A DNA stretch of 64,000 bases from Octopus sinensis (taxonomy: Eukaryota), in NCBI RefSeq assembly GCF_006345805.1, contig NC_042997.1, positions 199,826,001-199,890,000 on the forward strand. Direction: 5' to 3'. The notes under the pieces were generated by a model. The model saw nothing but the letters and a program-made list of their open reading frames with translations. It searched no databases and was not told the origin of the DNA. Position 1 is the stretch's first letter; each line of letters begins with the position of its first letter. This document shows positions 1-64,000 of the stretch, piece by piece. The translations under genes and the position numbers were made by a program.

Positions 1-680
1 TTAATCCTATAATATGCCTAACTCTGGTTTACTTTCAAAACCTACACCAAGCATTTTAGTCAATTTTTCTTCCTGAGAAATATAAATATTTCAGTATCTC
101 TCTTCTCTCCCCTAGTTTTCTTGCAAGCCATAGTTTTTTTTAAACAGATTCTATCCACTTATCTCTCTAATTCTTTAACACTATTAGTACAGAATTAACA
201 GCTCTACAACAGTACATTCGTAATAATCTTGATTCTGTTTCTTTTCTTTTCTTCTGTCAACCTCAATGCTTCCTAGGGCTCCCCTCTATTTCCTCTACAT
301 TCAGTAACTTCTAACATTAATTCACAGCCCTTTACTATGAGGCAAGTATAACCCTTTCATATTCTTTCCCATACCAGAGAATAAAAAAAAAAAAGGAAAG
401 AGGAATACTGGCATATTTTTAGCAAAATGAATTTTAAAATAAAAGAAATTAAATGAAATAAGCAGTTTAGAAGGTAACGATAGCTCAAACATTTTCAGGC
501 TGACTGATGAAACTGGGGCCATAACAGAAAAAAGTGATGAGAAATTACCAGACACTGGTGTACTGATGTGCTCCAGCATGGCCACAGCTCATTAGCTGAA
601 ACTGGAAAAATCAAAATCAAATCAATCATAGCAATTTCAATAATTCAACTGTACTAGTTACATAGCGTTTGTGTGTGTGC

Positions 681-1060
681 GCAGGAGTGCCTGTGTAGTA
701 AGTAGCTAGCTTACCAACTACATGGTTCCAGGTTCAGTCCCACTGTGTGACACCCTGGGTGAGTGTCTTCTGCTACAGCCTTGGGCTGACCAAAGCCTTG
801 TGAGTGAATTTGGTAGATGGAAACAGAAAAAAACCTGTCATATATATGTGTGTGTGTGCATTTGTGTTTGTCCCCCCACCATTGCTTGACAACCAATGTT
901 GGTGTGTTTATGTCCTCATAACTTAGTGGTTTGGCAAAAGAGACTGATACAATAAGTACTAGGCTTACAAAGAATAAATCCTGGGGTCAATTTGGTCAAC
1001 TAAAGGCGTTGCTCCAGCATGGACACAGTCAAATGACTGAAACAAATAAAAGGACAAAAG
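681..1060 (+). mobile_element. tRNA-headed SINE, family A (my label), near full length
   Basis: Head gcaggagtg-ctgtgt-gtaag with B-box-like ggttcagtcc, central (TA)/(TG) tract, tail ...ccagcatgg..cagtcaaatgactgaaac. The same sequence recurs at 28525, 38285, 58478 and elsewhere. Confidence 0.85.
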
Positions 1061-3495
1061 AAAAACAATAAAAGAATATACTGAGATTCTGAAAGTACCT
1101 AGCTTTCATTTCTATTCACTAAACAAGGTCTTCATAGAATGACCTTCAAACTAACCTAACTTCTAGTTGCATTTATTTAGGGTTCATCTGGTATCTGACT
1201 AACATGGCAGCAATCCTATGTTTTGGATTCTAAATAATGACAATGTAGAACTAAAGAATTGTGGAAACTTTGAGAAGCTGTTATTTACTTGCAAGTGACA
1301 ACTTTTATCATTAGAGTCAAGAGGCTATTTAGTATGATTTGGTCCAACGATGCCATCATTATCTTAGAATAATCTAAAATGTACAAGACCATTTAAATTA
1401 ATAACATTGTCTCAATGAGAGATATTTGTAAGAAGCTTTATTGAAATTTGTAATTGCATTTGCATCTGGCCTGCAATAAAACTTCCCATCAGCCTACACA
1501 CACAAGCTAATTTGCATAAATGCTATAGGTCAAAAATGAAACAAACTTTAGCATGTATGTACTAAAGTTACCATTATTAATACAAATTATTGATTAAAAG
1601 TGTATTAAGTGCAAAATTGTATAAGACTGAATTATTCTGTAAGTTTAACATCATTGATTTATCCAAAATAAAATGATTTCAAAAATCAACTTTGGGAAAT
1701 AGTTATTTCAGAATGCTGGCTTTATAGAGGAGATAAGATTTAAAATGGCTACAAAGAGAAGTTTCCAACCAAAACACTGCCTTTATAATATAACAGCATA
1801 CAAAAATACAGTTTTGTTGTTTCTCTTTCCTATACAAATTCATGCAGATACAGACAATCAGGTGCACACTAAATCCAGTCATTATCCTTGATTGTTAATG
1901 TAGTTTTTTACTTCTAAAATCTGGCTAATTTTAGAAATATATTTTGCTAAAGCAGCTCTGAAAACTCTTGTTCACATAATTTTCAAAAATTCTTTTCTGA
2001 TAAAGAGAATAGCTAATTAGTATTTAAATGTTTCTGCAATAAAGAAATCTTTCACACTAGTGAAGCTCATTAATTAAGGAGAAAAAATAAAGAGAAACAA
2101 CCATTAAAGTGAAGGGGGATTGAATGATTGCTACAACAACATAAAACAAGAGGTTAATTAGTAATTATCTTGTAATTTAAAAATAGTTAGCAGAAGTGTT
2201 TATTTCTAGTGCTTGAATCATTTGAAAGCATTAATAGTGTAAATCTTTTACCCATTGACTCAAATATCAGATGACAAAATAACATGGATTTGCAAATGGT
2301 TTTACAATTGTCATTATTAATGGTTATCTTCATAAGCAACATGGTGTGTCAGTTATATTTTAACAGAGTTTCATTTACATTAGGAGCCAGTAAAAGAATT
2401 ACATAGTCATGCAATCTGCCAATTGACTTTCAACTAACTCTTGACTAGAACAACTCACATTTCATGGGTCATTATATACATATATATAAGACGGAACTGC
2501 TGTAATTAAAATGCAACCTGACAAGGAAAAAGTTTTACTCAAGACCATCACACCAAATATCCTATGCTTTAAGACAAAATGAAAGCATGGCAAATCTGAT
2601 TTACTTCTAATAACACCTCAAACACTGAATAAGTCTAGAACAATCACTTAATAATAATTCTTTTAGAAAGGTACTAATATCATAAACTTCCATTTTCTGT
2701 ACTTTGAATCATGAAACACACAAATTAATTCTACTACAGATAACTTACAGTACTTCTAATGTTAAGGTGATAGCCTATCCCATAGTCGCTAGTTTAAATC
2801 TTACTACAGTCACTTAGGATTGTCTCTGCTTAAGGTATTTAATTACTTCATGCATATCTACCGAAGTTACCTCCTAGTGGTACCCATCAGTACCTGATTC
2901 TGAGGATTTTCAGGTTCCTGTTACATCACACTATTGCAGCAGTGCCAATGGAGCTCTTCCTAATCTACATTATATAAACAAACCATTTGATCTGAGGAAA
3001 CTAGCACCGGTCTGCATTGGCACTTACTATAAAAGGCTCAAAAGCAGAATAAATATGCTTGTTATGATAGAGACATTTTAGAATAACAATGACTTAGTTG
3101 CTGCCACATTTAATAACAGACTCCTATGCAGACAATATTAATCTTCACTCTTTATCGGTCTGGACGGGACTAAAAGAAACTATATCTAAATTCATGTGAG
3201 GAAGTGTTAAAACCAAACACTTGGAGGATAAGACACAGTGTAGCATGAAAAGAGGAAAGGTGGTTGTATTGGGTGGTATATTGCATACAAATTCAAAAAG
3301 TGGTGGTGGCAGTAGTAAATTATTAGTGAGCATCAATCTCTCTGGTCACAGCAGACCAATCTTTTTGGATCATGTCCCTCCCAACACACTCAAACTACTC
3401 TCCAGAGATGTTCAAGAGTTTGATAACGATGAACGATCCCACAAGAATATATCCTAACACACACACACAAACAAACACACTACAGTGTATACCCA

Positions 3496-3724
3496 TTTCT
3501 TTATTACCCACAAGGGGCTAAACATAGAAGGGACAAACAAGGACAGACATAATTATTAAGTCGATTACATCGACCCCAGTGAGTAACTGGTACTTAATTT
3601 ATCGACACCGAAAGGATGAAAGGTAAAGTCGACCTCGGCGGAATTTGAACTCACAACGTAACGGCAGACGAAATACCGCCAAGCATTTCGCCCGACATGC
3701 TAACGTTTCTGCCAGCTCGCCGCC
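3496..3724 (-). mobile_element. tRNA-headed SINE, family B (my label), full length
   Basis: Minus strand starts ggcggcgagctggcagaaacgttagc, has B-box-like gagttcaaattcc and core cctttcatcctttcgg..tcgataaattaagtacc. Recurs at 4784, 19235, 30435, 55860, 60935. Confidence 0.85.
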
Positions 3725-3954
3725 TTTGTGTATACCACTGACCAAAAGGGCAACTGCTCTGACTGTGTTAACCATCAGTATCACTTGCCATATCCTGATT
3801 GATGTTAACAGTCATAAGCAACAGCTTCATTACTGAAGTCTCTTTCTCATCCACTGTCATGATTGGTTCAGTTTCCATTGTACCAAATTTACAGTAGATT
3901 AACTCTTCTACTCTGGCAAAGGCATAGTTAAGTTAAGAACTACTCTTCTTAATC

Positions 3955-4070
3955 ACATGGTTATTGGTTCAACAACCATGTGATTATGTATGGCACATTA
4001 GTCAAACACCTTCTATATCCCCGAACTGACCAAAGTCTTGTGGGTGGATTTGGTAGATGGAAACAAATTG
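3955..4070 (+). mobile_element. Decayed family A SINE fragment
   Basis: ctgaccaaagtcttgtgggtggatttggtagatggaaac matches the family A core. Confidence 0.55.
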
Positions 4071-4783
4071 AAATGTAAAAGATGGAACTAAAATATACAG
4101 AGCTTTAAATTATAGCAAAAACAAGTTTTCTTAATTTATGATTATCTCAAGGGTTGAACTACGTATATATTTACAGAGAGAGAGAGAACTACTGCCAAAA
4201 AATATTTTAACACTGATAAAGTTGGTGACCTAAAAAAAGCTACCACATCAGGATGATGTGGTGTTGCTGCTTAATATACTTATGCAGCATATAATAGAAG
4301 ATCACTGCATCATTTGGCAAAGAGTCAATCATTAACATGGTAGAATTCTTCTCAAAGATACTGCTTCTACACCCTACTTTTATCACTGTTATAATAACCT
4401 TTGTTCATTTTGCAACTTTCTAAATTGACATCCACCATTAACAAAGCCTAATGGACACACTTCTTCTTGCATCTCATCTACTCTGTTTCAGTTTCCAGGG
4501 TCAACACTAAACAAACTCTTTAATATTTCTTCTCCAGAACTGGTATCTTTTGGAATGACCACACTCGCAACATTTTCAGCAGTTATCAATTACACCACGT
4601 CGATGTCACCAGTTTGGCATGAGATAAAATCCAGAGCCTTGTCAATCATCTCTTTGACTAACAAATAAAAAAACTAAGATGGATGGCCATTTTGAAGGAA
4701 TATGTTTGTGCATATGGTAATAATACCTTTGAAATTTGAAAATGGTTCTATAATTTGAGGTAAATGGTCAGTTAGTAATTTCT

Positions 4784-5010
4784 TATTTTTTTATTGCCCA
4801 CAAGGGGCTAAACATAGAAGGGACAAACAAGGACAGACAAACAGATTAAGTTGATTACATCAACCCAGTGCGTAATTGGTACTTAATTTATTGACCCCCA
4901 AAAGGATGAAAGGCAAAGTCGACCTCAACGGAATTTGAACTCAGAACATAAAGGCAGACGATATACTGCTAAGCATTTCGCCCGGTGTGCTAACGTGTGC
5001 CAACGTGTGC
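4784..5010 (-). mobile_element. Family B SINE, slightly 5'-truncated, with 15-bp target-site duplication
   Basis: Family B body. Direct repeat cagttagtaatttct at 4769-4783 and 5011-5025. Confidence 0.85.
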
Positions 5011-6435
5011 CAGTTAGTAATTTCTGGCTCAGAATAAGAAGCCTTTATTTAATGAAGGTGGATATTTTCTATAAAGATTGTTAGACATGTGTGAACAATA
5101 TGATGGTCTTGGTTGTTGATGAAAAAAGAGAAATATCAAAAAGATATTTCCTTGGCTTATGCAGATTGGTGCTGTTGAATTGGTTGTTTTATGCATATTG
5201 GTGTAATAAGTATAAATAAAGGTCTAGAAAATTGTTGCAACAATTGCAAAAAATAAATCTGAAATAATTTTGTTTTCAAGTTGGCTATTTTAAAAAAAGT
5301 ATCTATCTCAATGGCACCAACATTACTAGTTCTGTATAAAATATATGATACTCAGTCAAATCATAAATGATTTATACATTGAAAAGTATTAAATTCTCTG
5401 GTAAATTTAATTTTATCATATTGATGTGACATTGCTTTAAACATTTATTTCTACCATTGAGCAAAGAATATGCTGTTTAAAGTTAAAACAATCATCAATT
5501 TTAATATTATTAGAAATTTTAAGTACAAATCAAATTTCAGAAAAACTGAAAAATAAGTCTCCTTGCTAACATTTTAAATTATTTACATTTTTTAAATTTG
5601 AATTACTGTACTTATTTCTCCCTTTGCACTGGGAAATATGACATTATTCTTAGACTTTATGTCAACAAATTTTACATAAAATATATTTCATGGACTGTTG
5701 TTATTATCATTACTATATTAATACTCAAATTGCTTCCAGTAATATCAAAAGGTTAATCAAATATTAACATAGATCAGTTCACATCACTACCTTATCATAT
5801 ATTCCCAATATTTACTATATAAGGAAGACAGGAGACTGAAACTACATATTTCAGAACTTGTAATAAATTAAGTTAAGCTTGTTTTTATATATTTCCATTT
5901 TTCTTTCTAAATTTTAGAAGTTAGCATTTGGACACTATTTCTAAGATGACTCTAAAAGTAGTTCACTATATTTAGAGGAAGCAGCATCCGAAACTTCTGT
6001 TGTAGAATGATCATTATTTTTATGCTTTCCAATAGTTTAGTAATAATTGACTCAAAAATGCATTCGAGCACACACACACACACTTTGTACACACACATAC
6101 ACTGAAAAATACTACTCATGCATAAACATCACCAAAATTATGTAATACTTTTTCTGAGGATCATTTTTTTTTTTCATTTTTTTTTTGCCTTATCGAATTT
6201 TTAACGTAGGTTCTCATTTTTCAAGAAATAATCCAATTTTCAAAGAAATAATGTGAAGACATGGAGTCTCTGAATTGTAGTTTAGAGTTTAAGTTGAATT
6301 ATTTATTTATCTCCACACTGAAGCACTTTCAGTAATAGTAGGATCATCCTTAATATAAATAGAACGTTTAAAAATGGATCATTCCGCTTCATACATTTCT
6401 CTCCCCCAAAATATAATAAATGGAATAAACATGCA

Positions 6436-6438
<3 letters not shown>

Positions 6439-6487
<49 letters not shown>
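6439..6487. repeat. (TA)n microsatellite, representative of many (also ~10035, 11783, 14561, 25284, 26611, 27030, 28713, 39820, 63752)
   Basis: Direct reading of the sequence. Confidence 0.95.
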
Positions 6488-6502
<15 letters not shown>

Positions 6503-7799
6503 ACACATACATATGCATACATGTTCTCATACTCAAAATAAATATTCTTACACATAGAAAATCAATTATGTTAATCCTATTCACAGAGGAAAGAAAATAT
6601 TTATGATACCAGTTCTACTCTAACTCAAGTAGAAACATACAGATACATTTGCTTTCAAATTTTAATACATGCACAAATACATCAGCATTCACATATGTAT
6701 GTTTTCCAATATGTATATCACCAGATATGTAAACTTTATGAATATTTAACAATAGAGTGAAGCATATTTTCATGAAATACTGAAATAACAAATGGAGAAT
6801 TAAAGTCTAGAATTTGGCATCAAGATTAATCTTCTTTATAATTTATTATAAAACACACAAGCGGATATAACATAGGGAGAAAAGAATGTGTGTGTGTGTG
6901 AATGAGACAGATAAATAGAGAGATTCAACAAGATTTTGTAAAATAGGCTTGAGCAGGAATGAAGCGAAAGAGATGGAAGGACAATGAATAATCTCAGAAA
7001 GGATAGAGGAGACAAATTTACTGTATTTGCTGGCATATAAGACAACCCTATTTTACAAGTATATTTTGTAGAAAAACACATTTAGTATGTTTCAGCATGC
7101 ACTCTGTAAAAAATATTTTTAAGTGATTTTTCTCTGGAAAATCTATGATGATCTGTACATGTAAATATACTGCTGTAACAGCATACTGGAATAAAATATG
7201 AAACCACAAATTTATCATAAATTACATTATGGGGCTACTGTATCTTAGATTTTTTTTTTTTTTCAGATAAACTGTATAGTTGTTTATATTTTGATCAGGA
7301 GAATTATCATACAGAATGAAAAACTTGTATTTCTGGCTGTGATATTTTATGTAACCATAATCAAATACCAAGGTAGCACACCACCACTATGATTTTGTTG
7401 TCATCTACTCATTACAAATAACTGACAGATGAATGAAAGTTTGACATTCATCTTTCTAGGAGAATTTTTCATTTAAAAAATAAAAGGTTTCTTAGAGGTA
7501 TCAGAGTTATCATATAATGTAAGACATATATAAGATGTAAGTTACATATTCTTAGAAAAGCAGTATAACGAGATGATGTGACCTCTGCACATAATTGCCA
7601 ATGAACTGTTAGCAATTTTTCCATTTGTTTGTGCTAAGAGATTTGGCTTGTTTTCAATATTTCATTTTAAGTAACAATTTTTATAGCTCTCTAGTCTGTG
7701 ACATTTGATCTACCATCCATAAAATAACCACATTAGACAGAGAAATTTTGGGTTACATTTAAGAGTCAAACAAGCATTAGAAGATAGCAAATATGAGAG

Positions 7800-8170
7800 G
7801 TCATCATCATCATTTAACACTTGTTTTCAATACTGGCATGGGTTGGAAGGTTTGACAGAAGCTGACAAGCTGGAGAGCTGCACCAGTTGTCCATTTTGGC
7901 ATGGTTTTTAAGGCTGGATTTCCTTCTTAACAGCAACCACTTCCCAGAGTGTACCAGGTGCTTTTAATGTTGTGCCAGCACAGGTGCTTTGTACATGGAA
8001 CCAACATGGGTGCTTTTCAAGCGACACCAACACAGGTGCTCCCTATGTTATCCCAACATGGGTGGTTTTTGCGTGGCACCATGATGAGTGCTTTATATGT
8101 GGCACCAGTACAGGTGCTATATATTTGATACCAGTATGGGTGTTTATACATAGCACAAGCTTTTTTTTGT
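7800..8170 (-). mobile_element. Family C short element (my label; (GAT)n tail, ggaagggcatcc-type motif, probably RTE-dependent) with internal ~30-bp tandem repeats
   Basis: catcatcatttaac...ctggcatgggttgga...ggctggat..ccttc.taa..gcaaccac recurs at 15315, 29730, 32578, 34005, 36705. RTE dependence is from recalled similarity of the motif to RTE-clade ends. Confidence 0.7.
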
Positions 8171-10074
8171 GGCATTAGTCACATATATGATCTGTTGAAA
8201 TATTAACCTTCAAACTGAAGATCTTGAGAAGATCATCTACTGATTAAACTAATGTGTTAGTGCTTGGTTATAGTATGGTGATGAAATGTGGTTTGAATGT
8301 ATCTTTTGACAATCATTAAATGCTCTGTAGGAGAACAGAACTTATTTACCTATTGTGGTTTTGAATATAAATTGGACCTTAAATACTTGCTTCAGAAGAT
8401 GCCCAATCTTAAAAAAGTTAGTAGATTGAATAGATGAGATTTCTAGTGAAGTGAATGGTTCATGTAGCAAGATTATCTATTTGCTATAAGTATAAAATTT
8501 AACATCATTTGGTTTTTATTGGAGAAGGAAGAGAAAGGCAGTACCAATGACCCTTTCAGTTCATCCAAAACTGATGAAGTTAATGCTGTTACTGTTGTAC
8601 TGATGGTTAGCTTGAACTGCTGCAGAGAGAGAGAGAGATTTCAGAGTGCTGGGAATTGTATGACTGCATAAATTATTTATTGCAGTGTTTTGGTGGGATT
8701 AAGTAAACATAAACACACAGTTTCAGAGGTTCAGATATTATTACAGAATTAAGGAAACAAAAGACATCTATGAGCCAGTAGTTGCGCCATGTGAGTGAGT
8801 GAATCTTAACCAAATAGTCTAACGGCATACATAGAAGAAACTTCCAAGATGAAATAATATAACTTCCAAGATGAAATAATATGTATCTGGAAGAACAGCA
8901 GAATCCCAGATACCATGCTTATTTGTATGTCCATGAATGACTTGTTTCTCCCAAAGCGTTCAATGTTAGATTTAATCCATTGTTTTAATGCCGCATCCTG
9001 GTACTTTTGATGTCTTTAGCAGGTCCTACTCTAAGTATTGGGCCTGGCCATTGAAGTTAAAGAATATTTACATGCTTACATATGTGTGCGAATGACAAGG
9101 AAGCTGCTCATATATATATCATCATCTTATAATGATTCTGCTTGTCATTGCATTACTTAGCGTGTTGGTAACACTTTCACATGATTAGAGAAAAGGGGGG
9201 TAAAGAAGAGAGAAAAAGAGGGAGAGAGAAGTGTCCATGATGTAAGGTAGAGGGAATGTAATTGTTATGCTTTCACATGATTAGTTGAAGGGAAAGAGAG
9301 GAGAAAGAAAAAGGAGGGAGGAAAAGAGGATGAGGTGAAAAGATAGAAAGAGGGAGAGAGAAGCATCCAAGATGTGAGGTAGGGAGAACATAATATTTAT
9401 TATGTGGTCAAAAAAGTTAGTTGAAGGTAGAGGAGGAAAGTTAAAAATATAATTTTAGCTGAGAGGTGATGTTCTGATGGTGAGGTTAAAGAAAGACAGA
9501 AAGAGAAGTGAGAAGAGAGAGGGGAGAGAGAGAGGAGAGAGAGAGAGAGAAATGATGATGATGATGGTGATGGTGATAGTGGTGGAGATGGAGGTGGTGG
9601 AGATGGAGGTGGTGGTCAGATAGTGAAAAGTGTATCTTTTTTTTTTAATTGAAGTTTTTTGTATCACCTATCACTTAATGCATGCGCCTAAGTGCAATTC
9701 CGTGAAATAGTCATGAAGATATACATGGCAGATATATGCAATTTAACTAAAAGTTGTACAGGATATTTTTTTTTTGTTTATGAGGAAAATGGAAAAATAA
9801 GAGTGAATGTTTATTTTATGAGTGCTGTGTATTAAGTCTATAAAATTGCATTAAGTATATAAAGTGTATATATAAAGTGCATTAAGCAATCATCGTATTC
9901 CAGTTTCTTTCACTTTTCAGTGAATAGCAGATGATCAACTTTCTTTCCATATAGACACAACACAGGCTACACTTTCAGTTTTTTGGGGGTTTTTGTGGAT
10001 AAAGTTTTCAGAAATAACCCAATAAGCTTTCCATATTATATATATATATATTATATATATATATATATATATAT

Positions 10075-10960
10075 GATTTTTGAGTTTCGAGAGATTTCAA
10101 GCCAGTTGCTAACAAAGTACCAAGACTTTTTGAGTTAAGAGTTTTCTCAGTGTTTGTAACCATGTGGTTGAATTGGTGTGTTTGTTGATCTGTTGATGCG
10201 CACACTCAAGTGTGTGCACCTATTCACCCAAAGAGTCTCAGATGAAGAATCTTTGAAATTGCTTACAAATCATCAATGTGCCACTAATAGATTGCATTTG
10301 GAGAATTCACGTTTCTTTTGCTCTAAATTTGTTGGTATATAACCTAATACACAAATGATGATAGGTACAAATGATACTTTGTAGTCAGGGTATACCAAGA
10401 GCTTTAAGTTCTGCATTAATTCACCATCAATGCTCTCTTTTGCCTGGACTTTTGATTGTACATTCACATCTGCTGGGCAGCTGACTTCTACAACAGCACA
10501 CATAACTTTTGTTCTTTCTCCCACAGAAAGAATATCAGGTCTGTCATGTTTGCATCAAAATGATGTTTTACTGGGATGTTTTACCAGTATTCCTGTTTTT
10601 AAAGGTGTGAACATCTACTGGTTCTGACATACCTTTGATGTATATGTCAGGGCAGTCCTTCCTTTGCAACTATATCATCCTTCAGGGGCAGGTAGTATCT
10701 CATAGACATTTTGGGGTAGCTGCTGATAATGTGGGCGATATCTTCCACATTATTGTAGCAGAGCCAATATTTTCTATCACAATATGTAGGTCTGGTGGTA
10801 TCTTCATCCCTCTTGCTTGTGAGGTATTTTCCCAGAGAGCAAAGGTGTATCCTTCTAGGTGGGATTTAATGTATCTACCGCAGGTCCAGGAGACGCTACT
10901 CTCCCTGTCAATGTTGTTGTTGCTCTCTAGCTTATGGGATATGTACCTGTGCATTGCCTT
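10075..10960 (-). mobile_element. 5'-truncated, frameshifted R4/Dong-like non-LTR retrotransposon (restriction-like endonuclease domain plus 3' UTR)
   Basis: Minus-strand fragments SHLEGYTFA, R-YYLPL.DDIVAK, HDRPDI and VVEVSCPADVN...YPDYKVSFVPIIICVLGYIP match the C-terminal RLE region of R4-clade ORFs. The 3' end abuts (TA)n at 10074. Confidence 0.75.
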
Positions 10961-10977
10961 TTTTTTTTTTTTTTTTC

Positions 10978-10979
<2 letters not shown>

Positions 10980-11028
<49 letters not shown>
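10980..11028. repeat. (GT)n microsatellite preceded by poly(T)
   Basis: Direct reading of the sequence. Confidence 0.95.
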
Positions 11029-11029
<1 letters not shown>

Positions 11030-11172
11030 ATGAGTCCAGTTCAATATTATCTTGATTGGAAATTAAGTGTATGAAGCTGTATGGGAACTATTTTAACTTA
11101 GAAGCACATCAATTAATGTGAGTATATTTTAGCAATTTTACATGTTAAAATAATTTAACTTTATATTTTATT

Positions 11173-11600
11173 TGAGGATGGCTGCTGGAAGACCCAATGT
11201 CTGGCAACAGGACTCTGCACCATGCCACACAAGCAGGAGAACCCAGTAATGGCTGTCAGACAATTTCTGTGATCACATCACACCTAACATCTGGCCATCT
11301 AACTCCCTAGACTACAACCCTTTTGATTATTATGTGTAGGGTGCATTTGAGCCAGAGCCCAACAAAACTCATTGTAACACCAAAGATGAACTGAAGGCAA
11401 GGGTTAATGGCAGCATTCACCAACGTAAACAAGGAGACAGTCCAGAAGAGTTGCAGAAGATTCCAAAGTTGTCAGGAGGCTGTGGTTGAAGCCAATGGCA
11501 ACTTCATTAAATGAATTTACTCTTTCGTATTTCAAGATATATTTATGTAGTTTTGGTAAATATATGTTAAAATGAGATGTCAGTGTTATTTTCGTGTGTG
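11173..11600 (+). mobile_element. 3' fragment of a DD37D (maT/Bmmar1-like) Tc1/mariner transposase, decayed
   Basis: 11181-11514 reads AAGRPNVWQQDSAPCHTSRRTQ*WLSDNFCDHITPNIWPSNSLDYNPFDYYV*GAFE... with 37 residues between the two Asp. It has stops and a frameshift and ends VEANGNFIK*. Confidence 0.8.
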
Positions 11601-11639
11601 CGTGTGCACGCGTGCGTGCGTGTGTGACAGTGACAGTGA

Positions 11640-11775
11640 CAGACGTCTTTCAATTTCTGTCTACCAAATCCATTCACACAGATTTGGTCAGCCTGAAGCT
11701 AGAGTAGAAGACACTTGCCCAAAACTATGTGGTTGGGAAGCAAGATTCTTACCATACAGCCACACCATCTCATAT
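11640..11775 (-). mobile_element. Family A SINE 5' half
   Basis: tttcaatttctgtctaccaaatccattcacac...agaagacacttgccc is the reverse complement of the family A head/core. Confidence 0.7.
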
Positions 11776-11776
11776 G

Positions 11777-11826
<50 letters not shown>

Positions 11827-14344
11827 GTAGATTTAACTACATATTTAAGGAAGCAATACACCAACTGAAACTTATCACAGTAAATAGAGCAATCCTCTGA
11901 ATACTATCATTATAACAATATTAACAACATTTACAATTGTAAAACTGCACTTACTATCTTCAGATTATTTTCTTTTATATTTTAACATTTTAAAATGACA
12001 TTTTCTATTAAAGGGATTCTAGAGTAGTTTTCTTATATTCAACAAGATGACAATGATTTTTTTCTATCTCAATAAATTTATTTGATTCGAGATTATTTTC
12101 CATCAAGTTTCCAAACTTCTTTCTTTTAACATTAACCATTACATGCAAACATGCAAAATGGATGTAAAATGACTATGATGATTCTAGAAGTTTGTTATAA
12201 ATGTTAAAAGATAGGATATGATTTCTAACATATGTGCCTTCTCAATTATGTATATTTACAAATAGAATTATGTGTGCCTATGTGTGTAAATAAGTGCATG
12301 CACACTAAATACTTAAAATAAACCTGAAAATAAAGTGCATTCAAAATTATTCACTGTATTAGATAGGGTGTATTAGGATGAGGACGTATATGCACATGGA
12401 TGTTTAAGTACACTGAACCAACACTCCATACCAAATGAGGTTGAATTAAGAAACTTGAAAGAATTCATAAACTAAAACCAACCTCATGCAATTAATTTGA
12501 AAATCCAAATTATAAAGCAAATCTTCTATAAAGCTCTGTTTTTCTAATGATACAGCCTTCAGCAAATTCACTTTCATACTGCATATTTTATGAAGTAAAT
12601 ACAGTAAACTGACATAAGCACAAGGCCGCAAGTGGAAGTATATAGTCAATTATACCAACTTCAGTATTAGGCTGGTACTTTAATTTATTAATTTCAGTAG
12701 GCTGTTCAACTAAGTCAGCCTCATCAGGTACCAACTTTAAAATCGCAAATACATTGTGAAATGAAACAGACTGTCATTGAATATCTTGCAATATCGTGTT
12801 AGCACACTAATTCATAAACTAAATAGAACATTTTGGAAATGGCTTGGCTTATTGCAATAGCATACTTTAATATATTTGATGTCTGTTAGTATAGCAACTG
12901 ATGTATAATTTCTGAAATCTAACAGTAGTAATATCAATGGAATTGCTTCACATAATTAAATTCTTAAAAGGAATATGTTTGTAGCTAGTTTACTATGAAG
13001 ATAACAATAGAAATAAAGGTAGCATTACTACACAGGCAATATGTTGCAAACTTATCTACAAATAATATAATTGGATTATACACAAAATTCTTCAAAATTT
13101 ATCTTCCTACATTTTAAAACCTTTATCAATTCATTTCTACAATTTTATCTTTCCTCAAATAACTAATAATGGTCTTTTTTCTGCTTTATTCCCATTTAAA
13201 ATACACTCCCATTTCTGTATCTCTTATTCTCATATCTGGCTCTAAATTCTAGCAATAAATTTGGCAACACAGTAGTTGACAAAAATGTTTATCAATTTTC
13301 TTCTGTCAACTTTATGGTGTATACATCACTGATTTCTCTTGTTTTATACTCTACAGGACATTTTATCTGGAAAATATTTCATTTATATATAGTTTTAATC
13401 AAAATTGGTTCTTTTTCTTTATTTTCTAGATTCAACTCCTGGAGTGAACATGTAAGATATAACAACTGAAAGATTTCAATTTGAACCGACTAAACTGCAG
13501 TGTGAATGTTTTTCAATCTGAACAATACACAGTCTTATTTAATTCATATACTTTAAGATGTGTTACATAACTTTAAACTTATTACTAAATGTTCACTATT
13601 GAGTAATTTATACCTGATGTCAACAAATTTATAAGCAACCCAACACAACTGTTTATGTAGTTCCAGTTACATCAAGGCTTTAATAAGATTCACTTTGATG
13701 GAAAATGTGATGCTGCTTTCCTTGTCAAATCTGTGTTTTTTCTAAAGATTGTATCAAAAAAATTACTTTCATGGATGAGTGGAATGACTGATTGATCAAT
13801 AAATACACAGATATACAAGTAAGTATTCAAATGAAGAATTATCAAAACAGATGTTCAGAAAAGTCTATAAACCCATACACGAAAAGGTCAGTTGTGTTCG
13901 GATTTGACAGGCGGGAATAAATAGAAATCTCTGTCAAAGCAATTGGAGTGTCAATCAAAAATTGTATTCAGCCTGACAAAGTATCCTTGGAGGTTTACAC
14001 AGAAAATACACCAAAAAATTTGAGCACCACATAAAAAGTATATTATTAAATTAATGATTCAGCCTTTGGAACCGCTTTCAAAGAATACAATTCAAACCAT
14101 GCAAATATACTTTGTATATACATCAAAGTATATACTGCCAAATCCACTCACACTTTGAACAACTAGTTGCCTGCTCATTGTACTCATCCCTGCATACAAA
14201 TGAGTTCAAATATATTACTGGTTTAGAGAAAATATTGAATGCCCAAAACCTTTTTCAACTTAAGTCATATTACAGAAAAAACTGCATAGCAGCTCTCTAA
14301 CTCCATAGATTAACCACAGGAATTGTCCTAAAAATGAAGCTTCC

Positions 14345-14557
14345 AGTTATTATCTTTTATCTTTCACTTCTTTCAGTCATTAAACTGTGGCCATGCTGGG
14401 GCACTGCTTTGAAGGATTTTTGTTGAATTTATCGACCCCAGTTCTTATTTATTTTCTATTTTATCAGCCTCTTTTGACAAGCAGTGTTAGTGTGTTTATG
14501 GGGATGTAAACACACCACCAATGGTTGTCAAGTGGTGGTGGGGGACAAACACAAACA

Positions 14558-14604
<47 letters not shown>

Positions 14605-15030
14605 AATGTACTGTTCTGTGATCAACAAAAAAAAGTATTCCATCTGGTGAGAGATAAATACTATTTGATAGACACAATACATGTTTATATGTACTACTAT
14701 TAGTTTCATGTGTTGAGAATGCTCAAACATATTCATCAGGCACAAACCACATAACATAACAAACAAAAAATTGAATGAGAGAAGAAACGCAAAAAGTTGA
14801 GAAGGAAGCATATGGAAAATGTGTAAGATTAAAAAATAGAAAATGAAAAACAGAAAACAAAAAGCTAAAAAAAAATTGGGTAAAAAATGGGCTTCTTTCA
14901 GTTTCTGTCAATCAAATTCATTCAAAACCTATAGCAGAAGGCACTTGCCTAAAGTGTCACACAATGGGACTGAACCAGGAACCATGTGGTTGGGCAGCAA
15001 ACTTCTTACCACACTGCCATACCTGCACTT
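14345..15030 (-). mobile_element. Family A SINE split by a ~300-bp unrelated insert (~14600-14890)
   Basis: Tail half at 14345-14560 and head half at 14890-15030 are in the same orientation, separated at the internal (TA)n tract. Confidence 0.7.
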
Positions 15031-15314
15031 TACATTTATCTTCCACTCTGGCATGAGTTGGATGCTTTGACAAGTTCCAATGAGTCAGAAGGACTGTCAT
15101 ACCTCAGTGTGTCTTTATACACAGGTTTATTAGGGGTAACAAACAAGCTTGTAGCTGACAAAGACAGAAATGAAGTGATGACATCAAGGACTAGATGCAG
15201 GAGAACCCTGGGTCAACAATGTGTAGTATGGAGTGGTGGTTGTAGTATGGAGTGGTGGTTATATATAGTTTTAATCAACTGACTCTCAAGCAAAATCATG
15301 GTTAGAAAGACCAT

Positions 15315-15605
15315 TATCATTCATTGTTTAATGCCTGCTTTCCATGCTGGCAAGGATTTGACAGTTTGACTGAGGAATGACAAGCCAGGAGGCTGTTTCA
15401 GCAAGGTTTCTAGAGCTGGATGCCCTTCCTAATGCCAACCACTCAGAGTGTAGTGGGTAATTTTTACATCCCACTGGCATTGACCATGCTCAAATAGTGC
15501 TTTTTACATGTCACCGGCATGGGAGCCAGTCAGGCAGCACTGGCATTGACCATGCTCAAATGGTGCCATTTACATGCCACCAGCATGGGTGCCAGTCAAG
15601 CAGCA
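15315..15605 (-). mobile_element. Family C element with internal ~65-bp duplication
   Basis: ggctggatgcccttcctaatgccaaccactcagagtgtagtggg motif. ggcattgaccatgctcaaat occurs twice. Confidence 0.7.
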
Positions 15606-16051
15606 CTAATGTCCAATTTTCTATATTGATATGAGACATGTTTGATAAAATTTTCATCAAGAAATGATCTAAACAATTTCTGAAGACAAATGATTAAATG
15701 TGCAAGGACCACAATGTCATCTTTATTTTACCAAATGGTGAGCCATTGTGTCAATATACACATGAAAAAAAAAGAACAAAAAAGACAATCACCTACAGAC
15801 TAAGGAGTAACAATATAATAGAAAGAAAAGTATTCAACAGTGTGCACGTGAGTATGATAGAAAGAAAAACTTCATAATCAATATGTAATTATTAAAATGG
15901 TAACCTTTAGAAAAAAATATTTCATAAATTGTAATTTTTTTTTCTCTAGTTATTTCTTTATCTGTAACTCTCATATTTGAAGTTTTTATTTAGATACTTT
16001 AGGAAAGGAATTTTTATTACAAATTAAATGGTTTCAATGAAAATATGGTAA

Positions 16052-16163
16052 AGGTGTGTGGCCTAGTGATTAGGGCTCCTGGATTCAGTTCATAAGTTTA
16101 TGGTTTCAATTCCCAGAGAAGGTGAAGCATTGTGTTCTTGAGCAAAACATTTCATTTCACATT

Positions 16164-16222
<59 letters not shown>

Positions 16223-16340
16223 ATTATGAGTAATAATTGGGGGTTAATTCTACAAGAGACAGGTGACCCATTCAGAAGAAGGAGGGGTGTACTGCACACT
16301 CTTGGTCACTTACATGCTATAGAAACTGAGATAAACTCTA
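16052..16340 (+). mobile_element. Decayed tRNA-headed SINE (fourth type) with internal (CT)n
   Basis: A-box-like tggcctagtgattagg, B-box-like ggtttcaattccc, then ttgtgttcttgagcaaaacatttcatttcac. Confidence 0.55.
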
Positions 16341-18899
16341 GTGTAATGAGCCAATAGATGCATGAGATAAGTATATTTAATGATAACATATATCAGAGAA
16401 AATCTTTTTTGTGGTAATCAAACTGAAAGAAGCTAAAAGCAATACTGAATAAAATGATTGAATGTGACCTACAAGAACTAAGAGAAATTAGGAAACAATG
16501 GGCATGTAATACAGCAGACCTATGCATAACAATATTAAAAAATAGATACTATATAGATATATTTTAATATTAATAAATAATGAAGTATTAAAATGAATAC
16601 TAAGGTTTGTCACATTTTCACATAACCAACAGCAGTTTAAAATGAAGATTAGCATTGTGCTATTTGGTACAAAGTATTTTCTGATTTTTCTCCTAAATCA
16701 ACAACAGTGTATAGAAAATATATTTGACAATCAATAATAGAATATTGTTCCATGGTTTGCTGGTAGGAAACAATTTTCATTCCATAGAATACATGTAGAG
16801 TTAATAAAGACATACCCATTCTCTTTTGGACTTCACTAGATATAATATTAATTTGTACAAAGACTTTCTCAAACATTTTTATGCATGGAAGTAATGGCCA
16901 TGCAATATTTAAGCAATGTTATGCATGCTCCTGGCATTATAAATTCAAAAGATTTTGTAATCTACAATAAATGTATTTACTGAATCATGACCTACATTTA
17001 ATATCTATTTTAAAACTGTAACTCACATACCCACAATGACCGCATGTGTTTCAATATCAAAACAATCTTAGATCAAGCAACATGAAAATTAAGTGCAGCT
17101 CTGATTACAGACATGTGTGTATATGTGCCAATATTGAACAGAGAGAATGAGTGCTCAGCATCTCATCAGTGGAATTGTTGGATAAACATGATGCATATGT
17201 TGGTTAACAAGACTACGATTGGTTTCATGCTGAGAATTCTCAGCAATTATCATAGCCTGTCTCATGGGATGCTGGTTCTCATTTCCATCTTGGATATATA
17301 TTTATCATTGTATACATTATACTGTATTGTGTATAGGGAAGACAATTCACATGTCCACTAAACAGATATGTATGTATTTACTACTTTAAGCAGTGGTGTC
17401 AACACAGAATGTACAACTAACATATTTCTTAATCTTGTAACAGTTAGTTCAATTCTTCATGGCTCTTATCTAATATGAAATACATCTCTAGTTCTATAGA
17501 TTCTACAGCTGTGCACTGGTCCAGTAGATTTTGCAATTGAAACATGATTGAAATGAAGAATAGGAAGATAATATAATCCTCATTATTTTAAACTAAGTTG
17601 TATAGTCCTAGGTTAGTGCTAATCAAGTAAAACTATGATCAAAGGTATTCTAATCATGGCCAACTCAACTTTTTTATATAACTAGAGCTATTCTGCCCAA
17701 TGTGTCCATTCCTTTTCAAGATGTTACAGTGAAATTTGAAGGAGGCTTGGCTATTATGGTTGAGTGAGCATGGAATCACTCTCTTGCTGGCTTATGAGCA
17801 TGTAAAAGCTCTTTTGGTGTATTTATAACTAAGATTTCTCAAATCACTTTTATACAGCTTAATGTTCACAAAGAGATATTATCTCTAGTTCAGACAAATT
17901 AAGAGTTAGAAGTTAAAGACCACCAAGAACCAGAAGATTTTACAAGAATGCATATAACAACTAGTAAATATCAATCAGTGGAAATTGCATAACTCATGTT
18001 ATTGAGATTCCTCAGTATTAATTGCAGTACCTCGGTAGTGTTATGATATTATATTCCTGACTACTGCCTTATCACATGCCAAGTGATATGTATCATCAAT
18101 AATTCCAGGTTCAAAGAAACTAATTTCCAGTCATAGTCCGCAACAGTAAAGCATCTTATAGTGTTATCCACGATATTCTCAATTCAACATATTATTCAAG
18201 ATCACTGCTCTCTCTCTGATCATCAAATGCGCATGCCCTTTATATCAAAGGAAGTTACTCAAATCATAGCACAATTTGTGTACCACCAAGTATGTGGAGA
18301 AATAAGCAAAATGATTATCATAAAAAAATAACAAGGTATTTTTGACTTTTAGGTAAACAAGGTAAATTTGACTTTTATGGGTAGGTAAATTCAATTAACA
18401 GGTGTAAAAGCAATAACATTATGGATAAACACTAAAACTGAAATTCATAATGCATCTTACCTGTTAGATTTGTTACTAAAATTATCCCAGATGTCAATCA
18501 CCAACAATTTTGCCACATTTCAAGATGAGGTTCATTAATTTTAATTAATTAAAATATAGGTATAATCAGCACAAGGTTTTTATTCTTTCCCTCTATTTCA
18601 TTCAAACATTTTCATTGAAAATAAAGTACAAAACTCTTTCACTAGTTAACATACCATTGGCTATATACTTTTATACAATTTAATGAATACATTTACATAA
18701 GAGAATGCATCCAATAAAATAAAAAAACACATTAACAGGTGAGGCAAAGATGATTTCAAGACAGGTGTGTAACATACTGAAAATCAATATGTATTTCTCA
18801 CTTTCACATATCATTTGTAATAAAATGAAAGAAAAATATGATAAAAATGAAAGGAAAATAGTATAAAAATATTACCTTCAAACAACAAAATATAGTGAT

Positions 18900-20132
18900 G
18901 CCATATTTCTATAATAAAACTGTCCAAAGCACCCTTTATGCAAGGTCACTTTGCAAAATGAACACATATATGAGGTCTTGACCTGATACCTTTTCACAGT
19001 TTTTCTTTTTTGCAGCGAACACAGTCTGCAAACTTAACTTTTTTCTTTCCATTTATTTTTCCCACATTATGGAAGTCAATATTTTCTCTGCTGACATCCA
19101 CCTCCATTAATTTTGATTTTCTTCCAGTTCTATGCTTTCTGGAAGAAAAGCCCTCACATAACTGAGATGTGAGATCAACCTGAAATTTCACATGGTTGTA
19201 GCCTTGTGCCTTTTTACATAAACAATATATGAATCATTTTCTACTAAAGGCACAAGGCCTGGATTTTGAGGGGAGAGGGATTGTCGATTACCTCAACACC
19301 AGTAGTTCATTAGTACTTAATTTATTGACCTCGAAAGGATGAAAGGCAAAGTTGACCTCGGCAGAATTTCAACTTAGAACACAGCAACAAGCGAAATACT
19401 GCTAAGCATTTCACCCAGTGGGCTAACACTTCTGCCAGCTTACTGCCTTAACAATACATGAATTAACTATAGTTAGACACATCACTAGAGATATATGGAC
19501 CACCATACCTTATATCAGGATGCTATTTGATACCTAACAATTTGTTTCCTCTGTAACAGTTTGAAAAACCCTTTTTGGTAAAAATTAAAATAGTTCAGTG
19601 GTTGAGCATCAGGAGGTAGACAGTATTGTGGACTAGTCTTTTCTGTGAAAGTGGGACTTGTGGTTGCTGCAATAATCTTCAACCATGTTGCCATAATATT
19701 TTCAATATCATTTTCATCACTTTCATTATCAAAATCTTCCTCATCTGATGAAGATTCATAAATATCAGTATGATTCATCTGAAGACAAATCACTTTTTGT
19801 TTTCATTGATATTATGTAGATCATCAAAAGAAAAACCTTTGAAATTAGAATTGCTACTTGCTGATGCCATGTCGTTAAAAACTGAGATATGCACTTCTCT
19901 TCAAATGCAAAATAAAAAACAAGAAGTCTCAAAAATTTCACCATATTTTTACTTGAATAAAGGCAGGAAAGGCTTTATCTTACATTATCTCAAAGCTACA
20001 AGAATTCAATAACGTGACTTGTTTATTTTTTTAGTGATTTTGTAGAGAAATCAGATAGTCAGGTTTGGGCGGTTCAAACAAATAAAGGGGTATAATTTTC
20101 AGCTGGATATGGACGGTCTAAGCACCAGAAGG
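18900..20132 (-). mobile_element. Internally deleted piggyBac-like element: 5' terminus, acidic N-terminus and C-terminal Cys-rich region, catalytic core missing
   Basis: TTAA at 20133-20136 followed on minus by CCTTCTGG. 19793-19515 gives SSSDEEDFDNESDE...FTEKTSPQYCLPPDAQPLNYFNF (PGBD-like N-terminus). 19191-18900 gives KFQVDL..GFSSRK..HNVGK..CVRC..C (C-terminus). No matching 3' TIR found. Confidence 0.65.
19235..19449 (-). mobile_element. Family B SINE variant nested in the piggyBac remnant, with 14-bp TSD
   Basis: Family B body. aacaata(t/c)atgaat at 19221-19234 and 19450-19463, one mismatch. Confidence 0.8.
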
Positions 20133-20308
20133 TTAATCCATCTGTGACCATAACAATATACTTTAATGGGGATGATGACACTAATTTATTTCAACAGCAC
20201 AAATACTCAATTAGTAATTACACAGTCCAAGACAATTATACTCTATGTCATGTCACTCTTAAGCCTTACTAGTAATATGTAACCCAGACAGCCTGTTACA
20301 TGTTTAGG

Positions 20309-20361
20309 CTAAGTAAGCTTGGTGGGGTTACTAAACTGGTAACCCCACCAAGCTTACTTAG
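20309..20361. repeat. Perfect inverted repeat, 23-bp stem and 7-nt loop
   Basis: ctaagtaagcttggtggggttac / taaactg / gtaaccccaccaagcttacttag. Confidence 0.95.
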
Positions 20362-20399
20362 TGAAGAAGGTGATTTATTGCACATCCTGCAAACTAGAA

Positions 20400-21030
20400 C
20401 ACAAAACCTATCCAAAGACAGAGGAAATTGAGAGAGTCAACAGCAATTCAATAAGGTGTGAAGGCATGAGGCCTACTGGTTACAATGCTGCACTCGTCAT
20501 CACAAGATCATGGTTCCAATACCCAGACCTGTTGTGCATTATGTTCTACAGTAAAACACTTCATACTGCTCCAGTTCCCTCAGCTGTAGATGAGGAATCT
20601 TGTGCTAGATTGGCATACAGGAGCAAGACAGTAACTCAGGAAAATCGCCCAAATGGAGGTCTTGCAAGCCATGTTCTGTATTCATTGATCAAAAGGATGG
20701 ATAGTACAAGCTGTATAGTGAATCCTGACTGGTTGGAAAAGGTTGTTTAACCACATTTAAGGATGAATGAAAAACAATGTACTGTATCTCACACTCTTTA
20801 GTCATGATTCACATACACTAAACCTGTCAAGGTTGTTAAAAATGAGAGGACTCACAATCCCTGATGATCTCTTTCATGGAAACCTACGCATATGTAACAT
20901 TACCAAACATTCAACACAACACCTCGGATTCCTCTTTAGAATGAAAAAGTGCTTCATCCCCTCATCAGTTGTTCACCTTCTATGAAACTCAAATAAAGCC
21001 AGGCCTACACTGGTGTACAGCTCACATTAC
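20400..21030 (+). mobile_element. Heavily decayed CR1/L2-group LINE reverse-transcriptase C-terminal region
   Basis: LKMRGLTIPDDL..NITKHSTQHLGFLFRMKKCF..FYETQIKPGLHWCTAHI resembles the CR1-type LGLTI.DDL.W..HI..LGFLFR..F..LY..QV.P.LEYC.HIW segment. The upstream part is only tentatively included. Confidence 0.5.
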
Positions 21031-22483
21031 TATGATCCAATCTCCAACAGAGTTAAAGTACAAATTCAAAGAATCAGTTTTTTCCTTTCTCTCTACTTCT
21101 AATGTTACAATCATGGCCTTGGCTCATAGTTACCTCCATACTCTCTCTCCCTCTCAACCTACCCTGCTCACATCACTTTCTATTGTAACACATCCTAGGC
21201 ATCCACACGATGCACTTTGCTTAGTCTTTCCTCCCCCAGAGAAAAGGCTCTCAGGAATTATCTTTCCACACACATTTTTCTTATAAACACAAATCTGTAT
21301 GTGTTCAACTTAAAATATCAACCATATCAACACTTATTTCAGAATCAGGGTCTGAATCAACAGACATAATACAGTTGGAATATTAGTTAGACTAACAGAG
21401 ATTAATTCCCCTTAAGATATGACACCTCATGGCTTTCAGAATTATAAACAAATAAAATTGATTGAATCCTGTTCTTTGAAATGTCAATTCTGATAAGAAA
21501 ATGTGACAAATATATGGGTTGCATTTATTATTTAATAGCCTTGTACTTCTACTTGAATCTCATAAAATTAAAAACAAAAAATGCTGCTATACTTATATTT
21601 TCAAGTAAGCTGAATTAAACTAATACACTTACTTAACTTTCCTTCCATTAAACAGTAGATTCTATTAAATTCTGCCTTAAGGCACTGACATAATCAAGGA
21701 TTAGATAATGAGATACACAACATACTATGTCAGGTTTCAATCTGATAAACCTGCAGGATGTAGCACCTAGTTAAATCTTTCCTATTCTGGAATTATAAGT
21801 GTGGAAAATAAATCTATTTTAGATATGACAATTATTATTCCATACGTCCATTACAACAAAGATATACACACAAAAAAACTGGTACATACATCATATGTAT
21901 GAGAAACAATTTTCCTTACAAATCATATTCCTAATACAATTTAAACATTAATTTTATTAATAGTAATCAATTTCAGAATTGTTTTCTTTGTTTTATTTTA
22001 CAAGAATTAAAAATGCTAATTAATTTTTATTGTTACAGATGTAATTTTAATTGATCGAACATTTCTTTTTTATCATACTGCTTGGTATACTGGACCCCTA
22101 CTTGCACTCAACAGGGAATGTCGCTATCATTTCTCACATTTAGGTCCCTCTAAAGAAAACATTTATTCAACTACATAACTTGTAGTTCTTCTTTGGATGG
22201 TACACATCATATCTTAAAAATAGAATAGAAGACTGTACTGGTATAGTCATGAGATACAAATATTCAAAGAGTGCTGGATGGAAAGTTAGCCTCAACTGTT
22301 AGTGACAAACACTGATGAAACAAGCTAAGAAAGGTAGGGGGAGATGGGGAAGAAACCAAGTCAGAAATCAGGGCATTTTTCCTCAAATATGAAACAATAA
22401 GACTGAGCTGAACACTGATATTGTGTGTGATAGGTATTGTGATGCAAACAAGAAAAATAGTATTCAAAATATATGCATATTTT

Positions 22484-22565
22484 TATTAATATTTAGCAGA
22501 AGCAACAGAATGACTCAAGGGCTGAGAGCTTTGTGGGTTGGCACTGCTTCTGCTAAATATTAATA
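22484..22565. repeat. Perfect 21-bp inverted repeat around a 40-nt GC-richer core
   Basis: tattaatatttagcagaagca (22484-22504) and tgcttctgctaaatattaata (22545-22565). Confidence 0.9.
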
Positions 22566-24477
22566 GATATATACTGTGTGACAGATATGTCCAACCTAAA
22601 ACATTATGACATAAGAATATAATAATATAATTTATAAAAAAACCTTAAGAAATTTAAAATGCTTAATATATGTAGTATATATACAAACACTTCCCTTGAA
22701 GATGAAAAAATATAACGAGAGCAGCAAAGATGAATAGAGTGTACAGAAAAAGAAATTTTGCCACATATATAATCTATGTTAATCATTTGTAAGAATAATT
22801 ATTGTTCAATAATCACTGAAGTCTCCTAAAAAACTGTTCTGACAGTAAACTGAAATTTTATTGACAAAATATGATGCTTTGATTAGATATAAGCAAGGTG
22901 TCTTATTTTAATCATAACTACAAACATTTTTTAGTCCGTATTAAAAAGAAAAATCTACAAAACAATGCATTGCGAAAGAGAATAAGCAGATAAACATTGC
23001 AGACAAACTGATACAGGTGAATGTTGTCTCACAAGCAACTGAACTGCATTCCCAATCAAATATCAAGTTTAACCAACAAACAAAATACACAAAGCCATCA
23101 TTGCCTATATTTTGGTTCAATTCTTGATTGTATATCAATAATCAATATTCATCTTCTATACTACAAAAAAAAATTAATGGATAAAAATAACAGTATATTA
23201 TGGTTTTAGAATAGCACAAACTATATCATAGTACAATTTCTCTTAAGATAAAAATCAATTATTTTGTAGGCAACAGAAAACCTAACTGGAAAATAGTTAC
23301 TATTCTTAACAAGTGCATTGTTAGTATTTGAATGAAGAGCTATAAAAACATATGCTTCATTCATTAATAAAAATGTCTAAATTTGCAGGCCCATTTTACC
23401 AATGAGAAATGAACTTATTTATTTCCAGCATTTTATCCACCATCTGAAACTAAGATATTAATATTTTAAAGATCAGATAATCTTATCACAAACAATGCAC
23501 TATTTCCATCAGCAATTACATTGCCATCATTTACTAAAGTTCATGTGGACTTCATAGAATACAGTCACCATTTAAAGATTTTGCATTAATTACGATCTGC
23601 CAAATTTTAATTTAGAGAACAAATTATTAATGTTCTTTGATTTAATAACCAGGTTCTGCATACTTATAATCTGGCTATTAAATCATTCATGTAATACAAA
23701 ACTTTAAATGGTAAGAAAAACTATCTTGTTACCTAAAAACCTATGTTATCCTACATTCTGCAGCAAGTGACACACTGTCGTATATTATTCCACTCAAGAA
23801 ATACATTTATACAACATTGCAGAAGCAATAAAGGACATCCATAGGAATCTATTATGTTTTAATCAATATCATGAATAAATAAAATAAACCAATAAAAACC
23901 AAAGAAATTCTTTAAAACATATTTAGTTTCAACAATATGTAACAACTGTCAGAAATATATCTTCTGCTCTGCTAAAATGTTTGCAACATACAACTGACAT
24001 GGTTTGATGCTTTAGTGGAAAACCATTTTTGTCACTTTGTTTTTGCAAGTACCAGTGAATAGTGTAATGTGAATTCATATGCGTGTGTAGCTGAAAGAAT
24101 GGGAAACATTTTATATTAAGCTGCTACATAATACTTTACTTGGAAAAATTTTTCATAAAATGAGACCCATTATAGTCATAATCATGGCTTGAAGCTTTTC
24201 TCACATTTCTGTTTACAATAATTTATAACAGCAACAAAATATTATCAAGAGTATTATTACAGAAATAATACCATGGTTGTACCAGTAGCAGCAGTAATAA
24301 CAAAAGATAGAGAAAAGAGTAAATGTTATTGTATAGCAGAAGAAGATTGTAAATATCCAAGATTGATTTTATCTACCAGCATGAAATATGTAAAGAAACC
24401 CATGAACAATAAATCAGCAGCAGCAGATTCTTTTTGATTTGAAACAGACTGGTTGAGGAAATATGATTAACTTTTAA

Positions 24478-24695
24478 CCCTTTTTCATACCAACCTGCCT
24501 GGGACAGACCTTGATTTTATTATAGAAACTTCCTGATATAAAGTGATCCAAATCAAAATCTTATCTCAAAATTCTATATTTCATGTTCCAAACACCATGT
24601 TAATTAATAAAGTTATTTGACTAAATTCTTCATTATTTTCAAAATTAATTAAAACAACAGCAAAGTATTTCAGCAGAAATATGCTAACAAAAGGG
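24478..24695. mobile_element. TTAA-inserting piggyBac-type MITE
   Basis: TTAA-CCCTTTT...AAAAGGG-TGAA (right TSD with one mismatch), 218 bp, no ORF. Confidence 0.6.
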
Positions 24696-25268
24696 TGAAT
24701 TCAATTAACGAATATTACTGGTATTTATTTTATTGATTCCAAATAACTGAAAGACAAGAAACACAAAGGACGAGATTCTAAATTACCAAATAAACTTTAC
24801 TCTACCAATTGTAATATAGATTTCTTACAAACACAAGAAAACAAAAGCTCCTCACAGAGGCCGAAATTTTTTACAATAGTCCAAAGTTTATAAAGCCAAA
24901 CCATTAAAAATAACTTTTTGTTCATTTTTACTTGGATAAAAAAAAAACTATGACATTATACTAAAAGAAAAGCATGATTGCTACACATTTATTATCATAT
25001 AATAACCAAAACATCCCAGATGTCATCACTATTCTCATTATATTCTCATTATATTATTGCATTATATGCTATTTGCAGCTATCACAGCTTGAAATCTACT
25101 TTATGAGGGTTAAAATTTTATGGAAAATTTATGGTCAAGAAGATAACTTCATGACAACACAATAAAAGCTCATTCCCACGTACACAGAAGGGTGGGCAAG
25201 TGTTCTCTATTATAGTCTTGGGCTGACCAAAGGCAGACAAAAATATACATATTTACATGTATGTACAT

Positions 25269-25319
<51 letters not shown>

Positions 25320-25320
<1 letters not shown>

Positions 25321-26609
25321 GAGGGGCGTTCAATAAGTAATGCCCCTGACCCACTTCCCATAGCAGTAGAGCAACGAAACTTGGCACAGTTATTAGTTTT
25401 TTTCTACATAGAAACCACCCAGAGTTACGCATTTCTACCATCGTTTGATGCAGCTCTGGAGACCGTTTTTGTAGAAGGCCCCAGCTTGGTCCTCCAACCT
25501 GAACGTGACTTCAGAAATCAAGGCTGCATCATCTGGGAAACGCTTTCCTTTCAAAAACAACTTCATGATTGGGAAGAGGTGAAAATCAGAGGGTGCAAGG
25601 TCAGGAAAGTAGGGGGGATGGGGAGGAGTCCATAGCCATACGCCTGTGCTTCTGATCTGGCGACAAGCGAGTTGTGGACCGGAGTGTTGTCCTGCAGGAG
25701 GAGGATGCCTTTGCTGATTTTGCCCTGCCTCTTGATTTTGATAGCTTCTCTTAATTTCATCAAAAGTGAAGCATAATAGGCTCCTGTAATTGTGGTACCC
25801 TTTGCCAGGAAATCTGTCATCACTACTCCGTCCTGGTCCCAGAAGACTATGAACATGACCTTGCTAGTGGAGGGCTGCACCCTTGCCTTCTTTGGAGGAG
25901 GTGAGTCACGGTGCTTCCACTGCATTGACTGGGCTTTTGTCTCTGGATCATCGTGATGGACCCAGGTTTCATCCTGTGTAATCAGTCTTTTGAAAAATGT
26001 TGACTCATCTTCTTGGCACATCTCCAAATTCATCCTCGAGCACTCGACGCATTCTTGCTTCTGGAAAGGTGTGAGCAACCTGGGAATTCATCTGGCAGAC
26101 ACCTTTTGCATATGCAAATGGTCGTGAATGATTCGTTTCCACAGACCTGGTACTAATCTTGACCTCATGGGCTATTTGCCGAATAGTTATGCGTCGATCT
26201 TCCAAAATGGCAGCCTCAACTTGATGGACAGATGCCTCATCAATGGCAGAAGGGGCGACCAGATCTGGGAGCTGTTTCCACAGAGTTCCGAACATGTTTG
26301 AATTCACAATGCCAGCGTTTTACAAGGTCATATGATGGGGCATCATCCCCATAAGTTACTTTCATTTCATCAAAAGTCTCCCGTGGTGTGCGTCCATTCA
26401 AATATAAAAAGCGGATCACTGCCCGACACTCAACAGGCTCCATTTCACACTTGACTCAGTTCAAACACCTGTAAATCAGAAACCACAATTAGTTCAGAGC
26501 TGTAATTTACCACTTAATCTATAGAGATATAGATAATTGCACATGCAAAATTTCAGCTAGATCAAACAAATGCAAGTGGGTCAGAGGCATTACTTATTGA
26601 ACGCCCCTC

Positions 26610-26610
<1 letters not shown>
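25320..26610 (-). mobile_element. Full-length (1291 bp) mariner, D,D34D, irritans-like subfamily
   Basis: 37-bp TIRs cgaggggcgttcaataagtaatgcc(c/t)ctgacccactt at 25320-25356 and 26574-26610, one mismatch. TA on both sides within a (TA)n tract. Confidence 0.95.
25393..26443 (-). pseudogene. Mariner transposase pseudogene
   Basis: MEPVECRAVIRFLYL..PRSGRP, TQDETWVHH, LQDNTPVH and YFPDLAPSDF (34 residues between D2 and D3 after frameshift repair), ending FYVEKN*. At least three frameshifts (~26245, ~26130, ~25620) and one TAG (RW*KC). Confidence 0.92.
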
Positions 26611-26640
<30 letters not shown>

Positions 26641-26648
<8 letters not shown>

Positions 26649-26898
26649 ATAGAGGGCATTATTACACATAAATGCCTCACACTAAGAGGGACAAAGTCAT
26701 TACTACCAAAATTATACTAATCATACCTAAATGCAGTTTTTCAAAGCAAGACATTTAAAAAATGAATTTAGTTCTGTTTTTTAAATGTCTTGCTTTGAAA
26801 AACCGCATTTAGGTATGATTAGTATAATTTTGGTAGTAATGACTTTGTCCCTCTTAGTGTGAGGCATTTATGTGTAATAATGCCCTCTATACAATATA
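26641..26898. mobile_element. 258-bp near-perfect palindrome; foldback MITE with TGT...ACA ends and ATAT flanks (Ginger-like termini)
   Basis: Arms 26641-26762 and 26777-26898 are reverse complements with one mismatch seen, loop 14 nt. The putative element is 26646-26893 with atat on both sides. Superfamily is inferred from the termini only. Confidence 0.75.
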
Positions 26899-27035
26899 GA
26901 TATAATTAATTTGTTCAAAGGAAAAAAATTATTTTCGAATTCTTTTCTTTTATGAGGTTTTCACGCTAACTACCCGATAATTTCTTGTTAAGATTCCTTA
27001 TTAAGAGGTTATCCTCAATTGTTAAACTTATATAT

Positions 27036-27081
<46 letters not shown>

Positions 27082-27096
27082 CATACATACATACAT

Positions 27097-28149
27097 AAAT
27101 GGTGCAAGAGGTATTTGAGGACATATTTAGTCATGTAATAAAATATGACTAATCTAGCAAAATGTATTTGAATAAAAATTTATTCACATATTTTTGATAA
27201 GCTTTTCTTTTATAGGATTATTCTATGATTCAGCATTGAACTTCAATGCTGGACCAGAATCACTGATATACCTGCACTAAAAGGTCCTTATCCATTTAAG
27301 ACATCACCTGGATGATCAGACGTTTGGTGTTAAATAATTGTTAAGATTACCTGACATGCATTCTTGGGTTACATGGCCTTTGTGAGAAAGTGCTGAGTTT
27401 TGTCGAAACTTATATGGCCTTCGACTGCATACTTCAACCATCCAGGATTTTAACAAAACTGTTTCCAACACTTCTATACATCCAGCAGCAGTAATTCTAA
27501 GAAAATGTGGAAAAATGTGAGGTAGTATAACAACACTCTTAAAACCATTACAGTTGTTAGAAATTTAGCTTGCATCATTCTGAGGACATCAGAAGAATAT
27601 GCAAATAACCATCTGTCATTTCTTTTGTTAGATTTTTGGTCCTGGTCAAAGTTTTTCTCATTGGAGAACATGAGGATTTCTAATCTTAAGTAACCACTTG
27701 GATTTGCAAACATTGGCCTTTCCTCAGTATATACAACTTACATGGAATGTTCTTGTACACTGCTGTTCTGATAGTCTACTGAAATTTTTGGTAATGGTCC
27801 TCATTGATTTTCCTAGGATCATCTGTAATGTTCTGAAGATGTTGAATAAATTGTGGTGTCCTGATTGTGTCTGAACATTCAGATTGTATCTTTCTATTTT
27901 ATACAGTTGAAACAATCCCACTAGAGGCTTCCAGTTCTATCAAAACTTTGTGTAGAAAAGATCTTGTAATGTTTAGGAAGCTGACAATTTCTAAATTGCT
28001 AGGTTCCACATATATGGCAACAATGACTACATGTCTTTACTCTTTTTGTAAAGAAATGTTGCGGGGGAGCTGAAAAAAATAAACTTTTAATCAGTCTGAA
28101 GAGTAATATACTGATAATTAAGTGTCCTCAAATATCCCTCACACCTTCA
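27097..28149 (-). mobile_element. Decayed DD37D (maT/Bmmar1-like) transposon with both degenerate TIRs
   Basis: ggtgcaagaggtatttgaggaca (27101) versus tgtcctcaaatatccctcacacc (28123-28145). Minus-strand FSNEKNFDQDQKSNKRNDRW...MQAKFLTTVMVL is typical of the maT D1 region. Many stops and deletions. Confidence 0.75.
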
Positions 28150-28524
28150 GTGTGTATACCCTTGTCTTGATATCATATGATGGTTGTAGATGATATATAC
28201 AATTATACAAGTGATAGTTATTCCCAGTCTTCTGTGAAAAAGATGTCTACCCAAAGAGATGATCTACCTCAACAAATTTGTCTGACCCATGCAAGCATGG
28301 AAAGGTGGATACTGTGATGGTGGTATATGTTTTTCAGTGTAAACTAGTGTCATGGTCATTTATGTTAAAGGTAACTTAGCAATTCAAAAAACATATCCAT
28401 AAAATAAGTATTCATCTGAAATAAGAGCTAGGTTAGTGAACAATCAATTAAGTTCTTGTATGTCCCATCATTGCTACATTCCAATGACTAAAACAAATTA
28501 AAAGTAAAAGAATTAAATAAACAG

Positions 28525-28712
28525 AGGCACAGGAGTGGCTGTGTGGTAAGTATAGGTGCAGGAGTGGTTGTGTGGTAAGTAGCTTGCTTACCAACCACAT
28601 AGTTCCAGGTTCAGTCCCACTGCATGGCACCTTGGGCAAGTGTTTACTGTAGCCTCGGGTCGAACAAAGCCTTGCAAGTGGATTTGGTAGATGGAAACAA
28701 AGAAGCCAGTCG

Positions 28713-28751
<39 letters not shown>

Positions 28752-28955
28752 ATGTATGTCTGTGTTTGTCCCCCAACATTGCTTGACAACTGATGCTGGT
28801 GTGTTTACATCCCCGTAACTTAGTGGCTTGGCAAAAGATACCGATGGAATAAGTACTAAGCTTACAAAGATTAAGTCCTGGGGTCGATTTGTTTGACTAA
28901 AGGCGGTGCTCCAGCATGGCCACAGTGAAATAACTAAAACAAGTAAAAGAGTAAA
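28525..28955 (+). mobile_element. Family A SINE, full length, with tandemly duplicated head
   Basis: caggagtgg(c/t)tgtgtggtaagta occurs twice at ~28529 and ~28559, then a complete body and tail. Confidence 0.85.
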
Positions 28956-29214
28956 CAGGTGCATTGCAACAGAGTCTCAGCAACCATTTAAAATATCAGT
29001 ACACTATTTCTTTCATTTCCTCCAATAATATCTCCCAATATTATATTGTGTTAGGAATCGCATGTTTTGCAACAACCTGGTTACTAACACTATTTGACTG
29101 TTACAAGTTAGTTGTTGGCTGACAGCTTACTTTACTCTTTCTTCCTTATTCACAACCACTATATCACTTCACAATATTTCAAAATTTCAATCTCCAATAT
29201 TTCTTTCTAGAATG

Positions 29215-29215
<1 letters not shown>

Positions 29216-29272
<57 letters not shown>
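29216..29272. repeat. (GT)n microsatellite
   Basis: Direct reading of the sequence. Confidence 0.95.
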
Positions 29273-29273
<1 letters not shown>

Positions 29274-29729
29274 TGTACTTGTGCATGTGTGCACACACGC
29301 ACGGTGTTGTGATCAACAATTTTTTTTCTTCTTTCCTGTTTAAATTTTTATCTTTCATTTATGTATTCTTTCTACATTTTCATTTTGTTATTATGTCTAG
29401 TATTGGTTGAATCATTAGCTGTATTCTACATTCTGTCACACTACACTTTCACACACAATACCAGCTGAAAAATTTTATGGTTTTTGGCTGTAGTCCATGG
29501 CCTTGCTTATACATTGCCTGCACTTCCTTTTTTATGTGATTTTTTTCTAAAGTGAAACTTGGCTTGGTCATTTCATGTCAAATTTTCTGATGCTTATACT
29601 GTTCATTAATGGATGTTACCTACCATTTTATGACTTTCATAGTGTAAATATTTACTTCTTTACAAATTATTTACTTATACAATCGTATTTCAACAACTAC
29701 ACACCCACATAATTTTGTCTGTTCTTTCA

Positions 29730-30205
29730 CATCATCATCATTTAACGTCCATTGTCCAAGCTGGCATGGGTTGGACGGTTTGACCGAGCAGGCACGCTGG
29801 AAGGCTGCGCCAGACTCCAGTCTGATTTGGCATTGTTTTCTATGGCTGGATGCCTTTCCTAATGCCAACCACTCAGAGTGTAATGGGTGCTTTTACATGC
29901 CATTGGCATGGGTACCATTTGCATGACACCAGTATCTGCCTCAACTATGATTTTGCTCAGTTTGATGGGTCTCCTTCTGAAGCACAGCATAAAGACAAAG
30001 CTTTCGGTCATTGCCTGCATGAGGCCCAACACTCAAAAGGAATTCAGCTTTTTTGGTCTCTATGAGGCCCAATGCTTGAAAGGAAATCAGCCACTTTGCC
30101 TCTGTGAAGTCCAACACTCAAAAGAAATTCAGCCTCTTCACCTGCATGAGGCCCAATGCTTGAAAGATACTCAGCTATTTTGCCTCCATGAGACCCAACA
30201 CACCT
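29730..30205 (-). mobile_element. Family C element carrying about five copies of a ~40-bp minisatellite
   Basis: catcatcatcatttaacgtcc...ggctggatgcctttcctaatgccaacc. Unit (c/t)atgaggcccaa....c/tgaaag.aa.tcagc repeated at ~30005-30200. Confidence 0.75.
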
Positions 30206-30434
30206 GCTTGATTTTATGAAATTTATTCAATGCTAGCATGGGTTAGACATTAAATGATGCCTCGTTTTACAGTCAGATGCCCTCCCTATCGCTGGCTTTT
30301 ACATGTTTTTTAAGTAAACCATCTCCTTTTTCAGTCATCTTTGAAGATGCAAAGCTAGCACATGATTTATTAACTGAAGAAATAATGCTATTACTGCTTG
30401 CAGTTTGCAATTTTCAAAGTAGCAACAATATTCT

Positions 30435-30613
30435 TTTCCACTCTAGGAACAAGGCCCGAAATTTTTGGTGAGGGAGCCAGTTGATTAGATCGACCCCAAA
30501 AGGATGAAAGACAAAGTCAACCTCAGCAGAATTTGAACTCAGAACATAAAGATAGATGAAATATCGCTAAGCATTTCATGCAGCATGCTAACATTTCTGC
30601 CAGCTCGCCACCT
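30435..30613 (-). mobile_element. Family B SINE with internal deletion
   Basis: cgaccccaaaaggatgaaagacaaagtcaacctc...gccagctcgccacc. Confidence 0.75.
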
Positions 30614-31419
30614 TAGAGTAGCAAAAATATTAACACACACATGGGCAGACATATATACACAATTAATGATGATAATAATAATAAAGGTAATGATCCTTCC
30701 CAAGTCCTAGTTTCATAGGGCCAATTTCCCAGTTTTTATGGTGCCTATATTTACCCCTGGACAGAACACCAGTCCATCGCATGATTACTCATTTTTGCTA
30801 GTTGAGTAGACTAGAGCAACATGAAATTAAGTATATTATTCAAAAGCACAATTCCATTTGTTATGAAAATGATGCTGCACCAACAAATGTATGACAAACA
30901 TTGATTTACTATGATAATGGTTCTATTAGTAATTATAAGTAATTATAAATAATATGGTGCAAAGGCATTAGATTAGTTGTTAGCAAAGAAAAAAACAAAG
31001 AAAAATCTAGCTCACCATATTATAGAAAACATGATGAGAACCATCCCACAGTATATATATTTGATATTATGACTATATTGTATATAATACCTATAAAAGT
31101 TAATGCTAACAACTACTAAAAGCAGTTGAGTAGATGTTAAATGTACTAATTTAGCAAGCAGTATATTTAAAACAAACAGCAAGAGTGTGTCTCAACCAAG
31201 AGGTGCTAGAGCTGCTTTACATGTGTATATTCATTGAAGAATAGATCTGCATTGTTATTATTATATACTAATAAATTCATATCAATGGACCTTTTAAGTG
31301 TACCCTAATGATTTATACACCAAGATTTTGTAATTTACCATGTTTGTTCAGAGCATGCTAGTAAGGTATAGATGAAGGTTTACTTTTAACATAACCGTTC
31401 TATAAACACAAGCAAGGCT

Positions 31420-31785
31420 ATGTGGTTGAGAAGGTTGTTTTCAGTCCGACCATACAGGATTTTTGGCAAGTGTCTTCTTTGACAAACCTGGTTTGACCAA
31501 AGCCTTGTGTGCGGATTTGGTAAATATGAACTGAAAGAAGCTTGCCATACCTAACACACATGTGTGCATGTGTGTGTCTATACGACATTGTCTTGATATC
31601 ATGTGATGGTTGCAAACAAGCATCAACTCACAAGCTATGTTGTTTATTTCCAATCTTCCATGAAAATGTGTCTGGCCTTAGAGAAAAGATATGGTTTGAC
31701 AGCAAGAAGGGTATCTGACCATAGAAAAGGTGCCTCAACAAATTCTGTTTGATCCATGCAAGCATGGAAGTGCATTAAAAAGTGA
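31420..31785 (+). mobile_element. Family A-related SINE with an alternative tail, decayed
   Basis: Family A head/core followed by tgtcttgatatcatgtgatggttg...catgcaagcatggaag. Similar tails occur at ~28160-28320 and ~62620-62820. Confidence 0.6.
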
Positions 31786-32577
31786 TGATAATGATTGTTC
31801 TTATACTAATTAGACCTCACTTATCAAAACGAAATGAGAGGGTAGTAGTTTGTTCAGACAACCGACTTGATTGAAAACAAAGGATGTCATGCTGATTATA
31901 ATTACATTAAAATAACCTTGTTTACAGAGTTTTTTTTTATATCCTTCATATTTCATGACATTCTACAAATTAAATCATATAAATAACATCATGCCAATAT
32001 TATAGAGAGAGATTTGCAGTTGAAAATTCAAAGAAGCATGAGGCACATACACAAATGTACAATTATATGAATGCAGAGACAGGAAGTTCATTGAGTACAT
32101 AAAATACATTAAAATCATGTAAATACAATTCATTGAGCTAACGGAGGCTATTCATTGTTTTTTAAAGAAAATAACCAGTCACAGTTGCTTGAGGTGCTTG
32201 TGTCACTTGGCTTCTTGTCAGAGAGAGAGAGCATCTGACAAAGATGCATCACCTTAATGACATGGGCTTCATGTACTTCTTGCTACTTCATGAAAGAAAA
32301 ATTTGTAGAAGTCCCACAATGTGGAGTGGTTGCTGCAGCAGCAAATGTCACTGGCCATTCTCCATGGCAATGCTTTTGCAATCATGTTCACAGGGCACGG
32401 CTAAACACAGCATTTGCTCTGCCCCATCTTCTGCTGCTGCTTAACTCCTTTTTTTGTGCTGCTTAATCCCCTTGTCTTATTTTTTCTTTGATCCCTTGTG
32501 AGGTAGTTATGGGTTTTTATCTCAATAATTTGATCTCTTATACTTTTAAAGTTTCTTTTCTTTTCTTCCTATAAAAA

Positions 32578-32905
32578 TCATCGTCGTCATCATCATCATC
32601 GTTTAATGCCTGCTTGCCATGCTGGCATGGGTTGGATGGTTTGACAGAGGACTATCAAGCCAGGCAGCTGCACCAGGCTCTAATCCGATCTGGCAATGTA
32701 TCTATAGCTGGATGGCCTTCCTAATGCCAACTACTCCGAGAGTGTAGTGGGTGCTTTTTACATGCCACCGACATGGGGGCCAGTCAAGTGATACTGGCAT
32801 CAACCATACTCAAATGGTGCTTTTTACATGCCACCAGGATGGGAGCCAGTCAGGCAGCACTGGCATTGACCACACTTGAATGGTGTTTTTTATGTGCCAC
32901 CGGCA
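32578..32905 (-). mobile_element. Family C element with internal ~65-bp duplication
   Basis: catcatcatcgtttaatgcc...ctggatggccttcctaatgccaac. gccagtca.g..a.tggcat repeated. Confidence 0.75.
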
Positions 32906-34004
32906 GGGGAAAATATATTAATAAAAAAAAAAGTCCGATTCAAAAACATAATGTTACTTGGACATTGTAGAAATATGATATCGACAATATTCATTGATAT
33001 TTTACTGTTTTATCAACTCAATTAAACAATGTTCAAAAGTAAAAACGAAAACACTGATAGTTTCATCAATGGGGACTGAAGGGAGATGCCAATATCTGAG
33101 TTCCCTTAGCATCCATGTTACCCATATCTTCCCGTATTTTGACTTCCATTTTAATGCATGTGAAATGTAACTTTGGCAGATAAATTTCTTTATCATTGGT
33201 CTTTATATACTGCGAACAAATTGCTTTTCTAATGTTGGAATTGAAATTTTGAAAACTTTGGTTCCTTCTCACAACAATTCAAATACCACAGAATTCTGCT
33301 TTCTTTTTCTTTATCAATCATCAACAGTGATTGCTTTGTAAGATTATTTAACACTATTGAAAGTGACTGACTGAGACCAAGCTAGTGGATCAATGAACAC
33401 GTGGTGTTTTTGTTCAGTACAAACAAAAGACACAATCATTGCACCAGTGTTGGTAACACCTCATTGATGTAATAATGTTTTTACATATTCTTCAGTAATT
33501 TACTTTTAATTACTATAAATAAAAGATGAAGGTAGTTACACTAGTATTTTCTTTGAGTTCAGCTTACACAGACACAAACTGGTTAATTAAATATTCACAG
33601 AACCGAGAGAGTTGGTATAATTGATATTCAGATGACTGAGACTTGGCTTTACTCTATAACCTGTTGTCACTAATTTGAGCTGCCTCTTCAGTGCATCTTT
33701 CAGTGAAGATTGCACAAAATACTTTAATACATCTCACAATATATATTATACTTCTTGTGCTCAAAATACACGGGGTACAAATAGCAAATTTTATAGATTT
33801 GTTTTTCACAGTCACAGACTAGAAATATTGCATCACTAAAAGTCAACACATACCATTTACATATCTTAGTTACCATATTGCTTATTGACTAATGCAAAAC
33901 TAGTAGCAGAATACTGGCCATACAACATTCTTTAGGCTGTTTTTAATAATTTCTTAGTACTTAAGATACTTTGGTTTTATCGTTTTGTGTAACTATATAT
34001 TTCA

Positions 34005-34680
34005 TCATCATCATCATTTAACTTCTGTTACCCATGCTGACATAGGTTGGACAGTTTGACCGGGATGGCATGCTGGAAAGCTGCACTAGACTCCAGTTTG
34101 ATTTGGCATGGCTTTCTATGGCTGGATGTGCTCTTTAACGCCAACCACTCAGAGTGTAATGAGTGCTTTTATGTGCCACCAGCACAGATGCTAATTTGCG
34201 TGACACTGGTATCTGCCACCACTGTGATTTTGCTTGGCTTGATGGGTCATCTTCTCAAGTACGACATAATGCCTTCCTGAAGCCCAACACTCAAAAGGAA
34301 CTCAGCCATTTTGCCTCCATGAGGCCCAACACTTGAAAAGAACTCGACCACTTTGCCTCCGTGAGGCCCAATGCTCAAAAGGTGTTCTTTTTGTGCCACC
34401 AGTACAGGTGCACTTCGCTTGGCATGTCCTCTCAAGCGCAGCACATCACCAAAGTCTAGGTCATTAGTCATTGCCTCTGTGAGGCTCAAAATTCAAAGAT
34501 CATGCTTCAGCACCTCATTCCTTGTCTTTCTGGGTCTACTTTTACCATAGGTTCCCTCTACAATTAGAGATCGGCACTTCTTTACACAACTGTCCTCATC
34601 CATACACCACACATAACCATACCAGCGCAGTCATCTCTTTTGCACACCCCATTTGATGCCTCTTATGCTTAACTGTTCTC
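34005..34680 (-). mobile_element. Family C element extending into a longer (probably LINE-derived) segment, with the ~40-bp minisatellite
   Basis: Family C terminus at 34005. gaggcccaacactcaaaaggaactc-type units at 34280-34385, the same unit as at 30005-30200. Confidence 0.65.
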
Positions 34681-35684
34681 TATTTGCATGGAGAAAAGGA
34701 GTTGCTTGAATTTGCAAATCATGGGGTTAATACAGACATAATATATCTCTCATTACTTTTAAGAATTATACCAGTGATGTGTTGATTTTGTTACTTTAAG
34801 ATATAGCAGGGCTATTTGGTTTAGCTTCAAGTTAGCCATAGATTTCATGAAATGTAAATGGTAGCTTACATGGTTTGAAATATATACCATCAACATTTAC
34901 TGTCCATGTTCCATGCTGGCATTGGTGGTTCAGCCCAAAGAGTGCATGGGGCCCTAGAGTATGCTTTGACATGGTTTCTGCAGCTGGAAGTTCTTCCTAA
35001 TACCAACTGATTTGCAGCATGTACTGGTACCAGGTGCTTTCTTTTTGTGCCACTAACACTACTAAAGTTGCTATGCTGCCTGCAAGACTACCAATCACAA
35101 GGGAGGTGAGGAATAACTTTATGCTAGGATATGAGGAGTAGAGAGATGTAAAGTATTAAAGAAAAGAGCCGGATGAGCATGGGTTTCTTGCTGTAGAGGA
35201 GCTATACGACTACTCACATCTTAGAAGAAAGGGTGGGAGCGATCAGGTAAAGGTGGAAAGAGATAAGGTGTCAGGACAGACCTTCCAGGTATGAGGTGGG
35301 TTGAAATGAGAGAGGTAGTAGAACCAGAAGTGAGTGAGAGATAGAGGACATCTGACAGTGTGGGGTAACAGGATAGAATGGCTGATAAACAGGACGAGAG
35401 ACATGACATGCTGCTAGGTAGGTTCAGAAGTGGATGGGGAAGAGAGGGACATGTATAGTGTATAAGGAAGGTGAGATGGATGAATGTGAAGTTAATTTAG
35501 TAGCACAGTGGGGGTGGGTCATCAATGAAAATGTGGGTGAAGCTGTTGTTGAGGTGTCTAGAATTATGGTGAATGGAAATTTACACTCCTGTGAGTGGTA
35601 ACAATCAGGTATTGAATATTGTAGAGTTATAATCAGCATCCTGATTACCATTGTGTATAATTATTTTGACAAGGTTATCAATAT

Positions 35685-35980
35685 CACGTGATCACGTGAC
35701 CGACCAGACTGTCAGATGTTACACATCGCTGGCCACAATGCGTTCGCATTGTTTTAGCCTTCAAATGATGCCACCCCGCTGGCTAAGCGAGCAGGCCAAC
35801 AGAAGAAAGAGGTGGTGAAAGAGTGGTGAAAGAGTACAGCAGGGATCACCACCCCCTGCCGGAGCCTCGTGGAGCTTTTAGGTGTTTTCGCTCAATAAAC
35901 ACTTACAACGCCCGGTCTGGGAATCGAAGCCGCGATCCTGCGACCACGAGTCCACTGCCCTAACCACTAGGCCATTGCCT
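35685..35980 (-). mobile_element. Young, intact tRNA-headed SINE with 13-bp TSD
   Basis: Minus head aggcaatggcctagtggttagggcag...ggcttcgattccc. CpGs retained. aggttatcaatat at 35672-35684 and 35981-35993. Confidence 0.9.
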
Positions 35981-36704
35981 AGGTTATCAATATAATGAGA
36001 GTAAAATATCAAAGTATCACCTGAGACTACTATTCCAGTATGAAAATATGATGATGTATCTAGTAGACCTAACTTTGAATGTTTTAACTTCTTCCTGTTC
36101 GATCAGTTCATTTTTTTTTATAATTTGAAGACATGATTCTTCAGTGTGATTTTGAGGCTGATAAAAACTGCTTGTGCAGTCATGATTCTTATGTTAAGAC
36201 TGACAATCAGTAGTAGGCTAGATAGCTTTAGTCTATCCTAACTAATAATTTAACAGCATAAATGATGGCGGGTGGTCAACATGGTTTTGACTTTTGCCTG
36301 ATAAAACACAACTATATTCAAAATTATGTAAAAAAAATTTTTTTCCAGGAATTACCTATTTATATTTATCGCTTCCAGTACCAAGACTTACTTCAACAAA
36401 AAATAATCTATTTTCCAATAAACAGTTAGCTGTAATATTTCAATCTAGCCTTACTGTCACCATTGTTCAACTGATACTGTTTTATCAATAATGAAAAGAA
36501 AATAGGGTGGTGAATTGGTAGAATTGTTAATATCTGACAAAATGCTTTGTAGTGTTCGTTCTGGTTTGTGACATTTTAATTTCAAATCCTGCTGAGGTGG
36601 AGTTTTTTATCTTTCCAAGCAGGGCTGGATTAAGACCCATAGAGACCTAAATACTTGAAAGATTTTGGTGCCCCCATAAATATTTAATTCAAAATATAAA
36701 TGCA

Positions 36705-36887
36705 TGCCGGTGGCACGTAAAAGGCACCCACTACACTCACGGAGTGATTGGCGTTAGGAAGGGCATCCAGCTGTAGAAACACTGCCAGATCAGACTGGGC
36801 TGGGTGCAGCCTCCTGGCTTCCCAGACCCCAGTCGAACCGTCCAGCCCATGCTAGCATGGAAAGCGGATGTTAAACTATGATGATGA
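36705..36887 (+). mobile_element. Family C element, well preserved
   Basis: ttggcgttaggaagggcatccagctgtagaaac...catggaaagcggatgttaaactatgatgatgac. Confidence 0.8.
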
Positions 36888-38284
36888 CAAAACAAAACTA
36901 ACAGTTAGATGGAAAATAATGTTTATTTTTGTATACTTCCACTTAAATTTGAAAACTTTTCTCTTACATTTTTTTAAGTGCAAAGTCTGATTAAATCCTC
37001 CCTATGACACCATCAACACTTCAAAATTATATTTCCAACCATATAAACCACTCCAAATATTATTTTAGTAAGTTTAAAGTGATTTTATTTTTGTTCTGAA
37101 AACCATTTACCATTTCTGTCCCACCACCACTTCCCTCATGCCTTGAGTATATACTTATTTTGCTTGATGGGTAATCCAGCATTGCTTCCAAGATTGATAA
37201 AATAAAGTACCAGTCAAGGCCAGGATCAATATAATCAAATAACTCATCTCTCCAAAATTTATGGCCTTGTGCCATAAAAAAGTATTTGAGGGGGGAAAAA
37301 ATAAGGTTTAGGTTAAGAAAATGTGACCCTAATTGCTACTTCTTAGCCAGAGACATGTTAAAAGAATTTCATGCACTTAGAAATCTTATGGAACTCATGA
37401 AATACTAAACAGAATACTATTTGCCACTGTGTATACATTAACAACTATAAATTCAGACGCATTGTAAAAGTTATGATTGATGGCGTTATTAATTGGAATT
37501 TTAAAGCTGAATATTTAAAGTGACTAGTGTTTATAGATAGACTAGATTACAACATTGTGTAAACTGTAAGACTTCCTTCTTGTAAACTATTTCAGGTCTG
37601 GCTCACTATTTTGACAATATGTCATATTCCATTGTTAGAACATTCCTCTGCACTATACATTGTTAATTCACAGTTTTCATTCATTTGCTGTCATTCAACT
37701 AGAGTATTAAACACTCTTATCAGGTTTTAACATGGAAACATTTATGACATAGCTTCCCATTTTTCCGATTGCCTGTGTGATATGCTGGGTGATAAATATT
37801 CCTTATAATTCATGATCAGACACAGATATGTAGTTCAAATGATTGTATTTGTAGTTCAAATCATTATTTTTATGAAGTTGAGAATGAAAGTGTAGATTGT
37901 ATATATTTTATTATCACTGCTATTAGTTATACAAAACAGGGAGGGAAAAGAAGAAAACTTCAATAATAACAGTTTTAGCACTTGAAGAAAGATAACTGAT
38001 TTCATTCAAAGCAATGTGAATTCCTCAATAAATGCTAAATGTTACTTTTAATAATTATGTTATGACAGAAAAAGTAATCATAATAAAAATTTCTAACGTA
38101 AGCACAAAACCAGAAAATTGAAAGTTGAGACAAGGTTAGTTGTTTAATTCAGTCCCCAGTACTGGCCTCATGCTTTTATTCCAACCACCCAGAAAGGATC
38201 AAAGCAAATCAAACCTCAAAATCATTTGAAATCAGAATGTAAAGAGTCAAAACAAAAATAAAATGATGATTATTGTTCTTCCAT

Positions 38285-38870
38285 TTGTTTCAGTCATTTG
38301 TCTGCAGCCATGCTAGGAACCACTTCCTGCTCCCTCAATGGAGGGAGAGAAGGAGGAGGATGTTGAGGAGGTGGAAACCTCCTTGAAAAATCGAAACAAA
38401 AAATTGTTGCCCACCGAAGAACCTGAGAGCTGCGGGAGAAAAGGAGGACCTGCTGGACACAGCAAAGGAACACCACCCTCCCGCAGCCCAAGGGAAAAAG
38501 AAAAGAAAAAAGAAAAACGGGACATTGTCTTAAAGGATTTTAGTCAAACAAATCGACCCCAGGACCTATTTTTAAGTCTAGTACTTATTCTATTAGTCTC
38601 TTTTGCTGAACCTCTAAGTTATGTGGACATAAATATACCAACACCAGTTGTCAAGCAGTGAGGGGAGGGGGTCAAATACAGAGACATAGTCACACATATA
38701 TATATACACACACACACACATACATATACAACAGGCTTCTTTCAGTTTCCATCTACCAAATCCATTCACAAAGCTTTGGTCAGCCTGAGGCTATAGTAGA
38801 AGACACTTGCTCAAGATACCACAGGGTGGGACTGAACCAAGAAGTATGTGGTTTGGAAGCAAGCTTCTTT
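38285..38870 (-). mobile_element. Family A SINE interrupted by a ~195-bp GC/purine-rich insert (~38327-38521)
   Basis: The SINE tail runs ...gcagccatgctaggaaccac and resumes ...ttttagtcaaacaaatcgaccccagg after the insert. Confidence 0.8.
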
Positions 38871-39021
38871 ATTTCATTAAATTTGCCACAAGGGCAGCAC
38901 AGAGAGAGAAGCTTGAGTGCTAGACAGAGACATTAATGGGATGAATGATGATGATATATGGATGATAAGGACGGGAGAAGACGAAAAGCGCCCGCCGACT
39001 TTCGCTTCTCTAAAACATTGA

Positions 39022-39362
39022 TCTTTTTTTCTTTTTTTTTTTAAAACACAATGAGGCAATAAACCTCTTACACAGTTCAAAATTAAAAATAAAACACAAA
39101 CACGAGGCAATAATCCTCTCACTTTTTACATTTTTAGTCTCTTTTTGGGGTAATACACCTCTTCAATTTTTCCGCCCAGCCAGGCTCCTCGCTTCATCGA
39201 AGCACCTGATCCATTCCGAACTTAAAGGTTTCAACATAAATCTGAAGGAGTCCTTCGAGAAGGAGTTTATTATCTTCCGTAGATCCTTCTCCCAAATGAC
39301 CTCCGCAGCCACCTGCGAAGGCCACTCAGGGTCCTCCGTGTAAGACAGAAGCCCCTCCCACC
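39022..39362 (-). mobile_element. 5'-truncated L1/Tx1-like LINE 3' end with A-rich tail
   Basis: Minus frame WEGLLSYTEDPEWPSQVAAEVIWEKDLRKII..SFRFMLK..EWIRCF then stop, a short UTR with an internal duplication, then aaaaaaaaaagaaaaaaag. Clade assignment is from motif style only. Confidence 0.45.
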
Positions 39363-39800
39363 GGCACTTTCGTTCAATTTTTTTGATTTCATTTTGCTCT
39401 CGGATTCACTGTTTCCACTTTCGGAAAATGAAACATCAGATTCATTATCAAATACCACGTGCTTTTTTTTTCAGTCATAGAGCTAGATTTATCAAGGTCT
39501 TCAGTAGAAAATCCTTAGAATTCTGACTCGCTGCTTGATATAATGAAATTCGTATCCATTTTTTGTCAGAATTACAAATTTTGAAAACACAATAGGAACA
39601 AATTTCGGGAAAAAATCTCCCAAAATTTACAGAATTAAAATTACACTTCGATTTTTGTACAAAACTGTAGTTCAACTGTTTACGAAGTATAATACGTGTT
39701 TTCACGAATCTACTAAAGAGATTTAAATATGAATAGGTAAATTCGGGCGGTTTGGTCACAATAACCAAAATTTTTTTCGGGCGCTTTGGTATCGAAAGGG
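39363..39800 (-). mobile_element. 5' end of a young piggyBac-like element
   Basis: TTAA at 39801-39804 followed on minus by CCCTTTCGATACC. CpG-rich. Leads into acidic VFDNESDVSFSESGNSESE. Opposite TIR not found. Confidence 0.6.
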
Positions 39801-39815
39801 TTAATATCATCACAG

Positions 39816-39856
<41 letters not shown>

Positions 39857-40920
39857 TACAATACAATACACTACACACAGTGTATAACCATCTGTTACTG
39901 CCATTGAAACTGCTAAATTAGTGACATCACAGCTGAATATATATAAGAGGAATTGGAGTATATGGGAAGCAGTGTGATATCACACATACTAATGTTGTGA
40001 TGCATGGAAAACACACCATTGTTTGATAAAAGTGTCAACACTGACAGAACAAATAAAACTAATCCCTCAGGTATTGAAAGGAAAATGTTCCTGTCACTTC
40101 ACAGATGTCTATGTCACTTGACAGGAATCTATTTACCAAAAAAGAAGAAATGACAAGCCTATTCAAATAATTGTGGACTGGACATAAGTGAAACTAGTCA
40201 TACTGCTGTTCAGTTTGTTTATTCTCACATATTTTATATTACATCCTATGAATAATGGCACATTTGCTTACAGGCTTCTAATAAACCAATCATTGGTTCA
40301 TTAGATATAAAACAGCAAGAGTAGCAAACTTGGCAGGTGGGGAGCAAATACCAAAAAAACTCTTAGTTCAAAAGCAACCATCAGTTTCACACCAATAATT
40401 CATATATAAGTGTGAGTGCTTATGTATGTACAAGTTGGAGGAAAATAATATTCACATGAGTTCAATAGATTATATCTTAATTTTTATTTTTTATTTTTAT
40501 GGAAACATAACTCAAAGAAGTCAATGCACAGATATCATCATCATAATGTCTATATCCATTCTTGCATAAGCTGGACAGATTTTATAAAGGCAGATATTCT
40601 ATACCCAGATACTTTTAGAATTAGATAGACAGAGAGATGGCCGTGAACTGGGAACCAAAGGCTAGGAATTTAAGCGAGAGAAAAGGCCGACATATAGCCA
40701 AATAGTGTAGGAATAAAATAGACAGAGTGATGGCCGCAAACTGGGAACCAAAGGCTAGGAATTTAAGCGATAGAATAGGCCGATAGATAGACGAATAGAG
40801 TAGATATTAAATAGACAGAGTGATGGCCACGAACTGGAAATCATGAGCTAGGAATTTAAGCGAAAGAACATGTCGATAGAGAGGCAAACAGCGTATGAAT
40901 TAAATAGATAGAGTGATGGC

Positions 40921-41370
40921 TGAAAGCTGATTGAGAAAGACAAGATTAGAGACGAAAGCCTGTGTGATCGTGTGATAAATTTTCATGAACAAAAGAATAT
41001 GTTGTAAGGAAATGCATGAGCTACAGTTTAATACGAAAAGACATCGCCAGTAAGAAAGAGAAAATAATAAGGGTTTATGTTGATAATACTCGCAAAATAC
41101 AATGAAGGGAGGAGCAAGTTGAAAGCTTAAAAAAACTTATCTGCTATTTTTTCATCCAGACAAACGTATTTCCAGCCAAGGTATGGAAGTCAATAGAAGG
41201 GGTCAAACAGCATGCATTGTTTTATATAGGGTGGAGAGAGTTGTGGAGGGGGGGTAGGAAGTAGGGCATCTTGGCTAGGTGGTGGAATCAAAAGAGAGTG
41301 AGATATAGACAGAGTGACAGTCAATACAGAGACACGTAGTGATAAAGAGAGGGGAGACACGACAACAAAC
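40921..41370. repeat. Satellite spacer, copy 1 (complete)
   Basis: gagaaagacaagattagag...tgtgtgatcgtgtgat...gtatggaagtcaatagaagg...cgacaac is shared with copies 2 and 3. Confidence 0.9.
41220..41229 (-). promoter_or_regulatory. TATA-like motif (CTATATAAAA) in spacer copy 1
   Basis: Motif present, preceded on minus by a C-rich tract. Conserved in copy 2. No functional evidence. Confidence 0.25.
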
Positions 41371-44300
41371 CGCAGCAAACTGGGAACCATGGGCTAGGAA
41401 TTTAAGCGAAAAAATAAGGCTTATAGGGAAATAGTGTAGGAATGAATTAGACAGAGTGATGGCCGTGAACTGGCAATAATAAGCTAGGAATTTAAGCGAT
41501 GGAAAAGGCTGATAGGAAAATATTGTACGAATGAAATAGACAGAGTGATAGACGGGAACTGGCAACAGTTGGCTAGGAATTTAAGCAACAGAAAAGTCTG
41601 ATACATAGGCAAATAGTGTAGGAATGAAAGAGACGGAGTGATGCCCACGAACTGGTTACGATGGGCTAGAAATTTAAGTGTCAGACCAGGCCGATAGTTA
41701 GGTAAATAGTATAGTAATGAAATAGACACAGTGATGGCTGCGAACTCGGAACCATGGGCTAGGAATTTAATGGACAGAAAAGGCCGATAAATATGCAAAT
41801 AGTGTAGGCATTAAATAGACAGGGAACGATGAGCTAGGAATTTCAGGGACAAAAAAGGCCAAGGGTTGGGCACATAGTGTAGGAATAAAACAGACAGTGA
41901 TGGGCGCCAACCGGGAACGATGGGCTAGGAATTTAAGCGACAGAAAAGGCTGATACATAGGCAAAAAGTGTAGGAATGAAATAGAGAGTGATGGCCACGA
42001 ACTGGGAACCATGGGCTAGGAATTTAATGGAAAGAAAATCCTGATACTTAGGCAAATAGTGTAGGAATGAAATACACAGAGTGATAGCTGCGAACTGGGC
42101 ACAATGGGCTAGGAATGTCAGAGACAAAAAAGGCCGATAGTTAGGCAAATAGTGTAGGAATAAAATGGAAAGAGTGATGGCCACGAACTGGTAAACATTA
42201 GCTAAGAATTTAATGGAAAAAAATATCTGATAGTTAGGCAAATAGTGTAGGAATGAAATAGACAGAATTTAAGCAACAGAAAAGGCTGATAGATTGGCAA
42301 ATATTGTAGGAATAACAGAGGCAGAGAGAGGGCCGCGAACAGGGAACAATGGGCTAGGAATTTAAGTGACAGAAAAGGCTGATAGATAGGAAAATAGTGT
42401 AGGAATGAAAGAGAAAGAGTGATGGCCGCAAAACAGGAACCATGGGCTAGGAACTTAAGCGACAGAAAAGGCTGAAAGTTAGGCAAATAGAGTAGGAATG
42501 AAAAAGACAGTCATGGCTGCGAACTGGGAACCATGGACTAGGAATTTAAGCGAAAGAAAAGGCCAATAGTTAGGCAAATAATGTAGGAATGAAATAGAGT
42601 GATGGCCGTGAACACGGAACCATGGGCTGGGAATTTAAGAGACACAAAAGGCTGATAGATATGCTAATAGTGTAGGAATGACATAGACAGAGTGATGGCC
42701 GCAAACTGGAAAACATGGGCTATGAACTTCAGCGACAGAGAAGGTTGATAGATGGCAAATAGTGTAGGAATGAAATAGAGAGAGTGATGGCCGCGAACTG
42801 GGAACCATGGGCTAGGAACCTAAGCGTCAGAACAGGCCGATAGTTAGGCAAATAGTGTAGGAATAAAATAGACAGAGTGATGGCCGAGAACTGGGAACCA
42901 TTGGCTAGGAATTTAAGCGACAGAAAAGGCCGATAGTTAAGCAAATATTGTAGGAATGAAATAAACAAAGTGATGGCCGCTAACTGGGAACGATGGGCTA
43001 GGAATTTCAGGGACAGAAAAGGCTGATAGTTATGCAAATAGTGTAGGAATGAAATACACAGAGTGATGGCCACGAAATGGGAAAAATGGGCTAGGAATTT
43101 AGTGGACAGAAAAGGCCGATAGTTAGGCAAATGGTGTAGGAATGAAAAAGACAAAGTGATGGCCGCAAACTGGGAATGATGGGCTAGGAATTTAAGCAAC
43201 AGAAAAGGCTGACAGATTGGCAAATAGTGTAGGATTGAAATATACAGAGTGATGGCCGTGAACGGAGACCAATGGGCTAGAAATTTAAGTGAGAGAAGAG
43301 GCTGATGGATATGCAAATAGTGAAGGAATGAAATAGACAGACTGATGGCCGCGATACAAAAGGCGGATAGATAGTCAAATAGAGTAGGAATGAAATAGAG
43401 TGATGGCCGCAAATTGAGAACCATGGACTAGGAATTTAAGCAAAAGAAAATGCTGAAAATTACGCAGATAGTGTAAGATTGAAATAGACAGAGTGATGGC
43501 AGCGAACTGGGAACCATGTAATAGAAATTTAAGCCAACAAAAAGTCTGATAGATAAGCAAATACTGTAGGAATGAAATAGACAGAGTGATGGCCGCTAAC
43601 TGGGAACCATTGGCTAGGAATTTAAGCGACAGAAAAGGCCGATAGTTAAGCAAATATTGTAGGAATGAAATAAACAAAGTGATGGCCGCGAACTGGGAAA
43701 CATGTGCTCGGAATTTAAGTGACAGAAAAGGCTGATAAATATGCAAATAGTGTAGGAATGAAATAGACAGAGTGATGGCCGCGAACTGGGAACCATGGGC
43801 TAGGAATTTAAACGATAGAAAAGGCTGATAGATAGGCCAATAATGTAGGAATGAAATAGAAAGAGTGATGGATGTGAACCGGGAACCATTGGCTAGGAAT
43901 CTAAGAGACAGAAAAGGCTGATATATAAGCAAATATTGTCGGAATGAAATAGAGTGACGGCCGCGAACTAGGAACCATGGGCCAGGAATTTAAGCGAAAG
44001 AAAAGGCCCATAGATAGGCAAATAGTGTAGTAATAATACAGACAAATTGATGGCCGAGAACTGGGAACCATGAGCTAGGAATTCAAGGGAAAGAAAAGGC
44101 TGATAGATAGGGAAATATTGTGGGAATTAAAGAGAAAGAGTGATGGCCGCAAACTAGGTGTCATACGCTAGGAACTTCAGCGACAGAAATGGCTAATAGA
44201 TAGGCAATTAATGTAGGAATGAAATAGACAGAGTGATGGCCGCGAAATGGGAACCATGAAATAGGAATTTAAGCAAGAGTAAAGGCTGATAGATATGCAA

Positions 44301-47300
44301 ATAGTGTAGGATTAAATTAGACAAAGTGATGGCCGTGAACAGGGAACCATGGGCTAGGAATTAAATGGAGAGAAAAGGCCGATAGTTAGGCAAATAGTGT
44401 AGGAATAAAATAGACAGAATGATAGCCACAAACTGGGAACCATGGGCTAAGACTTGAAACAACAGAAAAAGCCAATGGAGAGGGAAATAGTGTAGGAATT
44501 AAATACACAATGTGATGGCCGCCAACTAGGAAACATGGGCTAGAAATTTAAGCAACAGAAAAGGCCGATAGATATGCGAATATTGTAGGAAGGAAAAAGA
44601 GAGTGATGGCCGCGAACTGGGAAGCATGGGCTAGAAATTTAAGCAACAGAAAACGCTGATAGATGGGCAGATAGTGTAGGAATGAAATAGACAGAGTGAT
44701 GGCCGCGAAATGGGAACCATGAAAAGGGAATTTAAGCGACAGAAAAAAGTGATAGATATGCAAATAGTGTAGGAATGAAATAGACAGAGTAACGGCCGCA
44801 ATCTGGGTACCATGGGCTAGGAATTTAAACAACAGAAAAGGCCGATATATAGGGAAATAAGGGAGGAATTCAATACACAATGTGATGGCCAACAACTGCG
44901 AACCATGGGCTGGGAATTTAAGAGACACAAAAGGCTGATAGATATGCTAATAGTGTAGGAATTAAATAGAGTGATAACTGAAGTAGGAACCATGGCCTAG
45001 GAATTTAAGCGACAGAAAAGGCTGATAGATATGCTAATAGTGTAGGAATGACATAGACAGAGTGATGGCCGCAAACTGGAAAACATGGGCTATGAACTTC
45101 AGCGACAGAGAAGGCTGATAGATGGCAAATATTGTAGGAATGAAATAGAGAGAGTGATGGCCACGAACTGGGAACAATGGGCTAGTAATTTAAGCGACAG
45201 AACAGGCCGATAGTTAGGCAAATAGTGTAGGAATGAAATGGACAGAAAAGTCCGATAGTTAGGCAAATAGTGTAGGAATGAAATAGACAGAGTAACAGCC
45301 GCAATCTGGGTACCATGGGCTAGGAATTTAAATGACAGAAAAGGCCGATATATAGGGAAATAAGGGAGGAATTCAATACACAATGTGATGGCCAACAACT
45401 GTGAACCATGGGCGAGGAATTTAAGCGATGGTAAAGATTGATAGATAGGCAGATAGTCTAGGAATAAAATAGAGTGATGGGCGCGAACTGGGAACGATGG
45501 GCTAGCAATTTAAGCGACAGAAAAGGCTGATAGATAGGCAAATAGTGTAGGAATGAAATAGAGAGTGATGGCCGCAACCTGGGAACCATGGGCTATGAAT
45601 TCAATAGAGAGAAAATCCTGATACTTAGGTAAATAGTGTGGGAATGAAATAGACAGAGTGATGGCTGCGAACTGGGAACGATGTTATAGGAATTTAAGCC
45701 AAAAAAAAGACTGATAGATATACAAATACTGTAGGAATGAAATAGACAGTGTGATGGCCGCGAACTGGGAACGATGGGCTAGGAACTTAAGCGATTGAAA
45801 AGGCTGATGGATAGGCAAATAGTGTAGGAATGAAATAGACCGAGTGATGGCCGCGAACTGGTAACCATGGGCTAGGAATTTAAGCAACTAAAGAGGCTGA
45901 TGGATAGGCAAATAGTGTAGGAATAATATAGACAGAGTGATGGCCCCGAAATGGGAACCATGGGCAAGGAATTTAAGCAACAAAAGAAGCTGATGGATAG
46001 GCAAACAGTGTAGGAATAATATAGAGAGTGATGGCCGCGAACTGGGATCCATGGGCTAGGAATTTAAGCAACTGAAGAAATTGATGGATAGGCAAATAGT
46101 GTAGGAATGAATTAGGGAGAGAGATGGCCGCGAAATAGGAACCATGGGCTAGGAATTTAAGCAAGAGAAAAGGCGGATAGATGGGCAAATAAATTAGGAA
46201 TGAAATAGACAGAGTGTTGGCCGCGAACTGGGAACCATGCGCTCAGAATTTAAGTGACAGAAAAGGCTGATAGATAGTCAAATAGAGTAGGAATGAAATA
46301 GAAAGAGTGATGGCCACAATCTGAGAACCGTGGACTAGGAATTTAAGAGATAGAAAAGGCTGAAAAATATGCAAATAGTGTAGGAATGAAATAGACAGAG
46401 TGATGGCAGCGAACTGGGAACCATGTAATAGGAACTGAAGCCAAAAAAAAGGCCGATAAATAAGCAAATACCGTAGGAATGAAATAGACAGAATGATGGG
46501 CGCGAACTGGGAACGATGGGCTAAGAATTTAAGCAGTAGAAAAGGCTGAATTATAGGGAACTAGTGAAGGAATGAAATAGACAGAGTGGTGGCTGCAAAC
46601 TGAGTGTCATACGCTAGGAACTTCAGCGACAGAAAAGGCCGATAGATAGGCAAATAGTGTAGGAATGAAATAGCCAGAGTGATGGCTGCCAAATGGGAAC
46701 AATGAAATAGGAATTTAAGCGACAGAAAAGGCTGATAGATAGGCAAATAGAGTAGGATTAAATTAGACAGAGTGATGGCCATGAACAGGGAACCATGGGC
46801 TAGGAATTAAATAGACAGAAAAGGCTGATAGTTAGGCAAATAGTGTAGGAATGAAATAGACAAAGTAATTGCCATGAACTGAGAAACATGGGCTAGGAAC
46901 TTCAGGGACAGCAAAGACCTATAGTTAGACATATACTGTAGCAATGAGATAGACATAATGATAGCCGCAAACTGGGAACCATGGGCTAAGAATTGAAGCG
47001 ACAGAAAAGGCCGATAGATAGGCAAATAGCGTAGGAATTAAATACACAATGTGATGGCTGCCAACTAGGAAACATGGGCTAGAAATTTAAGCGACAGAAA
47101 AGGCCGATAGATATGCAAATATTGTAGGAAGGAAAAAGAGAGTGATGGCCGCGAACTGGGAACCATGGGCTAGGAATTTCAATAGAGAGAAAATCCTGAT
47201 AGTTAGGCAAATAGTGTACGAATGAAATAGACAGAGTGATGGCTGTGAACAGGGAACGATGCGCTAGGAATTTAAGCGACAGACAAGGCTGATAAACACG

Positions 47301-49947
47301 AAATAGTGCAAGAATGAAATACACAGAGTGATGGCCGCGAACTGGGAACCATGTGCTAGGAATTTACGCAAAAAAAAGGCTGAAAGATATGCAAATACTG
47401 TAGGAATGAAATAGACAGAGTGATGGCCGTGAACTGGGAATGATGGGCTAGGAATTTAAGCGATTGAAAAGGCTGATAGATACGCAAACAGTGGAGGAAT
47501 AATATAGACAGAGTGATGGCCGCGAACTGGGAACCATGGGCTAGGAATTTAAGCAACTGAAGAGGCTGATTGATAGGCAAATAGTGTAGGAATGAAATAG
47601 ACAAAGAGATGGCCAAGGACTGGGAAACATGGGCTAGGAATTCAAGGGAAGGAAAAGGCTGATAGATAGGGAAATAGTGTGGGAATTAAAGAGACAGAGT
47701 GATGGCTGCAAACTGGGAAACATGGGTTGGGAATTTTGGGGAAAGAAAAGGCCGTTAGTTAGGCAAATAGTGATGGCTCCGAACTGAGAACGATGGGCTA
47801 GGAACTGGGAATGATGGGCAAGGAATTTCAGGGAGAGAAAAGGCTGATAGATAGGCAAATAGTGTAGGAATGAAACAGAAAGAGTGATGGGCACGAACTG
47901 GGAACGATGGGCTAGCAATTTAAGTGACAGAAAAGGATGATAGTTTTGCAAATAGTGTTGGAATGAAATAGGCAGAGAGATGGCCATGAACAGGGAACCA
48001 TTAGCTGGGAATTTAAGAGAGACAAAAGGCTAAGAGATAGGCAAATAGTGTAGGAATGAAATAGAGTGATGGACGTGAAAAAGGAACCATGGGCTAGAAA
48101 TTTACTCGACAAAAATGCTGAGAGACATTCAAATAGTGTAGGAATGAAATAGACACAGTGTGGCAGCAAACTGGGAAACATAGGCTATGAACTTCAGCGA
48201 CAGAGAAGGCTGAGAGATTGGCAAATGGTATAGGAATGAAATAGACAGTGTGATGGCTGCAAACTGGGGACCGTGGACAAGGAATTTAAGTGAATTTATA
48301 ACACAGAGTGATGGCCACGAACTGGGAAAAATGGGCAAGGAATTTAGTGGAGAGAAAAGGCCGATAGTTAGTAAAATATTGTAGGAATGAAATAAACAGA
48401 GTGATGGCTGCGAACTGGGGTCGATGTGCTATGAATTTAAGTAAAAGAAAAGGCCGATAAATAAGCAAATAGTGTAGGAATGAAATAGAGAGTGTGATGG
48501 CAGCAAACTGGGAAGCATGGCCTAAGATATTGAGCGAAAGAAAAGGCTGATATATATGCAAATAGTGTAGGAATAAGATACACAGATTGATGGCCGAGAA
48601 CTGGGAACCATGGGCTAGGGATTCAAGGGAAGGAAAAGGCTGATAGATAAGGAAATAGTATGGGAATTAAAGAGACAGAGTGATGGCCGCAAACTGGGTG
48701 TCATACGCTAGGAACTTCAGTGACAGAAAAGGCTGATAGATAGGCAAATAGTGTAGGAATAAATTAGTCAGAGTGATGGCCGTGAACAGGGAACCATGGG
48801 CTAGGAATTTAATGGACAGAAAAGGCCGAAAGTTAGGCAAATAGTGTAGGAATGAAATAGACAGAGAGATTGCCACAAACTGGGAACCATGGGCTAGGAA
48901 TTTCAGGGAGAGCAAAGGTCTATAGAAAGGCAAAAGGTGTAAGAATGAAATAGACAAATGATAGCCGCGAACTGGGAGCCATGGGCTAAGAATTGAAGCG
49001 ACGGAAAAGGCCGATAGATATGCAAAAGACAGTGATGGCCGCGAACTGGGAAGCATGGACTAGAAATTTAAGCAACAGAAAACTCTGATAAATAGGCAAA
49101 TGGTGTAGGAATGAAATAGACAGAGTGATGGCCGCCAACTGGGAAGGATGGGCTGGGAATTTCAGTGACAGAAAAGGCCGATAGTTAGGCAAATAGTATA
49201 AGAATGAAATAGACAGAGTGATGACCGCGAATTGGGAAGATGGGCTAGGAATTTATGCGACAGAAAAGGTGATAGATAGGAAAATAATGTAGGAATAAAA
49301 TAGACAGATTGATGGTCGAGAACTGGGAAGCATGGGCTAGGAAATTAAGCAAGAGAAAAGGCTGATAGATTTGCCATAGTGTAGGAATGAAATAGAAAGA
49401 GTGATGGCCGCGAACTGGGAACGATGGGCTAGGAATTTAAGCGAAAGAAAAGGCCGAGATATAGGCAAATAGCGTAGGAATTAAATAGACAGAGTGATGG
49501 TGGTGAACTGGGAACCATGGGCTAGGAATTTAATGGAGAGAAAAGGCCAATAGTTAGGCAAATAGTGTAGGAATGAAACAGACAGTGTGATGGCCGCGAA
49601 CTGGGAAACGTGGTTTAGGAATTTAGTGAAAAGAAAAGGCCGATAGTCAGGCAAATAGTGTAGGAATGAAATAGACAGACTGATGGCTGCGAACTAGAAA
49701 GATTGGGCTAGGAATTTATGCAACAGAAAAGGTGATAGATGGGAAAATAGTGTAGGAATGAAATAGATAGACTGATGGCCTCGAAATGGGAAGCATAGGC
49801 TAGGAAATTAAGCGACATAAAAGGCTGATAGTGTAGGAATGAAAAGGGCAGAGAGATGGCTGTGAGCAGGGAAACATGGGCCGGGAATTTAACAAAAGGC
49901 TGAGAGATAGGCAAATAGTGTAGGAATGAAATGGAGTGATGGACGTA

Positions 49948-50134
49948 AAATTCCTTGCCCATGGCCCCCAATTTGCGGACATCATACTGTCTATTTCATT
50001 CCTATAGCATTTGCCTATCTATCAGCCTTTTCTGTCGCTACCGTTCCTAGACCATAGTCCCCAGTTCGGGGCCATCACTCTGTCTATTTCATTCCTACAC
50101 TATTTGCCTAACTATCGGCCTGTTCTGACGCTTA
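49948..50134 (-). repeat. Two satellite monomers in inverted orientation inside the array
   Basis: aaattccttgcccatgg...ctatttcattcctacactatttgcc...ctgacgcttag is the reverse complement of the monomer. Confidence 0.95.
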
Positions 50135-53100
50135 GATAGATAGGCAAATAGTGTAGGAATTAAATAGACAGAGTGATGGCCGTGAAATGGGAACAATGGG
50201 CTACGAATTTGAGCCATAGAAAAGGCGGATAGATAGGCAAATAGAGTAGAAATGAAATAGAGTGATGGCCGCCAACTAGGATCCATGGGTTAGGAATTTA
50301 AGCAACAGGAAAAGCTGAAAGATATGCAAATAGAGTAGGACTGAAATAGACAGAATGATGGCCGCGAACTGAGAAGAATGGACGAGGAATGTAAGCAACA
50401 GAAAAGACTGATAGATAGACAAATGGTGTAGGAATACAATAGACAGAGTGATGCCCGCCAGCTGGGAACCATGGGCTAGGAATTTCAGGGATAGAAAAGA
50501 ATTTAAATATTCAAATAGTGTAGGAATTAAATAGACAGAGTGATGGCCGCGAACCGGAAAACATGGGCTAGGAATTTAAGCGATAGAAAAGGATCGTAGA
50601 TATGCAAATATTGTCGGAATGAAATAGGGTGATGGCCGCGAACTGGGAACAACGGGCTAGGAATTAAAGCAATAGAAACGGCTGATAGATAGGCAAAAAG
50701 TGTAGGAATGCAATATAGAGCGTAATGGCCGTGAACTGGGAACCATGTTATAGGAATTTAAGCTAAAAAAAAGGCCGATAGATATGCAAATACTGTAGGA
50801 ATGAAATAGACAGTGTGACGGCCGCGAACTGGGAATGATGGACTAGGAAGTTAAGCGACAGAAAAGGCTGATAAATACGCAAATATGTAGGAATGAAATA
50901 GACATATTGATGGCCGCGAACTGGGAACCATGGGATAGTAATTTAAGCAACAGAAAAGGCTGATAGATAAGTAAATAATGTAGGAATGAAATAGACAGAG
51001 TGATGGCCGCGAACTGGAAACCATTAGCTAGAAATTTCAGCGTTAGAGAAGGCTCATAGATAGGCAAATAGTGTGGGAGTGAAGTAGACAGAGTGGGAAT
51101 GATGGACTAGGAAGTTAAGCGACAGAAAAGGCTGATAAATACGCAAATATGTAGGAATGAAATAGACATATTGATGGCCGCGAACTGGGAACCATGTAAT
51201 AGGAATTTAAGCCAAAAAATAGGCCGATAAATAAGCAAATACCGTAGGAGTGAAATAGACAGAGTGATGACCGCGATCTCGGAACCATGGGCTAGGAACG
51301 TAAGAGATAGAAAAGGCTGAGAGATAGACAAATAGTGTAGGAATGGAATAGACGGTGATGCCTGCCAGCTGGGAACCATGGGCTAGGAATTTAAGGGACA
51401 GAAAAGGCTGTTAGATATTCAAATAGTGTAGGAATTAAATAGACAGAGTGATGGCCGCGAACCGGGAAACATGGGCTAGGAATTTAAGCGATAGAAAAGA
51501 ATGGTAGATATGCAAATATTGTCGGAATGAAATAGAGTGATGGCTGCGAACTGGGAACGATGGGCTAGGAATTTAAGCGGAAGAGAAAGCTGATATATAG
51601 GCAAATATTGCAGGAAGGAAATATAGAGAGTGATGGCAGCGAACTGGGAACCATGGGCTCAGATTTTAAGTGACAAAAAACGCTGATAGATATGCATATA
51701 ATGTAGGAATTAAGTAGACCGTGTGATGGCCGCGAACTGGGAACAACGGGCTAGGAATTTAAGCAATAGAAAATGTTGATAGATAGGCAAACAGTGTAGG
51801 AATGAAATATAGAGAGTGATGGCAGCGAATTGGGAACCATGTTATAGGAATTTAAGCCAAAAAAATGGCCGATAGATATTCAAATACTGTAGGAATGAAA
51901 TAGACAGAGTGATGGCCGCGAACTGGGAACAATGGGCTCGGAATTTAAGTGACAGAAAAGGGTGATACATATGCAAATAGAGTAGGAATGAAATACACAG
52001 AGTGATGCCTGTGAACTAAGAACAATAGGCGATGAATTTAAGCGACAGAAAATGCTGATAGATAGGCAAATAGTGTCGGAATGAAATAGACAGAGTGATG
52101 TCCGTCAACTGGGAACCATGGGCTAGGAATTTAAGCCATAGAATAGGATAATAGAGAGACAAATAGGGTAGGAATTAAATAGACAGAGTGATGGCCGTGA
52201 AATCGGAACTATAGGCTAGGAATTTAAGCGATAGAAAAAGCTGATAGATAGGCAAATATTGCAGGAATGAAATAGACACAGTGATGGCCGCGAACTGGGA
52301 TCCATGTTATAGGAATTTAAGCAACAGAAAAGGCTGATAGATAGGTAAATCATGTAGGAATGAAATAGACAGAGTGATGGCCGCAAACTGGGAACCATGG
52401 GCTCAGATTTTAAGTGACAAAAAAGGCTGATAGATATGCAAATAGTGTAGGAATTAAATAGACTGTGTGATGGCCGCGAACTGGGAACAACGGGCTAGGA
52501 ATTTAAGCAATAGAAAAGGCTGATAGATAGGCAAAAAGTGTAGGAATGAAATATAGAGAATGATGACCGCAAACTGGGAACCATGTTATAGCAATTTAAG
52601 ACAAAAAAAAGACCGATAGATATGCAAATATTGTGGGAATGAAATAAACAGTGTGATGGCCGCGAACTGGGAATGATGAGCTAGGAATTTAAGCGACAGA
52701 AAAGGCTGATAAATACGCAAATACATAGTAATGAAATAGACAGATTCATGGCCGCGAACTGGGAACCATGTTATAGGAATTTAAGCCCCAAAACAGGCCG
52801 ATAGGTATGCAAATACTGTAGGAATGAAATAGACAGAGTGATGGCCGAGAACTGGGAGCCATGAGATAGTAATTTAAGCAACAGAAAAGGCTGATAGATA
52901 GGTAAATAATGTAGGAATGAAATAAACAGAGTGATGGCCGCGAACTGGGAAACATGGGCTCAGAATTTAAGTGACAAAATGGCTGATAGATAGGCAAAAA
53001 GTGTAGGAATGAAATATAGAGAGTAATGGCCGCGAACTGGGAACCATGTTATAGGAATTTAAGCCCCAAAAAAGGCCGATAGATATGCAAATAGAGTAGG

Positions 53101-53865
53101 AATGAAATAGACACAGTGATGGCCGAGAACTGGGAGCCATGAGATAGTAATTTAAGCAACAGAAAAGGCTAGTAGATAGGTAAATAATGTAGGAATGATA
53201 TAGACACAGTGATGGCCGCGAACTGGGAACCATGGGCTCAGATTTTATGTGACAAAAAAGGCTGATAGATATGCAAATAGTGTAGGAATTAAGTAGACTG
53301 TGTGATGTCGGTGAACTGGGAACGATGGGCTCGGAATTTAAGTGACAGAAAAGGCTGATAGATATGCAAATAGAATAGGAATGAAATAGACAGAGTGATG
53401 GCCGTGAACTAAGAACAATGGGTGATGAATTTAAGCGACAGAAAAGACTGATAGATAGGCAAATAGTGTAGGAATGAAATTGTCAGAGTGATGGCTGCGA
53501 ACTGGGAACAATGGGCTAGGAATTTAAGCGATAGAAAAGGCCGACAGATAGGCAAATGTTGTAGGAATTAAATAGACAGACTGATGGCCACAAACTGGGA
53601 AGCATGGGCTAGGAATTTAAGCGACAGAAAAGGCCGATAGATATGTAAATAGTGTAGGAATGAAATTGACAGAGTGATGGCCGCAAACTAGGAACCGTGG
53701 CATAGGAATTTAAGGGACAGAAAAGGCTGTTAGATAGGCAAATAATTTAGGAATTAAGTAGACAGAGTGATGGCCTCGAACTGGGACCCATGGGCTTATA
53801 ATTTTAGCGACAGAAACAGCTAATAGATAGGCAAATATTGTAGGGTTGAAATAGACTGTGATGGC

Positions 53866-54345
53866 TGATAGATGAGGGAGAAAGACAAGATTAGAGGCGA
53901 AGGACTGTGTGATCGTGTGATCGATTTTCATGAGTGAAAGAATATGTTGTAAGGAAATGCATGAGCTAAGGTTTAAGACGAAAAATCATCGACAGTAAGA
54001 AGAAGAAAATAATAAGGTTTTATGTTGATAATCCTTGCAAAATACAGTGAAAGGATGGGCAAGTCAAAAGCTTAAAAGTATTTTATCTGCTATTTTTCAT
54101 CCTGACAATCATGTTTACAGCCAGGGTATGGAAGTCAATAGAAGGTGTCAAACAGCATGCATTGGTTTATATAGGGTGGAGGGAATTGTGGAGAGGGGGG
54201 AAGTAGGAAGTAGTGCATCTTGGTTAGGCGGGTGGAATCCAAAGAGAGTGAAATATAGACAGAGTGACACTCAAGATAGAGAGAGAGGGAGAGAGAGTGA
54301 GAGACATAGTGAAAAAGATAGGGAAGACACAACACGACAACGAAC
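53866..54345. repeat. Satellite spacer, copy 2 (complete)
   Basis: Colinear with copy 1, with substitutions and a longer GA-rich tract. Confidence 0.9.
54166..54174 (-). promoter_or_regulatory. TATA-like motif (CTATATAAA) in spacer copy 2, facing into the main array
   Basis: Motif and position match copy 1. No functional evidence. Confidence 0.25.
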
Positions 54346-54802
54346 CGCCACGAACTGGGAACCATGGGCTAGGAATTTAAGTGATACAAAAGGCTGATAG
54401 GCAAATAGTGTAGGAATGAAATAGGCAGAGTGATGGCCGCGAACTGGGAAAAATGGGCTAGGAATTTAAGTGACAGAAAAGCCCAATAGATATGCAAATA
54501 TTGTGGGAATTAAATAGACAGGTTGATTGCCGCGAACTGGGAACAAGGGGCTAGGAATTTAAGTGACAGAAAAGACCAATAGATAGGCAAAAAGTGTGGG
54601 AATTAAATAGACAGGTTGATGGACGCGAACTGGGAACAATGGGCTAAGAATTTAAGTGACAGAAAAGACCAATAGATAGGCAAAAAGTGTGGGAATTAAA
54701 TAGACAGGTCGATGGCCGCGAACTGGGAAAAATGGGCTAGGAATTTAAGTGACAGAAACGGCCAATAGATAGGCAAATAGGGTTGAAATAGACAGTGATG
54801 GC

Positions 54803-55061
54803 CAATAGATGAGGGAGAAAGACAAGATTAGAGATGAACGACTGTGTGATCGTGTGATAAATTTTCATGAGTGAAAGAATATGTTGTAAGGAAATGCATG
54901 AGCTACAGTTTAATACGAAAAGACATCAACAGTAAGAAGAAGAAAATAATAAGGGTTTATGTTGATAATACTCGCAAAATACAATGAAAGGAGGGGCAAG
55001 TCGAAAGCTTAAAAATATCTTATCTGCAATTTTTCATCCTGAGAATCTTGTTTACAGCCAG
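54803..55061. repeat. Satellite spacer, copy 3 (truncated at tttacagccag)
   Basis: Matches the first ~260 bp of copies 1 and 2, then unrelated sequence begins. Confidence 0.9.
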
Positions 55062-55859
55062 GTCCCTCTTACTGCTCCTTGAATGCAGTGGGATCAAACA
55101 TAGAAATGAGAAAGTTGTAAAGGAATCATCATATCTGTGCCCAAACTGTGTCTAGAAAAAGCTGAACATGAATGGTAAGGGAACGAAAGTAAATGTTACA
55201 ATTGATTCATTAGTATGGTAATTACCAAAATACAGAAGAGAACATTACCTGACACTGCATACACACAAACATCTTTCCTGTCAAACAAACTAAGCATATA
55301 ACAACTATATTTACATGATAGTGTAGTAAATGTGAGTGAAACTAACAACTGTGAAATCTATAAAATTAAATAATGACAAAAGATATTTCTAAAATTAGGA
55401 CAAGTTCAAAATTTCAGGTAAAATTAACACTTAGATTGACACCAGTATATCACTAGTACAGATATCAATCTAGGAAGGAAGATAAGTGAAGACAACCATA
55501 ATAGGATTTGAGCTCAGAATGTAAGAGGATGTTTAACTAAATACTTTTTTATGTTGGTACTCTACAGGTTCTATGATTCCACCAGTTTGTTTACATGAAC
55601 AATAATAGTAGTAGCGTTTCTGATTCAGATATAAGGTAAACAAGCTCAAGGGGAGGGTATTAGTTAATTTCATTAATTCCAATTTGTGACTGGTACTTTT
55701 TCCTATTGTCCCTACAAGGATGAAAGTCAAAATTAATCTTGATGGGATATGAACTCCCAATGTAAGAGGTCAGAACATAAACTTCAAGATTTTTTTGTTT
55801 TTGTTTTTTTGTCCCAGTGCTTAAACAATGCTGCCAGTCCATTGCCCAATAATCTCTTT

Positions 55860-56072
55860 TACTCTAGGCACAAGGCCCAAAATTTTTGGGAAGGGGTGGG
55901 TGCAATCAATTAGATGACCCCCCAGTACATAACTGATACTTAATTTATCGACCCAAAAAGGTGAAAGGCAAAGTTGACCTCAGTGGAATTTGAACTCAGA
56001 ACATAAAGGGAGATGAAATACCGCTAAGCGTTTCACCTGGCATGCTCGTGTTTCTGCCAGCTTGCTGCCTTA
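55860..56072 (-). mobile_element. Family B SINE variant
   Basis: ggcacaaggcc...aatttatcgaccc..ggtgaaaggcaaagttgacc...ctgccagcttgctgcc. Confidence 0.75.
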
Positions 56073-58347
56073 GTCCATTGCCCAATAATAGCAACAATAA
56101 AATTGCCTTAAGAAAGTAAAAGCTACATTAGTGAAAATTTTACTTCTCAGATGTTACAAGAATAAAAATGAGTTAAAATATATATAAAAAGTTATTCTGC
56201 CACTAAGTAGTTTAAGTGAGTGATGGATAAGTTAAATGTAGATGAACAACCTTTTGAGAAATAAAATATCAAAAGAGAATGAGAAAGTTAGAAGACAAAT
56301 GTTTCCCAAATTTGTCATAATTCTTCTCTTCATTCCAGAGCCTAGGGACCATTTCAAAAGAATTCTAGTGTAGGTAGCGAAGAAAAACATCACATATTGA
56401 TTCATTCTGCAATAAAACATTAACAGAACAATAGCAGCTTAACTTCTTTGAAATCACAACTAAACAATATGTAAAAAGGATATCTTGGATACTGTTGTAC
56501 ATGGGAAGACAGTGTTGGTCGCAGTTGGAATGCCCCCTGTTACAGACCAGCTTCATCACATTAATCTGGACCCAAAGAACCACAACAAAAGCGTACATGA
56601 AAGATGAAATACATTTTCTGTAAAATCTCTTCCTTAATTCTTCACAGTTTAAAAGTAGAATAAGACTTTTTGCATGTGGCGGCATAATGAAAGTGTCTGA
56701 AGATCTAAGTGCTATAATTGGTTACAGTTCTGATTAATTCACTTAATAAATGTTGATATTTGAACTAAGGTTATATTTAATTTAACAAAGTGAATTCTTA
56801 TGTAGTAATTCTTCATAGTAATGTTGTGATAATTTCCTTCATTAATTTTATTTTACTGTCAACAAAAATATTGGTATTAATCTTTAAGTGCAACGATAAA
56901 GCAATCAAGAAACCAAGTATTATTGAAAACTATCGAATTTTACCAAATACTTCAAGCAAGAAGAAATTTGAATACAGAATTCACCAATCATTTTCAAAGA
57001 GAAGTGTAACAACTAACATGGATTATATAAGCATGTAAATTACAAGAGTAAAATGGAATGGTGACTTGAGAAGTAAGGAGAAGTAAGTCAATTTGTAAGA
57101 GAGAGAGGGAGAACAAAGAAATATAACTGCAAGCAGAAATTGTATGAGATTTTTATGAGAATATTGTAGGCCGAATAGCTTGTTCATAACATAAGAGGGC
57201 TATGAAATTTTAAAGTTTTAACTCATAAGTATTTCATGAAGCCAATGAGCATTTAGTCAAGTGAAATGTGCCAGTAGTAAACTGTCACATGCCATGCTAC
57301 TGCATAACATTCCATTTTTATTGCTGATAAGTAGCTAGTATAAAGTTAGCATAAGTGAAGCAAATTATTCTATAGATATGCTACACGGAAAAATTTCTGA
57401 AATAAGTATAAAGGCTTTATTTCAGTTTTCTGAAAATGGATCCATTAAGCTTCATTGTGGTTGGTGAATATGTTTTGGTGTTTCAATGTGTAAGTATACT
57501 GAGAGAATAATACCAGAACTAGACCAGACAGAACTAAAGAAATGTTTTCAATGAAAGTTTGGGTGGTTAGGATTCATAGTTAGCTCATTGTGTTTGTTCA
57601 TTCACGATTTGTAGCCTCAATCACTTTTACAGGAGAAAACAAAGCATTTGACCACATTTGCAATAATAGCCACCTTGTCTTATTGTTGCTAGGATAATCC
57701 AAAAATTAGAACTTAAACATTTCTCTAATATTTGTACTACACAAAGCAATTAGTGAACAATGACTTCATTGATTAGAGGTCTCCTATGAACCAAATACTG
57801 ATTCACTGAATTTCTGAAAGCAACAGTAACAACGGAGCATATGTAATTTGGTGAGAAAAGATCACAAAGTTTTGTTTGACAAGTACTACATTCTGACTGA
57901 TGTTTACATCTTTCCCAATGAAAACTGAAAGATAGAACCACCCTACACAAACACACAAGCATGTATATATGCATGTATGTATGGAGTCTCTCCACACCAT
58001 TTCTAATTACCAAATTTCATGGAGAACACAATGGTCGGCCTGAGTCTCTGCGTCACCTTAGACAAGTATTTTCTGCCAGTGGGATTGATTGTGGAATTAT
58101 GTGGTTGCAAAACAGATGTCTTAACCACACAATAATGCCTGAACTCTGGACTTCACTGTGATATAATAGCTATCTACAAGATAGATTGGAGATAGCAGAT
58201 TTATTATGGCACCACCAATTTTTATGTATCTTTTTCTTTTTGTAACAACTGTTAGGTTTTAAAACATTAACTTAGGGCTTATCTTAAATTCTCTGATAAC
58301 AACATTTCAAGTCAAGAACTATGGACATATCACATTTCAAGTGAAGA

Positions 58348-58465
58348 ACTTACGGCCATATCACATTGAAAGCACCAGATCTCATCCGATCACTGACATT
58401 AAGCAACGTCGAACCTAGTTAGTACTTAGATGGGTGACCACTTGGAAAACCTAGGTGCTATAAGT
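58348..58465 (+). pseudogene. 5S rRNA pseudogene, full length
   Basis: tacggccatatcac.ttgaaa.cacc...ctc.tccgatcac.ga..ttaagcaacgtcg.acc..gttagtactt.gatgggtgacc.c.tgg.aa.acc.ggtgct is colinear with metazoan 5S. Single copy, scattered substitutions, no oligo-T terminator. Confidence 0.88.
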
Positions 58466-58477
58466 GTCATAATTGGT

Positions 58478-58840
58478 GCAGGAGTGGCTGTGTGATAAGT
58501 AGCTTCCTTACCAACCACATGGTTCCAGGTTCAATCCCACTGCATGGCACCTTGGGCAAGTGTCTTCTACTATAGCCTTGGGCCGACCAAAGCCTTGTGA
58601 GTGGAAGAAGCCCATCGTATATATGTATATGTATATATGTGTTTGTGTGTCTGTGTGTCTGTGTTTGTCTCCCCAACATTGCTTGACAACCAATGCTGGT
58701 GTGTTTATGTCCCCGTAACTTAGAGGTTTGGCAAAAGAGACTGATAGAATAAGTACTAGGCTTACAAAGAATAAGTCCTGGGGTCGATTTGCTCAACTAA
58801 AGGTGGTGCTCCAGCATGGCTGCAGTCAAATGACTGAATG
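58478..58840 (+). mobile_element. Family A SINE, near full length, 12 bp downstream of the 5S pseudogene
   Basis: gcaggagtggctgtgtgataag...ccagcatggctgcagtcaaatgactgaa. Confidence 0.85.
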
Positions 58841-60934
58841 AATGCAAGATGAAATCCATGGATGAGATCCTGAGCAACGGTGATAATGCTGATAGAATCT
58901 TTCTAGCATCTCAGTCTTGTGAATGGAAGAATAAACATAGCAAAGTTAGTAAATAAATGCCAGATTCACATAGGATTTGAACCCAATCAACTCAAGATGG
59001 ACTGTTCTGTCCTATACAAAGCAGCTCACAATGACTAACACATGACAAGCAACAATAAAAAGCCAGAAAGAAAAGTAGATCTATAACTGATTGTCTTATT
59101 GCTGTTGTTGGTTTAATTCCAGGAAGTTACTGATGTTGTACAATAGCAGAAGTTTTTCATTAAAAAGTCTGCAAGAATTCCCTTCCAGTTAAATTATTTT
59201 ATAGTTTTCTTCAGCTCAGATAAATTCCTCACATGCTTTGCTTCTCGGCAGCTATTTTCTCAGTATTTGTCAACTATTGTATATTAGATGCTGGAACATA
59301 TCCATTCTTTCTTTCCTTCCAATCTTATTTTCCAGCTGATTACATCTAAAAGGCAATTGCACACTTGAACAAACCGATGTCAATGACCAAAACATTCCTC
59401 CTAATCATAATGCCTGTAAATCTAATACACAAAAGTACGTTTTTTCTTTTACTATTTTCATGATGTCCCATTTTTCTTTTATTTCACTTCTACTCATCAA
59501 CATAATATTCTTGAACTATTCCAAATGTTGCCATTTTCTATTAAATATTTTTCTTTATTGTTCTTGTCTATTTTTATCTATCATGTATATTTTGTGAATC
59601 CAACTGCATCTTCTGCTTAAAGTTATGGAACACAAATAGTAATTATGTTCAATGATGAAAGACAAAATATGAGAAATGATTATGTTTCTTGGGTCTGTAA
59701 GTCCACTGAACTACTTTGCACTAATTTCTCATGAGCAACAACATTTTCAATCTTTAAACTAGTAGATTTATATAGAGAAAACTTGTTTTAAAATATTTAA
59801 GTAATTCAGTCCTTAGCATTCAGACTATCCTTTTATCTCACTCAGTGCTTCTCAAACATTGTTTTTGCTCTTTTTTTTACTTACATTTTCAATGCTACAC
59901 CCTTACAATTCAGCACAAATATACCACTTGTACATATACATACACATGTACATACAAGCCAGGATGCTTATCAATGCTACAGGTGCAGTGACCATCTCTA
60001 TTGCAAGTTTGGAAATACCCACCAATTTGGATAACGTTCTTTAAATAATACATTTGTTTATTGTTTATAATTTTTATGCATAGGCGATATATGTTAAGTA
60101 AGGTTTCTTTATCTTCTTATTCTCATTTCAAAGTCTATTATTTTCAAACATTTCAGGATGTGCAGGGGAAAATAGCTGAGGGCAAAACAGATTAACCCCC
60201 AGGCTGAGTACAAAGACTTACCCAAACACTATAAGACTGTTTACAGATGCAAATATTGTGAGGAGTAGTACTTCATTGGAAAACCAGACAGTAACTGCTA
60301 GTTTGACTGGCACCACAAGCACCAGTATTGGTGATAAAACAAAAGAAAAAAAGTAGTAAGGACAATGTTGCCCTCTGTTGGCATTTTATTTCAATATGAG
60401 AGACAGAAAACATCTTAATGACACTGAAACAGTATTAGATGGGAAATAATTTTTTTGGCTCTTTTACTCAGGGAACCTGGGGTGAGGGTGCTGAGAACAA
60501 TGGCTATCTGGGGTTCAAAGGGTTAAACACAAATAAATACAGTAACTCACAAAGGGAAAACACAAGTATCATTAAATGGTAGAATATTCAAAATAATGAA
60601 TGGCTAAATCAACCCAAACAGAATTTGAACTCAGGTTTCTGTGCTACTGAATCACTCAGTGTATTTACTCTGGCACTCTATCTTTGCATGTCAGATTACA
60701 TTTAGCATGGTTGAAGATGACTTAATATAATAACATTGATTTATTAGTAAGGCATTCAGTTAGCTTTTGTTGGGGACAAGTAATAGACTCTTGAACTAAC
60801 TCTAAGAGCAAAGAAATGAACCACAAAAATCAATCTCTTTTTAGCATAGAAGAATGAAGCTAAACATCTTAAAGTATTTAGTGTTCTACCATTTATAAAC
60901 TCACTGAACCTTGAATACTAATACTGATTTTACA

Positions 60935-61140
60935 TTCTGGCACAAGGCCAGCAATTTGGGGGAAGTGTGTAAGTCAATCACGTTGACCCTAATACTCAAC
61001 TTGTACTTATTTTATTGACCCCGAAAGGATGAAAGGCAAAGTTGATCTCGGTGGAATTTTAACTCAGAACATGAAGACAAGGTGAAGTTCTGCTAAGCTG
61101 TTTGCCTGGCATGCTCACAATTCTGACAGATCACTGCCTT
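60935..61140 (-). mobile_element. Family B SINE variant, decayed
   Basis: ttttattgaccccgaaaggatgaaaggcaaagttga core. Confidence 0.7.
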
Positions 61141-62444
61141 AAACTTTGAATACTAATGTTAATAACGATCATTATCCTCCAATATAAAGACACTTTCTGT
61201 CTCAATTAATGAGGCAATAGAAAATATAAATAAAAAGAAGTAGAACCCATGAAGTTCTATTTGGTCATTTACTATTCTCTTGAAGTATTTATAATTATTA
61301 ATTCTCAGTAAGTAACCACTAGCTTATTAAGCAATGTGAAAGATTTAATAAGGAAAGGGGATGCAAAATTATGATGATGAAGTTAACATGGAATTTATAT
61401 TCTTTCTCTCTTTGCTTGATTTTGTCAATATTTTATAAAACTAGTTAAATTTTAAAGCTAGATACATCAAAATGGAATTCTTAACCTTTCATATGATCTT
61501 TATTAACATTGAAAAACCTTTTATCTCACACATTTTTAGTTTTCAAATATTTATGTTTTCTCCACTTAGAGACTAAAGTATGAAAATACCACAATATGCC
61601 AGTAAGCATTCTAAAAAAATATTAATCTACCATATATCATATTTTTGTCTGAATATAGTCGTGCTTTGATATTCTTTACTTTATTCAAGTTAGCTGGCTG
61701 GTGATATTGACACGGGTTTTTTTTTCTCTTTGTGAGTTATGTTTTTGTATCAATCTATCATGAACTGCAGGTTTCAAGTCCATATCAAGATTAGAATATG
61801 TTAAAAAGATTCATAGAAAACCAAGCACAGAATCACTGCAAGGTTATTCAACCTATAAACTTTTTATAATATCTTTCTACCAACTACACTTTTTATGCTT
61901 TTAAAGGAGATTAGGACAGAGTATCTGTGTATTTTCTTTATGCTTAGTTCTGTAAAAATCTATCGAAGAAAACTTGAAAATATTTTTTTCGGAATTTCAC
62001 TGCAGAATATTTTGAGGAGAGACATTGATACTTAAAACTGAAGTGATTACTAACAGGAACAGTCAAAAGTACAATATAGTTTTATGTCATGAGTAGGCAG
62101 AAAAGTCTAATGTTTCAGGCAGGACTATCAGAAAAATGAAATGCTTCCTTACATTCCTGAATCTTTCTCATGGTAAAAAGTTTATTCCACTGTTCCAATT
62201 TTTTGCTTTACTATTTGCCAACACAGACCATTAGTAGTTTCTTTATATCTCACTGTTTTATTTACAGCCTATAGCTCCAGATGGACAAACCCTTAGCAAT
62301 ACCAGATAAATGTGCTAAAAGGTTGTGCATTAAAGGTTAAAGGTTATAGACAATGTAGGATAGCTTGAAAATTACATTTCATGATCTTAGAGGAAAGCTA
62401 ATGACAGCATATTAAAACATGAGGAAGACTATGAAAATAGGTAT

Positions 62445-62820
62445 AAGCATGGTTATAGAGTAAAAAGCTTCCTTCCTAACCATATGTTTTTGGTTTAGTC
62501 CTACTGTGCAACACTCTGGGGCAAATTTGTATGCTACCTCTAGGCCAATGAAAGCCTTGTGTGTGGATTTGGTATACAGAAAACAAAAGAAGCTCATCAT
62601 GCACACGTGTGTTTATGTGTATCCCTGTCTAAACATTATGTGGTGGTTGTTAATGAGCATCATTATCAGAGTTTGTTCACTTCCAGTCTTCTAGAAATAG
62701 GTCTAGCTCTGAAAAATAGTACTTTGCTGGGAAAGGTACCTGGCCAGAGGAAATTTGCCTCAACAAATCCTGTTTGACAAATGCAAGCATGAGAAACGTG
62801 GACATTAAACAATGAAGTTA
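62445..62820 (+). mobile_element. Family A-related SINE with the alternative tail, decayed
   Basis: aaagccttgtgtgtggatttggta core, tail gcaagcatg..aaacgtggacattaaacaatga. Confidence 0.55.
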
Positions 62821-64000
62821 GAAGAAAATAATGGATTGTCGTTGATACCAGTAACAATGAGTTTTACACCCTAATAGAAATGTTCTTTACCAAAGCATTT
62901 CCTTTGCATAGCCTCCTAACGTACTCTTTCAGTTAAGTCTCCCATAAAACACCATTTTCTGAGAGGAAATCTCACTCTTAAACTTTGAAACTGTTTACAT
63001 ACCCTCAACAAAAAAAAAAAATGAGATTATCTTTGCTAGAACAACTAATACCAAACGAAGGGTTTACAATATCAGCATCACCAAAACCAAAACTAAGCAA
63101 AGCTTTGTTGACAATGGACAGCCCATTGAGAAAAATATTCCTGTCTGACAAAATGAAAGAAACTACAGAAGAACTGAACTTCATTTGCAAAGAAATATGG
63201 GAAGATAAAGAAGTTGTTTGCTAATCAAAATTTCAGTTATGTGGATTAGTCGGATCAGCCTGCAACACACTATACCTTCAATCATCCTGATCTTGTGTCA
63301 AATGTTGTATGAGAAATGTTTACACATTTGACCTCTGGTCTTCCTCAGTCTCAATAACCCTCCATCAAATAACGTAACTCATCATGTACATCCATTTGCC
63401 ACATTTCTACTCTTTCTAAACATAAACCAGTATCTTGAATACACAATGCATCCACTGTTTTTTATTCTAAATCAATACTAACGACTAATGTATATTTTTC
63501 TTTTTTTTTTTTTTTTTGCATATGCTTAGTGGATAAGCAAAATGAAATGAAAGAAAAGAGAAAAAGAATAAGCACACTATCATGAAAATATGACAGTGAT
63601 ATCTTTATCATGGCATGACAATTTCAATGGTTACGTCAGAAAAAACAATAGACAGGTATTTTAGTGTGTATAGCATCTATGATTGTGCAAAAAGAAATAA
63701 AGAAAAATCAAACATTTCTGTAGTTCAGTGATGCAAATGTCATTATTTACTATATATATATATATATATATATATATGTTTATATTACAATTTACCACAA
63801 ACTAATTTTGTGGTTAAAAAGAACAAACTAATTACTTAGTGAATCACCTACCATGTATTATGTTGATTTTGCACTTAGGAGAAAATAAGACAGACAGACA
63901 GACAAAGAACACAGTCCTCAGTATGGATTGACTAGCAACTTAAGGTTAATGACATAACAGATTCAGAAGCAAGATGAATTTACAAATATAAAACATCCTT

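What the first reader, a model, noticed from the sequence alone, without database searches (positions are those of the whole stretch)
40622..55062. Composite 14.4-kb satellite: 93-bp monomer arrays of very unequal length joined by a recurring spacer
Seen: 3 monomers - spacer - ~134 monomers - spacer - 5 monomers - truncated spacer. Established: tandem-repeat-carrying mobile elements (Helentron/DINE-like types in molluscs and flies) and rDNA-type intergenic spacers have this spacer-plus-subrepeat layout. Inference: the basic unit is [spacer + a few monomers], tandemly duplicated, and one internal block then expanded about 25-fold. This could be a satellite caught while emerging from an uncharacterised dispersed element. 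I do not recognise the monomer.
Basis: partly seen in the sequence, partly recalled or inferred. Interest (0 to 1): 0.72.

Follow-up and report, generated by a model that had tools for sequence, protein, structure and literature searches.

The report
Old 93-bp satellite with copied insert
This is an ordinary, old and decaying 14.5-kb block of a 93-base tandem repeat in an octopus-type genome, interrupted three times by copies of one ~460-base insert; it is real, but it does not look like a satellite caught at birth or a mobile element.

Summary
A 93-bp tandem array runs from about 40586 to 54803 on the + strand (about 143 monomer equivalents). It is cut by three copies of a 450-485 bp non-repeat "spacer", and the third copy is truncated exactly at 55062. 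The layout is 3.6 monomers, spacer, 134 monomers, spacer, 4.9 monomers, half spacer.

The spacer was copied together with its neighbouring monomers: all three junctions fall at the same monomer phase, and the abutting monomers share private indels. The order of events is the reverse of the one proposed. Monomers differ from each other by about 19% everywhere, with almost no positional structure and no higher-order repeat. The spacers differ by only 9-12%, less than any of 369 random array blocks of the same length. So the large block is an old burst that has since decayed, not a recent 25-fold expansion.

No hallmark of a Helitron/Helentron, DINE, LTR or rDNA spacer was found, and there is no coding signal. 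No second copy exists elsewhere in the window or in one Octopus vulgaris locus. No described family matched, but Dfam, Repbase and whole octopus genomes could not be searched.

Verdict: an undescribed member of a known kind, of low interest.

The parts
40586..40920 (+). Block A: 3.6 monomers of the 93-bp repeat. The leftmost is degenerate. Identity to the consensus is 0.77-0.90, the most diverged part of the array, at its edge.
   Evidence: HMM hits at 40586, 40677, 40770 and 40863; sequence read.
40921..41369 (+). Spacer copy 1 (sp1), about 450 bp of non-repeat sequence. It enters after monomer position 59 and leaves at about position 59.
   Evidence: Alignment of the three copies; BLAST 86% to sp2 and 90% to sp3; not monomer-like by HMM against shuffles.
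40904..40916 (+). Left copy of a 13-nt direct repeat, ATAGAyAGAGTGA (monomer positions 43-55). It brackets the first ~400 bp of sp1. It resembles a target-site duplication.
   Evidence: the repeat finder family D1; an exact 13-mer match between spacer and monomer consensus is reached in 0.2-0.4% of shuffles.
41305..41317 (+). Right copy of the 13-nt direct repeat inside sp1. The same motif is in sp2 at 54255-54267. It is followed by a purine-rich low-complexity stretch that is longer in sp2.
41370..49946 (+). Block B, left part: about 92 monomers.
49947..50134 (-). Two monomers in inverted orientation inside the big block. Both junctions lie within monomers.
   Evidence: Minus-strand HMM hits with E-values of 1e-21 and 3e-24; minus-strand BLAST HSPs at 81-85%; sequence read.
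50135..53865 (+). Block B, right part: about 40 monomers. Tandem Repeats Finder suggests a weak 279-bp period, but lag-3 identity is only 0.83 against 0.815 at lag 1, so there is no real higher-order repeat.
53866..54344 (+). Spacer copy 2 (sp2), about 480 bp. It is longer than sp1 because of a GA-rich tract at 54271-54300.
54345..54803 (+). Block C: 4.9 monomers. They are more alike than the rest of the array (neighbour identity 0.89, best pair 0.957), which points to a later local duplication.
54804..55062 (+). Spacer copy 3 (sp3): only the first 259 bp. Homology ends at ...TTTACAGCCAGG. The missing half is not found downstream in the window.

Best explanation
This is a non-coding 93-bp satellite array in an octopod genome. 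It was built in essentially one burst of tandem amplification (replication slippage or unequal sister-chromatid exchange) and has since drifted without homogenisation.

After the burst, an unrelated sequence of about 400-460 bp became lodged in one monomer at position 59/60, possibly with a 13-nt target duplication. That insert, with roughly one monomer on each side, was then copied twice within the array by unequal exchange or gene conversion between monomers. The sp1 lineage split from sp2/sp3 first, and sp2 and sp3 then arose as a ~937-bp tandem duplication.

Later events were a two-monomer inversion, small deletions, a local re-duplication in block C, and a break that removed everything beyond the middle of sp3.

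Shown: the anatomy, the co-duplication of spacer and neighbouring monomers, the near-star divergence pattern, and the lower divergence of the spacers. Inferred: the order of events (this assumes similar substitution rates in spacer and monomers), the copying mechanism, and the lack of function.
For: Array and spacers.

Near-star, old array:
- Mean pairwise identity is 0.812 (sd 0.044-0.046), against an sd of 0.040 after permuting columns. Only 9 of about 8,900 pairs reach 95% or more.
- Identity is flat at lags 1-12 and across all 10-monomer bins.
- Every register shift aligns at about 76%, counting gap columns.
- CpG sites have decayed to TG/CA.

Spacers younger than the array: p-distance is 0.086-0.120, against 0.186 +/- 0.018 (minimum 0.130) for length-matched array blocks. 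K2P distances point the same way.

Co-duplication: private indels occur in the abutting monomers only. Positional identity is raised only for the abutting monomer (0.904 upstream for sp2/sp3; 0.882 downstream for sp1/sp2) and falls to background beyond it.

The insert is foreign to the monomer: no HMM similarity beyond shuffles, apart from the 13-mer at the matching monomer position.

Not coding: no codon periodicity (p = 0.52), and minus-strand ORF lengths fall within shuffles.

Not a collapse or duplication artefact: all copies differ from each other by 9-19%.
Against: - The clock argument assumes equal neutral rates. Gene conversion among spacers, or a lower rate in the spacer, would also make the spacers look younger.
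- The spacer shares the strong purine bias of the monomers (0.63-0.67 against 0.68, with flanks about 0.50). That is a little odd for a random foreign insert and fits a common origin.
- A GA-rich microsatellite-like tract sits just before the point where the array resumes, as in the left flank of Helentron-type elements.
- How sp1 and sp2 came to lie 12.9 kb apart is not shown.
- No genome-wide data could be consulted.
Confidence: 0.6

Rival explanations
1. The basic unit is a dispersed, tandem-repeat-carrying mobile element (Helentron/HINE-, DINE- or pearl-like), in which the 'spacer' is a right flank joined to a left flank. Three elements lie head to tail, for example after rolling-circle read-through, and one central array expanded.
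For: - The junction phase is constant.
- Spacer and monomers share the purine bias.
- A GA-rich tract lies directly upstream of the array, as in the HINE left flank.
- sp3 ends cleanly at 55062, which could be a true element end.
- The same window holds another dispersed family whose ~180-bp head is followed by short 42-bp or 66-bp tandem arrays, so elements of this kind exist in this genome.
Against: - No subterminal inverted repeats or complementary inverted repeat.
- No palindrome or hairpin at the candidate right-flank end or left-flank start; z-scores are 0.0 to +1.9.
- The left end of the composite has no left flank.
- No second copy of monomer or spacer in the other 49.5 kb of the window or in 20 kb of O. 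vulgaris.
- No protein-database trace of the repeat's long ORFs.
- The big-block monomers are older than the spacer copies.
Confidence: 0.15
2. The ancestor was a tandem repeat of about 550 bp (spacer plus one monomer). Its 93-bp segment amplified early in all units. The spacers only look younger because gene conversion kept them alike.
For: - It explains the identical junction phase without any insertion event.
- It explains the shared purine bias.
- The 13-mer of monomer sequence inside the spacer could be a relic of common ancestry.
Against: - The spacer has no detectable similarity to the monomer otherwise.
- It needs conversion to act on spacers 12.9 kb apart while monomers 93 bp apart escaped it.
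- The blocks are extremely unequal in size.
Confidence: 0.12
3. The array has a function: centromeric or heterochromatin satellite, a source of piRNA or long non-coding RNA, or a regulatory repeat.
For: Strong strand asymmetry over 14.5 kb. Nothing else.
Against: - No homogenisation and no conserved box: every column varies, and conservation is 70-99% without a sharply conserved motif.
- Small size.
- Unique flanks full of SINEs.
- Only a sub-threshold chance match in Rfam.
Confidence: 0.05
4. Assembly artefact: spacer copies or array length were created by mis-assembly.
For: Long tandem arrays are error-prone in assemblies. No reads were available to check.
Against: Monomers differ by about 19% and spacers by 9-12%, each with private substitutions and indels. 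The copies are therefore distinguishable and unlikely to be collapsed or falsely duplicated.
Confidence: 0.03

Closest known systems
Short or medium satellite-DNA arrays scattered in euchromatin (for example the low-copy satDNAs of Tribolium castaneum and the scattered satDNAs of Crassostrea gigas; PMC10218199, PMC8268682, review PMC10048060)
   Same: Head-to-tail monomers of about 100 bp, an array of about 10 kb embedded in unique, transposon-rich DNA, non-coding, more diverged at the edge, and interrupted by non-satellite sequence.
   Different: Copy number and distribution in the genome are unknown here. The monomers are unusually diverged (19% pairwise) with no homogenisation at all, so this is a relic rather than an actively evolving satellite.
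Helentron non-autonomous elements with central tandem repeats (Cg_HINE of the Pacific oyster, PMC7492417; DINE-1/DINE-TR1 of Drosophila; pearl elements of bivalves)
   Same: Non-repeat sequence joined to a tandem array at a fixed point and in a fixed orientation. A microsatellite-like tract lies just before the array.
   Different: Those elements have flanks of 50-100 bp with subterminal inverted repeats, a complementary inverted repeat and a 3' palindrome, and many dispersed copies. None of these was found here.
Transposon or other insertions inside satellite arrays that are then carried along by unequal crossing-over (as in primate alpha satellite and Drosophila centromeric arrays; from general knowledge)
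   Same: One insert sits at the same monomer phase in several places, and the flanking monomers share private variants.
   Different: The insert here has no recognisable transposon features apart from a possible 13-nt target duplication. There is no A-rich tail, LTR ends or terminal inverted repeats.

Membership tests
Satellite / tandem-repeat DNA | Head-to-tail copies of one monomer forming a long array | tested here: met
   147 + strand and 2 inverted monomer hits between 40586 and 54803; period 93.
Satellite / tandem-repeat DNA | Non-coding | tested here: met
   No 3-base periodicity of variation (p = 0.52). ORF lengths are within composition-matched shuffles. No protein homologues.
Satellite / tandem-repeat DNA | Present as many copies or loci in the genome (abundance) | not testable with these tools
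   No octopus genome or read set can be searched by DNA. There is nothing in the rest of the window, in one 20-kb O. vulgaris locus or in the metagenome contigs.
Higher-order-repeat (homogenised) satellite | Identity peaks at a multiple of the monomer; neighbouring units are near-identical | tested here: not met
   Lag profiles are flat at 0.80-0.83. All register shifts align at about 76%.
Helentron/HINE, DINE-1 or pearl-type element carrying tandem repeats | Left and right flanks with 11-12 bp subterminal inverted repeats and a complementary inverted repeat (PMC7492417) | tested here: not met
   No inverted repeats in sp1. Only one 10-nt, 90% pair within the first half of sp2.
Helentron/HINE, DINE-1 or pearl-type element carrying tandem repeats | Palindrome or stem-loop at the 3' end | tested here: not met
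   DNA folds of the 100 nt before the sp3 end, and of the matching parts of sp1 and sp2, give z-scores of +0.5 to +1.9.
Helentron/HINE, DINE-1 or pearl-type element carrying tandem repeats | Microsatellite in the left flank next to the array | tested here: inconclusive
   A GA-rich tract at 54271-54300 in sp2 is much shorter in sp1. It could equally be secondary growth of low-complexity sequence.
Helentron/HINE, DINE-1 or pearl-type element carrying tandem repeats | Many dispersed copies with the same flank-array junctions | not testable with these tools
   Only negative sampling: the window and L001.
rDNA intergenic spacer with subrepeats | Lies between rRNA genes of a tandem rDNA unit | tested here: not met
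   Rfam finds only one isolated 5S-like sequence 3.3 kb downstream (58348-58466). There is no 18S/5.8S/28S and no 5S array.
LINE-mediated retroposed insert (for the spacer only) | Target-site duplication of 7-20 bp | tested here: inconclusive
   A 13-nt direct repeat at the expected monomer position. However, 55-85 bp of extra sequence follow the right copy.
LINE-mediated retroposed insert (for the spacer only) | A-rich or simple-repeat 3' tail next to one duplication | tested here: not met
   The sequence before the right repeat is ...GGAATCAAAAGAGAGTGAGAT, with no tail on either strand.
Solo LTR (for the spacer only) | TG...CA ends with a 4-6 bp target duplication | tested here: not met
   sp1 and sp2 can be read as TG...CA, but the bases on either side do not repeat.

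The most novel reading that the evidence does not exclude
The composite is one locus of an uncharacterised family of tandem-repeat-carrying mobile elements in octopods that lacks the usual Helentron hallmarks. The 134-monomer block would then be an early example of a satellite seeded by that element.
Probability: 0.1. Interest if true: 0.45.

Novelty: new member of a known kind. Interest (0 to 1): 0.15.

Why it matters
It matters little beyond annotation. The searchable literature held no description of cephalopod satellite DNA, so a curated 93-bp monomer and its spacer would be a useful entry for a repeat library. The locus is also a clean textbook case for dating events inside an array from internal divergence. 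It does not open a new question about satellite birth, because the array is old and static.

Tried and rejected
- Protein search with the longest repeat ORF (231 aa, minus strand) as a proxy for finding the repeat in other assemblies: no hit.
- Exact-pattern scans of metagenome contigs with a 20-mer of the monomer and a 23-mer of the spacer: 0 hits each.
- Searching papers for monomer or SINE strings and for cephalopod satellite studies: nothing.
- Coding repeat protein: rejected.
- Spacer as degenerate monomers: rejected.
- Spacer as an RNA-derived element (searched over sp2 and sp3): only a sub-threshold NEAT1_2 match at 18 bits against a threshold of 60.
- Hairpins or inverted repeats in the spacer: none.
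- Higher-order repeat: rejected.
- Identifying the organism through the mariner-like ORF: uninformative, because relatives occur in crustaceans and molluscs. The SINE ORF worked instead.
- The ENA contig L002, fetched through a mariner hit, carries none of the window's repeats and is probably not from an octopus.
- The 93-mer as an ancient dimer of about 46 bp: only suggestive. The two halves match at 29 of 45 positions, z about 3.2, but ungapped self-similarity at shift 45 is within shuffles.
Full report
**1. What is there**

Tandem Repeats Finder reports a 93-bp period across 40618-54780. A profile HMM built from 111 full monomers finds 149 monomer hits, all between 40586 and 54803 and none elsewhere in the window. 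147 are on the + strand and two, at 49947-50134, are inverted.

Three stretches do not match the monomer: 40921-41369 (sp1), 53866-54344 (sp2) and 54804-55062 (sp3). They align with each other end to end at 86-91% identity by BLAST. A 23-mer from them occurs exactly three times in the window, against 0 expected. sp3 stops in the middle of the spacer at 55062, and the missing half is not found downstream.

The layout is therefore 3.6 monomers, sp1, 134.4 monomer equivalents (92, then 2 inverted, then 40), sp2, 4.9 monomers, half spacer. Only the left edge moves, by about 36 bp, because the first monomer is degenerate.

The whole block, spacers included, is purine-rich on the + strand (0.63-0.68 against about 0.50 in the flanks).

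**2. Source organism**

The window is AT-rich and full of microsatellites and SINE-like repeats. An ORF that lies in one SINE copy (58470-58796, minus strand) has a single database relative, a hypothetical protein of Octopus vulgaris.

The O. vulgaris chromosome segment around that gene (L001, GCA_951406725.2) carries the window's SINE at 82-86% identity and a second window repeat at 82%. An octopod source is therefore supported. The species is not determined.

**3. Age and structure of the array**

- Mean pairwise identity among monomers is 0.812.
- It is the same at lags 1 to 12 in every part of the array and in every pair of 10-monomer bins.
- Every register shift of the array on itself aligns at about 76%, counting gap columns.
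- The spread of pairwise identities (sd 0.044) is barely above that of column-permuted data (0.040). Only 9 of about 8,900 pairs reach 95%, against 0.35 expected.

This is the signature of a near-star genealogy: one burst from a nearly uniform monomer, followed by independent decay. Distance to the consensus is 0.116 (K2P), or 0.110 without CpG sites. The CpG positions show the usual decay to TG and CA. There is no higher-order repeat. Block A at the left edge is the most diverged. Block C is the only place with clearly younger copies, with a best pair at 0.957.

**4. The spacers were copied together with their neighbours**

All three array-to-spacer junctions fall after monomer position 59/60, and both spacer-to-array junctions resume at about position 59.

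Two sets of private markers show common descent of spacer plus flank:
- The first monomer after sp1 and the first after sp2 share a 4-bp deletion (GGCTkATAGGsAAATAG) found nowhere else in the array.
- The monomers abutting sp2 and sp3 share GGGTTGAAATAG and a 2-bp deletion, also found nowhere else.

Positional identity is raised only for these abutting monomers (0.904 and 0.882) and falls to background one monomer further out. This rules out three independent insertions. It fits copying tracts of about one monomer on each side, by gene conversion or unequal exchange. For sp2 and sp3 it fits a simple ~937-bp tandem duplication.

**5. Order of events**

I used one aligner for both kinds of sequence. 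The spacers differ by p = 0.120 (sp1-sp2, 441 bp), 0.092 (sp1-sp3) and 0.086 (sp2-sp3). 369 random pairs of in-phase 442-bp blocks from the big array differ by 0.186 +/- 0.018, with a minimum of 0.130.

The opposite is observed.

Under equal rates, the burst came first, at about 0.11 substitutions per site per lineage. The sp1 versus sp2/sp3 split followed at about 0.06, then the sp2-sp3 duplication at about 0.045, and then the local duplication in block C at about 0.02. The caveat is that conversion among spacers, or a slower rate in the spacer, would mimic this pattern.

**6. What the spacer is**

- It is not made of degenerate monomers.
- It has no Rfam match of note (searched over sp2 and sp3).
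- It has no inverted repeats.
- It has no stable hairpin at the places where a Helitron-type end would be expected.
- No other copy exists in the window.

One feature stands out. A 13-mer identical to monomer positions 43-55 (ATAGACAGAGTGA) lies about 400 bp into the spacer. The first ~400 bp are therefore bracketed by a direct repeat of the target monomer (reached in 0.2-0.4% of shuffles). This looks like a target-site duplication of the length made by LINE-type retroposition, but there is no tail. In addition, 55-85 bp of purine-rich low-complexity sequence follow before the monomer resumes. I treat the insert's origin as unknown.

**7. Comparison with known kinds**

The Helentron-type elements of oysters are defined by short flanks with subterminal inverted repeats, a complementary inverted repeat, a microsatellite in the left flank and a 3' palindrome, and by many dispersed copies (PMC7492417). 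Only the microsatellite-like tract has a possible counterpart here. The inverted repeats and the palindrome were tested and not found. Dispersal could not be tested.

An rDNA spacer is excluded: the only rRNA-like sequence is one isolated, decayed 5S-like copy 3.3 kb away. A coding repeat is excluded.

The best fit is an ordinary euchromatic satellite array carrying an insert that was passed along by unequal exchange.

**8. Novelty and limits**

No paper in the library prints the monomer, and I found no cephalopod satellite survey. The repeat's ORFs have no relatives among 5.8 billion proteins, and metagenome contigs hold neither monomer nor spacer.

None of these replaces a search of Dfam, Repbase or the octopus assemblies, which the tools do not allow. 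I therefore call it an undescribed member of a known kind, with low interest (0.15). About 10% remains for the more novel reading, that it belongs to an unrecognised family of tandem-repeat-carrying elements.

Noticed in passing
window 58348-58466 (+), with 58302-58367: A full-length 5S rRNA match (89 bits, Rfam) that reads as decayed at its CpG sites. It is preceded by a 30-bp tandem duplication of its own 5' end and followed within 5 bp by a SINE copy (58472-58838). The other SINE copies lack the 5S part, so this is probably a 5S pseudogene next to a SINE rather than a 5S-headed SINE.
   Followed up: partly
window 681-1041, 28552-28938, 38539-38869 (-), 14355-14595 (-), 58472-58838; L001 1381-1761, 10053-10423: An abundant SINE of about 370 bp ending in a TG/TA-rich microsatellite. 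It is shared with Octopus vulgaris at 82-86% identity. Its translation is annotated as a hypothetical protein in O. vulgaris.
   Followed up: partly
window 7801-7988, 15312-15607, 29725-30201, 32587-32909, 34000-34382, 36703-36887 (-): A dispersed family with a common head of about 180 bp. Four of the six copies are followed by a short tandem array: a 42-bp unit at 30.0 and 34.3 kb, and a 66-bp unit at 15.5 and 32.8 kb. This is a genuine element with internal repeats, unrelated to the 93-mer. One head copy is also in O. vulgaris L001 (2492-2676).
   Followed up: partly
window 25563-26078 (-): A remnant of a mariner-type transposase (Pfam Transposase_1). It is 82-89% identical to unnamed Logan/ENA proteins and 76-84% identical over parts to SETMAR-like or GVQW3-like proteins of crabs and mantis shrimp. 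This may be a horizontally spread mariner lineage.
   Followed up: partly
window 55920-56074, 3574-3729, 4864-4998, 19314-19450, 30489-30616, 60928-61141: Another short dispersed repeat of about 130-220 bp, at 75-84% identity. One copy lies about 860 bp downstream of the array.
   Followed up: no
window 49947-50134: An inversion of exactly two monomers inside the big block. It is as diverged from the other monomers as they are from each other (81-85%), so it is old.
   Followed up: yes
window 9490-9615: A cluster of purine-rich simple repeats (AG, GAGGAGAGAGA, GTGGTGGAGATGGAG). It gives a local GC skew of +0.32, the only other strongly skewed segment in the window.
   Followed up: no
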